From an uncultured virus (IMG/VR IMGVR_UViG_3300020414_000984) (Duplodnaviria > Heunggongvirae > Uroviricota > Caudoviricetes > Crassvirales), in the IMG/VR virus record IMGVR_UViG_3300020414_000984: DNA of 64,000 nucleotides, one strand, 5' to 3'. The translations under genes and the position numbers were made by a program. The notes under the pieces were generated by a model. The model was not told the origin of the DNA and did no database searches. It saw only the letters and a list, made by a program, of their open reading frames with translations. Below are positions 1-64,000 of the stretch, one piece after another (positions within the stretch are counted from its first letter, which is position 1; every line of letters starts with the position of its first letter).

Positions 1-1
1 A

Positions 2-2206
2 TTAAAAGATTATATAACACCAAGTACTCTTAAAAAATATAACAAAAATAAAAAATGGGAGTATGGTTACAATGATCAACACGATATGGTTGTTATTAGT
101 AAAGACGGTACTATAGGTGAAATATACGAAATACAAAATCTTAAAATAGCTTTGCCACAAGCAAAAGATGTTTACAAATTTAAAAACAATAAATGGAATA
201 AATTTGAGTATCCTAAAGTTTTAAGTAAAATAAAAACAGTATTTGATTTTAAACAATATCCAGAAGATTTTAAAGAAAGATGGTATGATTACATTGATAA
301 AGAGTTTACCCGTAGGGAGGAAGGTTTTTGGTTTTATAACCAAAGCATTCCTACTTACATTAGTGGTACTCATTACATGTACTTGCAGTGGAGTAAAATT
401 GACGTTGGGGCACCAGACTTTAGAGAATCGAATAGATTATTCTTTATTTTCTGGGAAGCTTGTAAGGCAGATCCACGATCCTATGGGATGTGTTACCTTA
501 AGAACAGGCGTTCCGGGTTTTCTTTCATGGCCTCAGGAGAGGTGGTTAACTTGGCAACCATATCAAGTGACAGTAGGTATGGTATATTATCCAAGTCCGG
601 TCCTGATGCAAAGAAGATGTTCACAGATAAGGTGGTACCCATATCAGTTAATTATCCCTTCTTTTTCAAACCGACCCAGGACGGAATGGACCGTCCAAAG
701 ACCGAGCTTGCCTACCGTGTCCCCGCAACCAAGTACACCCGTCGTAAACTTACCGCCCCATCCACCGATGCCGACGAAGCCTTGGAGGAACTCAAGGGGC
801 TTGATACCACCATCGACTGGAAGAACACCGGTGATAACTCCTACGATGGGGAGAAACTCAAACTCCTCGTACATGATGAATCGGGGAAGTGGGAACGTCC
901 GAACAACATCCTCAACAACTGGAGGGTTACGAAAACCACATTAAGGTTAGGTAGTAAAATTATTGGAAAATGCATGATGGGTTCAACAAGTAATTCATCA
1001 GACAAAGGAGGTGATAATTTTAAAAAACTATATAATGATTCAGACGTTACAAAAAGAAACCGCAATGGACAGACTCGCTCAGGATTATATTCTTTGTTCA
1101 TTCCTATGGAATGGAATTTCGAAGGATTCATTGATTCTTATGGAATACCTGTCTTCGACACTCCGAAAAAAGAAGTTAAAGATGTCTACGGATCAATTAT
1201 TGATATTGGAGTTATTAGCCACTGGGAAAATGAAGTTGAAGGTTTAAAAGGCGATCAAGATGCATTAAACGAATTTTATAGACAATTTCCACGTACAGAA
1301 GAGCATGCATTCAGGGATGAAACCAAAAACAGTATATTTAACTTAACAAAAATATACGAGCAAATAGATTATAATGAAGGTATTACAACATCGTCTAATG
1401 TTACAACGGGATCGTTTTCGTGGCAAAACGGAATCAAAGACACAAAAGTCCAGTTTACGCCAAATCCTAACGGAAGGTTTAAAGTCAGCTGGGTTCCGGA
1501 TGTAGAATTACAAAATAGAATAATAATAAAAAATAACAGGAAATATCCTGGCAATGAGCACGTTGGGGCATTTGGTTGTGATAGTTATGATATATCAGGA
1601 ACAACTGATGGTAAAGGCTCTAAGGGTTCATTACATGGTTTAACTAAGTTTACCATGGAAAAAGCACCAGCTAGCCAATTCTTTTTAGAATATATAGCTA
1701 GACCTGATACTGCTGAAATGTTTTTTGAAGATGTATTAATGGCATTAGTGTTTTATGGAATGCCAATACTCGCGGAAAATAATAAACCTAGATTATTATA
1801 TTATTTAAAAAGAAGAGGATATAGAGGCTATTCGATGAATAGACCTGATAGAATATGGAATAAATTATCAGTTGCTGAAAAAGAAGTAGGTGGTATACCA
1901 AATTCAAGTGAAGATATAAGACAAGCTCACGCGGCCGCTATTGAAAGCTATATTAATAGCTATGTAGGTTTAAAGCCAGATAATACATATGGCAATTTAT
2001 ATTTTAATGATACATTAAACGATTGGGCTAAGTTTGATATAAGTAATAGAACAAAATTTGATGCCGCTATTAGCTCAGGGTTAGCAATTATGGCATGTAA
2101 TAAGCATTTATATGCGCCACAACAAATAAGACAAATAAGTAATAAAGTAAATTTTAGTTTTGCCAAATACAATAATAAAGGCAATATTTCAAAAATAATA
2201 AACTAG
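2..2206 (+). CDS. terL: Terminase large subunit (5'-truncated; frame open from window start, first ATG at 86)
   Basis: Walker A-like KNRRSGFS, Walker B LLVHDESGK, coupling motif MGSTSN, nuclease GCDSYD and C-terminal FDAAISSG; lies directly before the portal gene. Confidence 0.92.
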   Translation, partial: LKDYITPSTLKKYNKNKKWEYGYNDQHDMVVISKDGTIGEIYEIQNLKIALPQAKDVYKFKNNKWNKFEYPKVLSKIKTVFDFKQYPEDFKERWYDYIDKEFTRREEGFWFYNQSIPTYISGTHYMYLQWSKIDVGAPDFRESNRLFFIFWEACKADPRSYGMCYLKNRRSGFSFMASGEVVNLATISSDSRYGILSKSGPDAKKMFTDKVVPISVNYPFFFKPTQDGMDRPKTELAYRVPATKYTRRKLTAPSTDADEALEELKGLDTTIDWKNTGDNSYDGEKLKLLVHDESGKWERPNNILNNWRVTKTTLRLGSKIIGKCMMGSTSNSSDKGGDNFKKLYNDSDVTKRNRNGQTRSGLYSLFIPMEWNFEGFIDSYGIPVFDTPKKEVKDVYGSIIDIGVISHWENEVEGLKGDQDALNEFYRQFPRTEEHAFRDETKNSIFNLTKIYEQIDYNEGITTSSNVTTGSFSWQNGIKDTKVQFTPNPNGRFKVSWVPDVELQNRIIIKNNRKYPGNEHVGAFGCDSYDISGTTDGKGSKGSLHGLTKFTMEKAPASQFFLEYIARPDTAEMFFEDVLMALVFYGMPILAENNKPRLLYYLKRRGYRGYSMNRPDRIWNKLSVAEKEVGGIPNSSEDIRQAHAAAIESYINSYVGLKPDNTYGNLYFNDTLNDWAKFDISNRTKFDAAISSGLAIMACNKHLYAPQQIRQISNKVNFSFAKYNNKGNISKIIN

Positions 2207-4627
2207 ATGGCTAAGATAACAACAAAAAGTAATTTTCCAAGTCAAGCCGTAACTGACATTGAGAAAGCTGATATAAGCTATGGTTTGCAAGTTGCAAAAG
2301 CTATTGAAGCTGAATGGTTTAAAAAAGACTCAGGAAGTACACGTTATTTTGCAAATAGAGACAATTTCCATAGATTAAGACTATATGCAAGAGGAGAGCA
2401 AAGTATACAAAAATATAAAAATGAATTATCTATTAATGGTGATTTATCTTATCTTAATTTAGATTGGAAGCCTGTGCCTATTATACCTAAGTTTGTAGAT
2501 ATAGTAGTTAACGGAATACAGGAAAGAACATATGATTTAAAAGCATATTCAATTGACGAAAGCGCAAGTAAAGCAAGAACTAAGTTTGTTAATGACATGC
2601 TTAATGATATGTATGCTAAAGAATATGCTAATAAGCTAGAAAAAGCAATAGGTGTAAATACATTTACAAATGATCCTACAAGTATACCAGAAGATGAAGA
2701 TGAGTTAAATCTTCATATGCAATTAAATTATAAACAATCAATTGAGGTAGCACAAGAACAGGCAATAAATAATGTATTTGCTTTAAACAAATATGATTTA
2801 TTAAAGAAAAGGCTTGATTATGACATAACCGTATTAGGTATGGCATGTGTTAAAAATAGTTTTAATACAGCAGAAGGTATTAAATTAGAATATGTAGATC
2901 CTGCTGATTTAGTTTATTCATATACTGAATCACCGTATTTTGATGATATATATTATGTAGGTGAAGTTAGAAGAGTTAATATTTCAGAACTTAAAAAACA
3001 ATTTCCATATTTAACCAATGAGGATATTGAAAAGTTACAAAACAACGGCGCTGCAAATACTAAACTATATAATAAAACATATACTACATCAGATGCTGAA
3101 GATAAAAATTATGTTTATATATTATATTTTGAATATAAAACTTTTGAAAATCAAGTATATAAAATAAAACAAACAGCAACTGGTTCTGAAAAAGCAATAG
3201 TTAAAACAGATGAGTTTAACCCGCCTAAAGACGCAAGATCAAGATTTGAAAAAGTAAATAGATCAATAGAGTGTTTATATTGTGGTGCTAAAATTGTAGG
3301 TCAAGAAAAAATACTTAAATGGGGTAAAGCAGTAAATATGACAAGACCAAAGTCAGATATTACTAAAGTACAAATGAGTTATTCAATTGTAGCTCCAAGA
3401 ATATATAAAGGTAAGCCAGAATCATTAGTAGGTAGAATGACATCATTTGCTGATATGATTCAAATAACACATCTTAAATTACAACAAGTACTTTCAAGAA
3501 TGGTGCCAGATGGTGTATATCTTGATGCTGACGGGTTAGCTGAAGTTGATTTAGGTAACGGAACAAATTATAATCCACAAGAAGCATTGAACATGTATTT
3601 CCAAACTGGTTCTGTTATTGGTAGATCTATGACGCAAGATGGTGATTTCAATGGTGGTAAAATACCTATTCAAGAATTACGAGCAGGCGGTGGTAATGCA
3701 AAAATAGCAAGCTTGATACAATCTTATAATTATTATTTGCAAATGATGAGAGATGTAACAGGTTTAAATGAAGCAAGAGATGGTAGTACACCAGATAAAA
3801 ATGCTTTAGTTGGTATACAAAAAATTGCAGCTGCAAATAGTAATACGGCTACAAGACATATATTACAAGGTGGTTTATATTTAACATTGAAAACCGCAGA
3901 AGCAGTATCATTAAGAATAGCAGACGTATTAGAATATTCAAATACAAAACAATCATTTATACAATCACTAGGTAAATTTGATATGGCCACATTATCAGAA
4001 ATAAATAGTTTACATATACATGATTTTGGTATATTCTTAGAATTATCACCTGATATAGAAGAAAAACAATTACTTGAAAATAATATTCAAATGGCTATTT
4101 CACAAAAACAAATAGAATTAGAGGATGTTATTGACGTAAGAGAAATCAAAAATCTTAAATTAGCTAATCAATTATTAAAGCTAAGAAGAAAAAAGAAATT
4201 TGAAAGAGATAGACAATTGCAAATGCAAAATATTCAAGCGCAATCACAAGCGAATGCTCAATCAGCACAAGCGGCAGCGGCAGCGGATATGCAAAAACAA
4301 CAAGGTGTTGCTGATAGCAAAGTTAAAATTGCACAAGCACAAACACAGTTTGATATTCAAAAATTAGAAAGAGAAGCCGCAATTAAGAAAGAATTGATGG
4401 AATTTGAATTTCAATTGAATATGCAGCTTAAAGAAGCTGAAGCAGATGTAATTAAAAATAAAGAGAAGTATAAAGAAGATCGCAAAGATGAGCGAACAAA
4501 AATACAAGCTACTCAACAGAGTGAGCTTATAGACCAGAGAAAATCTGGTACGCCACCAAAAGATTTTGAATCTGCTGGATTTGATAACTTAGGTGGGTTT
4601 GGTTTAGAGCAATTTGAACCAAGATAA
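2207..4627 (+). CDS. Portal protein
   Basis: 806 aa after terL; W.PVPIIPKFVDIV and VTGLNEARDG motifs typical of podovirus portals; Q/A-rich coiled-coil barrel at C-terminus. Confidence 0.88.
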   Translation: MAKITTKSNFPSQAVTDIEKADISYGLQVAKAIEAEWFKKDSGSTRYFANRDNFHRLRLYARGEQSIQKYKNELSINGDLSYLNLDWKPVPIIPKFVDIVVNGIQERTYDLKAYSIDESASKARTKFVNDMLNDMYAKEYANKLEKAIGVNTFTNDPTSIPEDEDELNLHMQLNYKQSIEVAQEQAINNVFALNKYDLLKKRLDYDITVLGMACVKNSFNTAEGIKLEYVDPADLVYSYTESPYFDDIYYVGEVRRVNISELKKQFPYLTNEDIEKLQNNGAANTKLYNKTYTTSDAEDKNYVYILYFEYKTFENQVYKIKQTATGSEKAIVKTDEFNPPKDARSRFEKVNRSIECLYCGAKIVGQEKILKWGKAVNMTRPKSDITKVQMSYSIVAPRIYKGKPESLVGRMTSFADMIQITHLKLQQVLSRMVPDGVYLDADGLAEVDLGNGTNYNPQEALNMYFQTGSVIGRSMTQDGDFNGGKIPIQELRAGGGNAKIASLIQSYNYYLQMMRDVTGLNEARDGSTPDKNALVGIQKIAAANSNTATRHILQGGLYLTLKTAEAVSLRIADVLEYSNTKQSFIQSLGKFDMATLSEINSLHIHDFGIFLELSPDIEEKQLLENNIQMAISQKQIELEDVIDVREIKNLKLANQLLKLRRKKKFERDRQLQMQNIQAQSQANAQSAQAAAAADMQKQQGVADSKVKIAQAQTQFDIQKLEREAAIKKELMEFEFQLNMQLKEAEADVIKNKEKYKEDRKDERTKIQATQQSELIDQRKSGTPPKDFESAGFDNLGGFGLEQFEPR

Positions 4628-4656
4628 ATTTTTTAATAATTATATAATATTTTATT

Positions 4657-5889
4657 ATGGCAGAAGAAATTAAAGTACAAGCTGTAGAAGCGGATGAACC
4701 CAAATCTATAGCCCAAGAAGAACAAGAGGTGTTAGAAAAAGCCGGCGTTACCGTAGAAGATGACGGTATGTACAAGATTGATCTAACAAAGTTTAACGAA
4801 AATCCACAAGAAGATGCCGTTCAAGAACAAGAAACAGAAGATAGCGTGTCTAGCGGAAGCAGCGAGGTTGAAGAAACTGGGCAAGAAGCCGAAGTGGGAC
4901 TGCAAGAAGTACGAGAAGAAGAAATCCCGATAATAGAGGAGGTTACAGATGAAGCAGATACAGTTAACGATACAGGAGTGGAAGGAAGCGATGAAGCTGC
5001 CGAGCCCGCACCGAAACAAGAAGAAATACTACAGGAAGAAAAAGCACAAGAACCAGAAATAAACTTGCCTGAAAATATACAGGAATTAGTTAAATTTATG
5101 GAAGAAACTGGCGGAACTATAGATGATTACGCTAGATTAAATGCAGATTATTCTAATGTAGATGATGATACTCTATTAGTTGAGTATTATAAACAAACTA
5201 AGCCGCATCTTTCATACGAAGAAATTCAATTTTTAATGGAAGATAAATTTTCAGTAGATGAGGATTTAGACGATGAAAGAAACGTGCGTAGAAAAAAATT
5301 AGCTCTAAAGGAGGAGGTTGCAAATGCTAAAAACTTTTTGACAGGGTTGAAGGATAAGTATTACAAAGAAGTCAAGTTGGGTTCTAAGTTACTACCGGAA
5401 CAGCAAAAAGCTATAGAATTTTTCAGCCGCTATAATGAGGAGCAAAAATCAGCTAGTGAATTATTGGCGAAGCAAACATCGCATTTTAAAAATGAAACTG
5501 ACAAAGTATTTAACAATGAATTTAAAGGTTTTAACTTCAATGTTGGAGACAAAAAATATCGTTTCAATATTAAAGATGTTAATAAGGCGAAAGAAAATAG
5601 TAATTTATCAAATGTTTTTGATAAATATGTTGACAAAAATCAAATGATGGTTAACGCTAAAGACTTTCACAAATCCTTGTTTGCCGCTTCAAATCCAGAT
5701 GCTTTAGCAAAACATTTTTATGAGCAAGGTAAATCCGATGCAATAAAAGAAATGTCGGCAAGCGCTAAGAATATTAATATGGACCCAAGAAAAACATCTG
5801 ACGGTTATGTTGATACTGGTGGTGTTAAAGTTAAAGCAATTAGTGGAGATAATAGTTCAGGGTTGAAATTGAAACTTAAAAACTATTAA
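4657..5889 (+). CDS. Probable capsid scaffolding protein
   Basis: Very acidic N-terminal half and helical C-terminal half; lies between portal and capsid genes. Confidence 0.7.
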   Translation: MAEEIKVQAVEADEPKSIAQEEQEVLEKAGVTVEDDGMYKIDLTKFNENPQEDAVQEQETEDSVSSGSSEVEETGQEAEVGLQEVREEEIPIIEEVTDEADTVNDTGVEGSDEAAEPAPKQEEILQEEKAQEPEINLPENIQELVKFMEETGGTIDDYARLNADYSNVDDDTLLVEYYKQTKPHLSYEEIQFLMEDKFSVDEDLDDERNVRRKKLALKEEVANAKNFLTGLKDKYYKEVKLGSKLLPEQQKAIEFFSRYNEEQKSASELLAKQTSHFKNETDKVFNNEFKGFNFNVGDKKYRFNIKDVNKAKENSNLSNVFDKYVDKNQMMVNAKDFHKSLFAASNPDALAKHFYEQGKSDAIKEMSASAKNINMDPRKTSDGYVDTGGVKVKAISGDNSSGLKLKLKNY

Positions 5890-5911
5890 TTAAACTTAAA
5901 AATTATTTAAA

Positions 5912-7333
5912 ATGGCAGATGCAAGTTTTTCGTTGCCTAGTGAATTTACCCCTTATGCGAGTAAAGTTGCTACAACGAGTAATTATTTAAATTTCCACGG
6001 TAGTGGTGGGGCTAACTGGTCTCAGCAGTATTTACCAGAGTTATATGCTCAGGAAGTGGAAAGATACGGGAATAGAAGTGTTTCTTCTTTCCTAAGAATG
6101 GTAGGTGCTGAAATGCCTATGGCTTCAGATCAAGTAGTTTGGTCAGAGCAGGGTAGATTACACTTAGCTTATGAAGGAGCTTCAGTTACTAATGCAGGAG
6201 TTATTACAATTGCAAGTAGCGGAACTCACGCAGTAAGAGTTGGACAAACTATTGTTTTATCTGATAATCAAGCTGCACCAACAATTATTAAATGTTATGT
6301 TTCAGCAGTAGCTGCAGACAACACTACTTTAACTGTAATTCCTTATTCAGGAGGTGCAACAGTAGGTGCTGTTTCTGGTTTTGATACTGCAGCTGACAAT
6401 GGTTCTAATACATGTTCATTCTTCGTTTATGGGTCTGAATTTGTAAAAGGAGACGCTGCTATGGTAGGTGCTGTTACTCCAGAATTCCAATCATTTACTA
6501 ACAAACCAATTATTTTAAAAGATAAATTTGAAATCTTTGGTTCTGATACTGCTCAAATTGGTTGGGTAGAAGTAAGTGGTGAAGCTGGACAAGCAGGTTA
6601 CTTATGGTATCTAAAAGCTGAAGGTGACACAAGAGTAAGATTCGAAGATTATTTAGAAATGGCTATGGTTGAAGCAGAGAAATCTGTATCAGCTGGTGGT
6701 ACTGATTCAATCTTAGGAGCTAACTCAGGAACTGAAGGTTTATTTAAAGCTGTTGAGTCTAGAGGTATTGTTGCTACAAATGCATTTGATGCTGTAAATG
6801 ACGTTATTTCTGACTTTGACTTAATCTTAAAGGAATTAGATAAGCAAGGATCTATTGAAGAAAATATGTTATTCTTAAATAGAGACGCTAACTTAAAAAT
6901 GGATGACGCTCTAGCTAATATTTCTGCTGGATCTGCAGGTGGTACTGCTTTTGGTGTTTTTGAAAACTCAGAAGATATGGCCCTTAACCTTGGATTTAGA
7001 GGATTTAGAAGAGGATCATACGATTTCTATAAGACTGACTGGAAATATTTAAATAACAAATCTACAAGAGGATTATTCTCGGACATCAAAGGTATTATGG
7101 TGCCAGCTGGAACATCGTCTGTTTATGACCAAATTATGGGTAAAAACATTAGAAGACCTTTCTTACACGTAAGATATAGAGCTTCTGAGGCGGATGACAG
7201 AAGAATGAAATCTTGGATTACAGGTTCAGTAGGTGGAGCTGCTACAACAGGTGATGATAAAATGGAAGTACATTATTTATCAGAAAGATGTTTAGTAACT
7301 CAAGCTGCTAATAACTTTGTGTTATTTAAGTAA
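5912..7333 (+). CDS. Major capsid protein
   Basis: 473 aa after the scaffold; high-expression codon bias (GCT/GGT/TTC/AAC); GTEGLF motif; strong terminator follows. Confidence 0.85.
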   Translation: MADASFSLPSEFTPYASKVATTSNYLNFHGSGGANWSQQYLPELYAQEVERYGNRSVSSFLRMVGAEMPMASDQVVWSEQGRLHLAYEGASVTNAGVITIASSGTHAVRVGQTIVLSDNQAAPTIIKCYVSAVAADNTTLTVIPYSGGATVGAVSGFDTAADNGSNTCSFFVYGSEFVKGDAAMVGAVTPEFQSFTNKPIILKDKFEIFGSDTAQIGWVEVSGEAGQAGYLWYLKAEGDTRVRFEDYLEMAMVEAEKSVSAGGTDSILGANSGTEGLFKAVESRGIVATNAFDAVNDVISDFDLILKELDKQGSIEENMLFLNRDANLKMDDALANISAGSAGGTAFGVFENSEDMALNLGFRGFRRGSYDFYKTDWKYLNNKSTRGLFSDIKGIMVPAGTSSVYDQIMGKNIRRPFLHVRYRASEADDRRMKSWITGSVGGAATTGDDKMEVHYLSERCLVTQAANNFVLFK

Positions 7334-7341
7334 CATTTATT

Positions 7342-7380
7342 AAAGGTAACGGGTGCTTCGGCACCCAGTGCCTTTTGTTT
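7342..7380 (+). terminator. Intrinsic terminator after the capsid gene
   Basis: GGGTGC-TTCG-GCACCC hairpin, extended by aaagg/ccttt and followed by a T-rich tract. Confidence 0.85.
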
Positions 7381-7400
7381 AATTTTTATTATATTATATC

Positions 7401-8198
7401 ATGACAAAAAAGAAAATAGCAGAGGTGGCTGTTGAAGAACCAGTAGTGGTTGCTCCACCAAAAAAAGAAATAAAACCTAAATGGGAATATAAAGATAGAC
7501 AATATTATTTATTAGGAGATAATTCACCAATAGTATATATTCTTAAATCAAGAAACATTATGTGGTTTGATAAAGAATTAGGTTATGAAAGAGAAATAAA
7601 GCATACAGCAAACCAAAAAACACCTTTTGTAGATGAATTTAAAGGTGAAGCAAGACTCGAACATATTATATTTAGAGATGGCGTGTTGTTTGTGCCTAAA
7701 GAAAAAGTTGTATTACAACAAATATTATCATTATATCACCCACATTTAAATCATACATATGCTGAAACAAATGAAGAAGCAGCGGCTGAGAATGATTTAA
7801 ATTATATGGAACTAGAATTTGACGCTATTCAAGCAGCTATGGCAATGGATATTGATCATGCTGAAGCAATAGTTAGAACAGATGCTGGTTCTAAGGTATC
7901 TAAAATGAGCTCTAAAGAAATTAAAAGAGATTTATTTATAATGGCTAGGACTAATCCAGAATTATTCTTAGAATTAGCAAATGATGAAAATATTAATATT
8001 AGAAATATAGGTATTAAAGCCGTAGAAAGAGGCATAATAGTATTATCTAGTGATAATAGAACTTTTAAATGGGCTAAAAATGATAGAAAACTATTAACAG
8101 TACCGTTTGATGAAAACCCATACTCAGCATTGGCTGCATGGTTTAGAACAGACGAAGGTATTGAAGTTTTCCAAGTAGTAGAGAAAAAACTTAAATAA
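7401..8198 (+). CDS. Hypothetical protein (post-capsid gene)
   Basis: 265-aa ORF in the structural operon with a good start context. Confidence 0.7.
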   Translation: MTKKKIAEVAVEEPVVVAPPKKEIKPKWEYKDRQYYLLGDNSPIVYILKSRNIMWFDKELGYEREIKHTANQKTPFVDEFKGEARLEHIIFRDGVLFVPKEKVVLQQILSLYHPHLNHTYAETNEEAAAENDLNYMELEFDAIQAAMAMDIDHAEAIVRTDAGSKVSKMSSKEIKRDLFIMARTNPELFLELANDENINIRNIGIKAVERGIIVLSSDNRTFKWAKNDRKLLTVPFDENPYSALAAWFRTDEGIEVFQVVEKKLK

Positions 8199-8204
8199 GT
8201 TGTT

Positions 8205-8243
8205 TATAGTGGTTAGGCCGCTATATGCGGCTTAATCATTATA
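8205..8243 (+). terminator. Stem-loop (terminator or processing site)
   Basis: Intergenic inverted repeat tatagtggttaggccgc-tatat-gcggcttaatcattata. Confidence 0.55.
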
Positions 8244-8256
8244 TAAAAAAAATATT

Positions 8257-8997
8257 ATGGCAATATCAGTTGATAACGTATATAAAACAGTATTATCAAT
8301 ATTAAATAAAGAAGGAAGAGGTTATATTACGCCTGAAGAATTTAATAAAATTGGGTCACAAGTTCAGCTTGATATACTAGATCAAAATTTTCATGATTAC
8401 AATCGTGCAGTTGTAAAACATACAAGAGGTGCGGGTGTTAATGGATATGGAAATATACCTGAAAGAATAGAACAAAAAATTGACCCTTTTTATGCATTTG
8501 CTGATATTACATTAAGTAGTGGCGTTGGTACTTTACCAACTGACCTATATAGAACAATATCAATTAGTATATCTAATAAAACATTAGAGTTAGAAAAAGT
8601 TGATAAAAAAACATTATCTTACCTATTATCTTCCCCTTTAACAAAACCAACAACATCATTTCCTGTATATTATCAGAGAGCAACAGATATTATTGTTGAA
8701 CCCGCCTTAACTGACGGAAGTTGGACATTAGGTAATTTAAAACTTGAATATATTAAAACTCCAGCAGATGTTGTATGGGCATACACATCATCTGGTATAG
8801 GTGTATTAACATATGCAACAGGCACTGGAGCAAGTGTAACACCCTCAACTGGATATGTAGACTTTACATTACACGAATCTGATAGAGTACAATTAGTACT
8901 TGGTATATTAAAATATGCTGGTTTAGTAATAGAGGACCCAATGGTTATACAAGGGGCATCACAAGAAGAAGCAAAAAAAATACAATTAGAAAATTAA
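8257..8997 (+). CDS. Head-tail adaptor / tail ring protein
   Basis: ILNKEGRGYITPEEFN N-terminus, LPTD and EYIKTP motifs typical of podovirus ring proteins; position. Confidence 0.65.
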   Translation: MAISVDNVYKTVLSILNKEGRGYITPEEFNKIGSQVQLDILDQNFHDYNRAVVKHTRGAGVNGYGNIPERIEQKIDPFYAFADITLSSGVGTLPTDLYRTISISISNKTLELEKVDKKTLSYLLSSPLTKPTTSFPVYYQRATDIIVEPALTDGSWTLGNLKLEYIKTPADVVWAYTSSGIGVLTYATGTGASVTPSTGYVDFTLHESDRVQLVLGILKYAGLVIEDPMVIQGASQEEAKKIQLEN

Positions 8998-9002
8998 AAT
9001 AA

Positions 9003-10106
9003 ATGGGATTTATAACGCAAACACATTATCAATATTATAATAATAGTCAAAAATTTACGGCTACAGCAGGGCAGACGGTGTTTACATTAACATTAGATCC
9101 CTTGCCTACAGCTGAGGCTAATTTTATAATATATATAGACAATTTAGAAATTGACGACAACTTATACACATATAATGCAGGAAATGGACAAATTACTTTT
9201 TCATCTGGAAGAACAGCTGGTGAAGTTTTAATTGTTGAATTAGTCACACAAAGAACAGGTAATTACAGATATATATCTTTGCAAAATATAGTTAATAATT
9301 ATATGATGGGCTATGTTGGAGATGGTAAATTAATACCAACAGCAAAAAGAACAGATGTATTATTTCATGCTAAAAGAGGTATACAAGAATTTAGTTATGA
9401 TGTAACTAGAGTTGAAAAAATACAAGAAGTAGAAATAAACAGCAGCTTATCAGTACCTATGCCGCAAGACTATGTTAACTACGTGCAATTATCTATTGTT
9501 GATGATGGTGGTATTGAACATATAATACACCCAGCAAGATATACATCAGTTCCATCACAATCTATATTACAAACTGCAACTGGTGAATATTTATATGATG
9601 ATGACGATAGTTTACTAACTGCACATAAATCTGTTACACAAGATAGATTTTCAAAGCTTGACGTAAATGATTTAACTGGTGCTTATTCAAATGAAGATAT
9701 TGAGTATGATTCTTCAAGAGCTGGCGAAAGAATTGCTGAATTTGGTAAACGATATGGTTTAGACCCCCAGTTTGCGCAAAAAAATGGTGTATTTGCGATA
9801 GATGAACTTAAAGGTAAATTTACATTTAGCAGTAATTTAGTAAATAAAATAATTACTATAAAATATATATCAGATGGTATGGGCACAGATGCTGAAATGC
9901 AGGTACATAAACTAGCTGAAGATGCAATATACAAATATATAACTTATGCAATAGCTAGTGGAAGACAAGCTTTCCCAGAATATATTATAAACAGATTTAG
10001 AAAAGAAAGAAGAGCGGCAATGAGAAATGCAAAGCTTAGATTATCAAATATAAAATTAGGTGAGCTTACACAAGTAATGAGAGGTAAATCTAAAAGAATA
10101 AAATAA
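9003..10106 (+). CDS. Tail ring/tubular protein with N-terminal beta-sandwich
   Basis: MPQDYVNYV and KYISDG motifs; position before the muzzle gene. Confidence 0.6.
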   Translation: MGFITQTHYQYYNNSQKFTATAGQTVFTLTLDPLPTAEANFIIYIDNLEIDDNLYTYNAGNGQITFSSGRTAGEVLIVELVTQRTGNYRYISLQNIVNNYMMGYVGDGKLIPTAKRTDVLFHAKRGIQEFSYDVTRVEKIQEVEINSSLSVPMPQDYVNYVQLSIVDDGGIEHIIHPARYTSVPSQSILQTATGEYLYDDDDSLLTAHKSVTQDRFSKLDVNDLTGAYSNEDIEYDSSRAGERIAEFGKRYGLDPQFAQKNGVFAIDELKGKFTFSSNLVNKIITIKYISDGMGTDAEMQVHKLAEDAIYKYITYAIASGRQAFPEYIINRFRKERRAAMRNAKLRLSNIKLGELTQVMRGKSKRIK

Positions 10107-10108
10107 AT

Positions 10109-13100
10109 ATGCCAGAAATTAAGAATAACTTTATTCAAGGTAAAATGAACAAAGACCTTGATGATAGATTATTGCCTAACGGTCAGTATAGAGATGGTTT
10201 TAACATTAGAATTTCTAAATCAGAAAATTCAGATGTAGGTACTGTGCAAAATATTAAAGGTAATAATTATGCGTCTGGTTCGCCTACATTATCATTACCA
10301 AGAACATATCATCCAAATAATTCAACTGGTGGTGGTGATCCTTTACTAGATACTATAGGTTATTATGCGGATTCATTAGAAGGATATATATTTTGGTTTG
10401 TTACTTCTTTTGCAGGTTCAACAAGTGATGATATATTAAATACAACATATGCAACACCGGTAAGTGTTGCTGGCAGCGATGTAAATCACGATGATGATAG
10501 CGCCCCTAATACAACTATTACAATATCTAATGCAACAAAATATGGTGCCATTTTACCAGGAATGAAGGTAACAGGTACTGGTGTAGTATCAGATACTTTT
10601 GTACAAGCAGTAAGTATTTCAGGTAATACTGCTACGGTTCATTTAAATAAAATACAAAGTGGACAAACAGTTCTTGATGGAGTAGCCCTTACATTTACAC
10701 ATACATGTAGAATATATTACATGAACACTAAGACTAATGTACAACCTACAATATTAATTGATAATCCTAAGCTTAATTTTTCTAAAAATCATCATATACA
10801 TCATGTTAATTTAATTAATAATTTATTATTTTGGACAGATAATTATAATCAACCAAGAAGAATAAATATTGATTTAGCTATAGCAGGGGCTACATATATA
10901 AATAATGAATTTTTTGAAGATAAAATTAGTGTAGCTCAATATATGCCATATTCAGCACCTAAAGTAAAAATGGAAAATATTACAGGGTCCGTTATATTAG
11001 GTAATACTGCACTATCAGTAGTAACAACAAATAGAACAGGCCTTACAAATGGTACTCATTCTGTTACTGTAGGAGAAGATAGTGTTGTAACTAGCGGTGC
11101 AGGTGAAGATTTATCGCTTGATATTACTGTTAGCGGACAAACTGTTACTGGAGTTAAAGTTACATCAGAAGGAACAGGATTTGTTGCTGGTGATACTATA
11201 ACTTTACCGACTTCACTTGATTGGATTCCTATTGGATTAAACAGCGGTAGTGTTATTTTAACATTAAGAGGTTCTGAATTAGTTGAAAATAGCAGACATA
11301 TACAAGATAAATTTGTAAAATTTGGCTATAGATTTCAATATGAAAATAATGAATATTCAATAATTTCACCATTTACTCAAACGTGTTTTATGCCTGGAAA
11401 AGGCAAGGTAATGAATAAGGGTTCTTATTTAGATGGCCAAGCAGGCATGTTGTCAGTAACAGATGCTACAGACGCTTTTAAAAACACAACAGTTGAATCA
11501 ATGCAAAATGCTGTAAATAGAGTGCATTTATTTATTGATTTACCTACAGAAACTACTATTAATAGCATAGCTGCCGCGGATGCCGGTCCATCAGTAGTAA
11601 CACCTAACTCTCATTTAAAAGGACTTTCAAATACAATACATGGTGTACATCAAGATGATGCGACTAATAATCCTATTGCAAATGGAGATAAATTATTAAC
11701 ACAAAGAGGTGATGAATATATAGTTAATTCTTTTACTTCGGCTAACCCAAATTCAACACTAGTAACAACTAAAAGAATTAAACCATCTATTGTAGCTGGC
11801 GAAAGATTATACTTTTTTGATGCCCCTGCTGCATATACAAATCCTTTAAATATTAAGAAAATAGAAATAGTATATGTTGAATCCAACAGTTTAGCTGTAA
11901 AAGTTGTAGAAACAATTAGTTTAAATAATACAACATCATATTCACATAGAGTTGAACCTATAACATCTACAAAGGGTAGATTAATATATGGTTATTCATA
12001 TATATATGATTCTGCAAAACCTATTAAAACATTACCTTCAAAAGAAATTACAAGAGTAATGGATTCTGTGCCAATAAAAGCAAATGCACAAGAAATGTCA
12101 GGTAACAGAATAATATATGGTAATTTTAAACAAAATAGACCATTATCACAAGCAATTACACCAAATTCATTTAGTGTAGATAGTGGTAATCAATCAAATA
12201 TAAATAATTCATATTTATTATCTTCTGTAAAATCTGTTAGAGAATATTCTGTAGGATTAGTTTTATCAGATAGATACGGAAGACAATCTACAGTATTTTT
12301 ACCAAGCGTATCAACAACATTTGTAAGACCACAAGATACTAATTCTTCAGGTACACCAGGAGTTAGCCCAGGAGGAACTTGGAGTTTAGACGATATTTGG
12401 ACGCATGCAGTATTAAAATTACAATTTTCAAGTACAATACAAGACGTTTATAATCACGAAACAAATCCTTTAGGGTGGTATTCATATAAAGTTGTTGTTA
12501 AACAACCAGAACAAGAATATTATAATGTTTATGCTCCAAATTTAATTGATAACATACCATCTTCTAACCCTAAATCATGGCTAGTATTATATGGTGATAA
12601 TATAAATAAAGTTCCTAGAGATGTTACTGATGTAAATATTGAAACCGGTTTAGCTGGCTCTAACGTTGAGCTATTACCTAAAATGCAATTTACAGGAAGC
12701 GCATATACTCATAATCCTAATAATGATTATATAGATGTAATTTCAATTGGAAAAGCAAGTGAACATAATGCTACAGTAAGTAATTTTACAAGCGCAACAG
12801 GTGATCAATTAATACCTGATCTTTATAAATCTATAACAGACCCTTTAGTCGCAGAATTACCAGATGGGTTAGGATTTAACTATTCTGGAGGAGCGGCGGC
12901 TTTTGGACAACTTGTTACATTAGAAACAAAACCAGTTACATCTGCTTTAGATATATATTTTGAATCATCAACTGCAGGTTTAATATCTGATTTAAATGAA
13001 TCTATATTGGGAGCTACAGGCGCATTACCTAGCCAAATAAATATAACATCAGCTACATTTACAGAATTTCAAGGTTCCGGTACAACTATAGGCTCGCTTT

Positions 13101-13915
13101 CAGCAAATGATTCAGCGGGGAATCAATTAAGTAATGAAACTTATGCATTAGTACAGGTTTTTGATGGTGGCGGTAATAATAGAACTAGTGAATTTGTAAT
13201 TACAGGTTCTAATTTAAAAACAGCAACAACATTTACGCATACAAATAGACCATCAGATGATTTTACAGTTACAATACAAGTTACTGATAATTCAGGTAAT
13301 ACATTTAATGAAAATATATCTATAGAACTATTAAATGTAGCTCCAACAATAATGGATGGTACTGGCAGTATGAATCTTGGCGCAAGTACACCAAGTGGTA
13401 CACAAGTAAGAACAATTGTTGCCGTTAATGGTAGTGCTAATAGCGGAAGTAATAATAGTGGGTTATCTTTTTCAATTACTGGTGGGACAGGAACTAATAA
13501 ATTTTCAATAAATTCTTTTACAGGTGTTATAAGCACAACTGCTTCATTAGGCAGCACTGGAACTAGTTATTCATTACAAATTACAGTAGAAGATTCAGGT
13601 GGATTACAAGATGTAGAAACTTTAAACATTACACTTGTAACAGCAACAAGAACTTCTTTTTATAGATCATTTCTTGGAAGGAGTACTGCATCTGCAGCAT
13701 GTCAAGAATCTACATCATCACAAGTTTATCATGATGGAAGTGGTATATTACCAGCTAATGGTGATAAAGTATATACAAGTGCAACTGGAACAACTGTTTT
13801 TAATTCACAAACATTATATCATTCTATGACGCAAGACCCCGCTGGTATAGGAGGACAAAAATCAAGATTTAGAACAAATGCATTAGGGGTCGTCAGTGAT
13901 GTTAGCACATGCTAA
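10109..13915 (+). CDS. Tail stabilisation/muzzle protein, N-terminal part, with C-terminal cadherin-like repeats
   Basis: GKMNKDLDDRLLPNGQYRD N-terminus, LFWTDNYNQPRRIN, GNRIIYGNF, DRYGRQS motifs; two cadherin-like repeats at about 13030-13640. Confidence 0.75.
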   Translation: MPEIKNNFIQGKMNKDLDDRLLPNGQYRDGFNIRISKSENSDVGTVQNIKGNNYASGSPTLSLPRTYHPNNSTGGGDPLLDTIGYYADSLEGYIFWFVTSFAGSTSDDILNTTYATPVSVAGSDVNHDDDSAPNTTITISNATKYGAILPGMKVTGTGVVSDTFVQAVSISGNTATVHLNKIQSGQTVLDGVALTFTHTCRIYYMNTKTNVQPTILIDNPKLNFSKNHHIHHVNLINNLLFWTDNYNQPRRINIDLAIAGATYINNEFFEDKISVAQYMPYSAPKVKMENITGSVILGNTALSVVTTNRTGLTNGTHSVTVGEDSVVTSGAGEDLSLDITVSGQTVTGVKVTSEGTGFVAGDTITLPTSLDWIPIGLNSGSVILTLRGSELVENSRHIQDKFVKFGYRFQYENNEYSIISPFTQTCFMPGKGKVMNKGSYLDGQAGMLSVTDATDAFKNTTVESMQNAVNRVHLFIDLPTETTINSIAAADAGPSVVTPNSHLKGLSNTIHGVHQDDATNNPIANGDKLLTQRGDEYIVNSFTSANPNSTLVTTKRIKPSIVAGERLYFFDAPAAYTNPLNIKKIEIVYVESNSLAVKVVETISLNNTTSYSHRVEPITSTKGRLIYGYSYIYDSAKPIKTLPSKEITRVMDSVPIKANAQEMSGNRIIYGNFKQNRPLSQAITPNSFSVDSGNQSNINNSYLLSSVKSVREYSVGLVLSDRYGRQSTVFLPSVSTTFVRPQDTNSSGTPGVSPGGTWSLDDIWTHAVLKLQFSSTIQDVYNHETNPLGWYSYKVVVKQPEQEYYNVYAPNLIDNIPSSNPKSWLVLYGDNINKVPRDVTDVNIETGLAGSNVELLPKMQFTGSAYTHNPNNDYIDVISIGKASEHNATVSNFTSATGDQLIPDLYKSITDPLVAELPDGLGFNYSGGAAAFGQLVTLETKPVTSALDIYFESSTAGLISDLNESILGATGALPSQINITSATFTEFQGSGTTIGSLSANDSAGNQLSNETYALVQVFDGGGNNRTSEFVITGSNLKTATTFTHTNRPSDDFTVTIQVTDNSGNTFNENISIELLNVAPTIMDGTGSMNLGASTPSGTQVRTIVAVNGSANSGSNNSGLSFSITGGTGTNKFSINSFTGVISTTASLGSTGTSYSLQITVEDSGGLQDVETLNITLVTATRTSFYRSFLGRSTASAACQESTSSQVYHDGSGILPANGDKVYTSATGTTVFNSQTLYHSMTQDPAGIGGQKSRFRTNALGVVSDVSTC

Positions 13916-13927
13916 CTTATTAATAAA

Positions 13928-13936
13928 ACATGTAAT
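13928..13936 (+). promoter_or_regulatory. Putative middle/late promoter (AYANGTRAT)
   Basis: acatGTAAT, then 9 nt, then the ATG at 13946; same spacing at 37316(-) and 44379(+). Confidence 0.55.
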
Positions 13937-13945
13937 AATAATATT

Positions 13946-15163
13946 ATGCCTAATTACGCTTTAGAAGTACAATTTTTTAACACATTTATTCTTAGACCAG
14001 AAGCAAGCAATAGAGTTTATATTGAAGAATCAAGAATAAAAGGCGGATATAATGAAGATTTCGTTAATATTGGACCAAAAGCACACTTAGTTGATGAAAA
14101 TTATTCAGAGACTAGGCGTGATAATGCATTAATATACTCTGGCGTATATAACTCAAGAACAGATGTAAATAAAACAAATGTGTTTAATGCAGCTGAAAAT
14201 ATAACAAGATCAGTAGATCCTGCAAATGGAAGTATAACAAAATTGCATGCAGAAGATACTAATTTAAATATATTACAAGAAGATAAAGTAAGTTATGCTT
14301 TAATTGATAAAGATGCTTTATTTACAGCAGAAGGAGGCCAATTAACGGCTTCAGGAGCAAAAGTTATAGGCCAAGTAGTACCTTATTTAGGTAAATATGG
14401 ATGTCAAAATCCTGAAAGTTTTGCAATAAAAGGTGCGCGTAAATATTTTGCAGATAAATCAAGAGGTGCAATATTAAGATTATCAAGAGATGGTATTACA
14501 GAAATATCAGCAGCAGGGATGCGTGATTATTTTAAAGATAATCTAAAATTAGCTGATAAAGTTGTAGGAGGATATGACGATAGTGCTGATGAATATGTAG
14601 TTTCTTTACAAGGAAGCAATATATCATCTACATATGATACATTAACATATGATGAAACTGTAAAAGGCTGGGTTAGTTTTTATAATTATAAGCCAGATTT
14701 TATGTTTAGCTTAAATAAAGAATTTTATAGCTTATATCATAATAATGTATGGGAACACTATTCTAATAATCATTATAATACATTTTATAAAGAAACTGTT
14801 AGTGCTACGGTAACTTTTATTGCAAATGGAAATCCTAGCGATGTTAAAAACTTTACAGCAATAAACTATGAAGGCTCACCTGGCTGGGAAATGGTAGGAT
14901 CAAATACAGATTATGGCTCATATGCTACAACAGTATTACCTTCAACAAATACAATTTCAGGTGATATAGTTTCAAGATTTACAGATAAAGAAGGAAAATA
15001 CTATTCACAATTAATGAATACAGGTGCTGGTGGACTAGGAATGATAGCGGGTGTTGGTATATCTGGTATAAAAGGTACTACCGCTAATGTAACTATGAAA
15101 CATTCATCTACAAGTGAAGTTGAATTATTTACAGTTTCACATAATATTACAATATCAAGTTAA
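13946..15163 (+). CDS. Tail stabilisation/muzzle protein, C-terminal part (beta-propeller)
   Basis: IEESRIKGGYN, YSGVYNSRT, NPESFA, RGAILRLSRDGITEIS and GWVSF motifs. Confidence 0.75.
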   Translation: MPNYALEVQFFNTFILRPEASNRVYIEESRIKGGYNEDFVNIGPKAHLVDENYSETRRDNALIYSGVYNSRTDVNKTNVFNAAENITRSVDPANGSITKLHAEDTNLNILQEDKVSYALIDKDALFTAEGGQLTASGAKVIGQVVPYLGKYGCQNPESFAIKGARKYFADKSRGAILRLSRDGITEISAAGMRDYFKDNLKLADKVVGGYDDSADEYVVSLQGSNISSTYDTLTYDETVKGWVSFYNYKPDFMFSLNKEFYSLYHNNVWEHYSNNHYNTFYKETVSATVTFIANGNPSDVKNFTAINYEGSPGWEMVGSNTDYGSYATTVLPSTNTISGDIVSRFTDKEGKYYSQLMNTGAGGLGMIAGVGISGIKGTTANVTMKHSSTSEVELFTVSHNITISS

Positions 15164-15562
15164 ATGAAATTAAATATACGCAGACTCGAAGAGTCAGACT
15201 ATGAAACATTAGTTAAATGGTGGAATTGGTGGCCAGGCTGGGAAGCCCCACCTAAAACACTTTTACCAGACACTGGTTTTATAGTAGAAAAAAACAATGT
15301 TGGTATAGTTTCGGCTTATGTTTATATGACGAATTCTAAGACCGCTATTTTTGATTGGGTAGTATCTAACCCAGAGTACAGAGAAAGTGACAGAAAAGAC
15401 GCGATAAGGCTGTTAATTCAAGCCACAGAGACCGTTTTAAAGGATCAAGGAATCAAACATATATTTTCTTTTGTACGTCACAAAAATTTATTAAAAATAC
15501 ACGAAGATTTAGGATGGGATGTTGATAAAAAACCATCACACGAAATAATTAAAAATTTATAG
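15164..15562 (+). CDS. GNAT-fold acetyltransferase-like protein
   Basis: IRRLEESDYETL start and VVSNPEYR...LLIQA...LGW pattern; usual position before podovirus ejection proteins. Confidence 0.65.
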   Translation: MKLNIRRLEESDYETLVKWWNWWPGWEAPPKTLLPDTGFIVEKNNVGIVSAYVYMTNSKTAIFDWVVSNPEYRESDRKDAIRLLIQATETVLKDQGIKHIFSFVRHKNLLKIHEDLGWDVDKKPSHEIIKNL

Positions 15563-15563
15563 C

Positions 15564-16166
15564 ATGGCAGTATTTAGCGCAATAGCAGCCCGAAAGGCTA
15601 GAAAACAGCAACTTGCTGCAAAAGATGATTTAAATGCAGCTTTAGCAAGTAGACAGCAAATTATAAACCCATATCAAAACGTATCAGATTTATCAGGCAT
15701 GTTAAGTAATCCATTTGCAAATCTACAAGTAGCAACTGGTGCGGCGGAAATGCAAGCAGAACAAGCGGATATGTCTTTAGCTAATACATTAGATACCATT
15801 AGAAGCACAGGCGCTGGTGCAGGTGGTGCAACCGCATTAGCACAAGCAGCTTTGGCAAGCAAACAAGGTGTTGCAGCTACAATTGAACAACAAGAGGCGC
15901 AAAACGCAAGATTAAGAGCACAAGGCGAACAACAATTACAACAATTACAATTACAACAAGCGCAAAGAGTTCAAGATGCAGATGTAATGGGTAGGTCGTT
16001 TATGTTCCAAGCACGAGAAGGAAGAGAAGTTGCAGATATAGCTAGATTAGCAGGATTACAACAACAATTTGGACAACAAAGAATGGATGCGTTAGGAGCA
16101 ATGGGATCTAATATTTCGGCCGCGGCTGGACAAATAGGCTCTGCAATGATTGGAGCGGGGGGGTAG
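15564..16166 (+). CDS. Internal virion/ejection protein (possible -1 extension to 16228)
   Basis: A/Q/G-rich helical protein with a GAGAGGATALAQAA motif. Confidence 0.7.
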   Translation: MAVFSAIAARKARKQQLAAKDDLNAALASRQQIINPYQNVSDLSGMLSNPFANLQVATGAAEMQAEQADMSLANTLDTIRSTGAGAGGATALAQAALASKQGVAATIEQQEAQNARLRAQGEQQLQQLQLQQAQRVQDADVMGRSFMFQAREGREVADIARLAGLQQQFGQQRMDALGAMGSNISAAAGQIGSAMIGAGG

Positions 16167-16242
16167 AGGCACGTCAATCGGTAAGTCCAGTTAGTACACT
16201 TACGCCAAGCGGCGTTACAGGATTATAATAAATAATAAAAAT

Positions 16243-17631
16243 ATGAGTTTACCAAAAGTTAGTTACGGAACATATAATTACGGGCAATATGCAAACCCAA
16301 CACCTATAAAATATAAAGGTGGATTAGGAGAGGGTTTAGCTGGTGCAACCGTTCAAATAGGTTCAGCACTTCAAATTAAAAAACAAAAAGAAAAACAAAA
16401 ATTAGACGCGGCAAATACTACATCTGCGATAGCTGAACAAAAATATCAAGCAGCATTAAATGAAAATATAGGTAAAGCCAGGCTACATAACCAAAAATGG
16501 ATTATAGAACAGAAAGAAGGATATGGTAATGCTGTTAGAGATTATAAGTTAGGCGCTATAGATAGAGATACATATCTTGAAAAAATGAATTATTATAATA
16601 CATTATTAGCTAATTTAGGTACTTTTAATGAGCAAGTGTCAACTATTTCTAAAATGAATGATGGGCAGGATATTGATTTATCATTATTAAGAAATAATCC
16701 TCAAGCATATGCAGCAGAAATACAAAGAAGATCACTAAGAGATGGTAATGTATTTTTAGGTACTGATAAAAACGGACAAGTAACTTTAAATGTAGGGACA
16801 TGGTCCGAAAATATAGGTAAAGAAGATGCAAGAATTAATGTTACTTTACAAGGTGTTATTGGCGACCCTAGATTTTACACACCAGAGCTTTCATATAATC
16901 AAGCTTTAAATAAAAACTTTACAACAGAAGTTTTAAGATTAAAAGAATTATCACAAGGTAAAGGATTACATACTGCTATTGTTGAAGATGGTAGAGACAT
17001 AGTAAAATTTGATTCTACCAAACAAAATGAAATAGTAAATTTTGTTACAAAAAATGCAAGATTAGACGGAGTATTGTCTGGAAATGATAGAAGAAAATAT
17101 TTTGAAGATAATATGGGTAATGGATTGGGTTCATGGAAAAATACAGATGAGCAAAATAATTTAGTTAATCAAGCATTAGCAACCAGCATGACTCAAGATC
17201 TAATGTTGCAAACAATAAGTAATACTAAACATTATGATCCTAAAGAAGCAAACGAAACTCGCTCCGCAGAAATTAGAAGATTAGCACTTGCAAATGCAGA
17301 AAAATATAAATCAGGGGCTAAAGCTTTATCGGCATTTATTGCTAAAAATATAACTGAAAAAGATGGTACTAAATTTATGACTACTCAACAAATGCAGTTA
17401 ACAATGCAAGAGGCATTAAAAGCCGGTTTAATTTTTAGTCCAATTGGAGACCCAGAAACAGGTAAATATATAGGCTTTAATGTTGTTCCTCAAAATAAAC
17501 TATTTAATCCTGGTGCTGCACCTTTAATACTGGATGGTTATGATCAAGGTTTTGCAGAAATAACTTTCCAAAATCAAGCGGGTCGTGTAGTTGGTGGTGA
17601 TCCATTAACAAATGATTTAAACCCTGGATAA
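16243..17631 (+). CDS. Internal virion/ejection protein
   Basis: 462 aa, between the small ejection protein and the giant protein. Confidence 0.55.
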   Translation: MSLPKVSYGTYNYGQYANPTPIKYKGGLGEGLAGATVQIGSALQIKKQKEKQKLDAANTTSAIAEQKYQAALNENIGKARLHNQKWIIEQKEGYGNAVRDYKLGAIDRDTYLEKMNYYNTLLANLGTFNEQVSTISKMNDGQDIDLSLLRNNPQAYAAEIQRRSLRDGNVFLGTDKNGQVTLNVGTWSENIGKEDARINVTLQGVIGDPRFYTPELSYNQALNKNFTTEVLRLKELSQGKGLHTAIVEDGRDIVKFDSTKQNEIVNFVTKNARLDGVLSGNDRRKYFEDNMGNGLGSWKNTDEQNNLVNQALATSMTQDLMLQTISNTKHYDPKEANETRSAEIRRLALANAEKYKSGAKALSAFIAKNITEKDGTKFMTTQQMQLTMQEALKAGLIFSPIGDPETGKYIGFNVVPQNKLFNPGAAPLILDGYDQGFAEITFQNQAGRVVGGDPLTNDLNPG

Positions 17632-17663
17632 TAAAAAAACGTTAATTGAAAAATTAAATAATT

Positions 17664-20600
17664 ATGTACGAAATAAACGGTAGAATTTATACTTTACAAC
17701 AGCTTGAACAAGCTGCAGAAAATTATGGAATGGATTTTGATTCTTATTTTGCAAGAATGCAAGAAAAGGGTTTAAAAGAAGCTGAAAATTTTCAACTAGG
17801 CCCTGCAGGTGCGGAGACAAATGTAGGGTCAAAAAACGATACGGTCTCCAAATCGGAAAATTCTTTTTCGGGATTACTAGATAGTATATATGAATCTAAT
17901 ATAGGACAAAATTATATTGCACCTATACTTAAAGGTGTAGCGGCAAGTCCCGGGTCACCTGTAATAGGTATTGCGGGTCAATTTGCTAGTGAAAATATAG
18001 CTAAACCAGTTCTTGAAGAAGTTGGCGAAGGTTTTGTTGGTGTTTACGATGCAGTTACACAACCGGATGAAACCAGTTTAGATGAAGAGAATATTGGCAT
18101 GGGGTATGCTGTTGGAAGAGGGTTAACAGAAGATCCAAAAGGATTTTTTCTTAATGCTCTAGAAGCATTTCCTAAATTTGCAGATACCTCAATAGAAATG
18201 ACCATAGACAATGCTAAAGATTTAGAAGAAACAGCAGGTATTTACGCTTTATCATGGGCATTACAATTTGCAACAGGAAAAGATAAACTATCCGGGCAAG
18301 AAAAAAAAGGATTACAAAAAATAGTACAGGCAGGAATAGAAGCAAAAGACGCAGCATTCGATACTGGTATTGGAAAATTCTTTGAACTTTTATTACCTAA
18401 ACCTGTTCAACTTTTACAAACTTCACGAAAAGAAATAGATAACACTAGAGATTTTCTTCAAAAATATATATCTCAACACGAAACTACTATAACAGAAGAA
18501 ATAGCAAAAGGATTTGACGCTGATTGGGCAACAATCGGAGGTAGAATATTCGCAGACGGTTTTGGAAGCTTGCCATATACTTTAGCGTCAATGAATCCTT
18601 ATACTGCATTAGCAATGGGTGTTGGTTTAGCAGGTGATAAATTCATACAAGAATTTAACGAAGATCCAGATAAAAGTTTATTTAGATTAGGTATAAATGC
18701 GGCAGGCACTGGCGCTATTGAAATAGCTGATGCATATCTTACTAGAAGATTTTTACGAAGCGCCAATGTATTAAAAGGAGGTGGTAAGCAAGCAGAAAAA
18801 GCAGTAAAGGAAATGCAAAAAGGCTTTAAAGAAAAACTTTTAGATGTAATTGGTGTAGGTTTTAAAGAAGGTGGTACTGAAATAGCGCAAGCAGTTGCAA
18901 CTAGAATTAATGATAGAATTACATTTGATGCAAAAATAGAAAATGGTAAAATTACTTTTGGTAAAGGAAGTATATTTGGCGAAGTTGATGAGAACGGAAA
19001 TGTAATTAAAGGTTCTATAATGAAAGATGTGTATAGCATAGTTGATGAAGGTATTATAGGGTTTTTTACAGGAGCAAAAATTACTGGTTATAGTAAAGCT
19101 GTTACAGGTAATCAAATATTAAAAGAAAGAGCTGAAATGCTTCTTATGCCAGCTTCTATTCGAAAAGAACTAAGCGGTTTATATAAAAAACTTATAGAAA
19201 GAGAAGTAAAAATAAAAGAATTACAAGATAAAGGGGCTGATCCTAAAGTAATTGGTGGTTTAAAATCACAACAAAAAAGACTTGGAAAAAAAATAAATGC
19301 ATTAAAAAGTAAAAGTAGATTAGTTCTTGATAATCTTTCGGGAACAGATTTACAAAAATATGCAGCAAATGTAGATACCGTTAATTCACTTAATGAAAAT
19401 AAAGATGATAAATTTATTGCTAAAGAAATAGATGTATTGTTAAAAGAAAATGATGCAATGTTTGATAAAGCATTAAAAGAAAATTACGGCGAAGACATGA
19501 CATTTGCTGAAATTGCAGCCACACAGGTAGGGTTAAATATTACTAAAGCAAAAAATGAAAGCGACTTTAAAAAGAAAGTTAAAAATTTAACTGGCAAAAC
19601 AATTAAAGATGCAAGCGGCATGAATGGTGTTTTCATCGGTAATGGTAAAGTAATTATTAATGAAAAAGTTGCATTAAAACAGGGGGCTGTTGGTGTAGGT
19701 AGTCATGAAATATTACACCCTATATTAAATGCAATGATTGGTGATGCTAAAGCCCAGCAAACTATAGTTGAAGATTTTAAAGATACTTTAACTAGAAGAC
19801 AAAGAAGATGGACAGATAAAGAAATGACCAGGCAGGGTAAGAAAGAGGGTACGTCAGAATATTATACAGAATATATAAATGTATTTTCTGAAGGTATTAG
19901 AAAAAATAGAATAGGATTTGATTTAAATTTTGGCGAGCAAATAAAAGAATGGGTTACAAAATTATTTGTTGGTAAAGGATTTAATAATATTGATTTTAGA
20001 AGCGGTAGAGGTGTATATAACTTTATGAAGGCTTATGCACAGAGTATGAAAGATGGTAAACTTAATGAGCAAGTATTAGGCGCTTTAGATATAAAAGCTG
20101 TTAAAGAAGCAAAAGCAATAGGTGATAATATACAAAAATCTGAAATATCAAATGAGATACAAGAAATATATGATAATAAAGGATTTGATGGTGCTTTTGA
20201 AATAATAGAAAAATATGAGGGTATGGCTAATAAACATGCTCAAAGATTTAGAGATGTACCTGGATTTGCTACAAATTCTGATATATTAGTTGATGAAATA
20301 TTAACAGGTAGAAGAGGTGTTATAGATTTAATTAGAGATTATAATCCTAATTCAGGTGTTCCTTTAGCTGCGTATATAAATAAATTTTTACCTTCAAGAG
20401 TTATAGAAGTAGCAAATAGAGTTTTAGATTCTAATTTTAAAACAGATATTACAGAAGAAAGAGGTATAGCCCAAACAACTGAAGAAGTACAAGAAGATAC
20501 ACAAAGACCAAGCTTAAGATTATCATTAAATTTAACGCAAGATGTTGTTGATAAAGTTGTAGATGCTGTTGTTAAAAGTTTTGGTACAAAATTACCTGCA

Positions 20601-23600
20601 GTTACTTCAAAAGAATTTAAGAAAAAATTAATAGCAAACTATAAAACATTTTTAAAACCTACCATGGCAAACATGATGGGTACTCAACAAAAATTTGAAA
20701 GTTTTCTTAATGATAATTTTAAATTAATATATGAAATATTACCTCAATCAATTATTAATAAAAGATTTAAACCTTTTGCGGAACCAGTTTTAGATGAAAA
20801 TGGTAAACAGTTAAGAGAAAGAACTGCACAAGGTAATGCAATATTCAGAAAAAAAGATATAACTAAAAAAGAATTTGTTGAATACTTTATAGGTGAAAAT
20901 GTTGGTAAATCAACTAGAGGCGCAAGAAAAACCGCGTTAGCGGAAGCATTGGCGCAAGAAGTTGCATTTGATGCAACATTAGATGTATTAAGAGACCCTA
21001 AAGTATTTGAAAAAATTAAACAAATAGGTCAAACACAAGAAATAGATATAGCTGATAATTATTTATCACAAGTTGCGGCTAAAATAGAAAGAGGAGTTGA
21101 TTTTCAATTTAGTGAAGAAGCTAATAACGCAGAAGCATTATATGAAATACGTGAAGCTATATTGGATGGAACAATACAACAGAAGTTTCCACATGTATAC
21201 AAACAAATTGTAACCGAAGCTAGAAAACAAGGATTAAAAATACCTAGAGCATTCAAAGGGGTTACATTTGAAACTTATCAAGTTAAAGTTATTAATGATA
21301 AACAATCAGTAACATTAACAGCTTTTGGTGATGGAAAAATGGGTCCAACTGGTACAGATATAACATTAAGAATAAATAAAGATGGTAAAAAAGCTAATGT
21401 TGGTGTAGAGGTAAAACTAAATGGATCAGATCAATATGGAAGTGGTAGTGTAAAATTTGATAAAAATGGAATTGCAACAACTACAACAGTAGAATTAACT
21501 GAAATTTTGCCAGAAATTATGTCTAATATTGATGTGTATTATCAAATGCATGAAATGGCAAAAGAATTGCAAAATGATCCAAATTTAGAATTTAAATTTC
21601 CACAAACAAATTATACTAATAAAACGTGGCAAATACTTAAAAGAAAATTTCCTGCTAAATTACGTAATCAAAGAATATTGTTAAAAGACGGCGTTCAAAA
21701 AATTATTGATCATTATAATAATAAAGGTGTTTATTATATATACATAGGAGGGAAAGGAATGTATTATATGGGCAGTAACCCTAATAATTTAAATGTACCC
21801 GCGTTTGATGGGCAGGCTGGTGTTTATGTTTCTGTAAGATCTAGTGGAAGAAATAAAACAACTGGTAATCCTAATCTTGTATTTAGAGGTAGCAATTTTT
21901 TAGTTAATAAAGGAAAAGATTTAGCAGATGCAACACTTTTTTCATCCCCTAAATTTGAAGAAAAAGTTATTACAAATAAATTTCAGGCTTCTTCTGAAAC
22001 ACTTAATACAGAATTTAATGATATTATAGAGCAAACAACAGGTGTTGGAGCACAAAAAACATTTAGTGATGTAAAAGGAAGACGAAGAGGTAAAAGAGTA
22101 ACTGGAGGTATATTTAATGCAATAATACCATATAGTGCTGAAGATTTCAAAGGATTAATGTATGCATTAATACCTAAAGGAAAACAAGGAGATAGGGCTT
22201 TAGAGTGGATAAATCATAATTTAATGAAACCATTTGCAGCAGCGGAAGAAAACATTGATAGAGAAAGAGCATTAGTTACAGCTCGATGGAAAAACTTAAA
22301 GAAAGAACTTAAAGGCGTAGCAACTAAGTTATTGAAAAAAGAAACACCTGATGGTGATTATACATTTGAGCATGCAGTAAGAGTATATATATGGGATAAA
22401 CAAGGTATGGATATTCCAGGTCTTACTGAAACTGATAAAAAAATGCTTGTAAACTATGTATTAAATAATAGTGAATTACGTGAGTTTGCGGATAAAGTAA
22501 TAAATGTAGTTGGAGTTGCAGGTTATGGAAAACCAAGAGCTGGTTGGGACGTAAGCAATATAAGTGGAGATATATATGCAAATCTTAGAACTGGTGTTAG
22601 AGAATATCATTTAAAAAGATGGAAAGAAAATAGAGATGCAATATTTTCTAAAGAAAACATGAATAAACTAAGATCTATATATGGTGATAGATATATAGAG
22701 GCATTAGAAAATATATTGAAAAGAATGGAAACCGGTCGTAATAGAATGACTGGAAACAGACAGGTAGATAATTGGCTAAACTGGTTAAATGCTTCTGTAG
22801 GTTCCATAATGTTTATTAATAGACGTTCTTCTGTATTACAGCTTATATCAAATGTTAACTATATAAATTGGTCAGATAATAATCCTTTAAAAGCAGGTGC
22901 CGCATTTGCAAATCAACCACAATATTGGAAAGATTTTATGAGAATACTTAATTCTGATTATCTTGTAAATAGAAGGGGTGGTAATAAAATTAATATTAAT
23001 GAAAATGAAATTGCTGAATTAGCTGAAGCTGGTAAAGGCGGGTTGCAAGGAGCAATATCATGGCTATTAGATAAAGGATTTATTTTAACAAGAATGGCTG
23101 ATAGTGCTGCAATTGCTTCTGGTGGTGCAGGATTTTTTAGAAATAGAACTAATACATACGTAAAACAAGGTATGTCATTACAAGAAGCTGAAACTAAAGC
23201 ATTCCAAGATTTTAGAGAATTAACTGAAGAAGCTCAGCAATCGTCAAGAGCAGATAAAATATCTATGGAACAAGCAGGAGGTTTAGGTAGAGTTATATTA
23301 GCATTTGCTAATACTCCAATGCAGTATGCTAGATTACAGAAAAGAGCATTACAAGATTTAGTTAATGGTAGAGGTGATTGGAAAACCAATATGTCTAAGG
23401 TAGCTTATTATGGATTTGTACAAAACTTTATGTTTAACGCATTACAAAGTGCATTAATTGCTGCTGGATTTGACGATGATTTAGATGACGAAAGACGTAA
23501 TAAAAAATATAGAGATGTTAGAAAAGGTATGACAGATTCTATATTAAGAGGTTTAGGTGTAAGAGGTGCAGTAATTTCTGGTATTAAAAATGCTGTAATG

Positions 23601-24008
23601 GAAGCTATTAGAAGAAGCGAATTAAAAGGCAAAAAAGATTATTATAAAGTAGTTAATGAATTATTTGACATTTCACCACCATTTTCTTCAAAAATTAGTA
23701 AAGGGTATCAAGTAGCTTATATTGAAGAATTCCAACAAAAATTAATAAAAAAAGAAGGTATAAGTTTAGATAATCCTAGATTAATGTCACTTGCTTTAAC
23801 ATTATCAGCTGGTTTTAATATACCTGCAGATAGAGCTATTAGAACAATAAATGAAGCTAGAGAAGTTGCAGATGCTGATTTAGCAACTTGGCAAAGAATT
23901 ATGATTTTATTAGGGTGGCCAAAATGGCAAATTGACCCTGAACCGAATAAAAAAGAAAAGAAAAAAAATCCATGGACAAAAAATACATGGGGAAAGAAAA
24001 CTTGGTAA
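17664..24008 (+). CDS. Giant polyvalent virion (ejection) protein: zincin HEILH, sigma70 region-2-like and PD-(D/E)xK-like domains
   Basis: 2114 aa; HEILH at 19704-19718; GVIDLIRDYNPNSGVPLAAYI at about 20316-20380; TDITL..VEVK at about 21350-21420; helical C-terminus. Confidence 0.7.
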   Translation: MYEINGRIYTLQQLEQAAENYGMDFDSYFARMQEKGLKEAENFQLGPAGAETNVGSKNDTVSKSENSFSGLLDSIYESNIGQNYIAPILKGVAASPGSPVIGIAGQFASENIAKPVLEEVGEGFVGVYDAVTQPDETSLDEENIGMGYAVGRGLTEDPKGFFLNALEAFPKFADTSIEMTIDNAKDLEETAGIYALSWALQFATGKDKLSGQEKKGLQKIVQAGIEAKDAAFDTGIGKFFELLLPKPVQLLQTSRKEIDNTRDFLQKYISQHETTITEEIAKGFDADWATIGGRIFADGFGSLPYTLASMNPYTALAMGVGLAGDKFIQEFNEDPDKSLFRLGINAAGTGAIEIADAYLTRRFLRSANVLKGGGKQAEKAVKEMQKGFKEKLLDVIGVGFKEGGTEIAQAVATRINDRITFDAKIENGKITFGKGSIFGEVDENGNVIKGSIMKDVYSIVDEGIIGFFTGAKITGYSKAVTGNQILKERAEMLLMPASIRKELSGLYKKLIEREVKIKELQDKGADPKVIGGLKSQQKRLGKKINALKSKSRLVLDNLSGTDLQKYAANVDTVNSLNENKDDKFIAKEIDVLLKENDAMFDKALKENYGEDMTFAEIAATQVGLNITKAKNESDFKKKVKNLTGKTIKDASGMNGVFIGNGKVIINEKVALKQGAVGVGSHEILHPILNAMIGDAKAQQTIVEDFKDTLTRRQRRWTDKEMTRQGKKEGTSEYYTEYINVFSEGIRKNRIGFDLNFGEQIKEWVTKLFVGKGFNNIDFRSGRGVYNFMKAYAQSMKDGKLNEQVLGALDIKAVKEAKAIGDNIQKSEISNEIQEIYDNKGFDGAFEIIEKYEGMANKHAQRFRDVPGFATNSDILVDEILTGRRGVIDLIRDYNPNSGVPLAAYINKFLPSRVIEVANRVLDSNFKTDITEERGIAQTTEEVQEDTQRPSLRLSLNLTQDVVDKVVDAVVKSFGTKLPAVTSKEFKKKLIANYKTFLKPTMANMMGTQQKFESFLNDNFKLIYEILPQSIINKRFKPFAEPVLDENGKQLRERTAQGNAIFRKKDITKKEFVEYFIGENVGKSTRGARKTALAEALAQEVAFDATLDVLRDPKVFEKIKQIGQTQEIDIADNYLSQVAAKIERGVDFQFSEEANNAEALYEIREAILDGTIQQKFPHVYKQIVTEARKQGLKIPRAFKGVTFETYQVKVINDKQSVTLTAFGDGKMGPTGTDITLRINKDGKKANVGVEVKLNGSDQYGSGSVKFDKNGIATTTTVELTEILPEIMSNIDVYYQMHEMAKELQNDPNLEFKFPQTNYTNKTWQILKRKFPAKLRNQRILLKDGVQKIIDHYNNKGVYYIYIGGKGMYYMGSNPNNLNVPAFDGQAGVYVSVRSSGRNKTTGNPNLVFRGSNFLVNKGKDLADATLFSSPKFEEKVITNKFQASSETLNTEFNDIIEQTTGVGAQKTFSDVKGRRRGKRVTGGIFNAIIPYSAEDFKGLMYALIPKGKQGDRALEWINHNLMKPFAAAEENIDRERALVTARWKNLKKELKGVATKLLKKETPDGDYTFEHAVRVYIWDKQGMDIPGLTETDKKMLVNYVLNNSELREFADKVINVVGVAGYGKPRAGWDVSNISGDIYANLRTGVREYHLKRWKENRDAIFSKENMNKLRSIYGDRYIEALENILKRMETGRNRMTGNRQVDNWLNWLNASVGSIMFINRRSSVLQLISNVNYINWSDNNPLKAGAAFANQPQYWKDFMRILNSDYLVNRRGGNKININENEIAELAEAGKGGLQGAISWLLDKGFILTRMADSAAIASGGAGFFRNRTNTYVKQGMSLQEAETKAFQDFRELTEEAQQSSRADKISMEQAGGLGRVILAFANTPMQYARLQKRALQDLVNGRGDWKTNMSKVAYYGFVQNFMFNALQSALIAAGFDDDLDDERRNKKYRDVRKGMTDSILRGLGVRGAVISGIKNAVMEAIRRSELKGKKDYYKVVNELFDISPPFSSKISKGYQVAYIEEFQQKLIKKEGISLDNPRLMSLALTLSAGFNIPADRAIRTINEAREVADADLATWQRIMILLGWPKWQIDPEPNKKEKKKNPWTKNTWGKKTW

Positions 24009-24019
24009 ATAAATAAATT

Positions 24020-24151
24020 ATGGCAAAAGACGCGTGTTACAAAAAAGTAAAGGCAAGATATAAAGTCTTCCCTTCTGCATATGCTAGTGGAGCAATCGCT
24101 AAATGTAGAAAAGTAGGAGCAAAAAACTGGGGTAATAAATCTAAAAAATAA
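24020..24151 (+). CDS. Small basic protein MAKDACYKKVKARYKVFPSAYASG... (43 aa)
   Basis: Read from sequence (below ORF-track cutoff); aattATG context. Confidence 0.7.
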   Translation: MAKDACYKKVKARYKVFPSAYASGAIAKCRKVGAKNWGNKSKK

Positions 24152-24154
24152 ATT

Positions 24155-24295
24155 ATGGAAAAAAAATTTAAAGCGCATAAAATGTATTGTAAAGATGGCT
24201 CAATTCATAATGCTAAAACTTATAAGGAACACATGGCATTAAAAAAGAAAGGATGCGGACATAAACCTATAAAAGATGGCGGTAAAGAAAACTAA
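24155..24295 (+). CDS. Small basic His/Cys protein (46 aa)
   Basis: MEKKFKAHKMYCKDG...; aattATG context; abuts its neighbours. Confidence 0.6.
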   Translation: MEKKFKAHKMYCKDGSIHNAKTYKEHMALKKKGCGHKPIKDGGKEN

Positions 24296-24551
24296 AAAAG
24301 GGGCAGCACTTAAACGTTGGTTTAAAGAAAAATGGGTTGATGTACGAACAGGTAAGCCATGCGGTAGACGCAAAGGTGAGAAACGTGGCACGCCTTATTG
24401 CAGACCAAGTAAAAGAGTATCTAGTAAAACACCTAAAACTTCTGGTGAAATGTCAGCTTCAGAAAAAGCAAAGAAAATTAGAGAAAAAAAGAGATTAGGG
24501 CAGCCAGCGGGTAAACCAAGAAGAGTAAAAAACGTTAAAAGACGCAAATAA
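24276..24551 (+). CDS. Small basic phage protein (LKRWFKEKWVDV...PYCRP)
   Basis: K/R-rich, with a motif common in marine phages. Confidence 0.7.
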   Translation: MAVKKTKKGAALKRWFKEKWVDVRTGKPCGRRKGEKRGTPYCRPSKRVSSKTPKTSGEMSASEKAKKIREKKRLGQPAGKPRRVKNVKRRK

Positions 24552-24559
24552 CAGGTAAT
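24551..24559 (+). promoter_or_regulatory. Putative middle/late promoter (AYANGTRAT)
   Basis: acagGTAAT upstream of the envelope module. Confidence 0.45.
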
Positions 24560-24585
24560 TACATATATTATACAAACTTAACATT

Positions 24586-25776
24586 ATGAAACAAATTTTA
24601 ACTATCTTAGCAATATTAATATCATTTAATATTACTGCGCAAGAAGAAAAGAAAAAAGGTAAATTTTTCAAATCTATTTATGATGAATTATTTAAATATG
24701 GTACATTATATGTAGCTGGGGATATTAAAAATCCTAGAGAAAATCCAAAAGATTATTTTGTAAGAACAAACCCTGATGGTAATTTATATACACCACCAGT
24801 TGTTGTTGATGGTACAGACTATTACGATTTTGATTATCGTTATGGTTTTGGTATTCGTAAGATAGCAAGGTTTGATTATGAAAGAAAAGCTAAGGATTAC
24901 TATAATGGTACTGAATCTAACGTAGCCATGACAGCTCCTAATTCATCTATTAAAGGTTTAGAGTATGTATTTCATACGGAAAAAGAAAGGTCCAGAGATG
25001 AGATATTTAAAAATCACCGTTATTTTGTAAAACATAGTGGTAAATACCACATGGTTAAGTTAGAAAGTAGAGCGCAAGGTAAAGTTGATTTTAAATATAA
25101 GTCAGCTGAAGTTAGAGCTAAATTACCTATTGGTAAAAAGTTTAGCTTATCAGCCGGTGCAATGTATCGTACACATGAAAGAGCTTACGGATATAATCCA
25201 ATTGAAATTTGGTTAAACGAAACTAATGAACAAGGTTATCCTATAAATTACTGGTATCAATTAGGTTATAACTATGGTTACACCGATCAATGGGTTACTA
25301 TTAATATTGATGGTGAAGATGTATACGATTATTATTGGTATGATCCAGAAGGAAATACGGTGGCCTATACAGATTTACAGTTCCGTGATACTATATTTGA
25401 ATCATTAATTAATCGTTATAATAACGAACAATGGGATTTACTAGATCCATTTGGAGTTGTATCTCCTGTTGTTGGATTTGATTTTTATCATTTCAAGTCA
25501 AATTTCTGGCTTCACGCTTATGGTTCTTATTTATTACCATATCATAAATATGTTGAAGGTGATGAAGATTTTAGTTATTTAAATAGAAATAACTGGGGAT
25601 TAGGCGGATTAAGACAAGATTCAGAGCTTGAACAATGGGAAGATTTTCAAGCAGGTATAAATTTTGGTTGGAAATTAAACAGATCAATAGGCGTATTCTT
25701 TGAAGGCGAATATACTAAGTTCTGGGATAGTAGAATATATAACGGGTCTGTTGGACTAAATATAACACTTAGATAA
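24586..25776 (+). CDS. Exported protein, probable outer-membrane beta-barrel
   Basis: Signal peptide ending ITA|Q; aromatic-rich alternating strands (FSLSAGAMY, AGINFGWKL, IGVFFEGEY); terminal strand GSVGLNITLR. Confidence 0.7.
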   Translation: MKQILTILAILISFNITAQEEKKKGKFFKSIYDELFKYGTLYVAGDIKNPRENPKDYFVRTNPDGNLYTPPVVVDGTDYYDFDYRYGFGIRKIARFDYERKAKDYYNGTESNVAMTAPNSSIKGLEYVFHTEKERSRDEIFKNHRYFVKHSGKYHMVKLESRAQGKVDFKYKSAEVRAKLPIGKKFSLSAGAMYRTHERAYGYNPIEIWLNETNEQGYPINYWYQLGYNYGYTDQWVTINIDGEDVYDYYWYDPEGNTVAYTDLQFRDTIFESLINRYNNEQWDLLDPFGVVSPVVGFDFYHFKSNFWLHAYGSYLLPYHKYVEGDEDFSYLNRNNWGLGGLRQDSELEQWEDFQAGINFGWKLNRSIGVFFEGEYTKFWDSRIYNGSVGLNITLR

Positions 25777-25777
25777 A

Positions 25778-26065
25778 ATGGCAAAGCAAATTGGGGAAGA
25801 TACTAAAGTAACATTAGATTTAAAAACAATAGGATTAATAATTGGCGGGGCTGTTTCAATAGCAACATTATATTTTGCATTACAAGCCGACATAGCTCTT
25901 GCTAAAGAATTACCAGCACCTGTAATTGATAGAGTTGAATATGATTTGAAAGATGAATTAATTCGTCAAACAATTATGGACACTCAAGATGATGTAGAAG
26001 AAATAAAAGAAACTATTGATAAAATAGATCAAAGACTATACGATATACAAAGCAAACAAAGATAG
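25778..26065 (+). CDS. Single-TM protein with C-terminal coiled coil
   Basis: Hydrophobic TIGLIIGGAVSIATLYFAL followed by heptad repeats. Confidence 0.7.
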   Translation: MAKQIGEDTKVTLDLKTIGLIIGGAVSIATLYFALQADIALAKELPAPVIDRVEYDLKDELIRQTIMDTQDDVEEIKETIDKIDQRLYDIQSKQR

Positions 26066-26066
26066 T

Positions 26067-26465
26067 ATGAAATACTTAAATATAATTTTACTTTTAATTA
26101 CATTTAATACTTTTGGGCAAGAATTTATTACTGATGATAATTTTGATAGTAAAATAAACGAAAAACAGGCATTTGGTGATGATCAAACATTACCGGTAAT
26201 AGTTGAATTTTATGCTTCATTTAATGATGCTAATAAGTTTGAGGAGTGGGATAAGTTAGAAAACGTTATATATTATAGAGCAGATATAGGTAAATGCCCA
26301 GCGGCAAAGAAAAAATATAAAGTCCGTATGGCACCAACTTTAATTATATTTAAAGAAGGTATAAAAGAAATAGTATTTAAAGCAGGTTTAGATTTAATGT
26401 TACCTGCTGATTTAGAAGAAATACAAGAATCCATTAACGAAGTCAATGCGGCTTCCCAATTTTAA
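26067..26465 (+). CDS. Exported thioredoxin-fold protein lacking CxxC
   Basis: Signal peptide TFG|Q; PVIVEFYASFN in place of PVLVDFWAxWCxxC; YKVRMAPTLIIFKEG cis-Pro motif. Confidence 0.75.
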   Translation: MKYLNIILLLITFNTFGQEFITDDNFDSKINEKQAFGDDQTLPVIVEFYASFNDANKFEEWDKLENVIYYRADIGKCPAAKKKYKVRMAPTLIIFKEGIKEIVFKAGLDLMLPADLEEIQESINEVNAASQF

Positions 26466-26468
26466 ATT

Positions 26469-26522
26469 ATGAGTGAAAATAATACTTGTCCTCTTTGCGG
26501 CGGTTACTGTGGGCTGTGCTAG
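26469..26522 (+). CDS. Cys-rich micropeptide MSENNTCPLCGGYCGLC (17 aa)
   Basis: taaattATG context 3 nt after the thioredoxin-like stop; two CxxC motifs. Confidence 0.45.
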   Translation: MSENNTCPLCGGYCGLC

Positions 26523-26817
26523 CTCACAAGATATAGGAAAAGATAAATATTACCATTTTGCAGCAGGTGCTACAACAGCGGCGGTTGCAAATGAAATGAA
26601 ATTACCAAAAGTAGCATCCTCTTTTGCAGCGGGATTTGCTAAAGAGACGTATGACTATATAAGAAATAGTAATTTTGATGCTAAAGACTTGGTAGCCACT
26701 ACTTTAGGTGGCATAGTAGTAAATTATATTATTAAATTAACAAAAAAGAAAAAACATGTGGAAATTAACAAAAAAATACCTGAAGGACGTATGGGTCCTA
26801 TTATGGAGCAAAACTGA
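26473..26817 (+). CDS. Putative lipoprotein (DKxxHF, YfiM/VanZ-like)
   Basis: Lipobox-like VTVGC; DKYYHFAAG, KETYD and DLVATTLGG motifs; GTG start. Confidence 0.6.
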   Translation: MKIILVLFAAVTVGCASSQDIGKDKYYHFAAGATTAAVANEMKLPKVASSFAAGFAKETYDYIRNSNFDAKDLVATTLGGIVVNYIIKLTKKKKHVEINKKIPEGRMGPIMEQN

Positions 26818-26989
26818 AGTAGACGAAAAAGCAATAGCTACTTTAAAAGAAGTTCAAAAAAGATATAAGCTTACAGCTCAAGAAATAGAAGATGTAGCTG
26901 CAGCAATGAAAGAAGTTGCGAATCAAATAGAAGATATACCAGGAGCTTTAAAAGGCAGTGGTCGTAAAGGAAGAAAAACTAAAAAATAA
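26756..26989 (+). CDS. Hypothetical helical protein
   Basis: 77-aa ORF coupled to the next gene (TAATG). Confidence 0.6.
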   Translation: MWKLTKKYLKDVWVLLWSKTEVDEKAIATLKEVQKRYKLTAQEIEDVAAAMKEVANQIEDIPGALKGSGRKGRKTKK

Positions 26990-27360
26990 TGAATATGTTT
27001 AAAGATAAAGAATTAAGAGGATATATAGGTGCTGCTACAGTATTTTTACTTGTAATGGGTTTACTGTTATTTTTAGCGTTTTTTGAAATACCAGATACAA
27101 ACAACGATATATTTAAAGTAATTGTCGGTATGTTAGTTGGATCATTATCTGTTGTTATTTATACTTTTATTGGTAAAAATCCAGAAGAAGTAGAAGCATT
27201 AAAAGCTAGAAACGAAGCTCTTGAAGATAAAGTAAATCAAATGGTTATTGAAAAAGATAAATTAGAAGCTTTATTAAGAGATCTTCAAAACGAAGTTATA
27301 GAAAAATTATCTATAACAGGTGGTAAATTTGAATTTAAAAATAATGGAAAAAATAAGTAA
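26989..27360 (+). CDS. Two-TM membrane protein with coiled coil (holin/antiholin candidate)
   Basis: Two hydrophobic helices; immediately upstream of the endolysin. Confidence 0.55.
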   Translation: MNMFKDKELRGYIGAATVFLLVMGLLLFLAFFEIPDTNNDIFKVIVGMLVGSLSVVIYTFIGKNPEEVEALKARNEALEDKVNQMVIEKDKLEALLRDLQNEVIEKLSITGGKFEFKNNGKNK

Positions 27361-27805
27361 ACATATAAGCTATAGAGAAGGTGTGTATAGCAATACAGCT
27401 GATAGAAAAGGAATTGAAAATATTCCTAATGAAGAACAGTTAGCTAATATGAAAGTAATAGCTGAAAAAGTTTTTGAACCACTACGTAACTTTGTAGGTG
27501 GGCCAATAAAAATTAATTCATTCTTTCGCTCAGTAAAATTGAATAGAGCTATTGGTGGGTCTGCAAAATCACAGCATTGTAAAGGACAAGCAATTGATAT
27601 TGATGATACTTTTGGACATGCTATTAATGCAGTTATGTACCGTTGGATTAAAGAAAATTTAGATTTTGATCAAATGATATGGGAGTTTGGAGATGACAAA
27701 AACCCTAATTGGGTTCATGTTAGTTATGTATCGGAAGATAAAAATAGAAATAGATGCTTAAAAGCATATAAAGAAGATGGTAAAACTAAATATATGGAAA
27801 TATAA
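27344..27805 (+). CDS. Endolysin, peptidase M15 family
   Basis: SFFRS...SQHCKGQAIDI...WVHVS zinc-ligand pattern; ATG at 27344 preferred over the track start at 27320. Confidence 0.88.
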   Translation: MEKISKHISYREGVYSNTADRKGIENIPNEEQLANMKVIAEKVFEPLRNFVGGPIKINSFFRSVKLNRAIGGSAKSQHCKGQAIDIDDTFGHAINAVMYRWIKENLDFDQMIWEFGDDKNPNWVHVSYVSEDKNRNRCLKAYKEDGKTKYMEI

Positions 27806-27807
27806 AA

Positions 27808-27845
27808 TAAATAAAGGGAAGCAATTAAGCCTCCCTTTTTTTATT
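27808..27845. terminator. Bidirectional terminator at the convergence of the + and - arms
   Basis: aaataaagggaagc-aattaa-gcctcccttttttatt with A and T tracts on both sides. Confidence 0.8.
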
Positions 27846-29565
27846 ATCCATCACAAGCTAAACAATTCTCATCCATAGCTTGCTGAGCAATATCTCCCCT
27901 CAGTACAGATTCTGTACGAACATAATACAAAGTTTTAATACCTTTTTTCCACGCTTCTAAATGAACTTTATTAATCCATTTAGGTGTAGCCACAGAAGGA
28001 AATGCTAAATTTAAACTAACAGATTGGTCAATATATTGTTGACGTATACCTGCTTGATTAACTAATTCTAGCTGATTAATTTCCTTGAAAGTTTTGAATA
28101 TTTCTTTGACGGGTATATCGTGACTTCCGTAGGTAATTTTGTCTAATGCTTTGATACCTTGGATTGACCCTCCGTCTTGAAGAATTTTGTTCCATATCTT
28201 TTCGTTATCTAATTTGTGTTTTCTTAATATCTTTTTTAATGTAGGATTTTTTCTTATAAAGGTTCCTTTCGCAGACTGCTCAGTAAAAATATTAGCGGCC
28301 CAAGGCTCAATACCAGGACTAACGTTACCACTGAGCTTACTATTAGACACAGTAGGAGCAATAGCCCTGAGATGCGTGTTACGCATACCAGTACCACGGC
28401 ACCATAACGGTTCACCATATGTTTCAGCCAAACCACGACTTGCTCTTTCACTTTCAATTTTAATTTGTGAAAATATTCTACGAGTTTCAAACTGCGCGAG
28501 TAAACCTTCAAAAGGAATACCTTTGTTTTGTAAATAGGTATGCCAGCCAAGAACACCAAGTCCAAGAGCTCTACCCTTTTCAGCCGACCTAACAGCGTTT
28601 TCAAATCCATATCTATATTTTGCTCTTTGTATAAATTCTTCAAGTACTCCATCCAAGAACCAAACCGCATCATGAATGATATTTGTGTTTTTCCATTCTT
28701 CATATTTTGCTAAGTTTAACGATGATAAACAACAAACAAAACTATGTGACTCATCTGTATGTAATGTTATTTCACTACATATATTAGTCATATGTACTTT
28801 TAAAGCGTTGTCTTTGTACGCTGTTGGATTTTGTTTGTTAGTGTTTCCTTTAAAAAGTATATAAGGTTCTCCAGTCGCTTTACGTTTTTGTAATAACTTA
28901 CTCCATTTTTTTCTTGCGACTTTATCGCCTCCTTCAAGTCTTCGCATGAATTTATCGCCGACGACAGCGCATTGATGTAAGTTAAGCGATTGTCTGTTGA
29001 TGTCTCCTTTAGGTTCTCTAATTTCGAGCCACTCTTCAAAATCATCGTGGTCAATGTTAATATTAACGCTAGCTGCTCCTCTTCTAACGGATCCTTGATT
29101 TGTTGCAAGAATAGTTGAATCGTATATTTTACAGAAAGGCACCACTCCGTCGCTTGTTCCATTTCCAGTTATTTTTGCGCCGGCGGGTCTAATCATATTA
29201 ATTCCGATACCTACTCCACCGCCGTGCTTAGCGAGTAGCATCATCTCTAAATTCTTTTTACCAATATCTTGTATGCTATCAGCAACATCAATTCCAAAAC
29301 AACTAATAGGTAAACCTCTATCTATACCTGTGTTAGAAAGCACTGGGGAAGCTAAACATAACCAACCTTTCCATATATATTCAAAAAAAGTTTCAGCTAA
29401 TTCTGGACGATATAAACGCTTAGCAACAGTTGTTGCAACACGCTCATAAGCATCTTTAGGTGACTCACCATTATATAAATAGCCTCCTGTTATTGTTTTT
29501 TTATAAACATCTGTATCACCCCAAGCAGGATAATCAACTCCTTTTTTCCAATCTTTATTCCACAT
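27844..29565 (-). CDS. nrdA: Class I ribonucleotide reductase alpha subunit (short, no ATP cone)
   Basis: LPISCF, GGGVG, TNICSE, APTVSNS, KTLYY and C-terminal CLAC motifs. Confidence 0.95.
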   Translation of the reverse strand: MWNKDWKKGVDYPAWGDTDVYKKTITGGYLYNGESPKDAYERVATTVAKRLYRPELAETFFEYIWKGWLCLASPVLSNTGIDRGLPISCFGIDVADSIQDIGKKNLEMMLLAKHGGGVGIGINMIRPAGAKITGNGTSDGVVPFCKIYDSTILATNQGSVRRGAASVNINIDHDDFEEWLEIREPKGDINRQSLNLHQCAVVGDKFMRRLEGGDKVARKKWSKLLQKRKATGEPYILFKGNTNKQNPTAYKDNALKVHMTNICSEITLHTDESHSFVCCLSSLNLAKYEEWKNTNIIHDAVWFLDGVLEEFIQRAKYRYGFENAVRSAEKGRALGLGVLGWHTYLQNKGIPFEGLLAQFETRRIFSQIKIESERASRGLAETYGEPLWCRGTGMRNTHLRAIAPTVSNSKLSGNVSPGIEPWAANIFTEQSAKGTFIRKNPTLKKILRKHKLDNEKIWNKILQDGGSIQGIKALDKITYGSHDIPVKEIFKTFKEINQLELVNQAGIRQQYIDQSVSLNLAFPSVATPKWINKVHLEAWKKGIKTLYYVRTESVLRGDIAQQAMDENCLACDG

Positions 29566-29566
29566 A

Positions 29567-29815
29567 TTATTTTAAAAAATGATTAATCCAAGCTGCTAAA
29601 CCGTTAAGATTTAGAGCCACTAAGTTCCATTGCTTACGTGATGATACTTGTACTATCACGCAAATAAAACCTATTATAAATAATATAGGTTCTAATGTCC
29701 ATTGACCAGCCATCAAAAAAGCTGCACCCGCATATCCAACACGAGATGCAAACTTTTGATAGCTTGTTAATTTATTTGTATAGACTAGTAGTCTAAGTAG
29801 TTTTCTTCTTACCAT
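29567..29815 (-). CDS. Small membrane protein between nrdB and nrdA
   Basis: Hydrophobic segments; fills the gap exactly. Confidence 0.6.
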   Translation of the reverse strand: MVRRKLLRLLVYTNKLTSYQKFASRVGYAGAAFLMAGQWTLEPILFIIGFICVIVQVSSRKQWNLVALNLNGLAAWINHFLK

Positions 29816-30768
29816 ATATCTTCAAAATCTTCACCTTCATTAGCCTTGCTATAATCAGTTGGCCTAATTGCAAAAAAGTCGGTATGAGTGTGACCACCAG
29901 TAAGATGATAAAACCAGTTAAGATTATTTGCACAGCCTTCATCATAAGTAAAAACACCGTTATAACCCAGTTCATTAAGTTTTTCATTTAATCTTTTCTT
30001 TATAAAGTGTTTTAAATCTTTTGCTTTAAGATTTTCAATATCGCCCATTTCAAACATCTTATCAATATATTTCATTTCAGCATCGTGCATTAAGCTTGCT
30101 GCTTCTATTATATCTTTTTCAGCATCCTTTTTAAGAGTTGGTATTTCTTCACACATATGTCTAAATAATCTACAACCCATTTTACTATGTAGTGATTCAT
30201 CTCTTACAGACCATTTCATTTGTTGTCCTATTCCTTTGAGTAGATTACGTAATTGAAAAGAATATAAAACAGCGAAAGCACTATATAAACTAACACCCTC
30301 TGCGAATGCGGAAAAGATTGCCAAGCTACGACCGATGCCCACAGGATCATTCCCGTTATAACCAACCAAATTATCAAATCGTTCTGCCGTAGCAGGTTCG
30401 TGTAAAAACGCTTCAAAGTCTTCAAGGCCCAATGTTTCATTTAAATAACTATAAGCTACAGCGTGTATTGTTTCTTGTGAGCCGAACATCATAGCCATTT
30501 GCTGTATCTCATGTTTTGGAAACCATGATACGACTTTTTGTGTCCAATAATCTGACACAGCACATTCAGTTTGTGCAAATCCTAAAAGGATATTGCCAAC
30601 TAAATGCTTTTCTTCTTTTGTTAATTTTTCATTCCAGTCTTTAACATCACCTGACATAGGTATTTCTGTATGTAACCAAAAAGCCTGAGCTTGTTTTAAC
30701 CAGCCTTCTGTGTAATACTCAGGGTACTCAAAAGGTTTGTACGGTATTCTTTCTTCAAATAATCCCAT
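29809..30768 (-). CDS. nrdB: Class I ribonucleotide reductase beta subunit
   Basis: FW...E, ETIHAVAY, AEG, DESLH and DFF motifs. Confidence 0.95.
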   Translation of the reverse strand: MGLFEERIPYKPFEYPEYYTEGWLKQAQAFWLHTEIPMSGDVKDWNEKLTKEEKHLVGNILLGFAQTECAVSDYWTQKVVSWFPKHEIQQMAMMFGSQETIHAVAYSYLNETLGLEDFEAFLHEPATAERFDNLVGYNGNDPVGIGRSLAIFSAFAEGVSLYSAFAVLYSFQLRNLLKGIGQQMKWSVRDESLHSKMGCRLFRHMCEEIPTLKKDAEKDIIEAASLMHDAEMKYIDKMFEMGDIENLKAKDLKHFIKKRLNEKLNELGYNGVFTYDEGCANNLNWFYHLTGGHTHTDFFAIRPTDYSKANEGEDFEDIW

Positions 30769-30769
30769 T

Positions 30770-30922
30770 TTAATTATAAGGCATTGTAAATGCTACATCC
30801 ACAAATGGGACGTAAAGCACATAAGTTAATTGATTTTCTTCTTCATAGGCTCTACAGCCAAACAATATACCTGGATAAAATCCTAATGATAAACTCCAGT
30901 TCCATTTTTCTTTATTCTCCAT
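30770..30922 (-). CDS. Small hypothetical protein (MENKEKWNWSLSLGFYPGILFG...)
   Basis: ORF track; internal ATG chosen to abut the upstream ORF. Confidence 0.6.
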   Translation of the reverse strand: MENKEKWNWSLSLGFYPGILFGCRAYEEENQLTYVLYVPFVDVAFTMPYN

Positions 30923-30923
30923 A

Positions 30924-31073
30924 TTATTCTTCATTAAATACTGCGTAAACATTTGCTTTTCGTTTTTTACTAAGTTTTACTGTAGCAATTAACTCTTTGC
31001 GTTCTTTTATTTCATCTTCTTTTACGGGATAGTATTTTGGGTTTTTACTATTTAATTTTCTTTTTTTAGCCAT
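30924..31073 (-). CDS. Small basic protein MAKKRKLNSKNPKY... (49 aa)
   Basis: Read from sequence; fills the gap. Confidence 0.55.
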   Translation of the reverse strand: MAKKRKLNSKNPKYYPVKEDEIKERKELIATVKLSKKRKANVYAVFNEE

Positions 31074-31236
31074 AACATTTTATTGAGTATTTATTATGTA
31101 TAAACATTAAGTCCTTCCACCTTAAACCTCCTCTTGATTTAATGCTCCACTTAATAAACGTATCTATTTTACGTTCTTTATACTTTCTCCTTGCAATGTG
31201 CTTGGAGTTTGAAGTATTTCTATTACTTTGTCGCAT
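31066..31236 (-). CDS. Small basic protein (56 aa) overlapping the endonuclease 3' end
   Basis: Read from sequence: MRQSNRN...IARRKYKERKIDTFIKW. Confidence 0.4.
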   Translation of the reverse strand: MRQSNRNTSNSKHIARRKYKERKIDTFIKWSIKSRGGLRWKDLMFIHNKYSIKCYG

Positions 31237-31649
31237 TCTTTTTGATTTTGGGGTTTAAATAATTTATAGTTAGGAAATTGTTGCATAACTAATCTTTTGA
31301 ATAGTTTCCATCGCATTGGAAATGATTCATTAGGTCTTCCTTTAGTTTCAATAATAAAGTCTTTACCAATAAAATCTGGTGTATATTTAATAGGTAAGAT
31401 TCTTTTCTCACCTCTATTTTTAAAATCTCCTTTACTATTTGATTGTCTTTCCCAACATTCATTTTCAAAATGAAATCCATTTAACAACACAAAGGTTTCA
31501 CCTTCATAGCTAGCTTTAATATGTGCTTTTTTCAAAGCTTGATACATATATCTTTCTAACCCGGAAGCGAAGGTGATACCATCGTATGTTACTTTTTTCG
31601 AAACTACAGGACCTCTTTTTCTTCTTCTTTTATAAGTCTTCTTCCTCAT
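31164..31649 (-). CDS. T7 endonuclease I-like Holliday junction resolvase
   Basis: FASGLE, YTPDF and IIETKG (PD-(D/E)xK) motifs. Confidence 0.85.
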   Translation of the reverse strand: MRKKTYKRRRKRGPVVSKKVTYDGITFASGLERYMYQALKKAHIKASYEGETFVLLNGFHFENECWERQSNSKGDFKNRGEKRILPIKYTPDFIGKDFIIETKGRPNESFPMRWKLFKRLVMQQFPNYKLFKPQNQKECDKVIEILQTPSTLQGESIKNVK

Positions 31650-31899
31650 CGAATTGTGTTCTTTTTAGCATACATTCTTCAATCTCATCACACAATACAA
31701 GTTTTGCTTTTTCAATATAATTAACAGCATCCATTAATTCTTCTTGTATGTGTGTTAGCCAGACTTCAAGAGATTGATCATCATCATTTAACGTAACGCC
31801 ATATTTTTTATAGCCTACATCTGAACGTGATTTAATCTTATTAATAACACGTTCAATTACTTTATCTCTAATCTTACTCATCTTTGACAAATGTTCCAT
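31630..31899 (-). CDS. All-alpha NTP-pyrophosphatase-like protein
   Basis: RSDVGYKKYG and WLTHIQEELMDAVNY (EExxD) motifs. Confidence 0.55.
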   Translation of the reverse strand: MEHLSKMSKIRDKVIERVINKIKSRSDVGYKKYGVTLNDDDQSLEVWLTHIQEELMDAVNYIEKAKLVLCDEIEECMLKRTQFDEEEDL

Positions 31900-32644
31900 T
31901 AATCATTTTACCAGTTCTATCTGATATTTGATTATATGCTGATGCTATACACGTTTCAATTCTAACGTTTCTTTGTTCTGCTAAGTTAGTTAACACAACT
32001 ACCATATCTCCAATAGCATCAACAAATTCAGCTTGATCATCTTTTAGCATTGCTTTAGCTAATTCACCAGCTTCTTCTTGTAGTTTAATGTATTGAGTTC
32101 TAGCATCACCATTTTCATATATACCTCTTACTTTAGCCCAATTTCTAATTGAATCAAATATACTTTGTTTAGATTCTATATATTCTGCCAAGCTTTCTAA
32201 ACTATTAGCATTATTAAAGAATTCAATCATTGCCTTATTATATACATAACATCTATTCTTGTTATACATTGATTCATGAGCATTATCTACTATCCAGTGA
32301 GCTAAGTCTGTATCTAATGATACTTTGCCAAATTCTGTTTTCCAGTTCATTCCTAAATTATCCATTAATCTACCTTTAAGTTTATTAACGGGAACCGGAA
32401 AGGTTGTGGTTTGTTCGGTTACATTTATTTTCATTTTAATTAAATTTTTATAAAGTTTATTATCAATCTTATACCCATAAGACTGTTGAAGTTCTATCTC
32501 TTTATCCGATATATAATCTATATCGTCTGACTGATCAAGAACTTCGTATTCTCCAGGCTTATAGCCCTGCGTTAGCGTAACCCTGTTATTAAGATTACGT
32601 GTAACGCCGATTTTTTTACCTGGAATATGATAAATATAATACAT
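31874..32644 (-). CDS. MazG-like pyrophosphatase with N-terminal GIY-YIG-like segment
   Basis: C-terminal KLQEEAGELA, DAIGD and R.GKMINGTFVK; N-terminal YYIYH..KIGVT..L..R. Confidence 0.8.
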   Translation of the reverse strand: MYYIYHIPGKKIGVTRNLNNRVTLTQGYKPGEYEVLDQSDDIDYISDKEIELQQSYGYKIDNKLYKNLIKMKINVTEQTTTFPVPVNKLKGRLMDNLGMNWKTEFGKVSLDTDLAHWIVDNAHESMYNKNRCYVYNKAMIEFFNNANSLESLAEYIESKQSIFDSIRNWAKVRGIYENGDARTQYIKLQEEAGELAKAMLKDDQAEFVDAIGDMVVVLTNLAEQRNVRIETCIASAYNQISDRTGKMINGTFVKDE

Positions 32645-33487
32645 TATTTTCCAACGTTTAGCTTTGCCTTTATTGGAGACAAAGGATTATAATTAATTAT
32701 TTTAAATTGTTTTTTCTTTGGTATCTTTAATCCAGGGTTACTTCTGTGTCCTCCTTTATATATAATACCGTCGCCAATTATTTCAAGTTTAGGTAATTTA
32801 ATATTACTTACATCTCTATAAATATATTCTTCTGCCGCTTCAAGATGATTTAAATACAAGTGACAATCACCAAGTTGTGCAATAAGTTTACCTGGTTTAT
32901 ATTCTGTATTGTGACATAACAATTCAAGTAATATGCCATACATTGCAATATCATAAGGTAAACCTAAAAATACATCTGCAGAACGTTGAATCCATATTAA
33001 ATCCATTTTGTCATTATTTATATTTACCTGTAAACCATAATGACATGGCGGCAAAACCATATTCTTTAATTTATCTGCTCTCCAAGCATTTATAATATGT
33101 CTTCTTGATGATGGGTTAACACTAATATTATATATTAAATTCATAAGTTGATCATAGCCGTTAAAGTCACGCCATTGTGCACCATAAACTGGCCCAAGCT
33201 TTCCATCTTTACGTCCAGATCTTTCATAATCATCATCCCAATAATGAACACCGTTTTCATGTAAATAACTTAGGTCTGTTCTGCCTTGTAATATCCATAA
33301 CAATTCAGTAATTGCATGATTAAAATATATTTTCTTTCCAACTAATAAAGGAAAGCCAATAGACATATCATGCTCTAGCTGTCTACCAAAAACAGATTTA
33401 GTACCAACTCCGGTTCTATCTGATTTTGTAGATGCATTTAATAAGCTTGCCATTAAAGCTCTATATTGATTTTCTATATTTGTCATA
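32644..33487 (-). CDS. thyA: Thymidylate synthase-family protein (Asp at the base-specificity site)
   Basis: DRTGVGT, ELLW, LGPVYGAQWR, LPPCH, QRSADVFLGLPYDI and DCHLY motifs; likely start MTNIEN. Confidence 0.9.
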
Positions 33488-33745
33488 ATAATATTTACAC
33501 ATTCTATAATATTCAGACCATATTGTATGTTTATCATAAATAGACGGGGATATATTTCCTCTCTCGCCTCTTTTATATGGTCCCATTCTAATTTCTATTT
33601 TCCAAGCCTGATTGTCTTCTTTCATTCCTAACGGAGATATTCGTATATTATTTCTTACACAATAATTATATGCTGCTCTTTCTTCTTTATTAGGAAGATA
33701 CTGTGGCATTCTATAATTTTTTCTTTTTCCGTATATACTTTTCAT
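33461..33745 (-). CDS. Hypothetical protein
   Basis: 94-aa ORF abutting the helicase stop. Confidence 0.65.
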   Translation of the reverse strand: MKSIYGKRKNYRMPQYLPNKEERAAYNYCVRNNIRISPLGMKEDNQAWKIEIRMGPYKRGERGNISPSIYDKHTIWSEYYRMCKYYYDKYRKSI

Positions 33746-35467
33746 TTATTCCCAGGGCATTGGTTCTTCTTCTAATTTTAAGGGTTCGTGCGGTATAAAG
33801 CAACCTGAACGCGGCTCCCATTTAAAATGAGCCTCAGCTCCATTCTCGCCGAGATTTTGAAACTTAACTTTAAGGACTTTTGCCTTGACAGTTTTTGCAT
33901 CATAATCGCGGTGTACGAGAAGGCCATGATAACTCGCGTCATACCATTCACCTCCCCCTTTGATATTATACATCGTTGGTTCTTCAATTTTTCCATCACT
34001 TGTTTTATACATTTTAGTTGGGTGGGCTACAATAAATACTAATACATCAAACTTCTTTGCAAATGTTTCAATCTTAGTTAAGTATTCCATTGTATATCTA
34101 TTTACATCTTCAGTTTTAGCATCTACATCTCTAATCTTATTAAATGGGTCTATAACAAGGCATTTAATACCTTTACGTTTAACTAGTTCTGCACCTTTAC
34201 GCAATACTGTTTCAAGAGTATAACGTTCCATATCGATAAAGAAAAAGTTATCGTTAACGTGTTCTGCTACTTGTTTCCATTTAGCTGTGCCAATATCAGA
34301 TTTTCGTGGCATATCTTGCCAGACTTTACGCATTAACTTATGTGCATGTAAATATGTAGGAGCATTCTCAGGTGATGCAAATGCTGTTTTCCAGCCATAG
34401 TTATTATTATAACCTACAACCATTTGATCGACAAAATCAGACTTCCCACTGCTAGGAATACCAGTAACAGTAATAAACTGTCCAGTATAAGTGCTGAATA
34501 TTTCGTCGAAGTTTTGTATACCAATTTGGTACCCTTTCTTAAAACCGTTTTGTACAAAGTCTGTAACTTCATGTTCTATATCTTTAAAAGTTGTTACATT
34601 TTCTAATGGCACTGGTCTACACTCACTAATTGTTTTAGCTAAGTCTTCTTTACCATATTTAATTAAATATTCATTAGCATCTTTACAATCAACAAAATTT
34701 GTTAAGTAACAAGTCTCTGCTCCTAACCTTCTAATTAATTCTGTTTGTAATGCTATACCAGCTTCATCAGCGTCTACTGCTAGAATTATCTTTTCTTTAT
34801 CTTCAAAGTAATCAATACAGTTGTCAAGATAATCTAAATTGTTATGATTTAATGTAGCTCCGTTTGGTACTGATATTACATTATGTATTCCTGCTTCATG
34901 ATAAGACAGTGCGTCCATCTCACCTTCAACAATAACACAAGTGTCATAACCCACTATACTATTTAAATTATAAAAGACTTTCTCTGCACCTTTATATAAT
35001 TTAAAATGCTTACGTCCGTCTCTATATTTTATATTGATAAGCTCATCACCTATCATGTAGTTGAATTTAATTGTGTTTTCAACCTTGCCTGTTTGTGGCA
35101 TGAATTCTGGGCCTTCAGATACATTCATTTCTTTTAATGTATCTTTTGATATGCCTCGCTGTTCAAACCATTCAATTACTTTACTACTAACGGGTTTATG
35201 TGTTTTTGTAGAATAATCTGGTTTAATATATTCTTTATCACCGCCACCTTTACGTTGATAAGTATGTAATTGAAATGTTGAGCTACAGTTGTGACAAGTA
35301 CCAAGACCACGTTCCCAATCATAACTAGCACATTTTTGTTTCCTGTTTTCAGGCTTGCGGTTATGTGAACACAGGGGACAAATCCCCTGCGTTGCACCAA
35401 CCTTCAAATCATGCTGGTTAAACTGGTCGATTAAGAATCCATTAATCTCCGTGTTGTTTACTTGCAT
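33746..35467 (-). CDS. Primase-helicase (T7 gp4/Twinkle-like)
   Basis: Zn finger CPLC...CHNC, TOPRIM VEGEMD and DADEAG, KDANE, Walker A GIPSSGKS, Walker B LVIDP, VAHP. Confidence 0.93.
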   Translation of the reverse strand: MQVNNTEINGFLIDQFNQHDLKVGATQGICPLCSHNRKPENRKQKCASYDWERGLGTCHNCSSTFQLHTYQRKGGGDKEYIKPDYSTKTHKPVSSKVIEWFEQRGISKDTLKEMNVSEGPEFMPQTGKVENTIKFNYMIGDELINIKYRDGRKHFKLYKGAEKVFYNLNSIVGYDTCVIVEGEMDALSYHEAGIHNVISVPNGATLNHNNLDYLDNCIDYFEDKEKIILAVDADEAGIALQTELIRRLGAETCYLTNFVDCKDANEYLIKYGKEDLAKTISECRPVPLENVTTFKDIEHEVTDFVQNGFKKGYQIGIQNFDEIFSTYTGQFITVTGIPSSGKSDFVDQMVVGYNNNYGWKTAFASPENAPTYLHAHKLMRKVWQDMPRKSDIGTAKWKQVAEHVNDNFFFIDMERYTLETVLRKGAELVKRKGIKCLVIDPFNKIRDVDAKTEDVNRYTMEYLTKIETFAKKFDVLVFIVAHPTKMYKTSDGKIEEPTMYNIKGGGEWYDASYHGLLVHRDYDAKTVKAKVLKVKFQNLGENGAEAHFKWEPRSGCFIPHEPLKLEEEPMPWE

Positions 35468-35477
35468 TTAATTTAAT

Positions 35478-35786
35478 TTAAAATGGTAAATCATCTACCG
35501 GCTGTGATACTGGTGCTGCTGCTGCCGGTTGATCTGTTCGAGGTGCAGCTGGTACGTTCTGGTCATTTGTCCAAACAACTTGAACATTACCTAAATAAAC
35601 TTTAGGTACTTTAGCATCACGCTCCTCTTTCGTTTGAGCTATTACAACTGGTCCTTGATTGCCGAACTGGTCGACTTCATCATTAAGGGTAATTGTAATA
35701 GGTAAGTATTTACCTTTCTTGCCATCAATAATTTTTGTTTTATCAATGTTATTAAGGTTAATACTTGTTTTAATAATACTTGCCAT
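35478..35786 (-). CDS. Probable single-stranded DNA-binding protein
   Basis: Compact beta domain, linker and acidic DDLPF tail. Confidence 0.7.
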   Translation of the reverse strand: MASIIKTSINLNNIDKTKIIDGKKGKYLPITITLNDEVDQFGNQGPVVIAQTKEERDAKVPKVYLGNVQVVWTNDQNVPAAPRTDQPAAAAPVSQPVDDLPF

Positions 35787-35965
35787 TATGCGTATTGATT
35801 TATTTGGTTAAACATTCTTTGCAACTGATCTTTCTTTACACCAGTTACTCTTCTGAAATTATCTACAGCTTTCAAATGATTTTGATTTTTGTAAAAATTA
35901 CTTGCAGAAGTTTCTAATCCTGTTACACTACAGATTTTCTTTTGAGTTTTTCTAGTTCTTGCCAT
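35786..35965 (-). CDS. Hypothetical protein MARTRKTQKKICSVTG... (59 aa)
   Basis: Read from sequence; TAATG coupling with the SSB gene. Confidence 0.65.
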   Translation of the reverse strand: MARTRKTQKKICSVTGLETSASNFYKNQNHLKAVDNFRRVTGVKKDQLQRMFNQINQYA

Positions 35966-35972
35966 AATTTAA

Positions 35973-36705
35973 TTATAATGTTAAGTTAATAAAATATTGA
36001 GATGGGTCAAATCCATCGGTTTTGTAGAATAAATCGTAAGCTTCTACTGCTCTTTTAACCTTGTCTTTACCTGATTCATAAAAATCGGGTGAACAATCTA
36101 CTACTGCTATTTGATGAGTATTCTTATCTATAACAACAAATACGAATTCATAACCAAATAATGTACTATATATGTATGCTTGACTATCGTAATTCCACCG
36201 GTAAGCAGAACGCCTGAAAGAATTTATATCTGAGGTAGTCTTTAAGTCAATCACAAGTTTATCATCATGATTAACTATATCAGCTTTACCTTTCCACATA
36301 ACTCCTTCAAGCTCTGCAATACCTGGCTTCTCATACTCAACATCAATACCACGAATAAGTCCGCGACATATATCATTTTCCAATACTTTGGTGGTCATTA
36401 ATTCTATTTTGTCAACTTCATGTTGTAATAAACACAACTCTCCGCCTGACATTTCTTTGTAAGCCTTAGTGTTCCTAGTTGACGAAGGTATTACTCGGTA
36501 TTTCTTCAACTTATTTGGTTCAAGTATAGCGGTGTGAAAATATCCGCCAACAAGAAACGCTGGGCTAGGCTTAGATTGTTCTCCAAGCGCTAAAGGGTTA
36601 GTTAATAAAGTCCTAATGTCACTATTACTTAAATATTGTTTACCAAATTCGCCATAATAGTTTTCATCATTTCTTAATTTTTCAATAACCTCTTCTTTGT
36701 TCATT
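35973..36705 (-). CDS. PD-(D/E)xK exonuclease (RecE/ExoVIII-like)
   Basis: LSNS, G..FHTAILEP, KGKADIV, DLKTT and YDSQAYIY motifs; likely start MNKEEV. Confidence 0.85.
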
Positions 36706-36723
36706 ATCCAAATTGATTCGTGT

Positions 36724-37302
36724 TTAGCTTGTAGCTTCAGCATTCTTTACAGCAACTTTATTTTCAACATCTAATAATGTTTTCTTTTGTGCTGCTGTTA
36801 AATCATACTTAGCTGTGACAGCATCAATTAAGCCGCCAGATTTTATATAATTAATAGCTTTAGTTACATCAGTAAGTTTTTGTTTTGTAGTTGCTTTACT
36901 TGTAACTTTACCATGATTATTTGTGGCATCACTATCTTGAGTGTCATCAATTAATAATAGGTTTCCTAACGCATATTTTTTAGCATAACTCGACGCCGAA
37001 CCAAATTGTTGTGGTGTCTGCATACCTTTCTGGTTCAGATCCACTCCAACTATCGCAACAGCAGTTAACTCCATACCCTTATCATCAGTTAACCTTGCAG
37101 TTGACTGAATAATAGGCATAGGGTCTGTAGCAATTAATTCTTCATTAATTGTAACTGCAATTCCTAACTCGTCGTTAAACGGTTTAATAGCTTCGAGAAT
37201 GTCTTCGGCAGAGCGAAAGTAATATTTGCCGAATGAATTAAATCTACTCTTCTTCGATTTAAATTTTGTTTGAATTTTTGCTAGTTTCTGGTATATGGTC
37301 AT
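36724..37302 (-). CDS. ERF-family ssDNA annealing protein
   Basis: KYYFRSAEDILEA and QQFGSASSYAKKYAL...DD.DSD motifs. Confidence 0.9.
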   Translation of the reverse strand: MTIYQKLAKIQTKFKSKKSRFNSFGKYYFRSAEDILEAIKPFNDELGIAVTINEELIATDPMPIIQSTARLTDDKGMELTAVAIVGVDLNQKGMQTPQQFGSASSYAKKYALGNLLLIDDTQDSDATNNHGKVTSKATTKQKLTDVTKAINYIKSGGLIDAVTAKYDLTAAQKKTLLDVENKVAVKNAEATS

Positions 37303-37311
37303 AATAATATA

Positions 37312-37320
37312 ATTACATAT
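37312..37320 (-). promoter_or_regulatory. Putative middle promoter (AYANGTRAT)
   Basis: Minus strand atatGTAAT, 9 nt, then the ATG of the ERF gene; just downstream of the sigma gene. Confidence 0.55.
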
Positions 37321-37356
37321 TTTTAATTAAACTTAAACGGTAATATTCACCGTAAC

Positions 37357-38121
37357 TTAAAGGTAATCAAGCACTTGCGAGGAATCAACGTTATCGATTA
37401 GACATTGTATAGCATCGCGTTTTATCTGAGAAATACGCACATGAGCTGTGTTTACATTAATATCTAACTTAGCCGCAATTTCGTTTGCAGAGTGCTTATC
37501 ACAGTCAAGACCGTAACTTAATCTAAGTACTTCTTGCTGCTTAAAATCTAAATGCTTTTTCATTAGTTGTAATAGATAGGCATTGAGTAAATGTATGTTA
37601 TATGGCTCTGATTTATCAATAACTTGATAAGCCATATTATCATCATCATTTGGTTTATCATCAATACTTGCAAATACACTATTAAAAAACATTGCAACCA
37701 TCTTTTCATCTTTTGGGTTGCGTCTTATTTCATTTAGTTTATGTTCAGGAATGCGTACGCCGCCCCTATTAATATCTACGGCTCTACGTACGGCTCCTTT
37801 AATTCTTTTGGATAGAAATGATTTAATTGTTTTTTCTTGGTCATCAGACTCAGCTAAAACAGTTCGGTCTAATTTACTAACAGCTGCTGTAAGCCCTGCT
37901 GCTCCTTCTTGTAATAAATCATTTATACTTAATACACCAGACGCTTGGTCTGACGTTGATTGTTTTCTCGCTAATGTTTCAACTAACGGTAAGAAGTTAA
38001 TTACTATTTCTTCATTTGTTAAATATGTGTAATCACCATCAATTGGTTTTCTTACACGTTTAAGTGCTGCTTCAACTTCTGTTTTATATCTAACATAATT
38101 AGCTATGTTATACTTCCTCAT
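37357..38121 (-). CDS. Phage sigma70-family factor
   Basis: Region 2 (FLPLVETLARK, DLLQEGAAGL, RIKGAVRRA), VRIPEH, and region 4 (QQEVLRLSYGL...EIAAKL...VRISQI). Confidence 0.92.
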   Translation of the reverse strand: MRKYNIANYVRYKTEVEAALKRVRKPIDGDYTYLTNEEIVINFLPLVETLARKQSTSDQASGVLSINDLLQEGAAGLTAAVSKLDRTVLAESDDQEKTIKSFLSKRIKGAVRRAVDINRGGVRIPEHKLNEIRRNPKDEKMVAMFFNSVFASIDDKPNDDDNMAYQVIDKSEPYNIHLLNAYLLQLMKKHLDFKQQEVLRLSYGLDCDKHSANEIAAKLDINVNTAHVRISQIKRDAIQCLIDNVDSSQVLDYL

Positions 38122-38756
38122 AATTCTTTATTTAGTATTTCTTTTTCTTGTTTTAATTGGTTACCCATATTTCTGTATATGGTTCGTGTAGTACACTTTA
38201 ACAACTTGGCTAACTTAGCTATAGTTATTTTTTGTTTACTATCGTTTAAATCTATCATGCATTGGTATATATCTTCTTCACATATTCTTTTACTTCTACC
38301 AATCAATTTTCCAACTATACTTAGCTTTTCACTTAATGATAAACCAGTATAATCTTTAAATATTACTTTACGTATACGATTGCGAGGTGGGGTATCGCCT
38401 GCTCCTAAAACTTCATTAATCATGCTGTCAAGTATTTTTTGTTTAATAAAAAAAGTAACAAACCCATTATCTTTATTTGCTATAAATTTAAAAACTTGTC
38501 GCATATCATCTTCAAGTGATATTTCATCCCCTTCAATGCCGTCATAATTCAAATAGTATAAAACTAAAAAATGCCATTTCAACGACTTATACGTAGTAAT
38601 CTTTGCTTTGCTTCTAAATAAACTATAGCATTGATACGTACCTTCCGCGTAGTAATCGTATTGATCAGTACTTTCGGTAGGCTTATCTGTGATAGGGTCA
38701 CGTCTATAATTTATTCGCCTATCATTTAGCCACTTCATATTTCTTTCATGTGACAT
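38118..38756 (-). CDS. DNA-binding protein with C-terminal HTH (replication initiator/regulator candidate)
   Basis: ITIAKLAKLLKCTTRTIYRNM helix-turn-helix. Confidence 0.65.
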   Translation of the reverse strand: MSHERNMKWLNDRRINYRRDPITDKPTESTDQYDYYAEGTYQCYSLFRSKAKITTYKSLKWHFLVLYYLNYDGIEGDEISLEDDMRQVFKFIANKDNGFVTFFIKQKILDSMINEVLGAGDTPPRNRIRKVIFKDYTGLSLSEKLSIVGKLIGRSKRICEEDIYQCMIDLNDSKQKITIAKLAKLLKCTTRTIYRNMGNQLKQEKEILNKEL

Positions 38757-38796
38757 TTGCTTCTTACTATTTATTTATTATTAGCTTTTGTCGCTC
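38749..38796 (-). repeat. (T/C)GACA-N~35-TGTCAC element, copy 1 (over the HTH gene start codon)
   Basis: Minus strand gcgacaaaag...ataaatagtaagaagcaaATGTCAC. Confidence 0.6.
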
Positions 38797-38881
38797 TGCG
38801 TTTTTTAAACGCTTTAATTTTATCTTTTATCCCCTTATAATTAGTTGTTACTAAATGGGTTGCTAGTTTTCTTCTACTCAT
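38771..38881 (-). CDS. Small basic peptide (36 aa)
   Basis: MSRRKLATHLVTTNYKGIKDKIK...; ATGA overlap with the upstream ORF. Confidence 0.4.
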   Translation of the reverse strand: MSRRKLATHLVTTNYKGIKDKIKAFKKRRATKANNK

Positions 38882-39114
38882 TTTCTATCGTGTTTTACAT
38901 TACCGTAAATAATCAATTGTATATCATCATCTTTATACACTGATTTCTCAGGGTAATTTAGGTATCTATTTATTATTTGTATATCTTTATCCAGCGGTAA
39001 ATTGTAATTTATGTATATCGCTGTTACTAGAGACGAATTGATTGCTATCAATAGTATTATAATAAGTTTCGATAACCTCTCTAGGAACTGTGTTGTAATC
39101 GTAAGGTGTTTCAT
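38878..39114 (-). CDS. Small membrane protein
   Basis: Hydrophobic LIIILLIAINSSLVTAIYI; likely start MKHLT. Confidence 0.5.
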   Translation of the reverse strand: MKHLTITTQFLERLSKLIIILLIAINSSLVTAIYINYNLPLDKDIQIINRYLNYPEKSVYKDDDIQLIIYGNVKHDRK

Positions 39115-39562
39115 TTTTGTTACAGATTTTTCGTTTGTCAATAATATAATAACGCCAGTAACCGTGTATAGCATTTACCATTTTGTATTCGTCTGGCATA
39201 CACTGTGGTGGGTCTGTCCACTCATAGCTAGTTATATTAGCAGGTGGTGTCGCTAAGAAATCTCTACATTTAATTATAGTGAGATGCTCTTTACCATATC
39301 GTTTAGTATATTCTTTACCCAATGCAATCATATGGTCATATAACCACATATAATTTGGTATAGAAGTTCTACACCATATAGTTGATGGGTGATTAAGGTG
39401 AGCCTGTTTGTAAGGTATATGTAACTTTTGTTCTGAACTACCATACACGTGGTGTGCAGTACAAAGCATTTGAGCAGACTCTAATATCATTTTTACTTTA
39501 TGCTTATCGTAAACATAAGACGCTGCTTTTGCGGGGTCGTGGTGTAAGAAAAATATATTCAT
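38987..39562 (-). CDS. Pyrimidine-dimer DNA glycosylase-like (DenV superfamily)
   Basis: MNIF.L..DP...A....DKH..KMILESAQML, HLNHPS.IW, EY..RYGK.H and PPQCMPD motifs. Confidence 0.85.
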   Translation of the reverse strand: MNIFFLHHDPAKAASYVYDKHKVKMILESAQMLCTAHHVYGSSEQKLHIPYKQAHLNHPSTIWCRTSIPNYMWLYDHMIALGKEYTKRYGKEHLTIIKCRDFLATPPANITSYEWTDPPQCMPDEYKMVNAIHGYWRYYIIDKRKICNKNETPYDYNTVPREVIETYYNTIDSNQFVSSNSDIHKLQFTAG

Positions 39563-39819
39563 AGTTTTTTTTGTAAATAGTTAATTCGTTTATTAATTAC
39601 TGCAGCTTTTTCATATTCTTCAGTTACTAAATACTCTTGTAATATTAATTTTAGATTATTTATTTCTTGTTTAATATCGTCTTCAGGTGTTTTAATACTT
39701 TCGTATATATCATTATTAATAACATCTAGCCCATAAGTTGCAGTATCTGGGTCTAAAAATTCTTCGTATAAATCTTTCTTTATACGATTATATAATGCTT
39801 GGTATTCTTCCTCGCTCAT
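39559..39819 (-). CDS. Small protein with C-terminal UVR (UvrB/C) motif
   Basis: EEYEKAAVINKRI; start just downstream of an early promoter. Confidence 0.6.
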   Translation of the reverse strand: MSEEEYQALYNRIKKDLYEEFLDPDTATYGLDVINNDIYESIKTPEDDIKQEINNLKLILQEYLVTEEYEKAAVINKRINYLQKKL

Positions 39820-39822
39820 ATT

Positions 39823-39856
39823 TATATTATCCATAGGTTTTCGTGTTTAGTCTGTA
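39823..39856 (-). promoter_or_regulatory. Early promoter motif, copy 1
   Basis: Minus strand TACAGACTAAACACGAaaacctaTGGATAATATA. Confidence 0.75.
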
Positions 39857-40398
39857 GTTAGTATATCAATTATTTTTTGAGCACTAGCTCTAATTTTATT
39901 GTAATCTGATATTTCTTTTGCATTTTTAAATTTACCTTTAGGTATTTCTGGAACATCACCGAATCTAGTTTTGCCATTTTTAAAATCAGTATATGCCATA
40001 TCACTCTTATACTTTTCAATTATTTTATTAGCGGGTAAAACAAATATACATTGCTCTGTATATCTATCGTGACAAGCAACCATGGTTCTATCTTTATCAC
40101 CACTCCATATTATATATGTATATTGGTGGTCTACATTATCTACGTCGGAATATAAGTAGCAACTGTCATAATACATATCATATACTAATTTAGATGCCAT
40201 TGCCGAACCATCTTGTCTGTTATTTACATTTAACCAATTAGCTATTTGTACCGCTTGCCATTCAGGATAACCGTCATGATGATGATACATATGTACATAA
40301 CTGTGGTTGGTTACATGTTCAGGGTGTATAGCAAGGCCATAACTACTACCCCTTGCGTGTCTTCGGTCTACGACCATAATTAAATTTCTAGTTGCCAT
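39847..40398 (-). CDS. Early hypothetical protein (YxHxDGYP family)
   Basis: MATR...YHHHDGYPE motif. Confidence 0.7.
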   Translation of the reverse strand: MATRNLIMVVDRRHARGSSYGLAIHPEHVTNHSYVHMYHHHDGYPEWQAVQIANWLNVNNRQDGSAMASKLVYDMYYDSCYLYSDVDNVDHQYTYIIWSGDKDRTMVACHDRYTEQCIFVLPANKIIEKYKSDMAYTDFKNGKTRFGDVPEIPKGKFKNAKEISDYNKIRASAQKIIDILTTD

Positions 40399-40654
40399 AT
40401 TCTATATTTTCGTTATTAGTTACCATCCATTCGCAATCACCTAATCTGTGACCTGCACCTAATAAAAATGCTTCACAGGATTCATGGTCTGGATTCCATT
40501 CATTATCTTCATTACATAGTTTTGTAATATTATATCTATATACTTTACCGTCATTAAAATCTAGTATAAATATATATTTAGCTCGTGCTATTCTGTGATG
40601 AGCCGGTCTTATATCTGTACCGTGCTCTAATTCGTATGCTTTACTTGTATTCAT
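40388..40654 (-). CDS. Early hypothetical protein
   Basis: ORF track; overlaps both neighbours. Confidence 0.6.
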   Translation of the reverse strand: MNTSKAYELEHGTDIRPAHHRIARAKYIFILDFNDGKVYRYNITKLCNEDNEWNPDHESCEAFLLGAGHRLGDCEWMVTNNENIEYGN

Positions 40655-41106
40655 TCTTCTTCGTATTTATATTCACCTGAGTCTAGTAATTCATCTTTGT
40701 ATTGGTCCCAAAACTCTTCATATATATCTTGCCACCACTCTGCTAGTCTATGGTTAAAATCATATTCCATATCATCCCATATATGATTTTCTATCCACAC
40801 ATCATTACCACTAGTTAATTCATCTACTGCCCTATCTGACCAGTCAGAATAATCTTCATAATAATAACCGTCTTGTGATACATATGGTCTATCCTCATGA
40901 GTACACCAAAATATATCATAACTATCACAAGTTGATTCACTATATATTTTTAAAGTCCATTTGTCATCTACAAAATCGCTTGTAGTATCTAGTTTACCAC
41001 CATATTCTGTTTCAATATATTCTAGTAACCAAGGACCATCAGGCTCTTCCATGAAGCCGTCCATTTCTAATTTTTCTTTGATTATTTCATCCGTTAAAAT
41101 TTCCAT
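40651..41106 (-). CDS. Highly acidic, aromatic-rich early protein
   Basis: D/E/W/Y-rich; real start MEILTD (the track ORF runs through the tRNA). Confidence 0.65.
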   Translation of the reverse strand: MEILTDEIIKEKLEMDGFMEEPDGPWLLEYIETEYGGKLDTTSDFVDDKWTLKIYSESTCDSYDIFWCTHEDRPYVSQDGYYYEDYSDWSDRAVDELTSGNDVWIENHIWDDMEYDFNHRLAEWWQDIYEEFWDQYKDELLDSGEYKYEEE

Positions 41107-41127
41107 AATTAATTGATTTTCAGTTAG

Positions 41128-41202
41128 TTGCGGGAGGTAGATTCGAACTACCGACCTTCGGGTTATGAGCCCGACGAGCTGACCAAACTGCTCCATCCCG
41201 CT
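41128..41202 (-). tRNA. Initiator tRNA-fMet (CAT)
   Basis: Cloverleaf AGCGGGA...TCGGGCT-CAT-AACCCGA...TTCGAAT...TCCCGCAA; three G-C pairs in the anticodon stem and a 1:72 mismatch; no encoded CCA. Confidence 0.93.
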
Positions 41203-41209
41203 ATAATAT

Positions 41210-41405
41210 TTTCGGGGGAAGAAACCCCAGCAGTCTCTTCTCATTACAGGTGATTCACATATCGGCACTTAGTCCCTAATGTGATTTGTCTTGGGAGTCA
41301 CCAACCCTTAAACGAGCCATTCACTTATGTGGTGTAACGGAATTTTACCGTACTTGGTTTGAACCACCGTGCTAAACTTGCACACCCTAATTAAGCTACT
41401 CGTCT
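41210..41405 (-). ncRNA. Putative structured non-coding RNA
   Basis: GC-elevated intergenic region with several nested helices (see finding). Confidence 0.5.
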
Positions 41406-41597
41406 CTATTTTCTTCGCCAAGCTTTGTGCACCGAAGCCGAAACTTCTGGTGACACAACTTGGATTGTATTACCGGTCTTGCCGTTGATAATTGGAACGT
41501 AACTATATTGTTGTATAGCACTGCAGGAGACACAATTACTATAACCTAAGGCGATACGACCAGCCGGTATTATATTTGAACATTTACATTTTTTCAT
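41406..41597 (-). CDS. Small zinc-finger protein
   Basis: CKC...IP.GR..LGY..CVSC. Confidence 0.65.
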   Translation of the reverse strand: MKKCKCSNIIPAGRIALGYSNCVSCSAIQQYSYVPIINGKTGNTIQVVSPEVSASVHKAWRRK

Positions 41598-41602
41598 ACA
41601 CA

Positions 41603-41636
41603 TATATTATCCAATTGAGTTCGTGTTTAGTCTGTA
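41603..41636 (-). promoter_or_regulatory. Early promoter motif, copy 2
   Basis: Minus strand TACAGACTAAACACGAactcaatTGGATAATATA. Confidence 0.75.
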
Positions 41637-41830
41637 CTTGGGTTAGCTTCTAACCAATTCAGCATATATTCAATTGTTCTTCTCATTATTGCTGTTTTTA
41701 CTTGTTGATAGTCGTCACCCTCTAAGTTTTCTATTTCAGGTATACCATCAACAGCCCAGTCAATTGAGTCGTCTAATTGTTCTAAACACACTTCGTGTAA
41801 GTATTCTGCTACTCTGTCTATTTCTTTCAT
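41627..41830 (-). CDS. Early hypothetical acidic protein
   Basis: ORF track; likely start MKEIDRV. Confidence 0.6.
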   Translation of the reverse strand: MKEIDRVAEYLHEVCLEQLDDSIDWAVDGIPEIENLEGDDYQQVKTAIMRRTIEYMLNWLEANPSTD

Positions 41831-41831
41831 T

Positions 41832-42032
41832 TTACCCATTTGTATAATCTTTTTCAATTGTTAAACCTAATTCATTTGCAACATAGTTAATATGTTTTTG
41901 AGTTGTTACACTCCACCATCCGTGTTGTATTAACTTTCCCGGATATTCGATCGTTGCGACGTGTGTTGAGTAAGACCATATATCATTACCAACTCGTCTT
42001 AAATTTTCTTTATATCTATTAAACTTTCTCAT
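41832..42032 (-). CDS. Early hypothetical protein (WSY.THVA...WSVTTQKHINY)
   Basis: ORF track; likely start MRKFNRY. Confidence 0.65.
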   Translation of the reverse strand: MRKFNRYKENLRRVGNDIWSYSTHVATIEYPGKLIQHGWWSVTTQKHINYVANELGLTIEKDYTNG

Positions 42033-42228
42033 ATAATTCTTTATTTGCGTTAGCGAGAGCTTGTCTCCACTCCCATTCTTTTTTCCTGTACTCATAGCTA
42101 TTACACCACTTGTACCATGCTCTTGTTAAGTTGTTAGAGCCATACTTTGCTTCAAACTCTTCAACTTGCTTTAGCTTGTTAGCTATTTTTACTGGGTCAA
42201 AATCTTTAAATTGTGTCAACTTTTTCAT
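42019..42228 (-). CDS. Early hypothetical protein
   Basis: ORF track; likely start MKKLTQF. Confidence 0.55.
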   Translation of the reverse strand: MKKLTQFKDFDPVKIANKLKQVEEFEAKYGSNNLTRAWYKWCNSYEYRKKEWEWRQALANANKELYEKV

Positions 42229-42454
42229 CTGTAAATAGTTTATTTCCGTATTTAAAATCAACTCTATCCCACTCGAATTCATTTACATCACCCCAGATTA
42301 GTAAATCTTTGATAGTACGCATAGTTAAGTCATTGTACATAGTAAATCTGTGTAGTTCAGCAATTACTTCGCGTGGACCCAACTCATATTTCTGTGAGTT
42401 TTGTTTTAGCTTTGCTTTGATTTCTGGCTTTAGTCTTTGGTATAGTGTTTTCAT
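42206..42454 (-). CDS. Early hypothetical protein (MKTLYQRLKPEIK)
   Basis: Downstream of promoter copy 3. Confidence 0.6.
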   Translation of the reverse strand: MKTLYQRLKPEIKAKLKQNSQKYELGPREVIAELHRFTMYNDLTMRTIKDLLIWGDVNEFEWDRVDFKYGNKLFTDEKVDTI

Positions 42455-42475
42455 ATTATTATTATTTGTTACATT

Positions 42476-42509
42476 ATTATTATCCAATCTTATTCGTGTT
42501 TAGTCTGTA
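42476..42509 (-). promoter_or_regulatory. Early promoter motif, copy 3
   Basis: Minus strand TACAGACTAAACACGAataagatTGGATAATAAT. Confidence 0.75.
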
Positions 42510-42722
42510 ATAGTCATTCCACCTGTGATTATAAGCATATTGTTTACCTTTAGTATAACTCTTTTTACCTTCTACTTTGTATCTTCTTCCACCCATTCCT
42601 TTACACTCACCATATACTTTTAGTATTTCAGTATGGTTATGACTTCTTTGTTTTCTTTTCATTTTATTGTAAGCAATTAATTCTTTCATTGACCTACATA
42701 CATAGTATATTTCACCTTTCAT
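42480..42722 (-). CDS. Early basic hypothetical protein
   Basis: ORF track. Confidence 0.55.
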   Translation of the reverse strand: MKGEIYYVCRSMKELIAYNKMKRKQRSHNHTEILKVYGECKGMGGRRYKVEGKKSYTKGKQYAYNHRWNDYYRLNTNKIG

Positions 42723-42795
42723 TTCTTAAATCTTTTATATATGTTATACTTCCGTCTTTATTTATTATGTACCAATTCTTATCTATACACATAGT

Positions 42796-43014
42796 TTACT
42801 TATTTAATTCAGTTAATATATCTTCTAACATTTCTATGCTTGTTGATTTTAATCTTTCGTCAAACCACTCTTGATTTACTATATTATTATTTAATATATA
42901 GTTACATATTATTGTTTCATTGTTTACGTCTTCTTCACTTCCCCAATAGTCTTTAACTTCTTTGTGTTTAACTATTTCGTTTTTAGTAAATTCTATAATT
43001 TCTTTTTTATTCAT
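42796..43014 (-). CDS. Early hypothetical protein
   Basis: ORF track. Confidence 0.55.
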   Translation of the reverse strand: MNKKEIIEFTKNEIVKHKEVKDYWGSEEDVNNETIICNYILNNNIVNQEWFDERLKSTSIEMLEDILTELNK

Positions 43015-43201
43015 TGTCTTGGTATATTTGGTTTAATATTTGTTTAAGTGCTATTTTCTTTGTTTTCTTATCTTCTATGTTGTAATGAGTATTAAGTATA
43101 AATTTAATATTTTTCTTAACAGTTTTTTTATCATCACCTAATTCTATTAACTCTTTAATTAGCTTTAATTTTTTTCTATCTAAGTAATATTTATTATTCA
43201 C
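43007..43201 (-). CDS. Early hypothetical protein
   Basis: ORF track; GTG start downstream of promoter copy 4. Confidence 0.5.
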   Translation of the reverse strand: MNNKYYLDRKKLKLIKELIELGDDKKTVKKNIKFILNTHYNIEDKKTKKIALKQILNQIYQDNE

Positions 43202-43227
43202 TTTATTTATTTTTTTATAGTTACATA

Positions 43228-43261
43228 CATATTATCCATTTGCTTTCGTATTTAGCTTGTA
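43228..43261 (-). promoter_or_regulatory. Early promoter motif, copy 4
   Basis: Minus strand TACAAGCTAAATACGAaagcaaaTGGATAATATG. Confidence 0.7.
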
Positions 43262-43340
43262 CAAAAGTAGTTAATTTGTTTAATAGTAAATAAAGTATTG
43301 TAGGTATTGTACTAAGTCTCTTTGTGTATAAAGTAGTTTT

Positions 43341-43390
43341 AGTGACATTAGGTAGTAAATATAGTAATAATAAATAGCAAATGTCACACT
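43341..43390 (+). repeat. TGACA-N~35-TGTCAC element, copy 2 (candidate origin)
   Basis: aGTGACATTAG...aaatagcaaaTGTCAC, followed by more TGAC/GTCA half-sites up to about 43445. Confidence 0.6.
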
Positions 43391-43497
43391 ATTTACCTAA
43401 ATGACGCAATGTCATGTTAGTAACTTGATATGACAATACGACATACGGTGAATTTCCGGCACAGTTTTTGCTATACGCAATGCTATACATTGCTATA

Positions 43498-43529
43498 CAG
43501 CTTCACCCAAGCCGTAGCTCAGGTTGCTG
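43498..43529 (-). other. Stable cUACGg tetraloop hairpin
   Basis: Minus strand cagc-a-acctgagc-TACG-gcttgggt-gaa-gctg. Confidence 0.6.
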
Positions 43530-43548
43530 TTGAGGATGAGTTTCTCTT

Positions 43549-43854
43549 TTACTTTTCTAGTTCAACTCTTTCAAGTACTACATCTCTCACATTAGTTGGC
43601 ATGTCTGTGGACTGTGACCAGTAACCTCTCTTTAACCAGCATGGCATTATGCTTAGCTTTGGCAACATTACTTTAAGAACCTCGTCGTGATTGTAAGTAA
43701 TCTTTTGATTCTTGTTATTAGTAAAGGTTATTATCTGACCTCTCCCTTGCCATGACTTTCTTACTACAAAATTCTTTCTTGTTATTGGCGGAAAGATTTC
43801 TTTTAATTCTTTCTTGCTTAGTTTACTAATTGCTTGATTTAATTTAGTGTTCAT
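43549..43854 (-). CDS. Early hypothetical protein
   Basis: 101 aa (RKNFVVRKSW...YNHD); downstream of promoter copy 5. Confidence 0.7.
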   Translation of the reverse strand: MNTKLNQAISKLSKKELKEIFPPITRKNFVVRKSWQGRGQIITFTNNKNQKITYNHDEVLKVMLPKLSIMPCWLKRGYWSQSTDMPTNVRDVVLERVELEK

Positions 43855-43886
43855 AATATTTAATTTTATTTGTTATACTTATTTAC

Positions 43887-43920
43887 TTTATTATCCTTTT
43901 AGTTACGTATTTACTTTGTA
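43887..43920 (-). promoter_or_regulatory. Early promoter motif, copy 5
   Basis: Minus strand TACAAAGTAAATACGTaactaaaAGGATAATAAA. Confidence 0.65.
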
Positions 43921-43922
43921 CT

Positions 43923-44057
43923 CTACCAACCGCCGAACGTTATCGTGTAGTCGTTAAACATCAGATGATAGACGAGGTTAACGAATCCGAACGCGAACAG
44001 CGTCGTTAATCCTATTAAAACCGTGTTGATTGCGTAGTGTGAGAATTTTCTTTTCAT
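43923..44057 (-). CDS. First early gene: 44-aa membrane peptide
   Basis: MKRKFSHYAINTVLIGLTTLFAFGFVNLVYHLMFNDYTITFGGW, read from sequence; downstream of promoter copy 6. Confidence 0.6.
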   Translation of the reverse strand: MKRKFSHYAINTVLIGLTTLFAFGFVNLVYHLMFNDYTITFGGW

Positions 44058-44099
44058 AATGTATTATTTTTATTAGTTATTTTCTTAGTTATTTACATA

Positions 44100-44133
44100 C
44101 TTATTATCCATAGTGTCTCGTGTTACGCACGTA
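44100..44133 (-). promoter_or_regulatory. Early promoter motif, copy 6
   Basis: Minus strand TACGTGCGTAACACGAgacactaTGGATAATAAG. Confidence 0.65.
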
Positions 44134-44308
44134 AAAAGGCGAAACATCCGGAGCAAAACGTCGGAAACAGGGGCCGGTGGGGTAAAAAAAAGCGTTTTAG
44201 CTGAGGTGGTACGGGGGTAATACGTATGTGTAACCCATTTACTCATTATTTGTAACCTATCTTATAATATACGTATCTTATAATAAATAATGTTATTATT
44301 TATTTATA

Positions 44309-44356
44309 TATGACATTAGATATAATTATATAAATAGTAAGTAGCAAGTGTCACAT
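44309..44356 (+). repeat. TGACA-N~35-TGTCAC element, copy 3
   Basis: aTGACATTAG...ataaatagtaagtagcaagTGTCAC. Confidence 0.6.
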
Positions 44357-44374
44357 TATTAAAATTTTTAATTT

Positions 44375-44383
44375 ACAAGTGAT
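44375..44383 (+). promoter_or_regulatory. Putative late promoter (AYANGTRAT) opening the + strand arm
   Basis: acaaGTGAT, 9 nt, then the ATG at 44393. Confidence 0.55.
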
Positions 44384-44392
44384 TATATACAT

Positions 44393-44623
44393 ATGGCACA
44401 GAAATTAACACCCACAGCACGTAGAAAGAAAGCTACGAGAGACAAAAAATACGCTATGACTGAATGGGGTAAGTATAAAAAACGTACTGCTCAGAAGAAA
44501 AAGTGTAAAAAGGGTTATGATTATGACCATAGGCTCAAAAAGTGTGTAAAATCCTCTAAAAATAGAGCCGGAGGCAAAGGAGGTACTAAAAACGAAAAGA
44601 CCAAAAAGCGTTACGGGTACTAA
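44393..44623 (+). CDS. Small basic protein with HNH-like remnant
   Basis: K-rich; GYDYDH...NRA. Confidence 0.6.
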   Translation: MAQKLTPTARRKKATRDKKYAMTEWGKYKKRTAQKKKCKKGYDYDHRLKKCVKSSKNRAGGKGGTKNEKTKKRYGY

Positions 44624-44667
44624 AACCATACAATTTTGCACCATAACACTAATAAAAACCAAAACCA

Positions 44668-44955
44668 ATGACATTTTATTACAAAACCTACTCTTGGTCA
44701 CAAGGTGATGCAGGAGTGCCCGAAGAAACCAGAAAGCTTTGGGAACACATTTCAGACAAAAAGAACTGGAGAATTGTTCAACTACCAAATGGCTTCTATC
44801 AAGCCGAATATATTGATCTAGATGAAACCTGGGTCGATGTTACGAGGCGAGAAACGATAGAATCAGCTGAAAATGCTATTGATGGAAGCATCGATCATTA
44901 TAAAAAGAAGCTGGATTTCTTAAAAGGACCAAAAGTAGTAAAAACTTTCGAATAA
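44668..44955 (+). CDS. Hypothetical protein preceding groEL
   Basis: ORF track (KKNWRIVQLPNGFYQAE). Confidence 0.7.
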   Translation: MTFYYKTYSWSQGDAGVPEETRKLWEHISDKKNWRIVQLPNGFYQAEYIDLDETWVDVTRRETIESAENAIDGSIDHYKKKLDFLKGPKVVKTFE

Positions 44956-44982
44956 TAACCACTAACTAATAAATTTAATTAA

Positions 44983-46548
44983 ATGGAATATAATAATCCT
45001 AGTGAGATAGTAAAAAATCTGTCTTTCGGGGCAGATGCAAAAGATAAAATAATGCACGGGGTTGATAAACTAGCTGACGCAGTAAAGTCAACCCTTGGTG
45101 CTTCAGGAAAATGCGTGATATATGAAGACGCATTAGGTCGGCCGGTTATAACAAAAGATGGTGTAACGGTAGCAGAATCCGTAGTCTTATATGATCCGGT
45201 CGAAAATATAGGCGCTACCCTAATAAAGGAAGCGGCTAGGAATACAGTCAAAGAAGCTGGAGACGGCACAACAACAGCGACAGTGCTTGCGCAGGCATTG
45301 TTGCATTTAGCATATGCAAAGATCGGTAGCGAAGGTATACGTGATGTAAAATTAGGTATATCTTCCGCTCTCGATAAAGTGACTAAGCACTTACAGGAGG
45401 AAGCAATTCCCGTCAAGGATGACATGTTAAGATCCGTGAGTGCTATTAGTTGCAATAATGACGCAGCTCTTGGGGACATTATATCGCAAGCTTATTCAAA
45501 AGTTGGAAAGGATGGTGTCGTTCTTATGGAAGAGTCTGAGACCCATGACACTCAAGTAGTATTTGTTGAGGGCACAAGAATCAGTTGCGGGCTCAAATCG
45601 CCACATTTTATAACAGATAAGGATAAAGGTAAGGCAGTACTAGACAATCCGTACGTACTAATAGTTACTTCGCCAATACCAAATATACGTAAAATACAAA
45701 ATGTATTGGAGTTTGTTATTAAAAAGAAAAGGAGTTTATTAATCGTTGCAGGCGTAGAACAACAACCTTTAGCAGCTTTATTAGCTAATAAGGTAAAAGG
45801 CAATATAAAAGTTAATGTTGTAGATCTGCCTGGGTTCGGTCCAACTAAACAGGAAACTGTAGAAGACCTTGCGATATTAACCGGAGCAAAAATAATAAGT
45901 GAAGAACTTGGTGATGATTTAGATTTAATTGAGCCAGATGTACTTGGTGAAGTTAAACAAGCTATAACCGATGATAAACATACAGTTCTTCAAACTATAG
46001 ATCAAGGCGAAATTTCTAAAGAACGCGTTAAAAGCGTTGAAAAGAAAATAAAAAAAGAAAAAAATCCGTTCTTTAAGAAGAAGCTACAAGAACGTTTAGC
46101 CATGCTAAATGGGCAAGTAGCGATGATTAAAGTCGGAGCCGATTCTAAAATTGAATTAAAAGAAAAGAAAGATAGAGTTGAAGACGCTATATATGCAACT
46201 AAAGCAGCACTACAAGAAGGAATAGTATCTGGAGGGGGTGTTGCATTATTAGATGCTCATTATAGTATACAACCTGAAAATGAAGGCGAACGTATTTTAT
46301 TAGAAGCTATAAAAGCTCCATATAAAACTATTTTAGAAAACGCTAACTTAGAATATAAAGAAACAGGTAAACAAGGTACTGGTGTTAATGTTGTATGTAA
46401 CAAATCAGTAAACATGATTAAAGCTGGCATTATTGATCCTGTACTAGTAACTAAAACGGCACTAAAGAATGCAGTTAGTGTTGTTAATACTATAATTTCT
46501 GCAGATTGTATAATTTCTAATATAAGAGTAGATAATGCAAGCAGTTAA
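44983..46548 (+). CDS. groEL: Chaperonin GroEL (phage type)
   Basis: ITKDGVTVA, AGDGTTTATVLA, EKKDRVEDA, GGGVAL and GIIDP motifs. Confidence 0.96.
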   Translation: MEYNNPSEIVKNLSFGADAKDKIMHGVDKLADAVKSTLGASGKCVIYEDALGRPVITKDGVTVAESVVLYDPVENIGATLIKEAARNTVKEAGDGTTTATVLAQALLHLAYAKIGSEGIRDVKLGISSALDKVTKHLQEEAIPVKDDMLRSVSAISCNNDAALGDIISQAYSKVGKDGVVLMEESETHDTQVVFVEGTRISCGLKSPHFITDKDKGKAVLDNPYVLIVTSPIPNIRKIQNVLEFVIKKKRSLLIVAGVEQQPLAALLANKVKGNIKVNVVDLPGFGPTKQETVEDLAILTGAKIISEELGDDLDLIEPDVLGEVKQAITDDKHTVLQTIDQGEISKERVKSVEKKIKKEKNPFFKKKLQERLAMLNGQVAMIKVGADSKIELKEKKDRVEDAIYATKAALQEGIVSGGGVALLDAHYSIQPENEGERILLEAIKAPYKTILENANLEYKETGKQGTGVNVVCNKSVNMIKAGIIDPVLVTKTALKNAVSVVNTIISADCIISNIRVDNASS

Positions 46549-46792
46549 TATATTCGTAGTTATAGAAAAAATAAAGGAAGCGCCGAAGAAAGTAGGTGGC
46601 TTAGAACTTACCGAAGATCAAAATAAAGATGTTAGATATTTAAAAGGTAAGGTTATATCTGCAGGCCCTTTAGCTGAAGGTATAAAAAAAGATGATATAG
46701 TTAGATATGATAAGCATGCGGGTCATGGTATTGAATGGAAAGATAAACTATATTACGTTATAACTATTCGCGATATAGTTTTAGTTGAATGA
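46535..46792 (+). CDS. groES: Co-chaperonin GroES
   Basis: GGL mobile loop, GKVISAG and D.V.YDK.AG; adjacent to groEL. Confidence 0.88.
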   Translation: MQAVNIFVVIEKIKEAPKKVGGLELTEDQNKDVRYLKGKVISAGPLAEGIKKDDIVRYDKHAGHGIEWKDKLYYVITIRDIVLVE

Positions 46793-47229
46793 GACTAGAG
46801 GCGAACGATATTAGAGAATTAAATTTATTAAAGTATTATAGGCTCATTCGTAAATGGGCCTGTAAAACTTATGGACTAAAAGATGCTGATTTAGAACTTT
46901 TAGTCTATTTAGATTGCAAATCGCGATTTACACGTAATGAATTTATAGAAGGCGTATATACATACTCATGGGATAAAAATCGATGGGAACGACTAAGAAA
47001 AAATGGTTGGATAGATGTATGGCGTCACAGAAATAGAAAAGACATAAAATACAGTATATACAAAACCTCATTTAAATGTAGTCAACTTATATCTCGTATA
47101 TACAGAATAATGCTTGCGCAAGAAGACTTACCTACTAGCGAGCGTAGTGTATTTTATAGTAATAAATCATATACTGATAAAGTTTATAATAAAGCTATAG
47201 ATGATATGATTAAAGACAAAGATCGATAA
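46789..47229 (+). CDS. Winged-helix-like protein
   Basis: GLKDADLELLVYL...RL.KNGWI pattern resembles MarR-type wHTH. Confidence 0.55.
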   Translation: MRLEANDIRELNLLKYYRLIRKWACKTYGLKDADLELLVYLDCKSRFTRNEFIEGVYTYSWDKNRWERLRKNGWIDVWRHRNRKDIKYSIYKTSFKCSQLISRIYRIMLAQEDLPTSERSVFYSNKSYTDKVYNKAIDDMIKDKDR

Positions 47230-47594
47230 TGGGCTACAAAATGAAAAGTAATATCCCCAAACTATTAGGTATAAATCCTGAGTTATCAACTTACGATATA
47301 CCGGTATTTGAGAAAGACTTACCTAAAAATTTATGGGGTGCAGCTTTAATTGACAGAACGATACATATTAATAAAAATATAAGTGATGACAAAAAGAAGC
47401 ATGCAGTAGAACATGAGATGATGCATGTTATGCAATTTAGATCTGGTCAAGTAAATTATGATAAGAAAAACATATATTGGAGAGCAACACCTTTTCAACC
47501 TATTCAAACTTTTATTAGATCAAAGTTAAAAGAAGGTAGTGCTTCGCTCCCATGGGAAAAAATAATATACGATAAAACAGGAAAATATGCCTAA
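47229..47594 (+). CDS. Zincin-like metallopeptidase
   Basis: IHINK...AVEHEMMH...PWE. Confidence 0.7.
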   Translation: MGYKMKSNIPKLLGINPELSTYDIPVFEKDLPKNLWGAALIDRTIHINKNISDDKKKHAVEHEMMHVMQFRSGQVNYDKKNIYWRATPFQPIQTFIRSKLKEGSASLPWEKIIYDKTGKYA

Positions 47595-47880
47595 TAAAAA
47601 AGCGCCCTCGAAAAAAAAATCTCTAGGTTATTACAATCCAGTAAAAAACAAGAAGAAAGAAGGAGCTGCAGCCGGAGGTGGTATGACCAAAAAAGGTGTA
47701 GCTAAATATAGAAGAGATAACCCTGGCAGTAAGCTAAAAACAGCTGTTACTAAGTGTGACGTTAAAGTTGGTACTAAAGCTTATAAAAGACAAAAAGCAT
47801 TTTGCAGCAGATCAAGAAGCTGGAAAGGCGAAAGAGGTAAAGCAGCTAGAAGAAGATGGTGCTGCAGTAGACATAGATAA
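47587..47880 (+). CDS. Small basic phage protein (GGMTKKG...FCSR...ARRRWCC)
   Basis: K/R-rich motif family seen in marine phages. Confidence 0.7.
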   Translation: MPNKKAPSKKKSLGYYNPVKNKKKEGAAAGGGMTKKGVAKYRRDNPGSKLKTAVTKCDVKVGTKAYKRQKAFCSRSRSWKGERGKAARRRWCCSRHR

Positions 47881-47884
47881 TATT

Positions 47885-48046
47885 ATGAAATCAAGAGGAC
47901 TAGGCGATGACATCGCAAAATTTACAAAAGCAACAGGAATAAAAAGTGTTGTAGACAGAGTATCACAAGGATTAAATATACCTTGCGGATGCGAAGGAAG
48001 ACAAAAAGCTATGAATGCTTTATTTCCATATAGAAAAAACAATTAA
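47885..48046 (+). CDS. Small protein MKSRGLGD...CGC..RQ..N
   Basis: Internal ATG of the track ORF 47756-48046. Confidence 0.65.
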   Translation: MKSRGLGDDIAKFTKATGIKSVVDRVSQGLNIPCGCEGRQKAMNALFPYRKNN

Positions 48047-48047
48047 A

Positions 48048-48788
48048 ATGGCTAAAAAACATTACACACCAAAAGATATTAATAAAAATAATAAGCTAGA
48101 TCCTTGGGAAGTTGCCAAGTATGAAGCTATAAACTCTGGAACCCCAATGGTTAAGCAAATAACTAGGGCTGCTAGATCAGCTACAGAAATAGATCAAGCT
48201 TATAGAAAAGAAGCTGCGGACGCTAAAAAAGATCCTGACTATTTAAAATTTATGGCTGAAAAGCCTGCTATGCAAATGTTAAACACTGTAGATGGTTATA
48301 AGCATTTAAAAGCAACTGCTAAAAAAACAATGGGTCATCAAATGAACTATGGTAGTAAACAAGTAAATACACCTACTGGATTTTCTTCATATGATTACGG
48401 TGTATTAATGGACGCTGCTGGTAGTGAGGTTAGAGCTGAAAGAGACGCTGAGTATGGTGCGGGCCCTAATGCTCCCCGTGGATCAGGAGTTGTAAAAGTA
48501 GAATATGTTAATCCTGCTGGTGAACAAAGTATAAATATGCAAGCAGGAGGAGTAGTTGAAGCTAAATCAAATAAACAGCCTATAGAAAAGGCTGACCCTG
48601 TAGTTATTACAAAAAAGGGAGAAAGAGTTACAAATAAATTAGATAGACTACAAAGAAGAAAAGAATTACAAGAATTTAAAGGAAAACAAAGATTAGCAAA
48701 AGGATTTACTTTAGGGGCTAACCAAAAAAGAAAAAGAATTGCTAATATTGAAAAAAGAGAAAAAAGAATAAAAAACAGATTAAAATAA
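48048..48788 (+). CDS. Hypothetical protein with EF-hand-like N-terminus and basic tail
   Basis: DINKNNKLDPWE; ATG at 48048. Confidence 0.6.
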   Translation: MAKKHYTPKDINKNNKLDPWEVAKYEAINSGTPMVKQITRAARSATEIDQAYRKEAADAKKDPDYLKFMAEKPAMQMLNTVDGYKHLKATAKKTMGHQMNYGSKQVNTPTGFSSYDYGVLMDAAGSEVRAERDAEYGAGPNAPRGSGVVKVEYVNPAGEQSINMQAGGVVEAKSNKQPIEKADPVVITKKGERVTNKLDRLQRRKELQEFKGKQRLAKGFTLGANQKRKRIANIEKREKRIKNRLK

Positions 48789-48794
48789 AAAATC

Positions 48795-49178
48795 ATGCCA
48801 AAATTTCCAAAATCAAACAATTACACCATGAAAATCGGAAATCGCGAATTACATAGCGATCATGCGTTTAGAATGGATTCATACGCAACGCAATATGCAA
48901 TGCAGACTAACGGCGGAAAAGATTCTAAATCAGGTGAAACACTAAAGATTGATTATTTTTACATACCAAAAAATAAAAATCTTTCAAATTTATTAAAAGA
49001 TCTTTCAAAAAATAGAAGTACGGCTTCAAGAGATGTTATACAGGGACATATTGATAATTTGCCTGATTCTGCTCAAAACCGTGCAAACGCTATATTTAAA
49101 ACAATGAGTCCTTCTTATACTGAAGTTTATAAACCTAATAAAGATGGTGGAAGAGACAAAGAAGTTATAAGATACTAA
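48795..49178 (+). CDS. Hypothetical protein (MPKF N-terminus)
   Basis: ORF track. Confidence 0.6.
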   Translation: MPKFPKSNNYTMKIGNRELHSDHAFRMDSYATQYAMQTNGGKDSKSGETLKIDYFYIPKNKNLSNLLKDLSKNRSTASRDVIQGHIDNLPDSAQNRANAIFKTMSPSYTEVYKPNKDGGRDKEVIRY

Positions 49179-49211
49179 AATAAATATAAATCAATTAAAT
49201 TAAATTAAATC

Positions 49212-49562
49212 ATGAAAAAAACAATTATAGCAATAGCTATGCTTTTTAGCGTAGCTATATACGGACAAAAAAATATTACAGGTATATGGGAGCAAGACGA
49301 AGGTAGTAGCTATTATACAGTAATATTAAATAATAACAAAAAAGGTTATACTTTTACAAATTTTTCATTTGAATTTCAAAATATAGTTATTGAAAATTTT
49401 ATAGAAGAAACTGATACTTATGTAAAAACAGTTGTACACAATCCAGACAATGGATGGAGAGTATATTGTGAATATAGTAATATTGATAATGATACACTAA
49501 TAGTTACCTATGAAGGTGATTATGTTGCAACACATAAATTCATAAGGAAAAAAATAAATTAA
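49212..49562 (+). CDS. Exported lipocalin-like beta protein
   Basis: Signal peptide IYG|Q; ITGIW and DNDTL motifs. Confidence 0.6.
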   Translation: MKKTIIAIAMLFSVAIYGQKNITGIWEQDEGSSYYTVILNNNKKGYTFTNFSFEFQNIVIENFIEETDTYVKTVVHNPDNGWRVYCEYSNIDNDTLIVTYEGDYVATHKFIRKKIN

Positions 49563-49564
49563 TT

Positions 49565-50659
49565 ATGCCTAAATTTCGCCCAAACAAAAACTTTAAATTA
49601 AATTATGCCATGCAACTAACCACAGATGCAATGGGTAATCCAGATTATGCTCAAGAATTTAAAAGCTTTGGCGAGGGTGTAATGGCTGATATTTCAGAAA
49701 GCGTTTCAAATTTTGAAAATACAATTATTGATCAACGTACTGATACATATAAAAAAGCTATAGCTAACGATCCTATGTATGGCGGAATAAACGAAGTGTC
49801 TAGCTTTACAAAAGGTACTGATAAAAAATACCCTTATCTATATAGTAGATTTGATGCAAAATCAAATCCAAACATGTCTATAATAGCTGCGGGTGGCGGT
49901 ACTGAAGATAGAGGCGATGATTTTTTAGTACGTGATTCAAAGGATGGTTCAGTTGTAACATATCAGTCAAATGTTAATTCAAATACACAAAGAAAGCAGT
50001 ATTTTGATCGAGAAAATGCTAAATTAAGGACACAACTTAGAACGAGTAAAGATAAAGAAAATTTAAAGAATTTAAATCTTGATGCTCAAGCATCTTCTCA
50101 AATGTATTCAAATATTATGAATGCAATTAAAAAAGGAGGGTATGGTAATGTTCAAAACGAACTTAATAAAGCTTACAACCAATATTCTAATTTTAAATCT
50201 AGAGGAAGTGCAATTATTGGTGAAAGATTTTTCGGTAAGCCAGGAAGTACTACATCAGGATTCACTTTAGCAAATGTTGTTAATTATATGAACCCAGATG
50301 GATTAAATGTTGATACAACAAGAGATTTTAAAAGCGGTGAGAGAAAAAGATTTTTTGGCGGAAATAATACTTATGGTAGAGGTTATAGCTTAAGTAATAT
50401 AAAAAGACAAAATCCTGTAAAGTATCATACAAGAATAATGTTAGGAAAACTTTCAGATTTAAATGTAAGAGCTGGTAAGAAACAGGCATTTGCGAATGAA
50501 TTTGCAAAAGCAGAAGCTAGATTAAACAGGAAAGAAAAGGAGTGGAATAAATCAGATGATTTTTTGAAAAGTATAAGCGTTGATTCAAAAAGTGGTTTAA
50601 CAAAGAAAACATCTCTTTTTGATAGAATAAAACTTGATTTTAATAAGAAAAAAAATTAG
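49565..50659 (+). CDS. Hypothetical protein (MPKF N-terminus)
   Basis: ORF track, 364 aa. Confidence 0.6.
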   Translation: MPKFRPNKNFKLNYAMQLTTDAMGNPDYAQEFKSFGEGVMADISESVSNFENTIIDQRTDTYKKAIANDPMYGGINEVSSFTKGTDKKYPYLYSRFDAKSNPNMSIIAAGGGTEDRGDDFLVRDSKDGSVVTYQSNVNSNTQRKQYFDRENAKLRTQLRTSKDKENLKNLNLDAQASSQMYSNIMNAIKKGGYGNVQNELNKAYNQYSNFKSRGSAIIGERFFGKPGSTTSGFTLANVVNYMNPDGLNVDTTRDFKSGERKRFFGGNNTYGRGYSLSNIKRQNPVKYHTRIMLGKLSDLNVRAGKKQAFANEFAKAEARLNRKEKEWNKSDDFLKSISVDSKSGLTKKTSLFDRIKLDFNKKKN

Positions 50660-51058
50660 ATGAGTAAAATATTATCTAAACTATTTGGTAATGGAGGCGG
50701 AGCAGTTGTAGACAAGCTAGCTAAAGTTGCTGATAGGTTTATTCGAACTAATGATGAAAAAGCAGAGTTCGAAAAAGAAATGACGCAAATATTTATAGAA
50801 GCAGAAAAAGAAATTCAAAAGAATGTTACCGAAAGATGGAAATCAGACTTGGAGCATGGAAATTGGTTAACACGTTCAGTTAGACCGTTAGTATTAGTAT
50901 TCTTAATTGTAACTACTGTATTAATGGTTTTTATTGATTCTGGTTCTATAGCTTTTGAAGTTGAAGAAAAATGGACTGATTTACTTCAGCTAGTTTTATT
51001 AACTGTAATCGGCGCATATTTTGGAGGGCGCTCGGTTGAAAAAATAAGAAAAAAATAA
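50660..51058 (+). CDS. Holin (GTA 3TM-like)
   Basis: RWKSD...WL.RSVRP, TM segments and YFGGRS.EK. Confidence 0.8.
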   Translation: MSKILSKLFGNGGGAVVDKLAKVADRFIRTNDEKAEFEKEMTQIFIEAEKEIQKNVTERWKSDLEHGNWLTRSVRPLVLVFLIVTTVLMVFIDSGSIAFEVEEKWTDLLQLVLLTVIGAYFGGRSVEKIRKK

Positions 51059-51399
51059 TGCCTAGGATTAATAATTTACCGGATGACACTGTTATTAGTA
51101 ATAATGATAAACTAATAGGTACTGATTCACAAACAGGTGCATCAAGAAATTATAAAATTGGGGATTTAAGAGCTTTTATAAGAAAAGGGACTATTTTTAC
51201 TCATCATCAAAATACAGCTTCAAATACTTGGACTATAAATCATAATACTGAATCATTTCCAAGTGTTAGCTTAAAATTTTCAAGCAGCGATAAAATCTAT
51301 GAAAACGTAGGTGCATATGCTGGTGTACAATACAACGACAACAATACTATAACAATAACTTTAGCGGCTGCTGAAAGTGGCTACGCATACTTAAACTAA
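51058..51399 (+). CDS. Small tail/structural protein
   Basis: NTWTINHN...PSV...NTITIT...SGYAYLN beta-sandwich. Confidence 0.65.
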   Translation: MPRINNLPDDTVISNNDKLIGTDSQTGASRNYKIGDLRAFIRKGTIFTHHQNTASNTWTINHNTESFPSVSLKFSSSDKIYENVGAYAGVQYNDNNTITITLAAAESGYAYLN

Positions 51400-51405
51400 A
51401 AAACT

Positions 51406-52818
51406 ATGGCAATACCATTTTTAAATCACTTAGACTTACGAAGTGTATCAGAGCTGCAAAACGCTATTTTACACAAAACAACCTCTGGATCTGCATCAGA
51501 TGTAAGAGGTAAAATAATATATGATACAGGATCTGATACAATAAAATATTATTCACATCCAGACGGCGGATCCGGATCTTGGGTTTCATTAACAGGAGAT
51601 ACAAATACATTTAGAACTGTTCAAGCAGATGGTTCTGCAATTGGTGATACTGAAACATTAAACTTAATTGGTGGTACTAATATAACATTATCTGAATCGG
51701 GCGGTGCTATTACAATTGATGGAGCTGCAGCGATGCAATTTTTCTTAGAAGATGGTAGTGGAACGGAAGTTACAATAAACCATAATAAAGAGGTTAAATT
51801 TATAGGTGATGGTATTAGTATTGGCTGGACAGATACAGATGGCGGTGGCGATACTGATCCTTATGATTTAACATTTACAAATTCAGATAAAGGTTCTTCT
51901 CAAAATATATTTAAAACAATTGCTACAAACCCAGCACACAGTGGCTCACTTACTTTTGTGACCTCTACAAACTTAGTAGCGGACAGCAATAATGATACTT
52001 TAAAATTATTTGACGGTACTGGTATTGCAATTGAAGGTGCGAGCGATGATATAGTTAGAATAAGGATTGCAAATAACGGTGTTAATACAACACAATTAGC
52101 TGATGACGCTGTAACAGGCGCAAAAATTGATGCTGATACAATTGATTCAGAACATTATAAAGATGGTTCTGTTGATAACGTACATTTAGCAAATGACTCT
52201 ATAACAGTTAATGGTACAGCTATTGCATTAGGAGCTTCAGGTTCAATCACAGTTGACGATGTTAGTGAGCAAAATTTAAAAAACAGATTAGCTGGATTTG
52301 ATGATGGGGACACTGTTTATATTGGAGATGGTGATAATGATACAACAGTTGTTATTAGAGGTACACTTACAGTTGAAGGCACTACAACAACTGTAAATTC
52401 TGAAACATTAACAGTTGATGATAATAAAATTGTTCTTAATGATAATGTATCTGGTAATCCAACTGAAGATGCTGGTATTATAATTGAAAGAGGTAACCAA
52501 GATAATGTTGAATTAAGATGGGTTGAAGATGATGACGACTGGGAATTTACAGCACTGAATCACGCAAGTACTCCAGCATTAACTACATACAAAATAGCTA
52601 GATCATTTACAGCAAATATTGGTGATGGATCAGCTACATCAATAGCTGTTACTCATAATTTAGGTACAAAAGATGTAATAGTACAATTATATGATGTTAG
52701 CTCTTATGAAACTGTTTATGCTGATGTTGTAAGAACTAATAATAAACAAGTTACAATGACATTTGCAAATGCTCCTGCAAGCAATGATGTTCGTGTTCTT
52801 ATTACAACAGTAGGTTAA
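51406..52818 (+). CDS. Tail fibre/adaptor protein
   Basis: Fibre repeats (VTGAKI, LTVEGTTTTVNS, AGIIIERG); C-terminal VTHNLGTKDV domain. Confidence 0.75.
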   Translation: MAIPFLNHLDLRSVSELQNAILHKTTSGSASDVRGKIIYDTGSDTIKYYSHPDGGSGSWVSLTGDTNTFRTVQADGSAIGDTETLNLIGGTNITLSESGGAITIDGAAAMQFFLEDGSGTEVTINHNKEVKFIGDGISIGWTDTDGGGDTDPYDLTFTNSDKGSSQNIFKTIATNPAHSGSLTFVTSTNLVADSNNDTLKLFDGTGIAIEGASDDIVRIRIANNGVNTTQLADDAVTGAKIDADTIDSEHYKDGSVDNVHLANDSITVNGTAIALGASGSITVDDVSEQNLKNRLAGFDDGDTVYIGDGDNDTTVVIRGTLTVEGTTTTVNSETLTVDDNKIVLNDNVSGNPTEDAGIIIERGNQDNVELRWVEDDDDWEFTALNHASTPALTTYKIARSFTANIGDGSATSIAVTHNLGTKDVIVQLYDVSSYETVYADVVRTNNKQVTMTFANAPASNDVRVLITTVG

Positions 52819-52833
52819 CAATATAAAAATAAA

Positions 52834-52864
52834 ATATAGCGGTGCTTAGGTACCGCTATGTTTA
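52834..52864 (+). terminator. Intergenic hairpin/terminator
   Basis: atatagcggtgc-ttag-gtaccgctatgt followed by ttt. Confidence 0.7.
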
Positions 52865-52879
52865 ATAAAATTAAGTAAT

Positions 52880-55800
52880 ATGGCAATACCTTTTTTATCC
52901 CCTGTAAATACTACAGCAGATATAAGATTACCAGCAAATGGTAAATTGTTTTTATGGACTGGCCATAATGATAACTTTTTACGATATAATCTATGGCAAA
53001 CTTCGGCCTCCGCAGGTATGACCATCAAAAATATTGCCAGTTCTGGTGATATTTATTTCCAAACAAATTCTTCAACAGCTTTAACGCTAGATTCAAATCA
53101 AAATGTAATTGCTAATGCTTTTACAGGTAGGTTACAGGGTGCTACTACAGGTGCGCCAGACGCTACAATTTGGTGTGTTAGTGGTGAATATACTAATTGG
53201 GGTATATTTTATAATGAAGGTACGCCTGATAAAATTGAATTTAAAGCAAGTGGATCTGTAACATCAAGCATTACTTTAGACAATGGTAATATATCAACTA
53301 TAGGGAATATAGTAACAACCACTAATTCAGCTAAAATACAAACACCAAGAATTAGTATGGAAGCTGACGGTACTTTAGATTGGGGTCAAGCTAGGAACGC
53401 TGGTACGTTAACCTGGGACTCAGACTATGCTTATTTAAAAGGTCAAGTTAATAAAGGTGTAAAAATTCAAGTAAACAATACTACAACTGCTTTAACATTT
53501 GAAACTGACGCTAATGCAACTTTTGCAGGCAGTGTAGGTGTTGGAGGTAGCCCAGGTGCTAAATTTGATGTTAATGCTGGAACTACTAATACAGTAGCTA
53601 TATTTGAAAGCACTGATGATAAAGCATTTATAATACTTAAAGATGATACCACTAGTACTCATTTAATAACTAAAGATAATAAATTTTCCATAGGTGAATC
53701 ATCAACAGACTACGATAATTTTAAAGTTGATATTACAACTGGAGACACAACTATTGCAGGTGATATAACTTTAAGTACTGATGCAGATATATTAAAAGCT
53801 GGCACAAATCCTTTTAGAGTATTTACAAATGGAACTTTAGGTCTTTCTATATCAGCATCACAACATGCAACTTTTGCAGGTAGTGTAACTGCAAGGGGCA
53901 TACACTTAGGTGGTCTAGGAGACTATATAACTTTTTATGGTGGTGGTGAAACAAACCACTCTATTACGTCTAGACAATTAGATGGTGGAACTGGAGATGA
54001 TATAAGAGTAAATACTTATGGTTCTTTTATTGTAAACTTAGATTCAAACAACAATCAATCAGCAGCTGCCAACTCTAGTTTCTTTGTTGGTAGACATGGT
54101 GGCAACGCTAGTGGAATATCAGGTACAAATCTTTTATTTCAGATAGACGGTGCAACTGGTAATGTTCTGCCCGGTACAGATAGCACTCATGATTTAGGTA
54201 CCTCATCAAATAGATGGGCAAACGTATATGCAGATACATTACATGGTACTGTTGCCCAAGCAAATAACTTACAAGCTTTTGACGATAGAGATATGGCTCC
54301 GGAAGACATGTCTTATAGTGATGATTTAAAATTATTCTTTGTTGAAAAATCAGGTATAGAGGGCGGCACAGTGGGAACCAATTACCAAGATGCATTATTT
54401 ATTAGTTCTTATGTTGATTCCTCAGGTGGTAATCCTAACCTATTAGCTTTTGATAAAAGTCAAAAGAAAATATATCATTATCAAGCTAGTGCAACTGCTG
54501 CAAGCTGGGGAACTCCAAAAGAATTGGCATATACAGACAGTGTTTTAAATTTAAGCGGGGGTACTTTACAAGGTAATATCGCTATGGGTGATAATGATAT
54601 TACAGGTCTTAATAAAATAACATTTACAGATGGTGTAGAATTATTTGGAAGTGGCACTAATAATTATTTAAAATTTAAAACATTATCTACTTCTAATGGG
54701 GGTATATTATTTCAAGATGGCGATAACACTACACAAGGTTATTTATATTATGATGGTAATGCAACGTCATCTTTTGGTTTTTTAGATGGCACTGGCTCTT
54801 GGGCTGTAAGATGTTTAGAAAATCAATATGTAGAACTAAGATATGATAATTCTACAAAACTTAGAACTGCAAGTGCAGGTGTTACTATAACGGGTACAAT
54901 GGAAGCAACTAACGATGTTGTTGGTGCGGGAGATTTATCTATAAGAAATGTAAAACTAAACCAGGGTAATTCACCTACTATTACATTAGGTGTTATTAAT
55001 AGTTCAACTGGTAATTCTAAAATTCAGTTTTATAGTAAAAATAGTGGGGCAGCAAATGGTTACGCTTTACAATATAATAAAGACACTGGTATTGATAGAC
55101 TAGAATTTATTGATGGTTCTGGAAATGCTAATATTAAATTTAATAACGGCGGCGCTGCAGAATTTGCAGGTAGTGTAACAGCAACACAAATTAACACAGG
55201 CCAAGGTGCTACAGAGGTTCATTTAATGAATCAAAATCTTAGAACAACTGATGATGTAACATTTGATGACTTAACAGTTACAGGTAATTTAACTATTACA
55301 GGTGATATTAATTCTTATAATGTTACAGACCTAGATATAACAGACAAAACAATTACATTAGGTAAAGGGCAAGACGAGGGGCACTCTGGAGGTTCAGGGC
55401 TAGTTGTAGACGGATCCGGCGCAAGTATACTTTGGGATGAATCTAACGATACGTGGGATTTTAATAAAGGTGTACACATTAGTGGTCAGTTAATGACTCA
55501 AGCATTAGACGCTTCTGCTAGTATTGTTCAACATTTAAGATGTAGTGATGGTAGTAATGCAGCTACATTTAGAACTACAACAACTGGAAGAATATTTGAA
55601 ATAAGATCACAAAATAGTGGATCTTTAAAATTTGATTCAACAAGTTCAACCTTTACAGGTCATGTAAATGCTGCAACTGGGTTTAGAATGGCATCAGGTC
55701 AAGCAATAGATTTTGTTAGTACAAATATTGGTTATAATTCTATAGAAAGAAATACATCAGTAGGTGGTTTACAAATAAACACTGGCGATACCGCGTCAAT

Positions 55801-57847
55801 GAATATATTAGATAATGGTAATGTTGGTATAAATTCTACTTCACCAGAAGAAAAGCTAACTATATCTACTGGTAATGTGCAGTTTAGAAAAACCGCTTCA
55901 GCGGCAAACACTTCATTAGGGTTTTTAGGTTGGAAAAATACATATGCAACAGGCACACACGTAGCAGCTAAAATTGATGTTTTAACTAGAAACGAATCAA
56001 GCAGTGCTCATGACTATACAAATTTAGTTTTTTATACATGGAATGGCTACAATTCTTTATCAGAAAAAATGCGTATTGCAGATGATGGTAACGTAGGTAT
56101 CGGATATGATAACCCTTATAAAAAATTACATCTTCATAATCCTACAGATAGTGGTACCCCTGATTGTCAAATGAATTTTACAACTGGCGTAACTGAAGCT
56201 GGTGATGGTAATGGGTTTAGAGTTGGTTGGAATGGATCAGTTGCTAATATGTATTTGTTTGAAAATGCGGATATGCGTTTTGCTACAAACAATAGTGAAA
56301 GAATGCGTATTAAAGCAGACGGCAAGGTTGGAATAGGAACTACATCCCCTGGGGCTGCATTAGAAGTACGTAGCGACGGTTCCGCAGCTGGAGGAGCAGA
56401 AATTAGACTACAACATGCAAATAATAATAGTACAGATGTAGTTTCTACAGTAAACTTTGCAAATAATGCTGGTTCTGTTGCTATGATACAAGGTGGAACA
56501 ACTGGTGCAAATAATACGGGGTATATTTCTTTCTTTACCGATAATAGTGGAACATCGTCTGAAAAGATGAGAATACTTGGTAATGGTAGAGTTGGAATAG
56601 GTCTTACAACTGTTAAAAAAGATTTAGAAATAGAAATTGATAATAGCAATAATGTAGTAACCACCGGTAACTCACTTCTTGGCGGAGATAGTGGAGCAGG
56701 AGTACTTATACGTAATTCAAATACAACAACGAATAGTTATGCTAACTTAGATTTTAGAGCAAATAATGCTGACGGTAGAATTGCTTACCAATATACAGGG
56801 ACCGCAAATCAAGGTGATTTCCATTTTGTTACTGATAATACCAGCAGTGCAAAATCTTCAATGGTAATAAAAAATGACGGAAAAATTGGAATAGGAACTA
56901 TTAGCCCTGAGTCTCAACTTACAATAAAAGGCGATCCAGGTAATACAAATCAACCAGTTAGAATAACTAATAACGCCACAGATACTCATACAGGTTTATT
57001 TTTAAACGGTACTGGTAATGCGGTTAATGAAAAATACGGATTACAGTTTGGTAATTATAATGAATATTCTATAGGTGGTATATTTGGAGTAATGGATAGC
57101 GTAAGCGGTAGTACTTCGGGTGATATAACTATTGATTTTGGTGACGGAACTTCTGCTGGAGCTTTAGTTGAAAAAGTTAGATTTACTCATGAGGGTCGTG
57201 TTGGTATAGGAACTAACGCCCCGACAAATCCTTTACATGTTAAGAATGGTGATTCAAGCGGTAGTAATACGTATTCATTAATAAAAGTTGAAAATGGAAC
57301 AAACCATGCTGAATTTGGTGCATTATCTGGTTATGCTAGAATTAGGGCTGCTGGTAATGAAATAATGGCTGGCTCTTGGGGCGCAACATATTTTTATAAT
57401 AGTGGTGTTACAGGATTAACATTAACCGGTAATAAAACTGGTGTAGGAACTACTAGTCCTACATATAAATTAAGTGTAGCAGGTGCTATTTCAGGGGCTG
57501 GGTTTGTTACATATACAAAAAGTTATGGATCATTAAATGCAACTGGAAATGCAGTAGCGGGAATAACAGCAAGTGCAAATGGGAATGGTAGTTCATGCGG
57601 ATTTACATTTACGTGCTTTGGCGGCACTGGCAAATACCAAAAAGTAGTGTACTCTTGTTATAACGACCAAGGAACATGGAGAACCAGAAAAGTTATAGAT
57701 GAAGGTACTAATGATTTAGATGTAGCTGCTTCAGCCGATGGCTCTACAATCACATTTACATTTAAAGCAACATCATCAAGCCAAAGTTATACCCCAAGAG
57801 TAAAAGTAGAAGCAGAAGGCCACAATATTAATTCAACTTACGCATAA
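52880..57847 (+). CDS. Long tail fibre 1 (1655 aa)
   Basis: G/T/S/N-rich with repeated G.VGIGT.SP and ATFAG modules. Confidence 0.85.
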   Translation: MAIPFLSPVNTTADIRLPANGKLFLWTGHNDNFLRYNLWQTSASAGMTIKNIASSGDIYFQTNSSTALTLDSNQNVIANAFTGRLQGATTGAPDATIWCVSGEYTNWGIFYNEGTPDKIEFKASGSVTSSITLDNGNISTIGNIVTTTNSAKIQTPRISMEADGTLDWGQARNAGTLTWDSDYAYLKGQVNKGVKIQVNNTTTALTFETDANATFAGSVGVGGSPGAKFDVNAGTTNTVAIFESTDDKAFIILKDDTTSTHLITKDNKFSIGESSTDYDNFKVDITTGDTTIAGDITLSTDADILKAGTNPFRVFTNGTLGLSISASQHATFAGSVTARGIHLGGLGDYITFYGGGETNHSITSRQLDGGTGDDIRVNTYGSFIVNLDSNNNQSAAANSSFFVGRHGGNASGISGTNLLFQIDGATGNVLPGTDSTHDLGTSSNRWANVYADTLHGTVAQANNLQAFDDRDMAPEDMSYSDDLKLFFVEKSGIEGGTVGTNYQDALFISSYVDSSGGNPNLLAFDKSQKKIYHYQASATAASWGTPKELAYTDSVLNLSGGTLQGNIAMGDNDITGLNKITFTDGVELFGSGTNNYLKFKTLSTSNGGILFQDGDNTTQGYLYYDGNATSSFGFLDGTGSWAVRCLENQYVELRYDNSTKLRTASAGVTITGTMEATNDVVGAGDLSIRNVKLNQGNSPTITLGVINSSTGNSKIQFYSKNSGAANGYALQYNKDTGIDRLEFIDGSGNANIKFNNGGAAEFAGSVTATQINTGQGATEVHLMNQNLRTTDDVTFDDLTVTGNLTITGDINSYNVTDLDITDKTITLGKGQDEGHSGGSGLVVDGSGASILWDESNDTWDFNKGVHISGQLMTQALDASASIVQHLRCSDGSNAATFRTTTTGRIFEIRSQNSGSLKFDSTSSTFTGHVNAATGFRMASGQAIDFVSTNIGYNSIERNTSVGGLQINTGDTASMNILDNGNVGINSTSPEEKLTISTGNVQFRKTASAANTSLGFLGWKNTYATGTHVAAKIDVLTRNESSSAHDYTNLVFYTWNGYNSLSEKMRIADDGNVGIGYDNPYKKLHLHNPTDSGTPDCQMNFTTGVTEAGDGNGFRVGWNGSVANMYLFENADMRFATNNSERMRIKADGKVGIGTTSPGAALEVRSDGSAAGGAEIRLQHANNNSTDVVSTVNFANNAGSVAMIQGGTTGANNTGYISFFTDNSGTSSEKMRILGNGRVGIGLTTVKKDLEIEIDNSNNVVTTGNSLLGGDSGAGVLIRNSNTTTNSYANLDFRANNADGRIAYQYTGTANQGDFHFVTDNTSSAKSSMVIKNDGKIGIGTISPESQLTIKGDPGNTNQPVRITNNATDTHTGLFLNGTGNAVNEKYGLQFGNYNEYSIGGIFGVMDSVSGSTSGDITIDFGDGTSAGALVEKVRFTHEGRVGIGTNAPTNPLHVKNGDSSGSNTYSLIKVENGTNHAEFGALSGYARIRAAGNEIMAGSWGATYFYNSGVTGLTLTGNKTGVGTTSPTYKLSVAGAISGAGFVTYTKSYGSLNATGNAVAGITASANGNGSSCGFTFTCFGGTGKYQKVVYSCYNDQGTWRTRKVIDEGTNDLDVAASADGSTITFTFKATSSSQSYTPRVKVEAEGHNINSTYA

Positions 57848-57850
57848 GAT

Positions 57851-60800
57851 ATGGCACAAATTAAAAAGTTATCAACTGAATTACAAGTAAAAGATAAATT
57901 ACTAGATACAAGCGGAGATGCGGGAACCAGTGGACAAATATTAAGTTCTACAGGTACTGGTACTAATTGGATTACATTTAGTGGTGCAACAGCATCTAAT
58001 GGGGCTAATACAAGAGTGGCGTTTTTTACTGGTAGTACTACTATTCAAGGGTCTACTGGTCTTTATTGGAATAATAGCGATAATAAATTAGGAATTGCAA
58101 CTAGTACTCCATCTAGAACTCTACATGTTGGTGGAGCTGGTGGTTCTAGTGGAGGTATAATGATTTCTCCAACATCAGGTGATGCTGAAATACAATTTCA
58201 AGACTCAGGAACTACTAACGCATATATTACATTAGATGATGGTACTCATGATTTAAATTTTAGAGATGATTCAGCTACTGTAATGACCGTTGATTTTGCA
58301 AGCGAAAGAGTAGGTGTAGGAAATACAAATCCTCAATATACGTTAGATGTTGCTGGTGTTATAAAAGGAACAAGCTCAATAAGAGTAGACGCTGGTTCAC
58401 CATACTTTGGTTTATATAATTCTGGTACAGAAAAAGCATATTTACAATGGACCCAAACTAGTTCTCTTTTAACTTTACAATCAGATGGTGCTATTGATTA
58501 TAAAAGTGGTGGTTTACAAAAATGGACTATTAGTGGAAATCAAAAAATGACATTAAACACTGATGGATATTTAGGAATAGGTACTTCAACTCCTACTGGA
58601 GTATTAGACGTTTTATCTACAGACTCTCAAAGATATGCTAGGTTTAGAGCCCCTAATGGTGAAGAAAGATTTCAATTTTACATTGGAAGTACTGGTAACG
58701 GAGCTAGATTATCAATGTTCGATCAGGACGGTACTACGGAAGGCGCAAGAATATCATCAACTGGTAATTCATATTTAAATAATAACAGTAAACTTGGTAT
58801 AAACACTAATTCACCAACTGCACCATTAGATGTGTTAGGTGTTAGAGCAGGTAGAGGTTGGGCTATTAATGATAGAGCAAATATTAGACTTGACTCAAAC
58901 GGAACAGGCGTTCCGGCAGATATATTATTTGGACATACAGCCGCTGCAAATCAAACAAGTTGGACAGGCGTTTATTGGGCATTAAGTTCTAGAGGAACAG
59001 CCGATGGCAACAAATTCCATTTTTATAGAGGAGGCGGAAATCCAGGAGGTAACGAGGCGGTTGCTATGACTATAGCCTCCGACTTAAAAATAGGGATTGG
59101 TACTACTTCCCCTAATGAAGAATTACATATCAGAGCAACAGCGGCGGATTTAAGATTAGAAAGTACAGGTGCTAACCAAGCTTCTAGATATATTTTACAA
59201 ACAGATGACCGACAATGGCGCATAGGTACGCATGGTGGTCAATCTGACAACTTGTGGTTTTATGATGCTACTGCGGCAGCTTATAGAATGGCTATAACCA
59301 CTGCTGGTAATATCGGTATAGGAACTGTTAGCCCAGGGTATAAATTAGAAGTTGCTGATGATACAGATGGTACAGCAAATTTATTAATGTTAAGAAATTC
59401 TGATTCCACATATGCTCAAACTTGGGCATTCCAATCAGATACAGCTAAAGATTTAGTAATTACAGGGTCAAGTGGTGCTGGTGGATTTAAATTTGTCCCA
59501 GGATCAAGAGGTTCAACTTTTTCAGGTGATGTAACAACTTCAGGTAATATATATTTAAACAATAATAAAACTATTTTTGGTAAAAATACCAGTGGTTCTA
59601 ATTATGGATTATTAACTATAACTAGTGGAAATGTTGTTAAATTAGGCGCTTATGCATATACAAGTGCAGCTACGCAAATTGGTTTAGGAGATAATGGTAA
59701 GTTTTTAATTGGTACAGAAGAGGCACTTTCTATTAATAATTCTAAAAATGCAACTTTTGCTGGCAGTATAACTGCTACTGATTTAACATTGACGGGTAAT
59801 TTAAATATTTACGGTGATATAAACACACAAAATGTAACTAATTTAGATGTAACAGATAAAACAATAACAGTAGCAAAAGGTGCCACTGATTCAGCTGCCG
59901 CTGATGAAGCCGGATTAGTTGTAGATGGGGCTAGTGCTTCAATATTATACGATCATACTGGTACAAAATGGAAAATTAATAAAATTACTGAAATTATTCC
60001 TTCTGGCCAAACTCGTGGAATAATTGTAGATACTGTTAGTGGATATGGTAGAATAGGATCGACCAACAGCTCTTTATTTATAGGAGGAGGAAGTACTTCA
60101 GAAATACAAGCACAGAATAATTTTATTCCAGATGGTGATAGCGTTAGAGCATTAGGTGCTTCAAATAGATATTGGTCTCATGGTTATATAGACGCAATAA
60201 CAACAACTGGTAATATTACAGTTGGAGGTACGGTAACTACTGATGGTACTTTAACGGTTGATGGTGGTGGTAGCAGTAGTGTTTTATTAAAAACTAAAGG
60301 TAGCGCAAGAATTGCTTTAGAAAACGCTAATGCAACAGATAGTTTTTATCTTAGTAATACAGGAGGTAATGGCGCTTCAGTTTTAGACTTAGGCGGAGCT
60401 TTAAGTCTTGAGGAAAATGGTAATGCAACTTTTACAGGAACTATATCAACAACTGGAATAGTTAGTACTTTAAGAGATAGTGTATTAATAAGTTATTCTG
60501 GTAATGACGGAAATAACAATGATGCTGGGTTAAAAATAATGAATGATGGCAACGATTGGGGTGCCTATATTAGAAAAAGCAGCAATGGTAATTATGGTTT
60601 AAGAATTGACTCAGGCGGAAATCATGCATTATCTATATATTCAACTACTGGTGGTTCAACAAGAGTATTTGGTGTTAATGGTTCTAATGGAGATACAACT
60701 TTAGGTGCTTTAACATCAGCTGGTAACGGAGCTTTTACAGGTTATGTTTCGGCAACACATTTTAGACCTACAAATATTGTAACAAATAAAGTTGTTAAAT

Positions 60801-63475
60801 TTAATGGTACACAATTAGACGACTCTACTATTACAGACACTGGTTCTGCGATTACATTGGGTTCTGCAACAACAATTAGTAATAAACTTTTTGTTGACGG
60901 TGGATATGGAGTGCAAAAAGGAACATATGCTGAAAGAACTTTTACATCAGGTTATTTTGCAAATGGAACATCTAATCTAGGTATACTTCTAGAATTACAA
61001 AATGTTGCAATACAGGGTATGCTTAAAATAACTTTATCTGGTAGTTATTCTCATCAAAATATAACAGGTGAGCTTGAAGTTATAATACCTTTTGGTTTTA
61101 ATCCTGGATCAGGAACTAGTAATGGTATTTGGGGTAATGGTCAAAATAAAGCAATTAGAGCAACAGGTGGAATAGCAGATGCATTTACTATCGGTGATTT
61201 AGCGTGGAGTTCTTCAACGCAAAGACATTATATACCTATATATAAAATAAATTCGCATGGTAACTCTGTAAAGGTTAGAGTACAATATTTTGGTGGTAAT
61301 GCTTCTCAAATTGAAAACTTTAATTTAACATCACCAGCTGCAATAACAATACCAACAGAATATCAAACAAAACATAAATCAATAACACAAGGAGATTTAG
61401 ATTTAAAAGGTGAGTTATATATACCAGGATATATAAATCATACTGGCGATTCTGGTACAGCAATTGGATTTGAGGATAACGATGTTATAAGATTTAAAAC
61501 AGCCAGCTCAACAGCAATGCAAATTGATTCAAGTCAAAATGTAAAAGTTGTAGCCGGTAGTTTATCTATTAGTGGTGATAACGATAACTTTGTAAGCTTT
61601 ACAGAAACTGGTGCTGGTAAAATGACTATTGCCGCTCCTGACGACATAGTATTAGATGCTGAAAGTGATATAATTTTAGATGCAAATGGTGCAGATGTTC
61701 GTTTAAAAAGAGGCGGAACAGAATATGCTGTATTAAGACATAATAATACAGGTTTAAATATTCAAACTTCAGAAACAAACTCCAGCATTTACTTATGGCC
61801 TAATGGAACGGGTAATGTATATGCACTTACAGACACGTTTATTGTAACTTCAGCAGAAGGTGAAGCCGCAAAAATATTATTAAGAACAGATGAGGGTGAT
61901 GATAATGGAGATGATTGGTACATAGAAAACAACACTAATAATAGTTTATTATTTACAAATGATAAAACAGGTTCACAACTAGCAAATTTAACATTAGCAC
62001 CACAAGGGCCTTCAAATAGCGCTATAGCAACTTTTGCAGGTAATGTAGTTGCTGGAAATAGATTTGAAGCCGCGGTTGGAAGCGCGGGTGCCCCAACATA
62101 TACTTTTACTGGTAAAACCGACACTGGTATGTATGCTCGTGATCATAGTAGTAATGATAGATTAGGATTTTCAATAGATGGCACAGAAAGAGCTTATATA
62201 GATGCAAATGGTATTACTTCGATGGGTAACTTTTATGCGCCATCAGGTAATTCGTTTAGAAATTACAGTGGTGTTTGGGCTGCTACAACGGGTACGAGTG
62301 GTAATGGATTTACATTTGCTAACACAGCGGACAACAGCGGTGCTGTATTACTAAGCATTACATCTGACTCTTCTGCGGCTTCAGCTTCAGTTGCTACTTT
62401 TGCAGGTGATATGCAAGCCGCAAGAGTATATGTAGGCTCCACAAACACAAGTTATGATTTTTACAATAATGGAACTAGCTATTTAAATGGTAATGTAACA
62501 GTAGATGCTGCATTTACACAAACAGGCGGAGCTGCATTAACTTTTTCAGGTGATGTAAATATGTCAACAGGTAAATCAGTTTATATTAGTGGCACATCAG
62601 GACTAAGACTTATACATGATGGTACAAATGGTCATGTTATTTCTGGTACTGGACAACTTAAAATAACTAACGGTGCTCAAGATGAAGATATAATATTTAG
62701 AGGCAACGATAATGGCAGTTCTTTTACAGCTCTTACTTTAGATATGTCAGAAGCCGGTTATGCAATATTTAATAGTACTGTTAAAGCGCCTACACTTACA
62801 GGAGCCAATAATTTAGGCGCAACAGTATATACAATAGATTCAACAGGGGTTGTATTACATCCAACTGGGTCTGTTGTTAGAGCTGGTACTGGTACTAAAG
62901 GTGCGCCATCATTTAGTTTTGCAGGTGACTCAAATACAGGAATGTACTCAGATTCTTCTGATACATTAAAATTTACTGCAGGTGGAAATAATATGTTACA
63001 GGTAAACGTGGATGCAGGAAAAGTAGGAGTTGTTGGTAGTTTAAAAGTATCTTCAAATATTGAAGATAGAAACATACCTTGTTTATTTAATAGCAATTTT
63101 GAAGACGCTTATGGCACTAGTATTGTAGTAGTTCCTTTTAACAATAATACAGAAAATAACGTTTCAACTAGAACTTATAATCATAATTTAACTATGCCTT
63201 ATGCTGGTAAGTTAACAAAAATAGTTATGAAGCACGTTAGCGGAAGTTTAAGTAGTGGGTTTACAACACAATTATTCTTGTATGTAAATGGTTCCCAGCA
63301 AGCAAGTAGTAGTGAAATAAGTTTGTCAAGCAGTTCTGTAACATGGACACCAACATCAAACAACACATTTTCAGCTGGGGATGTGCTTACTTTTGCTTAT
63401 CAAAAAAGTGCTATAAAAACATTTGGAGGCGTTTCATTTGGAGTAGCAATAGAATTAACAGATTACGATATATAA
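57851..63475 (+). CDS. Long tail fibre 2 (1874 aa)
   Basis: Same modules plus APSFSF.GD.NTGMY repeats; C-terminal beta-sandwich. Confidence 0.85.
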   Translation: MAQIKKLSTELQVKDKLLDTSGDAGTSGQILSSTGTGTNWITFSGATASNGANTRVAFFTGSTTIQGSTGLYWNNSDNKLGIATSTPSRTLHVGGAGGSSGGIMISPTSGDAEIQFQDSGTTNAYITLDDGTHDLNFRDDSATVMTVDFASERVGVGNTNPQYTLDVAGVIKGTSSIRVDAGSPYFGLYNSGTEKAYLQWTQTSSLLTLQSDGAIDYKSGGLQKWTISGNQKMTLNTDGYLGIGTSTPTGVLDVLSTDSQRYARFRAPNGEERFQFYIGSTGNGARLSMFDQDGTTEGARISSTGNSYLNNNSKLGINTNSPTAPLDVLGVRAGRGWAINDRANIRLDSNGTGVPADILFGHTAAANQTSWTGVYWALSSRGTADGNKFHFYRGGGNPGGNEAVAMTIASDLKIGIGTTSPNEELHIRATAADLRLESTGANQASRYILQTDDRQWRIGTHGGQSDNLWFYDATAAAYRMAITTAGNIGIGTVSPGYKLEVADDTDGTANLLMLRNSDSTYAQTWAFQSDTAKDLVITGSSGAGGFKFVPGSRGSTFSGDVTTSGNIYLNNNKTIFGKNTSGSNYGLLTITSGNVVKLGAYAYTSAATQIGLGDNGKFLIGTEEALSINNSKNATFAGSITATDLTLTGNLNIYGDINTQNVTNLDVTDKTITVAKGATDSAAADEAGLVVDGASASILYDHTGTKWKINKITEIIPSGQTRGIIVDTVSGYGRIGSTNSSLFIGGGSTSEIQAQNNFIPDGDSVRALGASNRYWSHGYIDAITTTGNITVGGTVTTDGTLTVDGGGSSSVLLKTKGSARIALENANATDSFYLSNTGGNGASVLDLGGALSLEENGNATFTGTISTTGIVSTLRDSVLISYSGNDGNNNDAGLKIMNDGNDWGAYIRKSSNGNYGLRIDSGGNHALSIYSTTGGSTRVFGVNGSNGDTTLGALTSAGNGAFTGYVSATHFRPTNIVTNKVVKFNGTQLDDSTITDTGSAITLGSATTISNKLFVDGGYGVQKGTYAERTFTSGYFANGTSNLGILLELQNVAIQGMLKITLSGSYSHQNITGELEVIIPFGFNPGSGTSNGIWGNGQNKAIRATGGIADAFTIGDLAWSSSTQRHYIPIYKINSHGNSVKVRVQYFGGNASQIENFNLTSPAAITIPTEYQTKHKSITQGDLDLKGELYIPGYINHTGDSGTAIGFEDNDVIRFKTASSTAMQIDSSQNVKVVAGSLSISGDNDNFVSFTETGAGKMTIAAPDDIVLDAESDIILDANGADVRLKRGGTEYAVLRHNNTGLNIQTSETNSSIYLWPNGTGNVYALTDTFIVTSAEGEAAKILLRTDEGDDNGDDWYIENNTNNSLLFTNDKTGSQLANLTLAPQGPSNSAIATFAGNVVAGNRFEAAVGSAGAPTYTFTGKTDTGMYARDHSSNDRLGFSIDGTERAYIDANGITSMGNFYAPSGNSFRNYSGVWAATTGTSGNGFTFANTADNSGAVLLSITSDSSAASASVATFAGDMQAARVYVGSTNTSYDFYNNGTSYLNGNVTVDAAFTQTGGAALTFSGDVNMSTGKSVYISGTSGLRLIHDGTNGHVISGTGQLKITNGAQDEDIIFRGNDNGSSFTALTLDMSEAGYAIFNSTVKAPTLTGANNLGATVYTIDSTGVVLHPTGSVVRAGTGTKGAPSFSFAGDSNTGMYSDSSDTLKFTAGGNNMLQVNVDAGKVGVVGSLKVSSNIEDRNIPCLFNSNFEDAYGTSIVVVPFNNNTENNVSTRTYNHNLTMPYAGKLTKIVMKHVSGSLSSGFTTQLFLYVNGSQQASSSEISLSSSSVTWTPTSNNTFSAGDVLTFAYQKSAIKTFGGVSFGVAIELTDYDI

Positions 63476-63476
63476 T

Positions 63477-63971
63477 ATGGGATATTTTGAAAACATAAAC
63501 AAAAACGATTTAAATCTTTTAACCGATGGGGAGGTAAGATATGTAAATGGAGCATATACATTAGTTCCTTGGATGGAAGGGTTGGATGATGCCATATATC
63601 AAGGGTGTATTGATGATTTATTAAAAATGAATTGGGCACATTACAAATTATATTTAGTTGGTGGTCTTTTACAAGGTTGGAAAACAACTGATATAGATAT
63701 TTGTATAACTGGTGAAATTGATGAAAACTTACCAATTTTAATGAAAGCAGCAATGGAGTTAGGCCCATTTGATATGTATTATGTAAAGTCTTTAGACGAT
63801 ATAAAAGGATCAGGCAATAGAATATGGGAATTTGCAAAACCAGACTGTAAAGCACATGAAGGAGCACAAAGATGGCATGGCCAATGGAAATCTGATGGTA
63901 TGTTCTGGATGACTGAAAAATTTGATCCTAAGGGCAGAACTTACGATAAAGAACCTTTAGCATTAAATTAA
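63477..63971 (+). CDS. Nucleotidyltransferase (Pol-beta superfamily)-like protein
   Basis: LYLVGG...TTDIDICI followed by a third Asp in FDMYY. Confidence 0.65.
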   Translation: MGYFENINKNDLNLLTDGEVRYVNGAYTLVPWMEGLDDAIYQGCIDDLLKMNWAHYKLYLVGGLLQGWKTTDIDICITGEIDENLPILMKAAMELGPFDMYYVKSLDDIKGSGNRIWEFAKPDCKAHEGAQRWHGQWKSDGMFWMTEKFDPKGRTYDKEPLALN

Positions 63972-63991
63972 TAAAGTAAAAATTACGTAAA

Positions 63992-64000
63992 ATACGTAAT
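63992..64000 (+). promoter_or_regulatory. Putative late promoter (AYANGTRAT), cut by the window end
   Basis: atacGTAAT after the 63971 stop. Confidence 0.35.

Follow-up and report, generated by a model that had tools for sequence, protein, structure and literature searches.

A marine phage ThyA homologue with Asp at position 177 is a predicted dCMP C5-methyltransferase linked to a GIY-YIG-like/MazG fusion gene

The window analyzed here, a stretch of 64,000 nucleotides from an uncultured marine phage (IMG/VR IMGVR_UViG_3300020414_000984), carries a ThyA-family gene (32644–33486, minus strand; 280 aa plus stop) whose product has Asp in place of the base-reading Asn of thymidylate synthases (TS), Asn177 of E. 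coli ThyA. We suggest that this protein, a predicted dCMP C5-methyltransferase (5-methyl-dCMP synthase), has probably been retargeted from dUMP to dCMP and makes 5-methyl-dCMP for DNA containing 5-methylcytosine (5mC). The gene adds a new lineage to a type of enzyme already known, the principle having been established by Xanthomonas phage Xp12 and by MetaGPA.

A full-length match to PF00303 (E 2.5e-76, 256.8 bits against a curated cut-off of 24.3, profile positions 2–265 of 266) places the protein in the ThyA family and bears out an earlier proposal, made in a preliminary description of this DNA, of a ThyA homologue at 32644–33487. The longest form of the ORF spans 32644–33537 on the minus strand; since homologues begin at MTNIENQY, translation probably starts from the ATG at 33486–33484, so that the end coordinate of 33487 given previously lies one base too far. 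With 227 bits the protein passes the cut-off (108) of the NCBIfam model TIGR03284, and automatic annotation would therefore name it thymidylate synthase. In HMMER searches its best solved relatives are genuine TS enzymes, namely 6auj (5.5e-58) and T4 td (1tis, 3.6e-57, aligned to residues 7–277). The top cultured-phage TS has 41% identity, and no near-identical DNA was found in cultured phages.

The strings WIQRSADVFLGLPYDIAMYG and VLPPCHYG are both present in this ORF. In HMMER alignments PYDIAMY of the window protein lies over PFNIASY of solved thymidylate synthases, and in a MAFFT alignment with E. coli K-12 ThyA (from NC_000913.3) the Asp falls at E. coli position 177, the same equivalence being reached in both ways. 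T4 gp42 and the TS homologue of Xp12 have Asp in this column of the MAFFT alignment; E. coli ThyA and the dUMP hydroxymethylase homologue of SP8 have Asn. Asn here, the residue that reads O4/N3 of uracil, marks a thymidylate synthase in the strict sense (dUMP to dTMP); the window protein has Asp179, encoded by GAT at 32950–32952 (minus strand, read 32952–32950), exactly where the preliminary description had located an Asn-to-Asp switch. That description was also right that the catalytic PPCH is intact and that the T4 dCMP hydroxymethylase has Asp at this site, and its choice of dCMP rather than dUMP as the likely substrate is supported. The Leu-Pro-Pro-Cys segment (33043–33054, minus strand) comprises Leu145 (E. 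coli Leu143) and the catalytic Cys148 (E. coli Cys146), followed by His149.

The other catalytic residues checked are those of a TS. Aligned with E. coli ThyA, the protein keeps R21, E58, W80, Y94, L143, C146, H147, Q165, R166, S167, D169, G173, H207 and Y209, and differs at N177 and at W83, both of which are Asp (residue 83 is Asn in T4 td). All eight aligned relatives have the same pattern. The TS C-terminal tail, YNPLSPIKAKLNVGK, is retained, and the C-terminus of the clade (…SVG or …VGK) is 1–2 residues longer than in E. coli ThyA or in Asn-type neighbours (ending …IKAPLSN), which could change active-site closure. According to PMC13326640, N177D leads to dCMP preference, an acidic residue at 143 accompanies hydroxymethyl or hydroxy products, and D169N is the mark of 5-hydroxy-dCMP synthases. 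By these rules the retention of Leu143, His147, Asp169 and the C-terminal tail argues for methyl transfer, although the methylase of Xp12 has Asn143, so that the link between a hydrophobic residue 143 and a methyl product is based chiefly on genuine TS enzymes. The window protein has the combination expected of a dCMP C5-methyltransferase, namely the catalytic Cys148, Asp179, a non-acidic residue at 143 and Asp169. It has neither the acidic 143 and missing tail of the T4 gp42 type nor the D169N and L143E of 5-hydroxy-dCMP synthases of the RB69 gp48 type. A modification that had been described as 5-methyl or hydroxymethyl can thus be narrowed, with 5-methyl clearly favoured and hydroxymethyl disfavoured on these rules.

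Experimental precedent for reading residue 177 in this way comes from virome studies. Residues 177 and 147 best separate cytosine-modified from unmodified virome contigs, and mutagenesis cited in the same paper reports that N177D turns preference to dCMP (PMC8670742). Of seven virome TS homologues for which dCMP methylation had been predicted from residue 177, five gave 5mdC in E. coli together with T4 gp1, as did the Xp12 enzyme used as a positive control, and two gave none (bioRxiv 10.1101/2024.12.05.627091). That preprint also places PRA-PH/MazG in the top five domains co-localised with deaminase/TS cassettes in modified virome contigs.

Asp177 is present in all 120 of the metagenome homologues listed (59–91% identity), as is L-P-P-C-H and hence Leu at column 143. 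Among IMG/VR loci, 76 of 80 have Asp177 and the remaining four are Asn-type. Phylogenetic analysis places the window protein within an all-Asp clade (support 98 with 11 rows, 96 with 13 rows) that is separate from Xp12 and T4 gp42. Across the TS family Asp177 is limited to particular clades, and 127 of the best 150 family representatives have Asn177 (13 were unreadable by the pattern used). The Asp is invariant in a clade that has diverged to approximately 51% identity, pointing to selection for an altered function; to judge from these comparisons, it is no chance variant of a single sequence. Judged by terminase, the nearest relatives that are cultured or complete, MW202828.1 (62%) and Flavobacterium Elemovirus NC_055854.1 (44%), have no ThyA, so that no cultured stand-in for experiments was found.

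Directly downstream lies a gene for a 256-aa protein with three domains (31874–32644, minus strand, from the ORF list), the start ATG of which overlaps the ThyA stop codon by one base. Residues 160–256 (31877–32167, minus strand) form a MazG-type all-alpha NTP pyrophosphatase domain: PRA-PH is matched in Pfam at 3.5e-6 (27.8 bits, cut-off 21.3), MazG is matched in 43 of 43 members of the fusion family, and comparison by VIA-align gives Z 10.3 with 1vmg (rmsd 2.4, 82 aa), 9.4 with the S-2L MazG (7ody) and 8.0 with the RS21-C6 dCTPase (2oie). The profile match and the four-helix fold are accompanied by the acidic metal ligands of this class, and E190, E191, E194, D209 and D213 are invariant in the 43 sequences. 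Structural neighbours include dCTPases (6sqw, 2oie) but also HisE and the S-2L dATP/dGTPase, which score as high or higher; dCTP, in preference to 5-methyl-dCTP, is a putative substrate. Both genes that follow ThyA had been described as MazG-like; this holds for the C-terminal domain of the fusion protein, and the second gene (31630–31899) matches no pyrophosphatase family.

The N-terminal domain of the fusion protein, which had been overlooked previously, is a putative GIY-YIG-like domain of the T5orf172/MUG113 type (residues 1–63; 32456–32644, minus strand). Of the 43 family members, 34 match Pfam T5orf172 (best 2.5e-6) and 34 match MUG113, the window copy itself scoring 12.4 and 12.8 bits, under the respective cut-offs of 20 and 22.3. 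In a fold search the top four chains were all GIY-YIG nucleases, at Z scores of only 4.1–5.8 (I-TevI 5.8, PD-T4-3 4.7, UvrC 4.5, T4 EndoII 4.1). Y5, R21 and E49 are invariant and are candidates for the conserved catalytic Tyr, Arg and Glu of this superfamily. The middle domain (residues 76–150; 32195–32419, minus strand) is a conserved alpha/beta unit modelled by AF2 at pLDDT 91.9, with a best structural match at only Z 3.7. Foldseek gave no match at E ≤0.001 for the full fusion model or its N-terminal half. None of 1251 matching cultured-phage records covers at least 80% of the fusion protein, and the fusion-family profile had no match in Xp12, T4, Elemovirus or MW202828.1, a search that had no positive control and shows little. 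Single-domain MazG genes are common in phages, and to our knowledge many phages that carry one have no known DNA modification.

All 76 Asp-type loci carry the fusion gene directly downstream of the ThyA homologue, and none of the four Asn-type loci does; the fusion gene overlaps the Asp-type ThyA gene, abuts it or lies at most 417 nt away. As all 76 linked loci have in common one syntenic replication-module backbone, this linkage amounts to one lineage and one evolutionary observation, not 76 independent events. A third gene (31630–31899, minus strand) encodes a conserved protein of 89 aa, a homologue of which occurs in 71 of the 76 Asp-type loci (downstream of the fusion gene in 65, just upstream of ThyA in five and approximately 6 kb upstream in one). 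Its invariant core consists of R25, S26, G29, K32, Y33, V35, T36, L37, W47, H50, Q52, E53, E54, L55, D57, A58 and Y61. It matches only PHROGs of unknown function; Pfam gave no family at E ≤0.01 and NCBIfam none, 25 members together gave nothing meaningful at E ≤1, a PDB profile search returned no related sequence, and its neighbours in the ESM Atlas are only viral hypothetical proteins with no common Pfam family. Complex prediction for a ThyA-homologue dimer and the 89-aa protein scored 0.00 and speaks neither for nor against an association. By these searches the protein is not a MazG-like pyrophosphatase, hhalign against the fusion family giving a probability of 0.3%.

Alongside the ThyA homologue, the same nucleotide-supply block holds nrdA, nrdB and a thioredoxin gene. 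A Walker A motif search of the 64 kb, which a kinase of another fold would escape, found no dNMP kinase; the sole convincing Walker A belongs to the primase-helicase, and the endolysin ORF gave a stray match. Among the window ORFs neither a dCMP deaminase nor a DHFR was found; the window also yielded no DNA polymerase or second ThyA, and the 67 ORFs scanned yielded no glycosyl-, carbamoyl- or other 5hmC-decorating transferase. The genome is AT-rich (approximately 32% G+C).

Were water to capture the exocyclic methylene intermediate, as in T4 gp42, the product would be 5-hydroxymethyl-dCMP. In L. casei TS, loss of the C-terminal residue blocks hydride transfer, and the 1–2 residue extension of this clade might loosen closure of the site; Asp177, moreover, is common to gp42. 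We nevertheless consider a dCMP hydroxymethylase improbable, as the column that is Leu143 in the 120 listed homologues is Asp in gp42 and in the SP8 hydroxymethylase homologue, in agreement with PMC13326640, while the tail that gp42 is missing is kept, identity to gp42 is only 24% and the ORFs scanned hold no 5hmC-decorating transferase.

That the protein is still a thymidylate synthase in effect, or a dual dUMP/dCMP methylase, serving nucleotide supply alongside ribonucleotide reductase, would suit its place beside nrdA, nrdB and thioredoxin, its NCBIfam score over the TS cut-off, the canonical identity of all residues checked but 177 (and 83), and the failure to find another ThyA, a kinase or a deaminase in the phage. 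The prevalence of Asn177 among the best 150 representatives, the restriction of Asp to particular clades and its invariance across a clade of approximately 51% identity nonetheless make this quite improbable, as does the shift of preference to dCMP by N177D in the mutagenesis cited in PMC8670742. Finally, 5-methyl-dCMP might chiefly feed thymidylate supply, with 5-methyl-dC nucleotides turned into dT nucleotides by a deaminase of the host and little 5mC entering DNA. Phages with 5mC do deaminate part of the 5mdCTP pool to dTTP (bioRxiv 10.1101/2024.12.05.627091), and the genome is AT-rich, yet the deaminase there is phage-encoded and beside the TS gene, whereas none was found here. This route would also be a longer detour than the host's own dUMP pathway, and dCTP exclusion explains the linked MazG domain better; we regard it as very improbable.

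The preferred product, 5-methyl-dCMP, has precedents among known enzymes. Like the window protein, the E. coli TS N177D mutant is a canonical TS with only the base-reading Asn changed to Asp, and the reported effect of this change is dCMP methylation; with E. coli ThyA the window protein shares 37% identity and all other catalytic residues. Unlike in the mutant, the Asp is natural, is fixed across a large phage clade and is accompanied by Asp in place of W83 and by the longer C-terminus. In Xp12, C is replaced by 5mC (PMC7653180). The Xp12 enzyme (GenBank MT664984, 45326–46195) shares the TS fold, the catalytic Cys, Asp177 and the L-P-Y-D string with the window protein, but is 26% identical, sits on a separate long branch and has Asn143, Pro147 and Leu165 where the window protein has Leu, His and Gln. 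Its gene is flanked by those for dCMP deaminase, DHFR and a HAD hydrolase, in a phage with its own DNA polymerase; none of these was found in the window, which has the GIY-YIG/MazG fusion instead. The window gene accordingly shows neither the orthology nor the dCMP deaminase and DHFR linkage of the Xp12/PaMx74-type 5mC cassette. Xp12 also induces a 5-methyl-dCMP kinase.

T4 gp42 likewise combines the TS fold and a catalytic Cys with Asp at the 177-equivalent column, and works with a dCTPase (T4 gp56). It differs in that its columns 143 and 147 hold Asp and Thr, in being without the TS C-terminal tail, and in requiring the gp1 kinase and glucosyltransferases, neither of which was found in the window. 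The MetaGPA virome TS enzymes, as described in PMC8670742 and bioRxiv 10.1101/2024.12.05.627091, also come from uncultured phages, partly from coastal seawater, and have Asp177. Those tested in the preprint were picked for a neighbouring deaminase, and the window has none that could be found. No sequence of the present clade appears in the part of the MetaGPA supplementary text that was covered.

We propose that selection turned a thymidylate synthase away from dUMP and towards dCMP via the Asn177-to-Asp change and kept the methyl-transfer machinery, that is, the catalytic Cys, the water-excluding and hydride-transfer residues and the site-closing C-terminal tail. The enzyme would convert dCMP and methylene-tetrahydrofolate to 5-methyl-dCMP and dihydrofolate. 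Host kinases would presumably phosphorylate the product, and a host replicase recruited by the polymerase-less phage would use 5-methyl-dCTP, such that 5-methylcytosine replaces cytosine, perhaps in full, and may protect the DNA from restriction. The MazG domain of the fusion protein would hydrolyze dCTP to dCMP, both removing the competitor and supplying the substrate, and the GIY-YIG-like domain may cut unmodified DNA.

In its fullest form, this becomes a self-contained cytosine-replacement kit of three genes for phages without their own polymerase or dNMP kinase, a picture that is tentative and rather unlikely to hold in all its parts together. A T5orf172-type GIY-YIG nuclease, joined to a MazG dCTPase through the middle domain, would cleave unmodified DNA and break down dCTP, and the resulting dCMP would pass to a ThyA turned methylase by a single residue change, with the 89-aa protein acting as a new accessory subunit. 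Abundant marine flavobacterial podophages would in this way acquire fully 5-methylcytosine DNA by means of host kinases and a host replicase.

As the gene is automatically named thymidylate synthase, a frequently sampled marine phage family may hide 5-methylcytosine genomes. If so, this would bear on the behaviour of these viromes during methylation-sensitive library preparation and restriction and on virus-host arms races in Flavobacteriia, and it would offer a case from nature in which one residue redirects an enzyme. The GIY-YIG/MazG fusion may be a new helper enzyme. The runs in which the stretch occurs are ordinary marine metagenomes, with no bisulfite or other methylation-aware run among them. 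Four RNA libraries yield contigs over parts of 28000–37000, including pieces across 32051–33005; nothing is drawn from these, since contigs cannot show transcription and DNA carry-over is possible. More than 595 IMG/VR stretches were matched, and 14 marine runs from four studies contain half or more of the words sampled from the stretch.

The gene for the ThyA homologue lies on the minus strand, and the longest form of its reading frame (32644..33537) contains WIQRSADVFLGLPYDIAMYG and VLPPCHYG, so that the catalytic PPCH motif is intact, as the preliminary description had stated. Since homologues begin at MTNIENQY, the start is placed at the ATG at 33486-33484 (-), one base inside the end coordinate of the 32644..33487 first assigned. 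The protein covers the entire Pfam Thymidylat_synt profile (2.5e-76), passes the NCBIfam thymidylate synthase model (227 bits, cut-off 108), and has true thymidylate synthases as its closest solved relatives (6auj, 5.5e-58; T4 td, 1tis, 3.6e-57 over residues 7-277). The Asn-to-Asp switch that had been proposed from the sequence was confirmed: HMMER alignments to solved thymidylate synthases and a MAFFT alignment with E. coli K-12 ThyA both place Asp in column 177 (E. coli ThyA numbering), encoded by GAT at 32952-32950 (-). Between the primase-helicase gene and this gene, overlapping its start by 26 nt, is a 94-aa reading frame (33461-33745, -) that is kept in close relatives at 31-97% identity and gave no match in a family search.

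For comparison, sequences of E. coli ThyA, T4 td exon 1, T4 gp42, and the thymidylate synthase (TS) homologues of the 5mC phage Xp12 and the 5hmU phage SP8 were taken from public records, the accession numbers of the last two coming from PMC7653180. In the alignment, the window protein and 8/8 relatives keep R21, E58, W80, Y94, L143, C146, H147, Q165, R166, S167, D169, G173, H207, Y209 and the C-terminal tail; only column 177 is switched to Asp, and column 83, which is Asn in T4 td exon 1, is also Asp. T4 gp42 has Asp143, Thr147 and Asp177 and is without the tail, the SP8 homologue has Asp143 and Asn177, and the Xp12 homologue has Asn143, Pro147, Leu165 and Asp177. According to PMC13326640, N177D confers selection for dCMP, hydroxymethyl or hydroxy products are associated with an acidic side chain at 143, and D169N marks flavin-dependent 5-hydroxy-dCMP synthases. 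Columns 177 and 147 are described, in PMC8670742, as the best separators of cytosine-modified from unmodified virome contigs, and bioRxiv 10.1101/2024.12.05.627091 reports that five of seven virome TS homologues whose dCMP methylation was predicted from residue 177 gave 5mdC in E. coli with T4 gp1, with the Xp12 enzyme, which produced 5mdC, as positive control.

Under these published rules for columns 177, 143 and 169, the aligned residues give the window protein the methylase signature, and they match neither the hydroxymethylase nor the hydroxylase signature. Two cautions attach to this assignment. The Leu143 rule is not universal, because Xp12 itself does without Leu143, and the C-terminus of the Asp clade is 1-2 residues longer than that of E. 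coli ThyA or the Asn-type neighbours (among 120 listed homologues, …SVGK in 63, …NVGK in 18 and …LSVG in 13, versus …IKAPLSN).

We suggest that the most likely function of the ThyA homologue, favoured with somewhat better than even confidence, would be that of a dCMP C5-methyltransferase feeding 5-methylcytosine into phage DNA. Hydroxymethylation of dCMP by the same protein is unlikely, as its residues depart from the hydroxymethylase signature; a TS activity that is retained, or combined with the new one, appears less likely still, and the use of 5-methyl-dCMP as a route to dTMP is the least probable of these alternatives. The MazG domain encoded by the next gene is the likely dCTPase, and the GIY-YIG-like domain fused to it might be a nuclease acting against unmodified DNA. 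The principle is already known from Xp12, engineered N177D enzymes and virome work; the window adds a lineage whose canonical ThyA has just one specificity residue changed, together with a cassette unlike that of Xp12 and an uncharacterised fusion partner. Whereas Xp12 has deaminase and DHFR genes beside its TS homologue and a polymerase of its own, the 67 reading frames of the window yielded no dCMP deaminase, DHFR, dNMP kinase or DNA polymerase, and the sole convincing Walker A motif in them is that of the primase-helicase. The pathway as proposed would thus need host kinases and the host replicase to accept 5-methyl-dC nucleotides, and dTMP to come from host ThyA. The replication genes of this seemingly near-complete genome are limited to the primase-helicase, ERF, exonuclease and resolvase-like genes.

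At its start the fusion gene (31874-32644, -; 256 aa) overlaps the ThyA gene by a single base, the final one of the stop codon. An alignment of 43 family members divides its product into three parts. Residues 1-63 match T5orf172 in 34/43 members (best 2.5e-6) and MUG113 in 34/43, both of which we take to be GIY-YIG clan families; the scores of the window's own copy are under the cut-offs. Modelled alone, the N-terminal half reached a pLDDT of 91.9, and its four top fold matches, at low Z, are GIY-YIG nucleases: I-TevI (5.8), 5hmC-specific PD-T4-3 (4.7), UvrC (4.5) and T4 EndoII (4.1). Residues 76-150 form a confidently modelled domain for which no recognisable relative was found. Residues 160-256 are a MazG-type domain (PRA-PH 27.8 bits, over the cut-off; MazG in 43/43 members; Z 10.3 to 1vmg), with the dCTPases RS21-C6 and DCTPP1, and also HisE and the S-2L enzyme, as structural neighbours. 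The earlier view that both genes following ThyA are MazG-like thus holds for the fusion, through its C-terminal domain, and not for the 89-aa protein (31630-31899, -), which has a strongly conserved core, no family found and no detected relation to MazG.

In cultured phages only the MazG end of the fusion is common, and 0/1251 records cover at least 80% of it. The fusion lies downstream of the ThyA homologue in 22/22 close IMG/VR loci and, in a wider set, in 76/76 Asp-type loci (overlapping, abutting or within 417 nt) and 0/4 Asn-type loci. A homologue of the 89-aa protein is present in 71 of the 76; its gene follows the fusion in 65, stands shortly before ThyA in five and lies about 6 kb upstream in one. 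Primase-helicase, DUF1064 and nrdAB neighbours are common to all 76 wherever the locus extends to them, so the linkage is real, yet it reflects one phage lineage with conserved synteny and not 76 independent observations. ThyA is absent from the nearest terminase relatives checked, MW202828.1 and Elemovirus NC_055854.1 (L114); the latter carries, within 1-2556, a single-domain MazG-like 'phosphoribosyl-ATP pyrophosphohydrolase' gene near DUF1064, so in this phage group a MazG gene can exist without the methylase.

A word-indexed search scored 8000 candidates, 7943 at E <= 1e-20, and all 120 matches listed (59-91% identity) have Asp177 and L-P-P-C-H; one reads PYDF, the other 119 being caught by the first motif pattern. 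An alignment-based IMG/VR scan matched at least 598 stretches, and the 80 loci kept divide into 76 with PYD[IF] and four with Asn. Exhaustive searching of 50%-identity representatives returned 13732 proteins at E <= 0.001, and column 177 in the best 150 of these is Asn in 127, Asp in nine, Ser in one and unread by the pattern in 13. In a midpoint-rooted FastTree of 117 rows, with SH-like supports only and 47 of the 150 left out for lengths outside 240-345 aa, the window protein belongs to a clade made up wholly of Asp types (11 rows, support 98; 13 rows, support 96), apart from Xp12 and gp42. The remaining representatives of the Asp type lie dispersed between Asn types, and the starred branches require no fewer than five label changes, so the switch probably arose several times, the window clade being one such lineage. 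The nine canonical-looking representatives with Asp177 (P0123, P0126, P0133, P0210, P0216, P0221, P0228, P0235, P0265) differ in flanking motif (PFDI, PFDM, PWDI, PFDL, PYDV), and the scatter of most of them among Asn types suggests repeated Asn-to-Asp switches.

The window (G+C about 32%) looks like a tailed-phage genome that is close to complete, and a 95%-identical relative lies on a contig of 64,493 bp. On the plus strand are the genes for terminase, portal and virion proteins (86-24008), those for lysis, a GroEL/GroES pair and tail-fibre genes of very large size. A block of replication and nucleotide genes (27844-44788, -) holds nrdA, nrdB, the DUF1064 resolvase-like gene, the ThyA/fusion cassette, primase-helicase, exonuclease, ERF annealing protein and a sigma-like factor. 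The host is likely a member of the Flavobacteriaceae, because the terminase relatives (87 cultured or complete phage records, the top match 62% identical) are mostly Flavobacterium (68) and Cellulophaga (15) phages, with Tenacibaculum (two), Maribacter (one) and one unclassified. No near-identical DNA was found in the cultured-phage collection; 14 marine metagenome runs from four studies each contain at least half of the sampled words of the 9 kb at 28000-37000, and the source sample may be among the best-matching of them. Four marine RNA-library runs (three studies) gave contigs on parts of the same region; pieces of these lie across 32051-33005, and in some cases the identity is 100% over 160-250 bases, DNA carry-over being possible.

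GroEL (521 aa; phrog_5725, 1.2e-136) and then GroES (85 aa) lie at 44983-46792 (+), and the pair also occurs in MW202828.1 and Elemovirus NC_055854.1. A 2114-aa frame in the structural block (17664-24008, +) has a single, weak match, at residues 1204-1393, to a PHROG whose function is unknown. A 191-aa protein (38987-39562, -) matches phrog_624 'DNA binding protein' (1.9e-47) and, below threshold, the Pfam pyrimidine-dimer DNA glycosylase (6e-4; 20.6 bits, cut-off 23), and might act in DNA repair or base excision. The resemblance of another protein (37357-38121, -; phrog_351) to sigma-70 region 4 (Pfam Sigma70_r4, 2.2e-5) suggests that the phage redirects host RNA polymerase.
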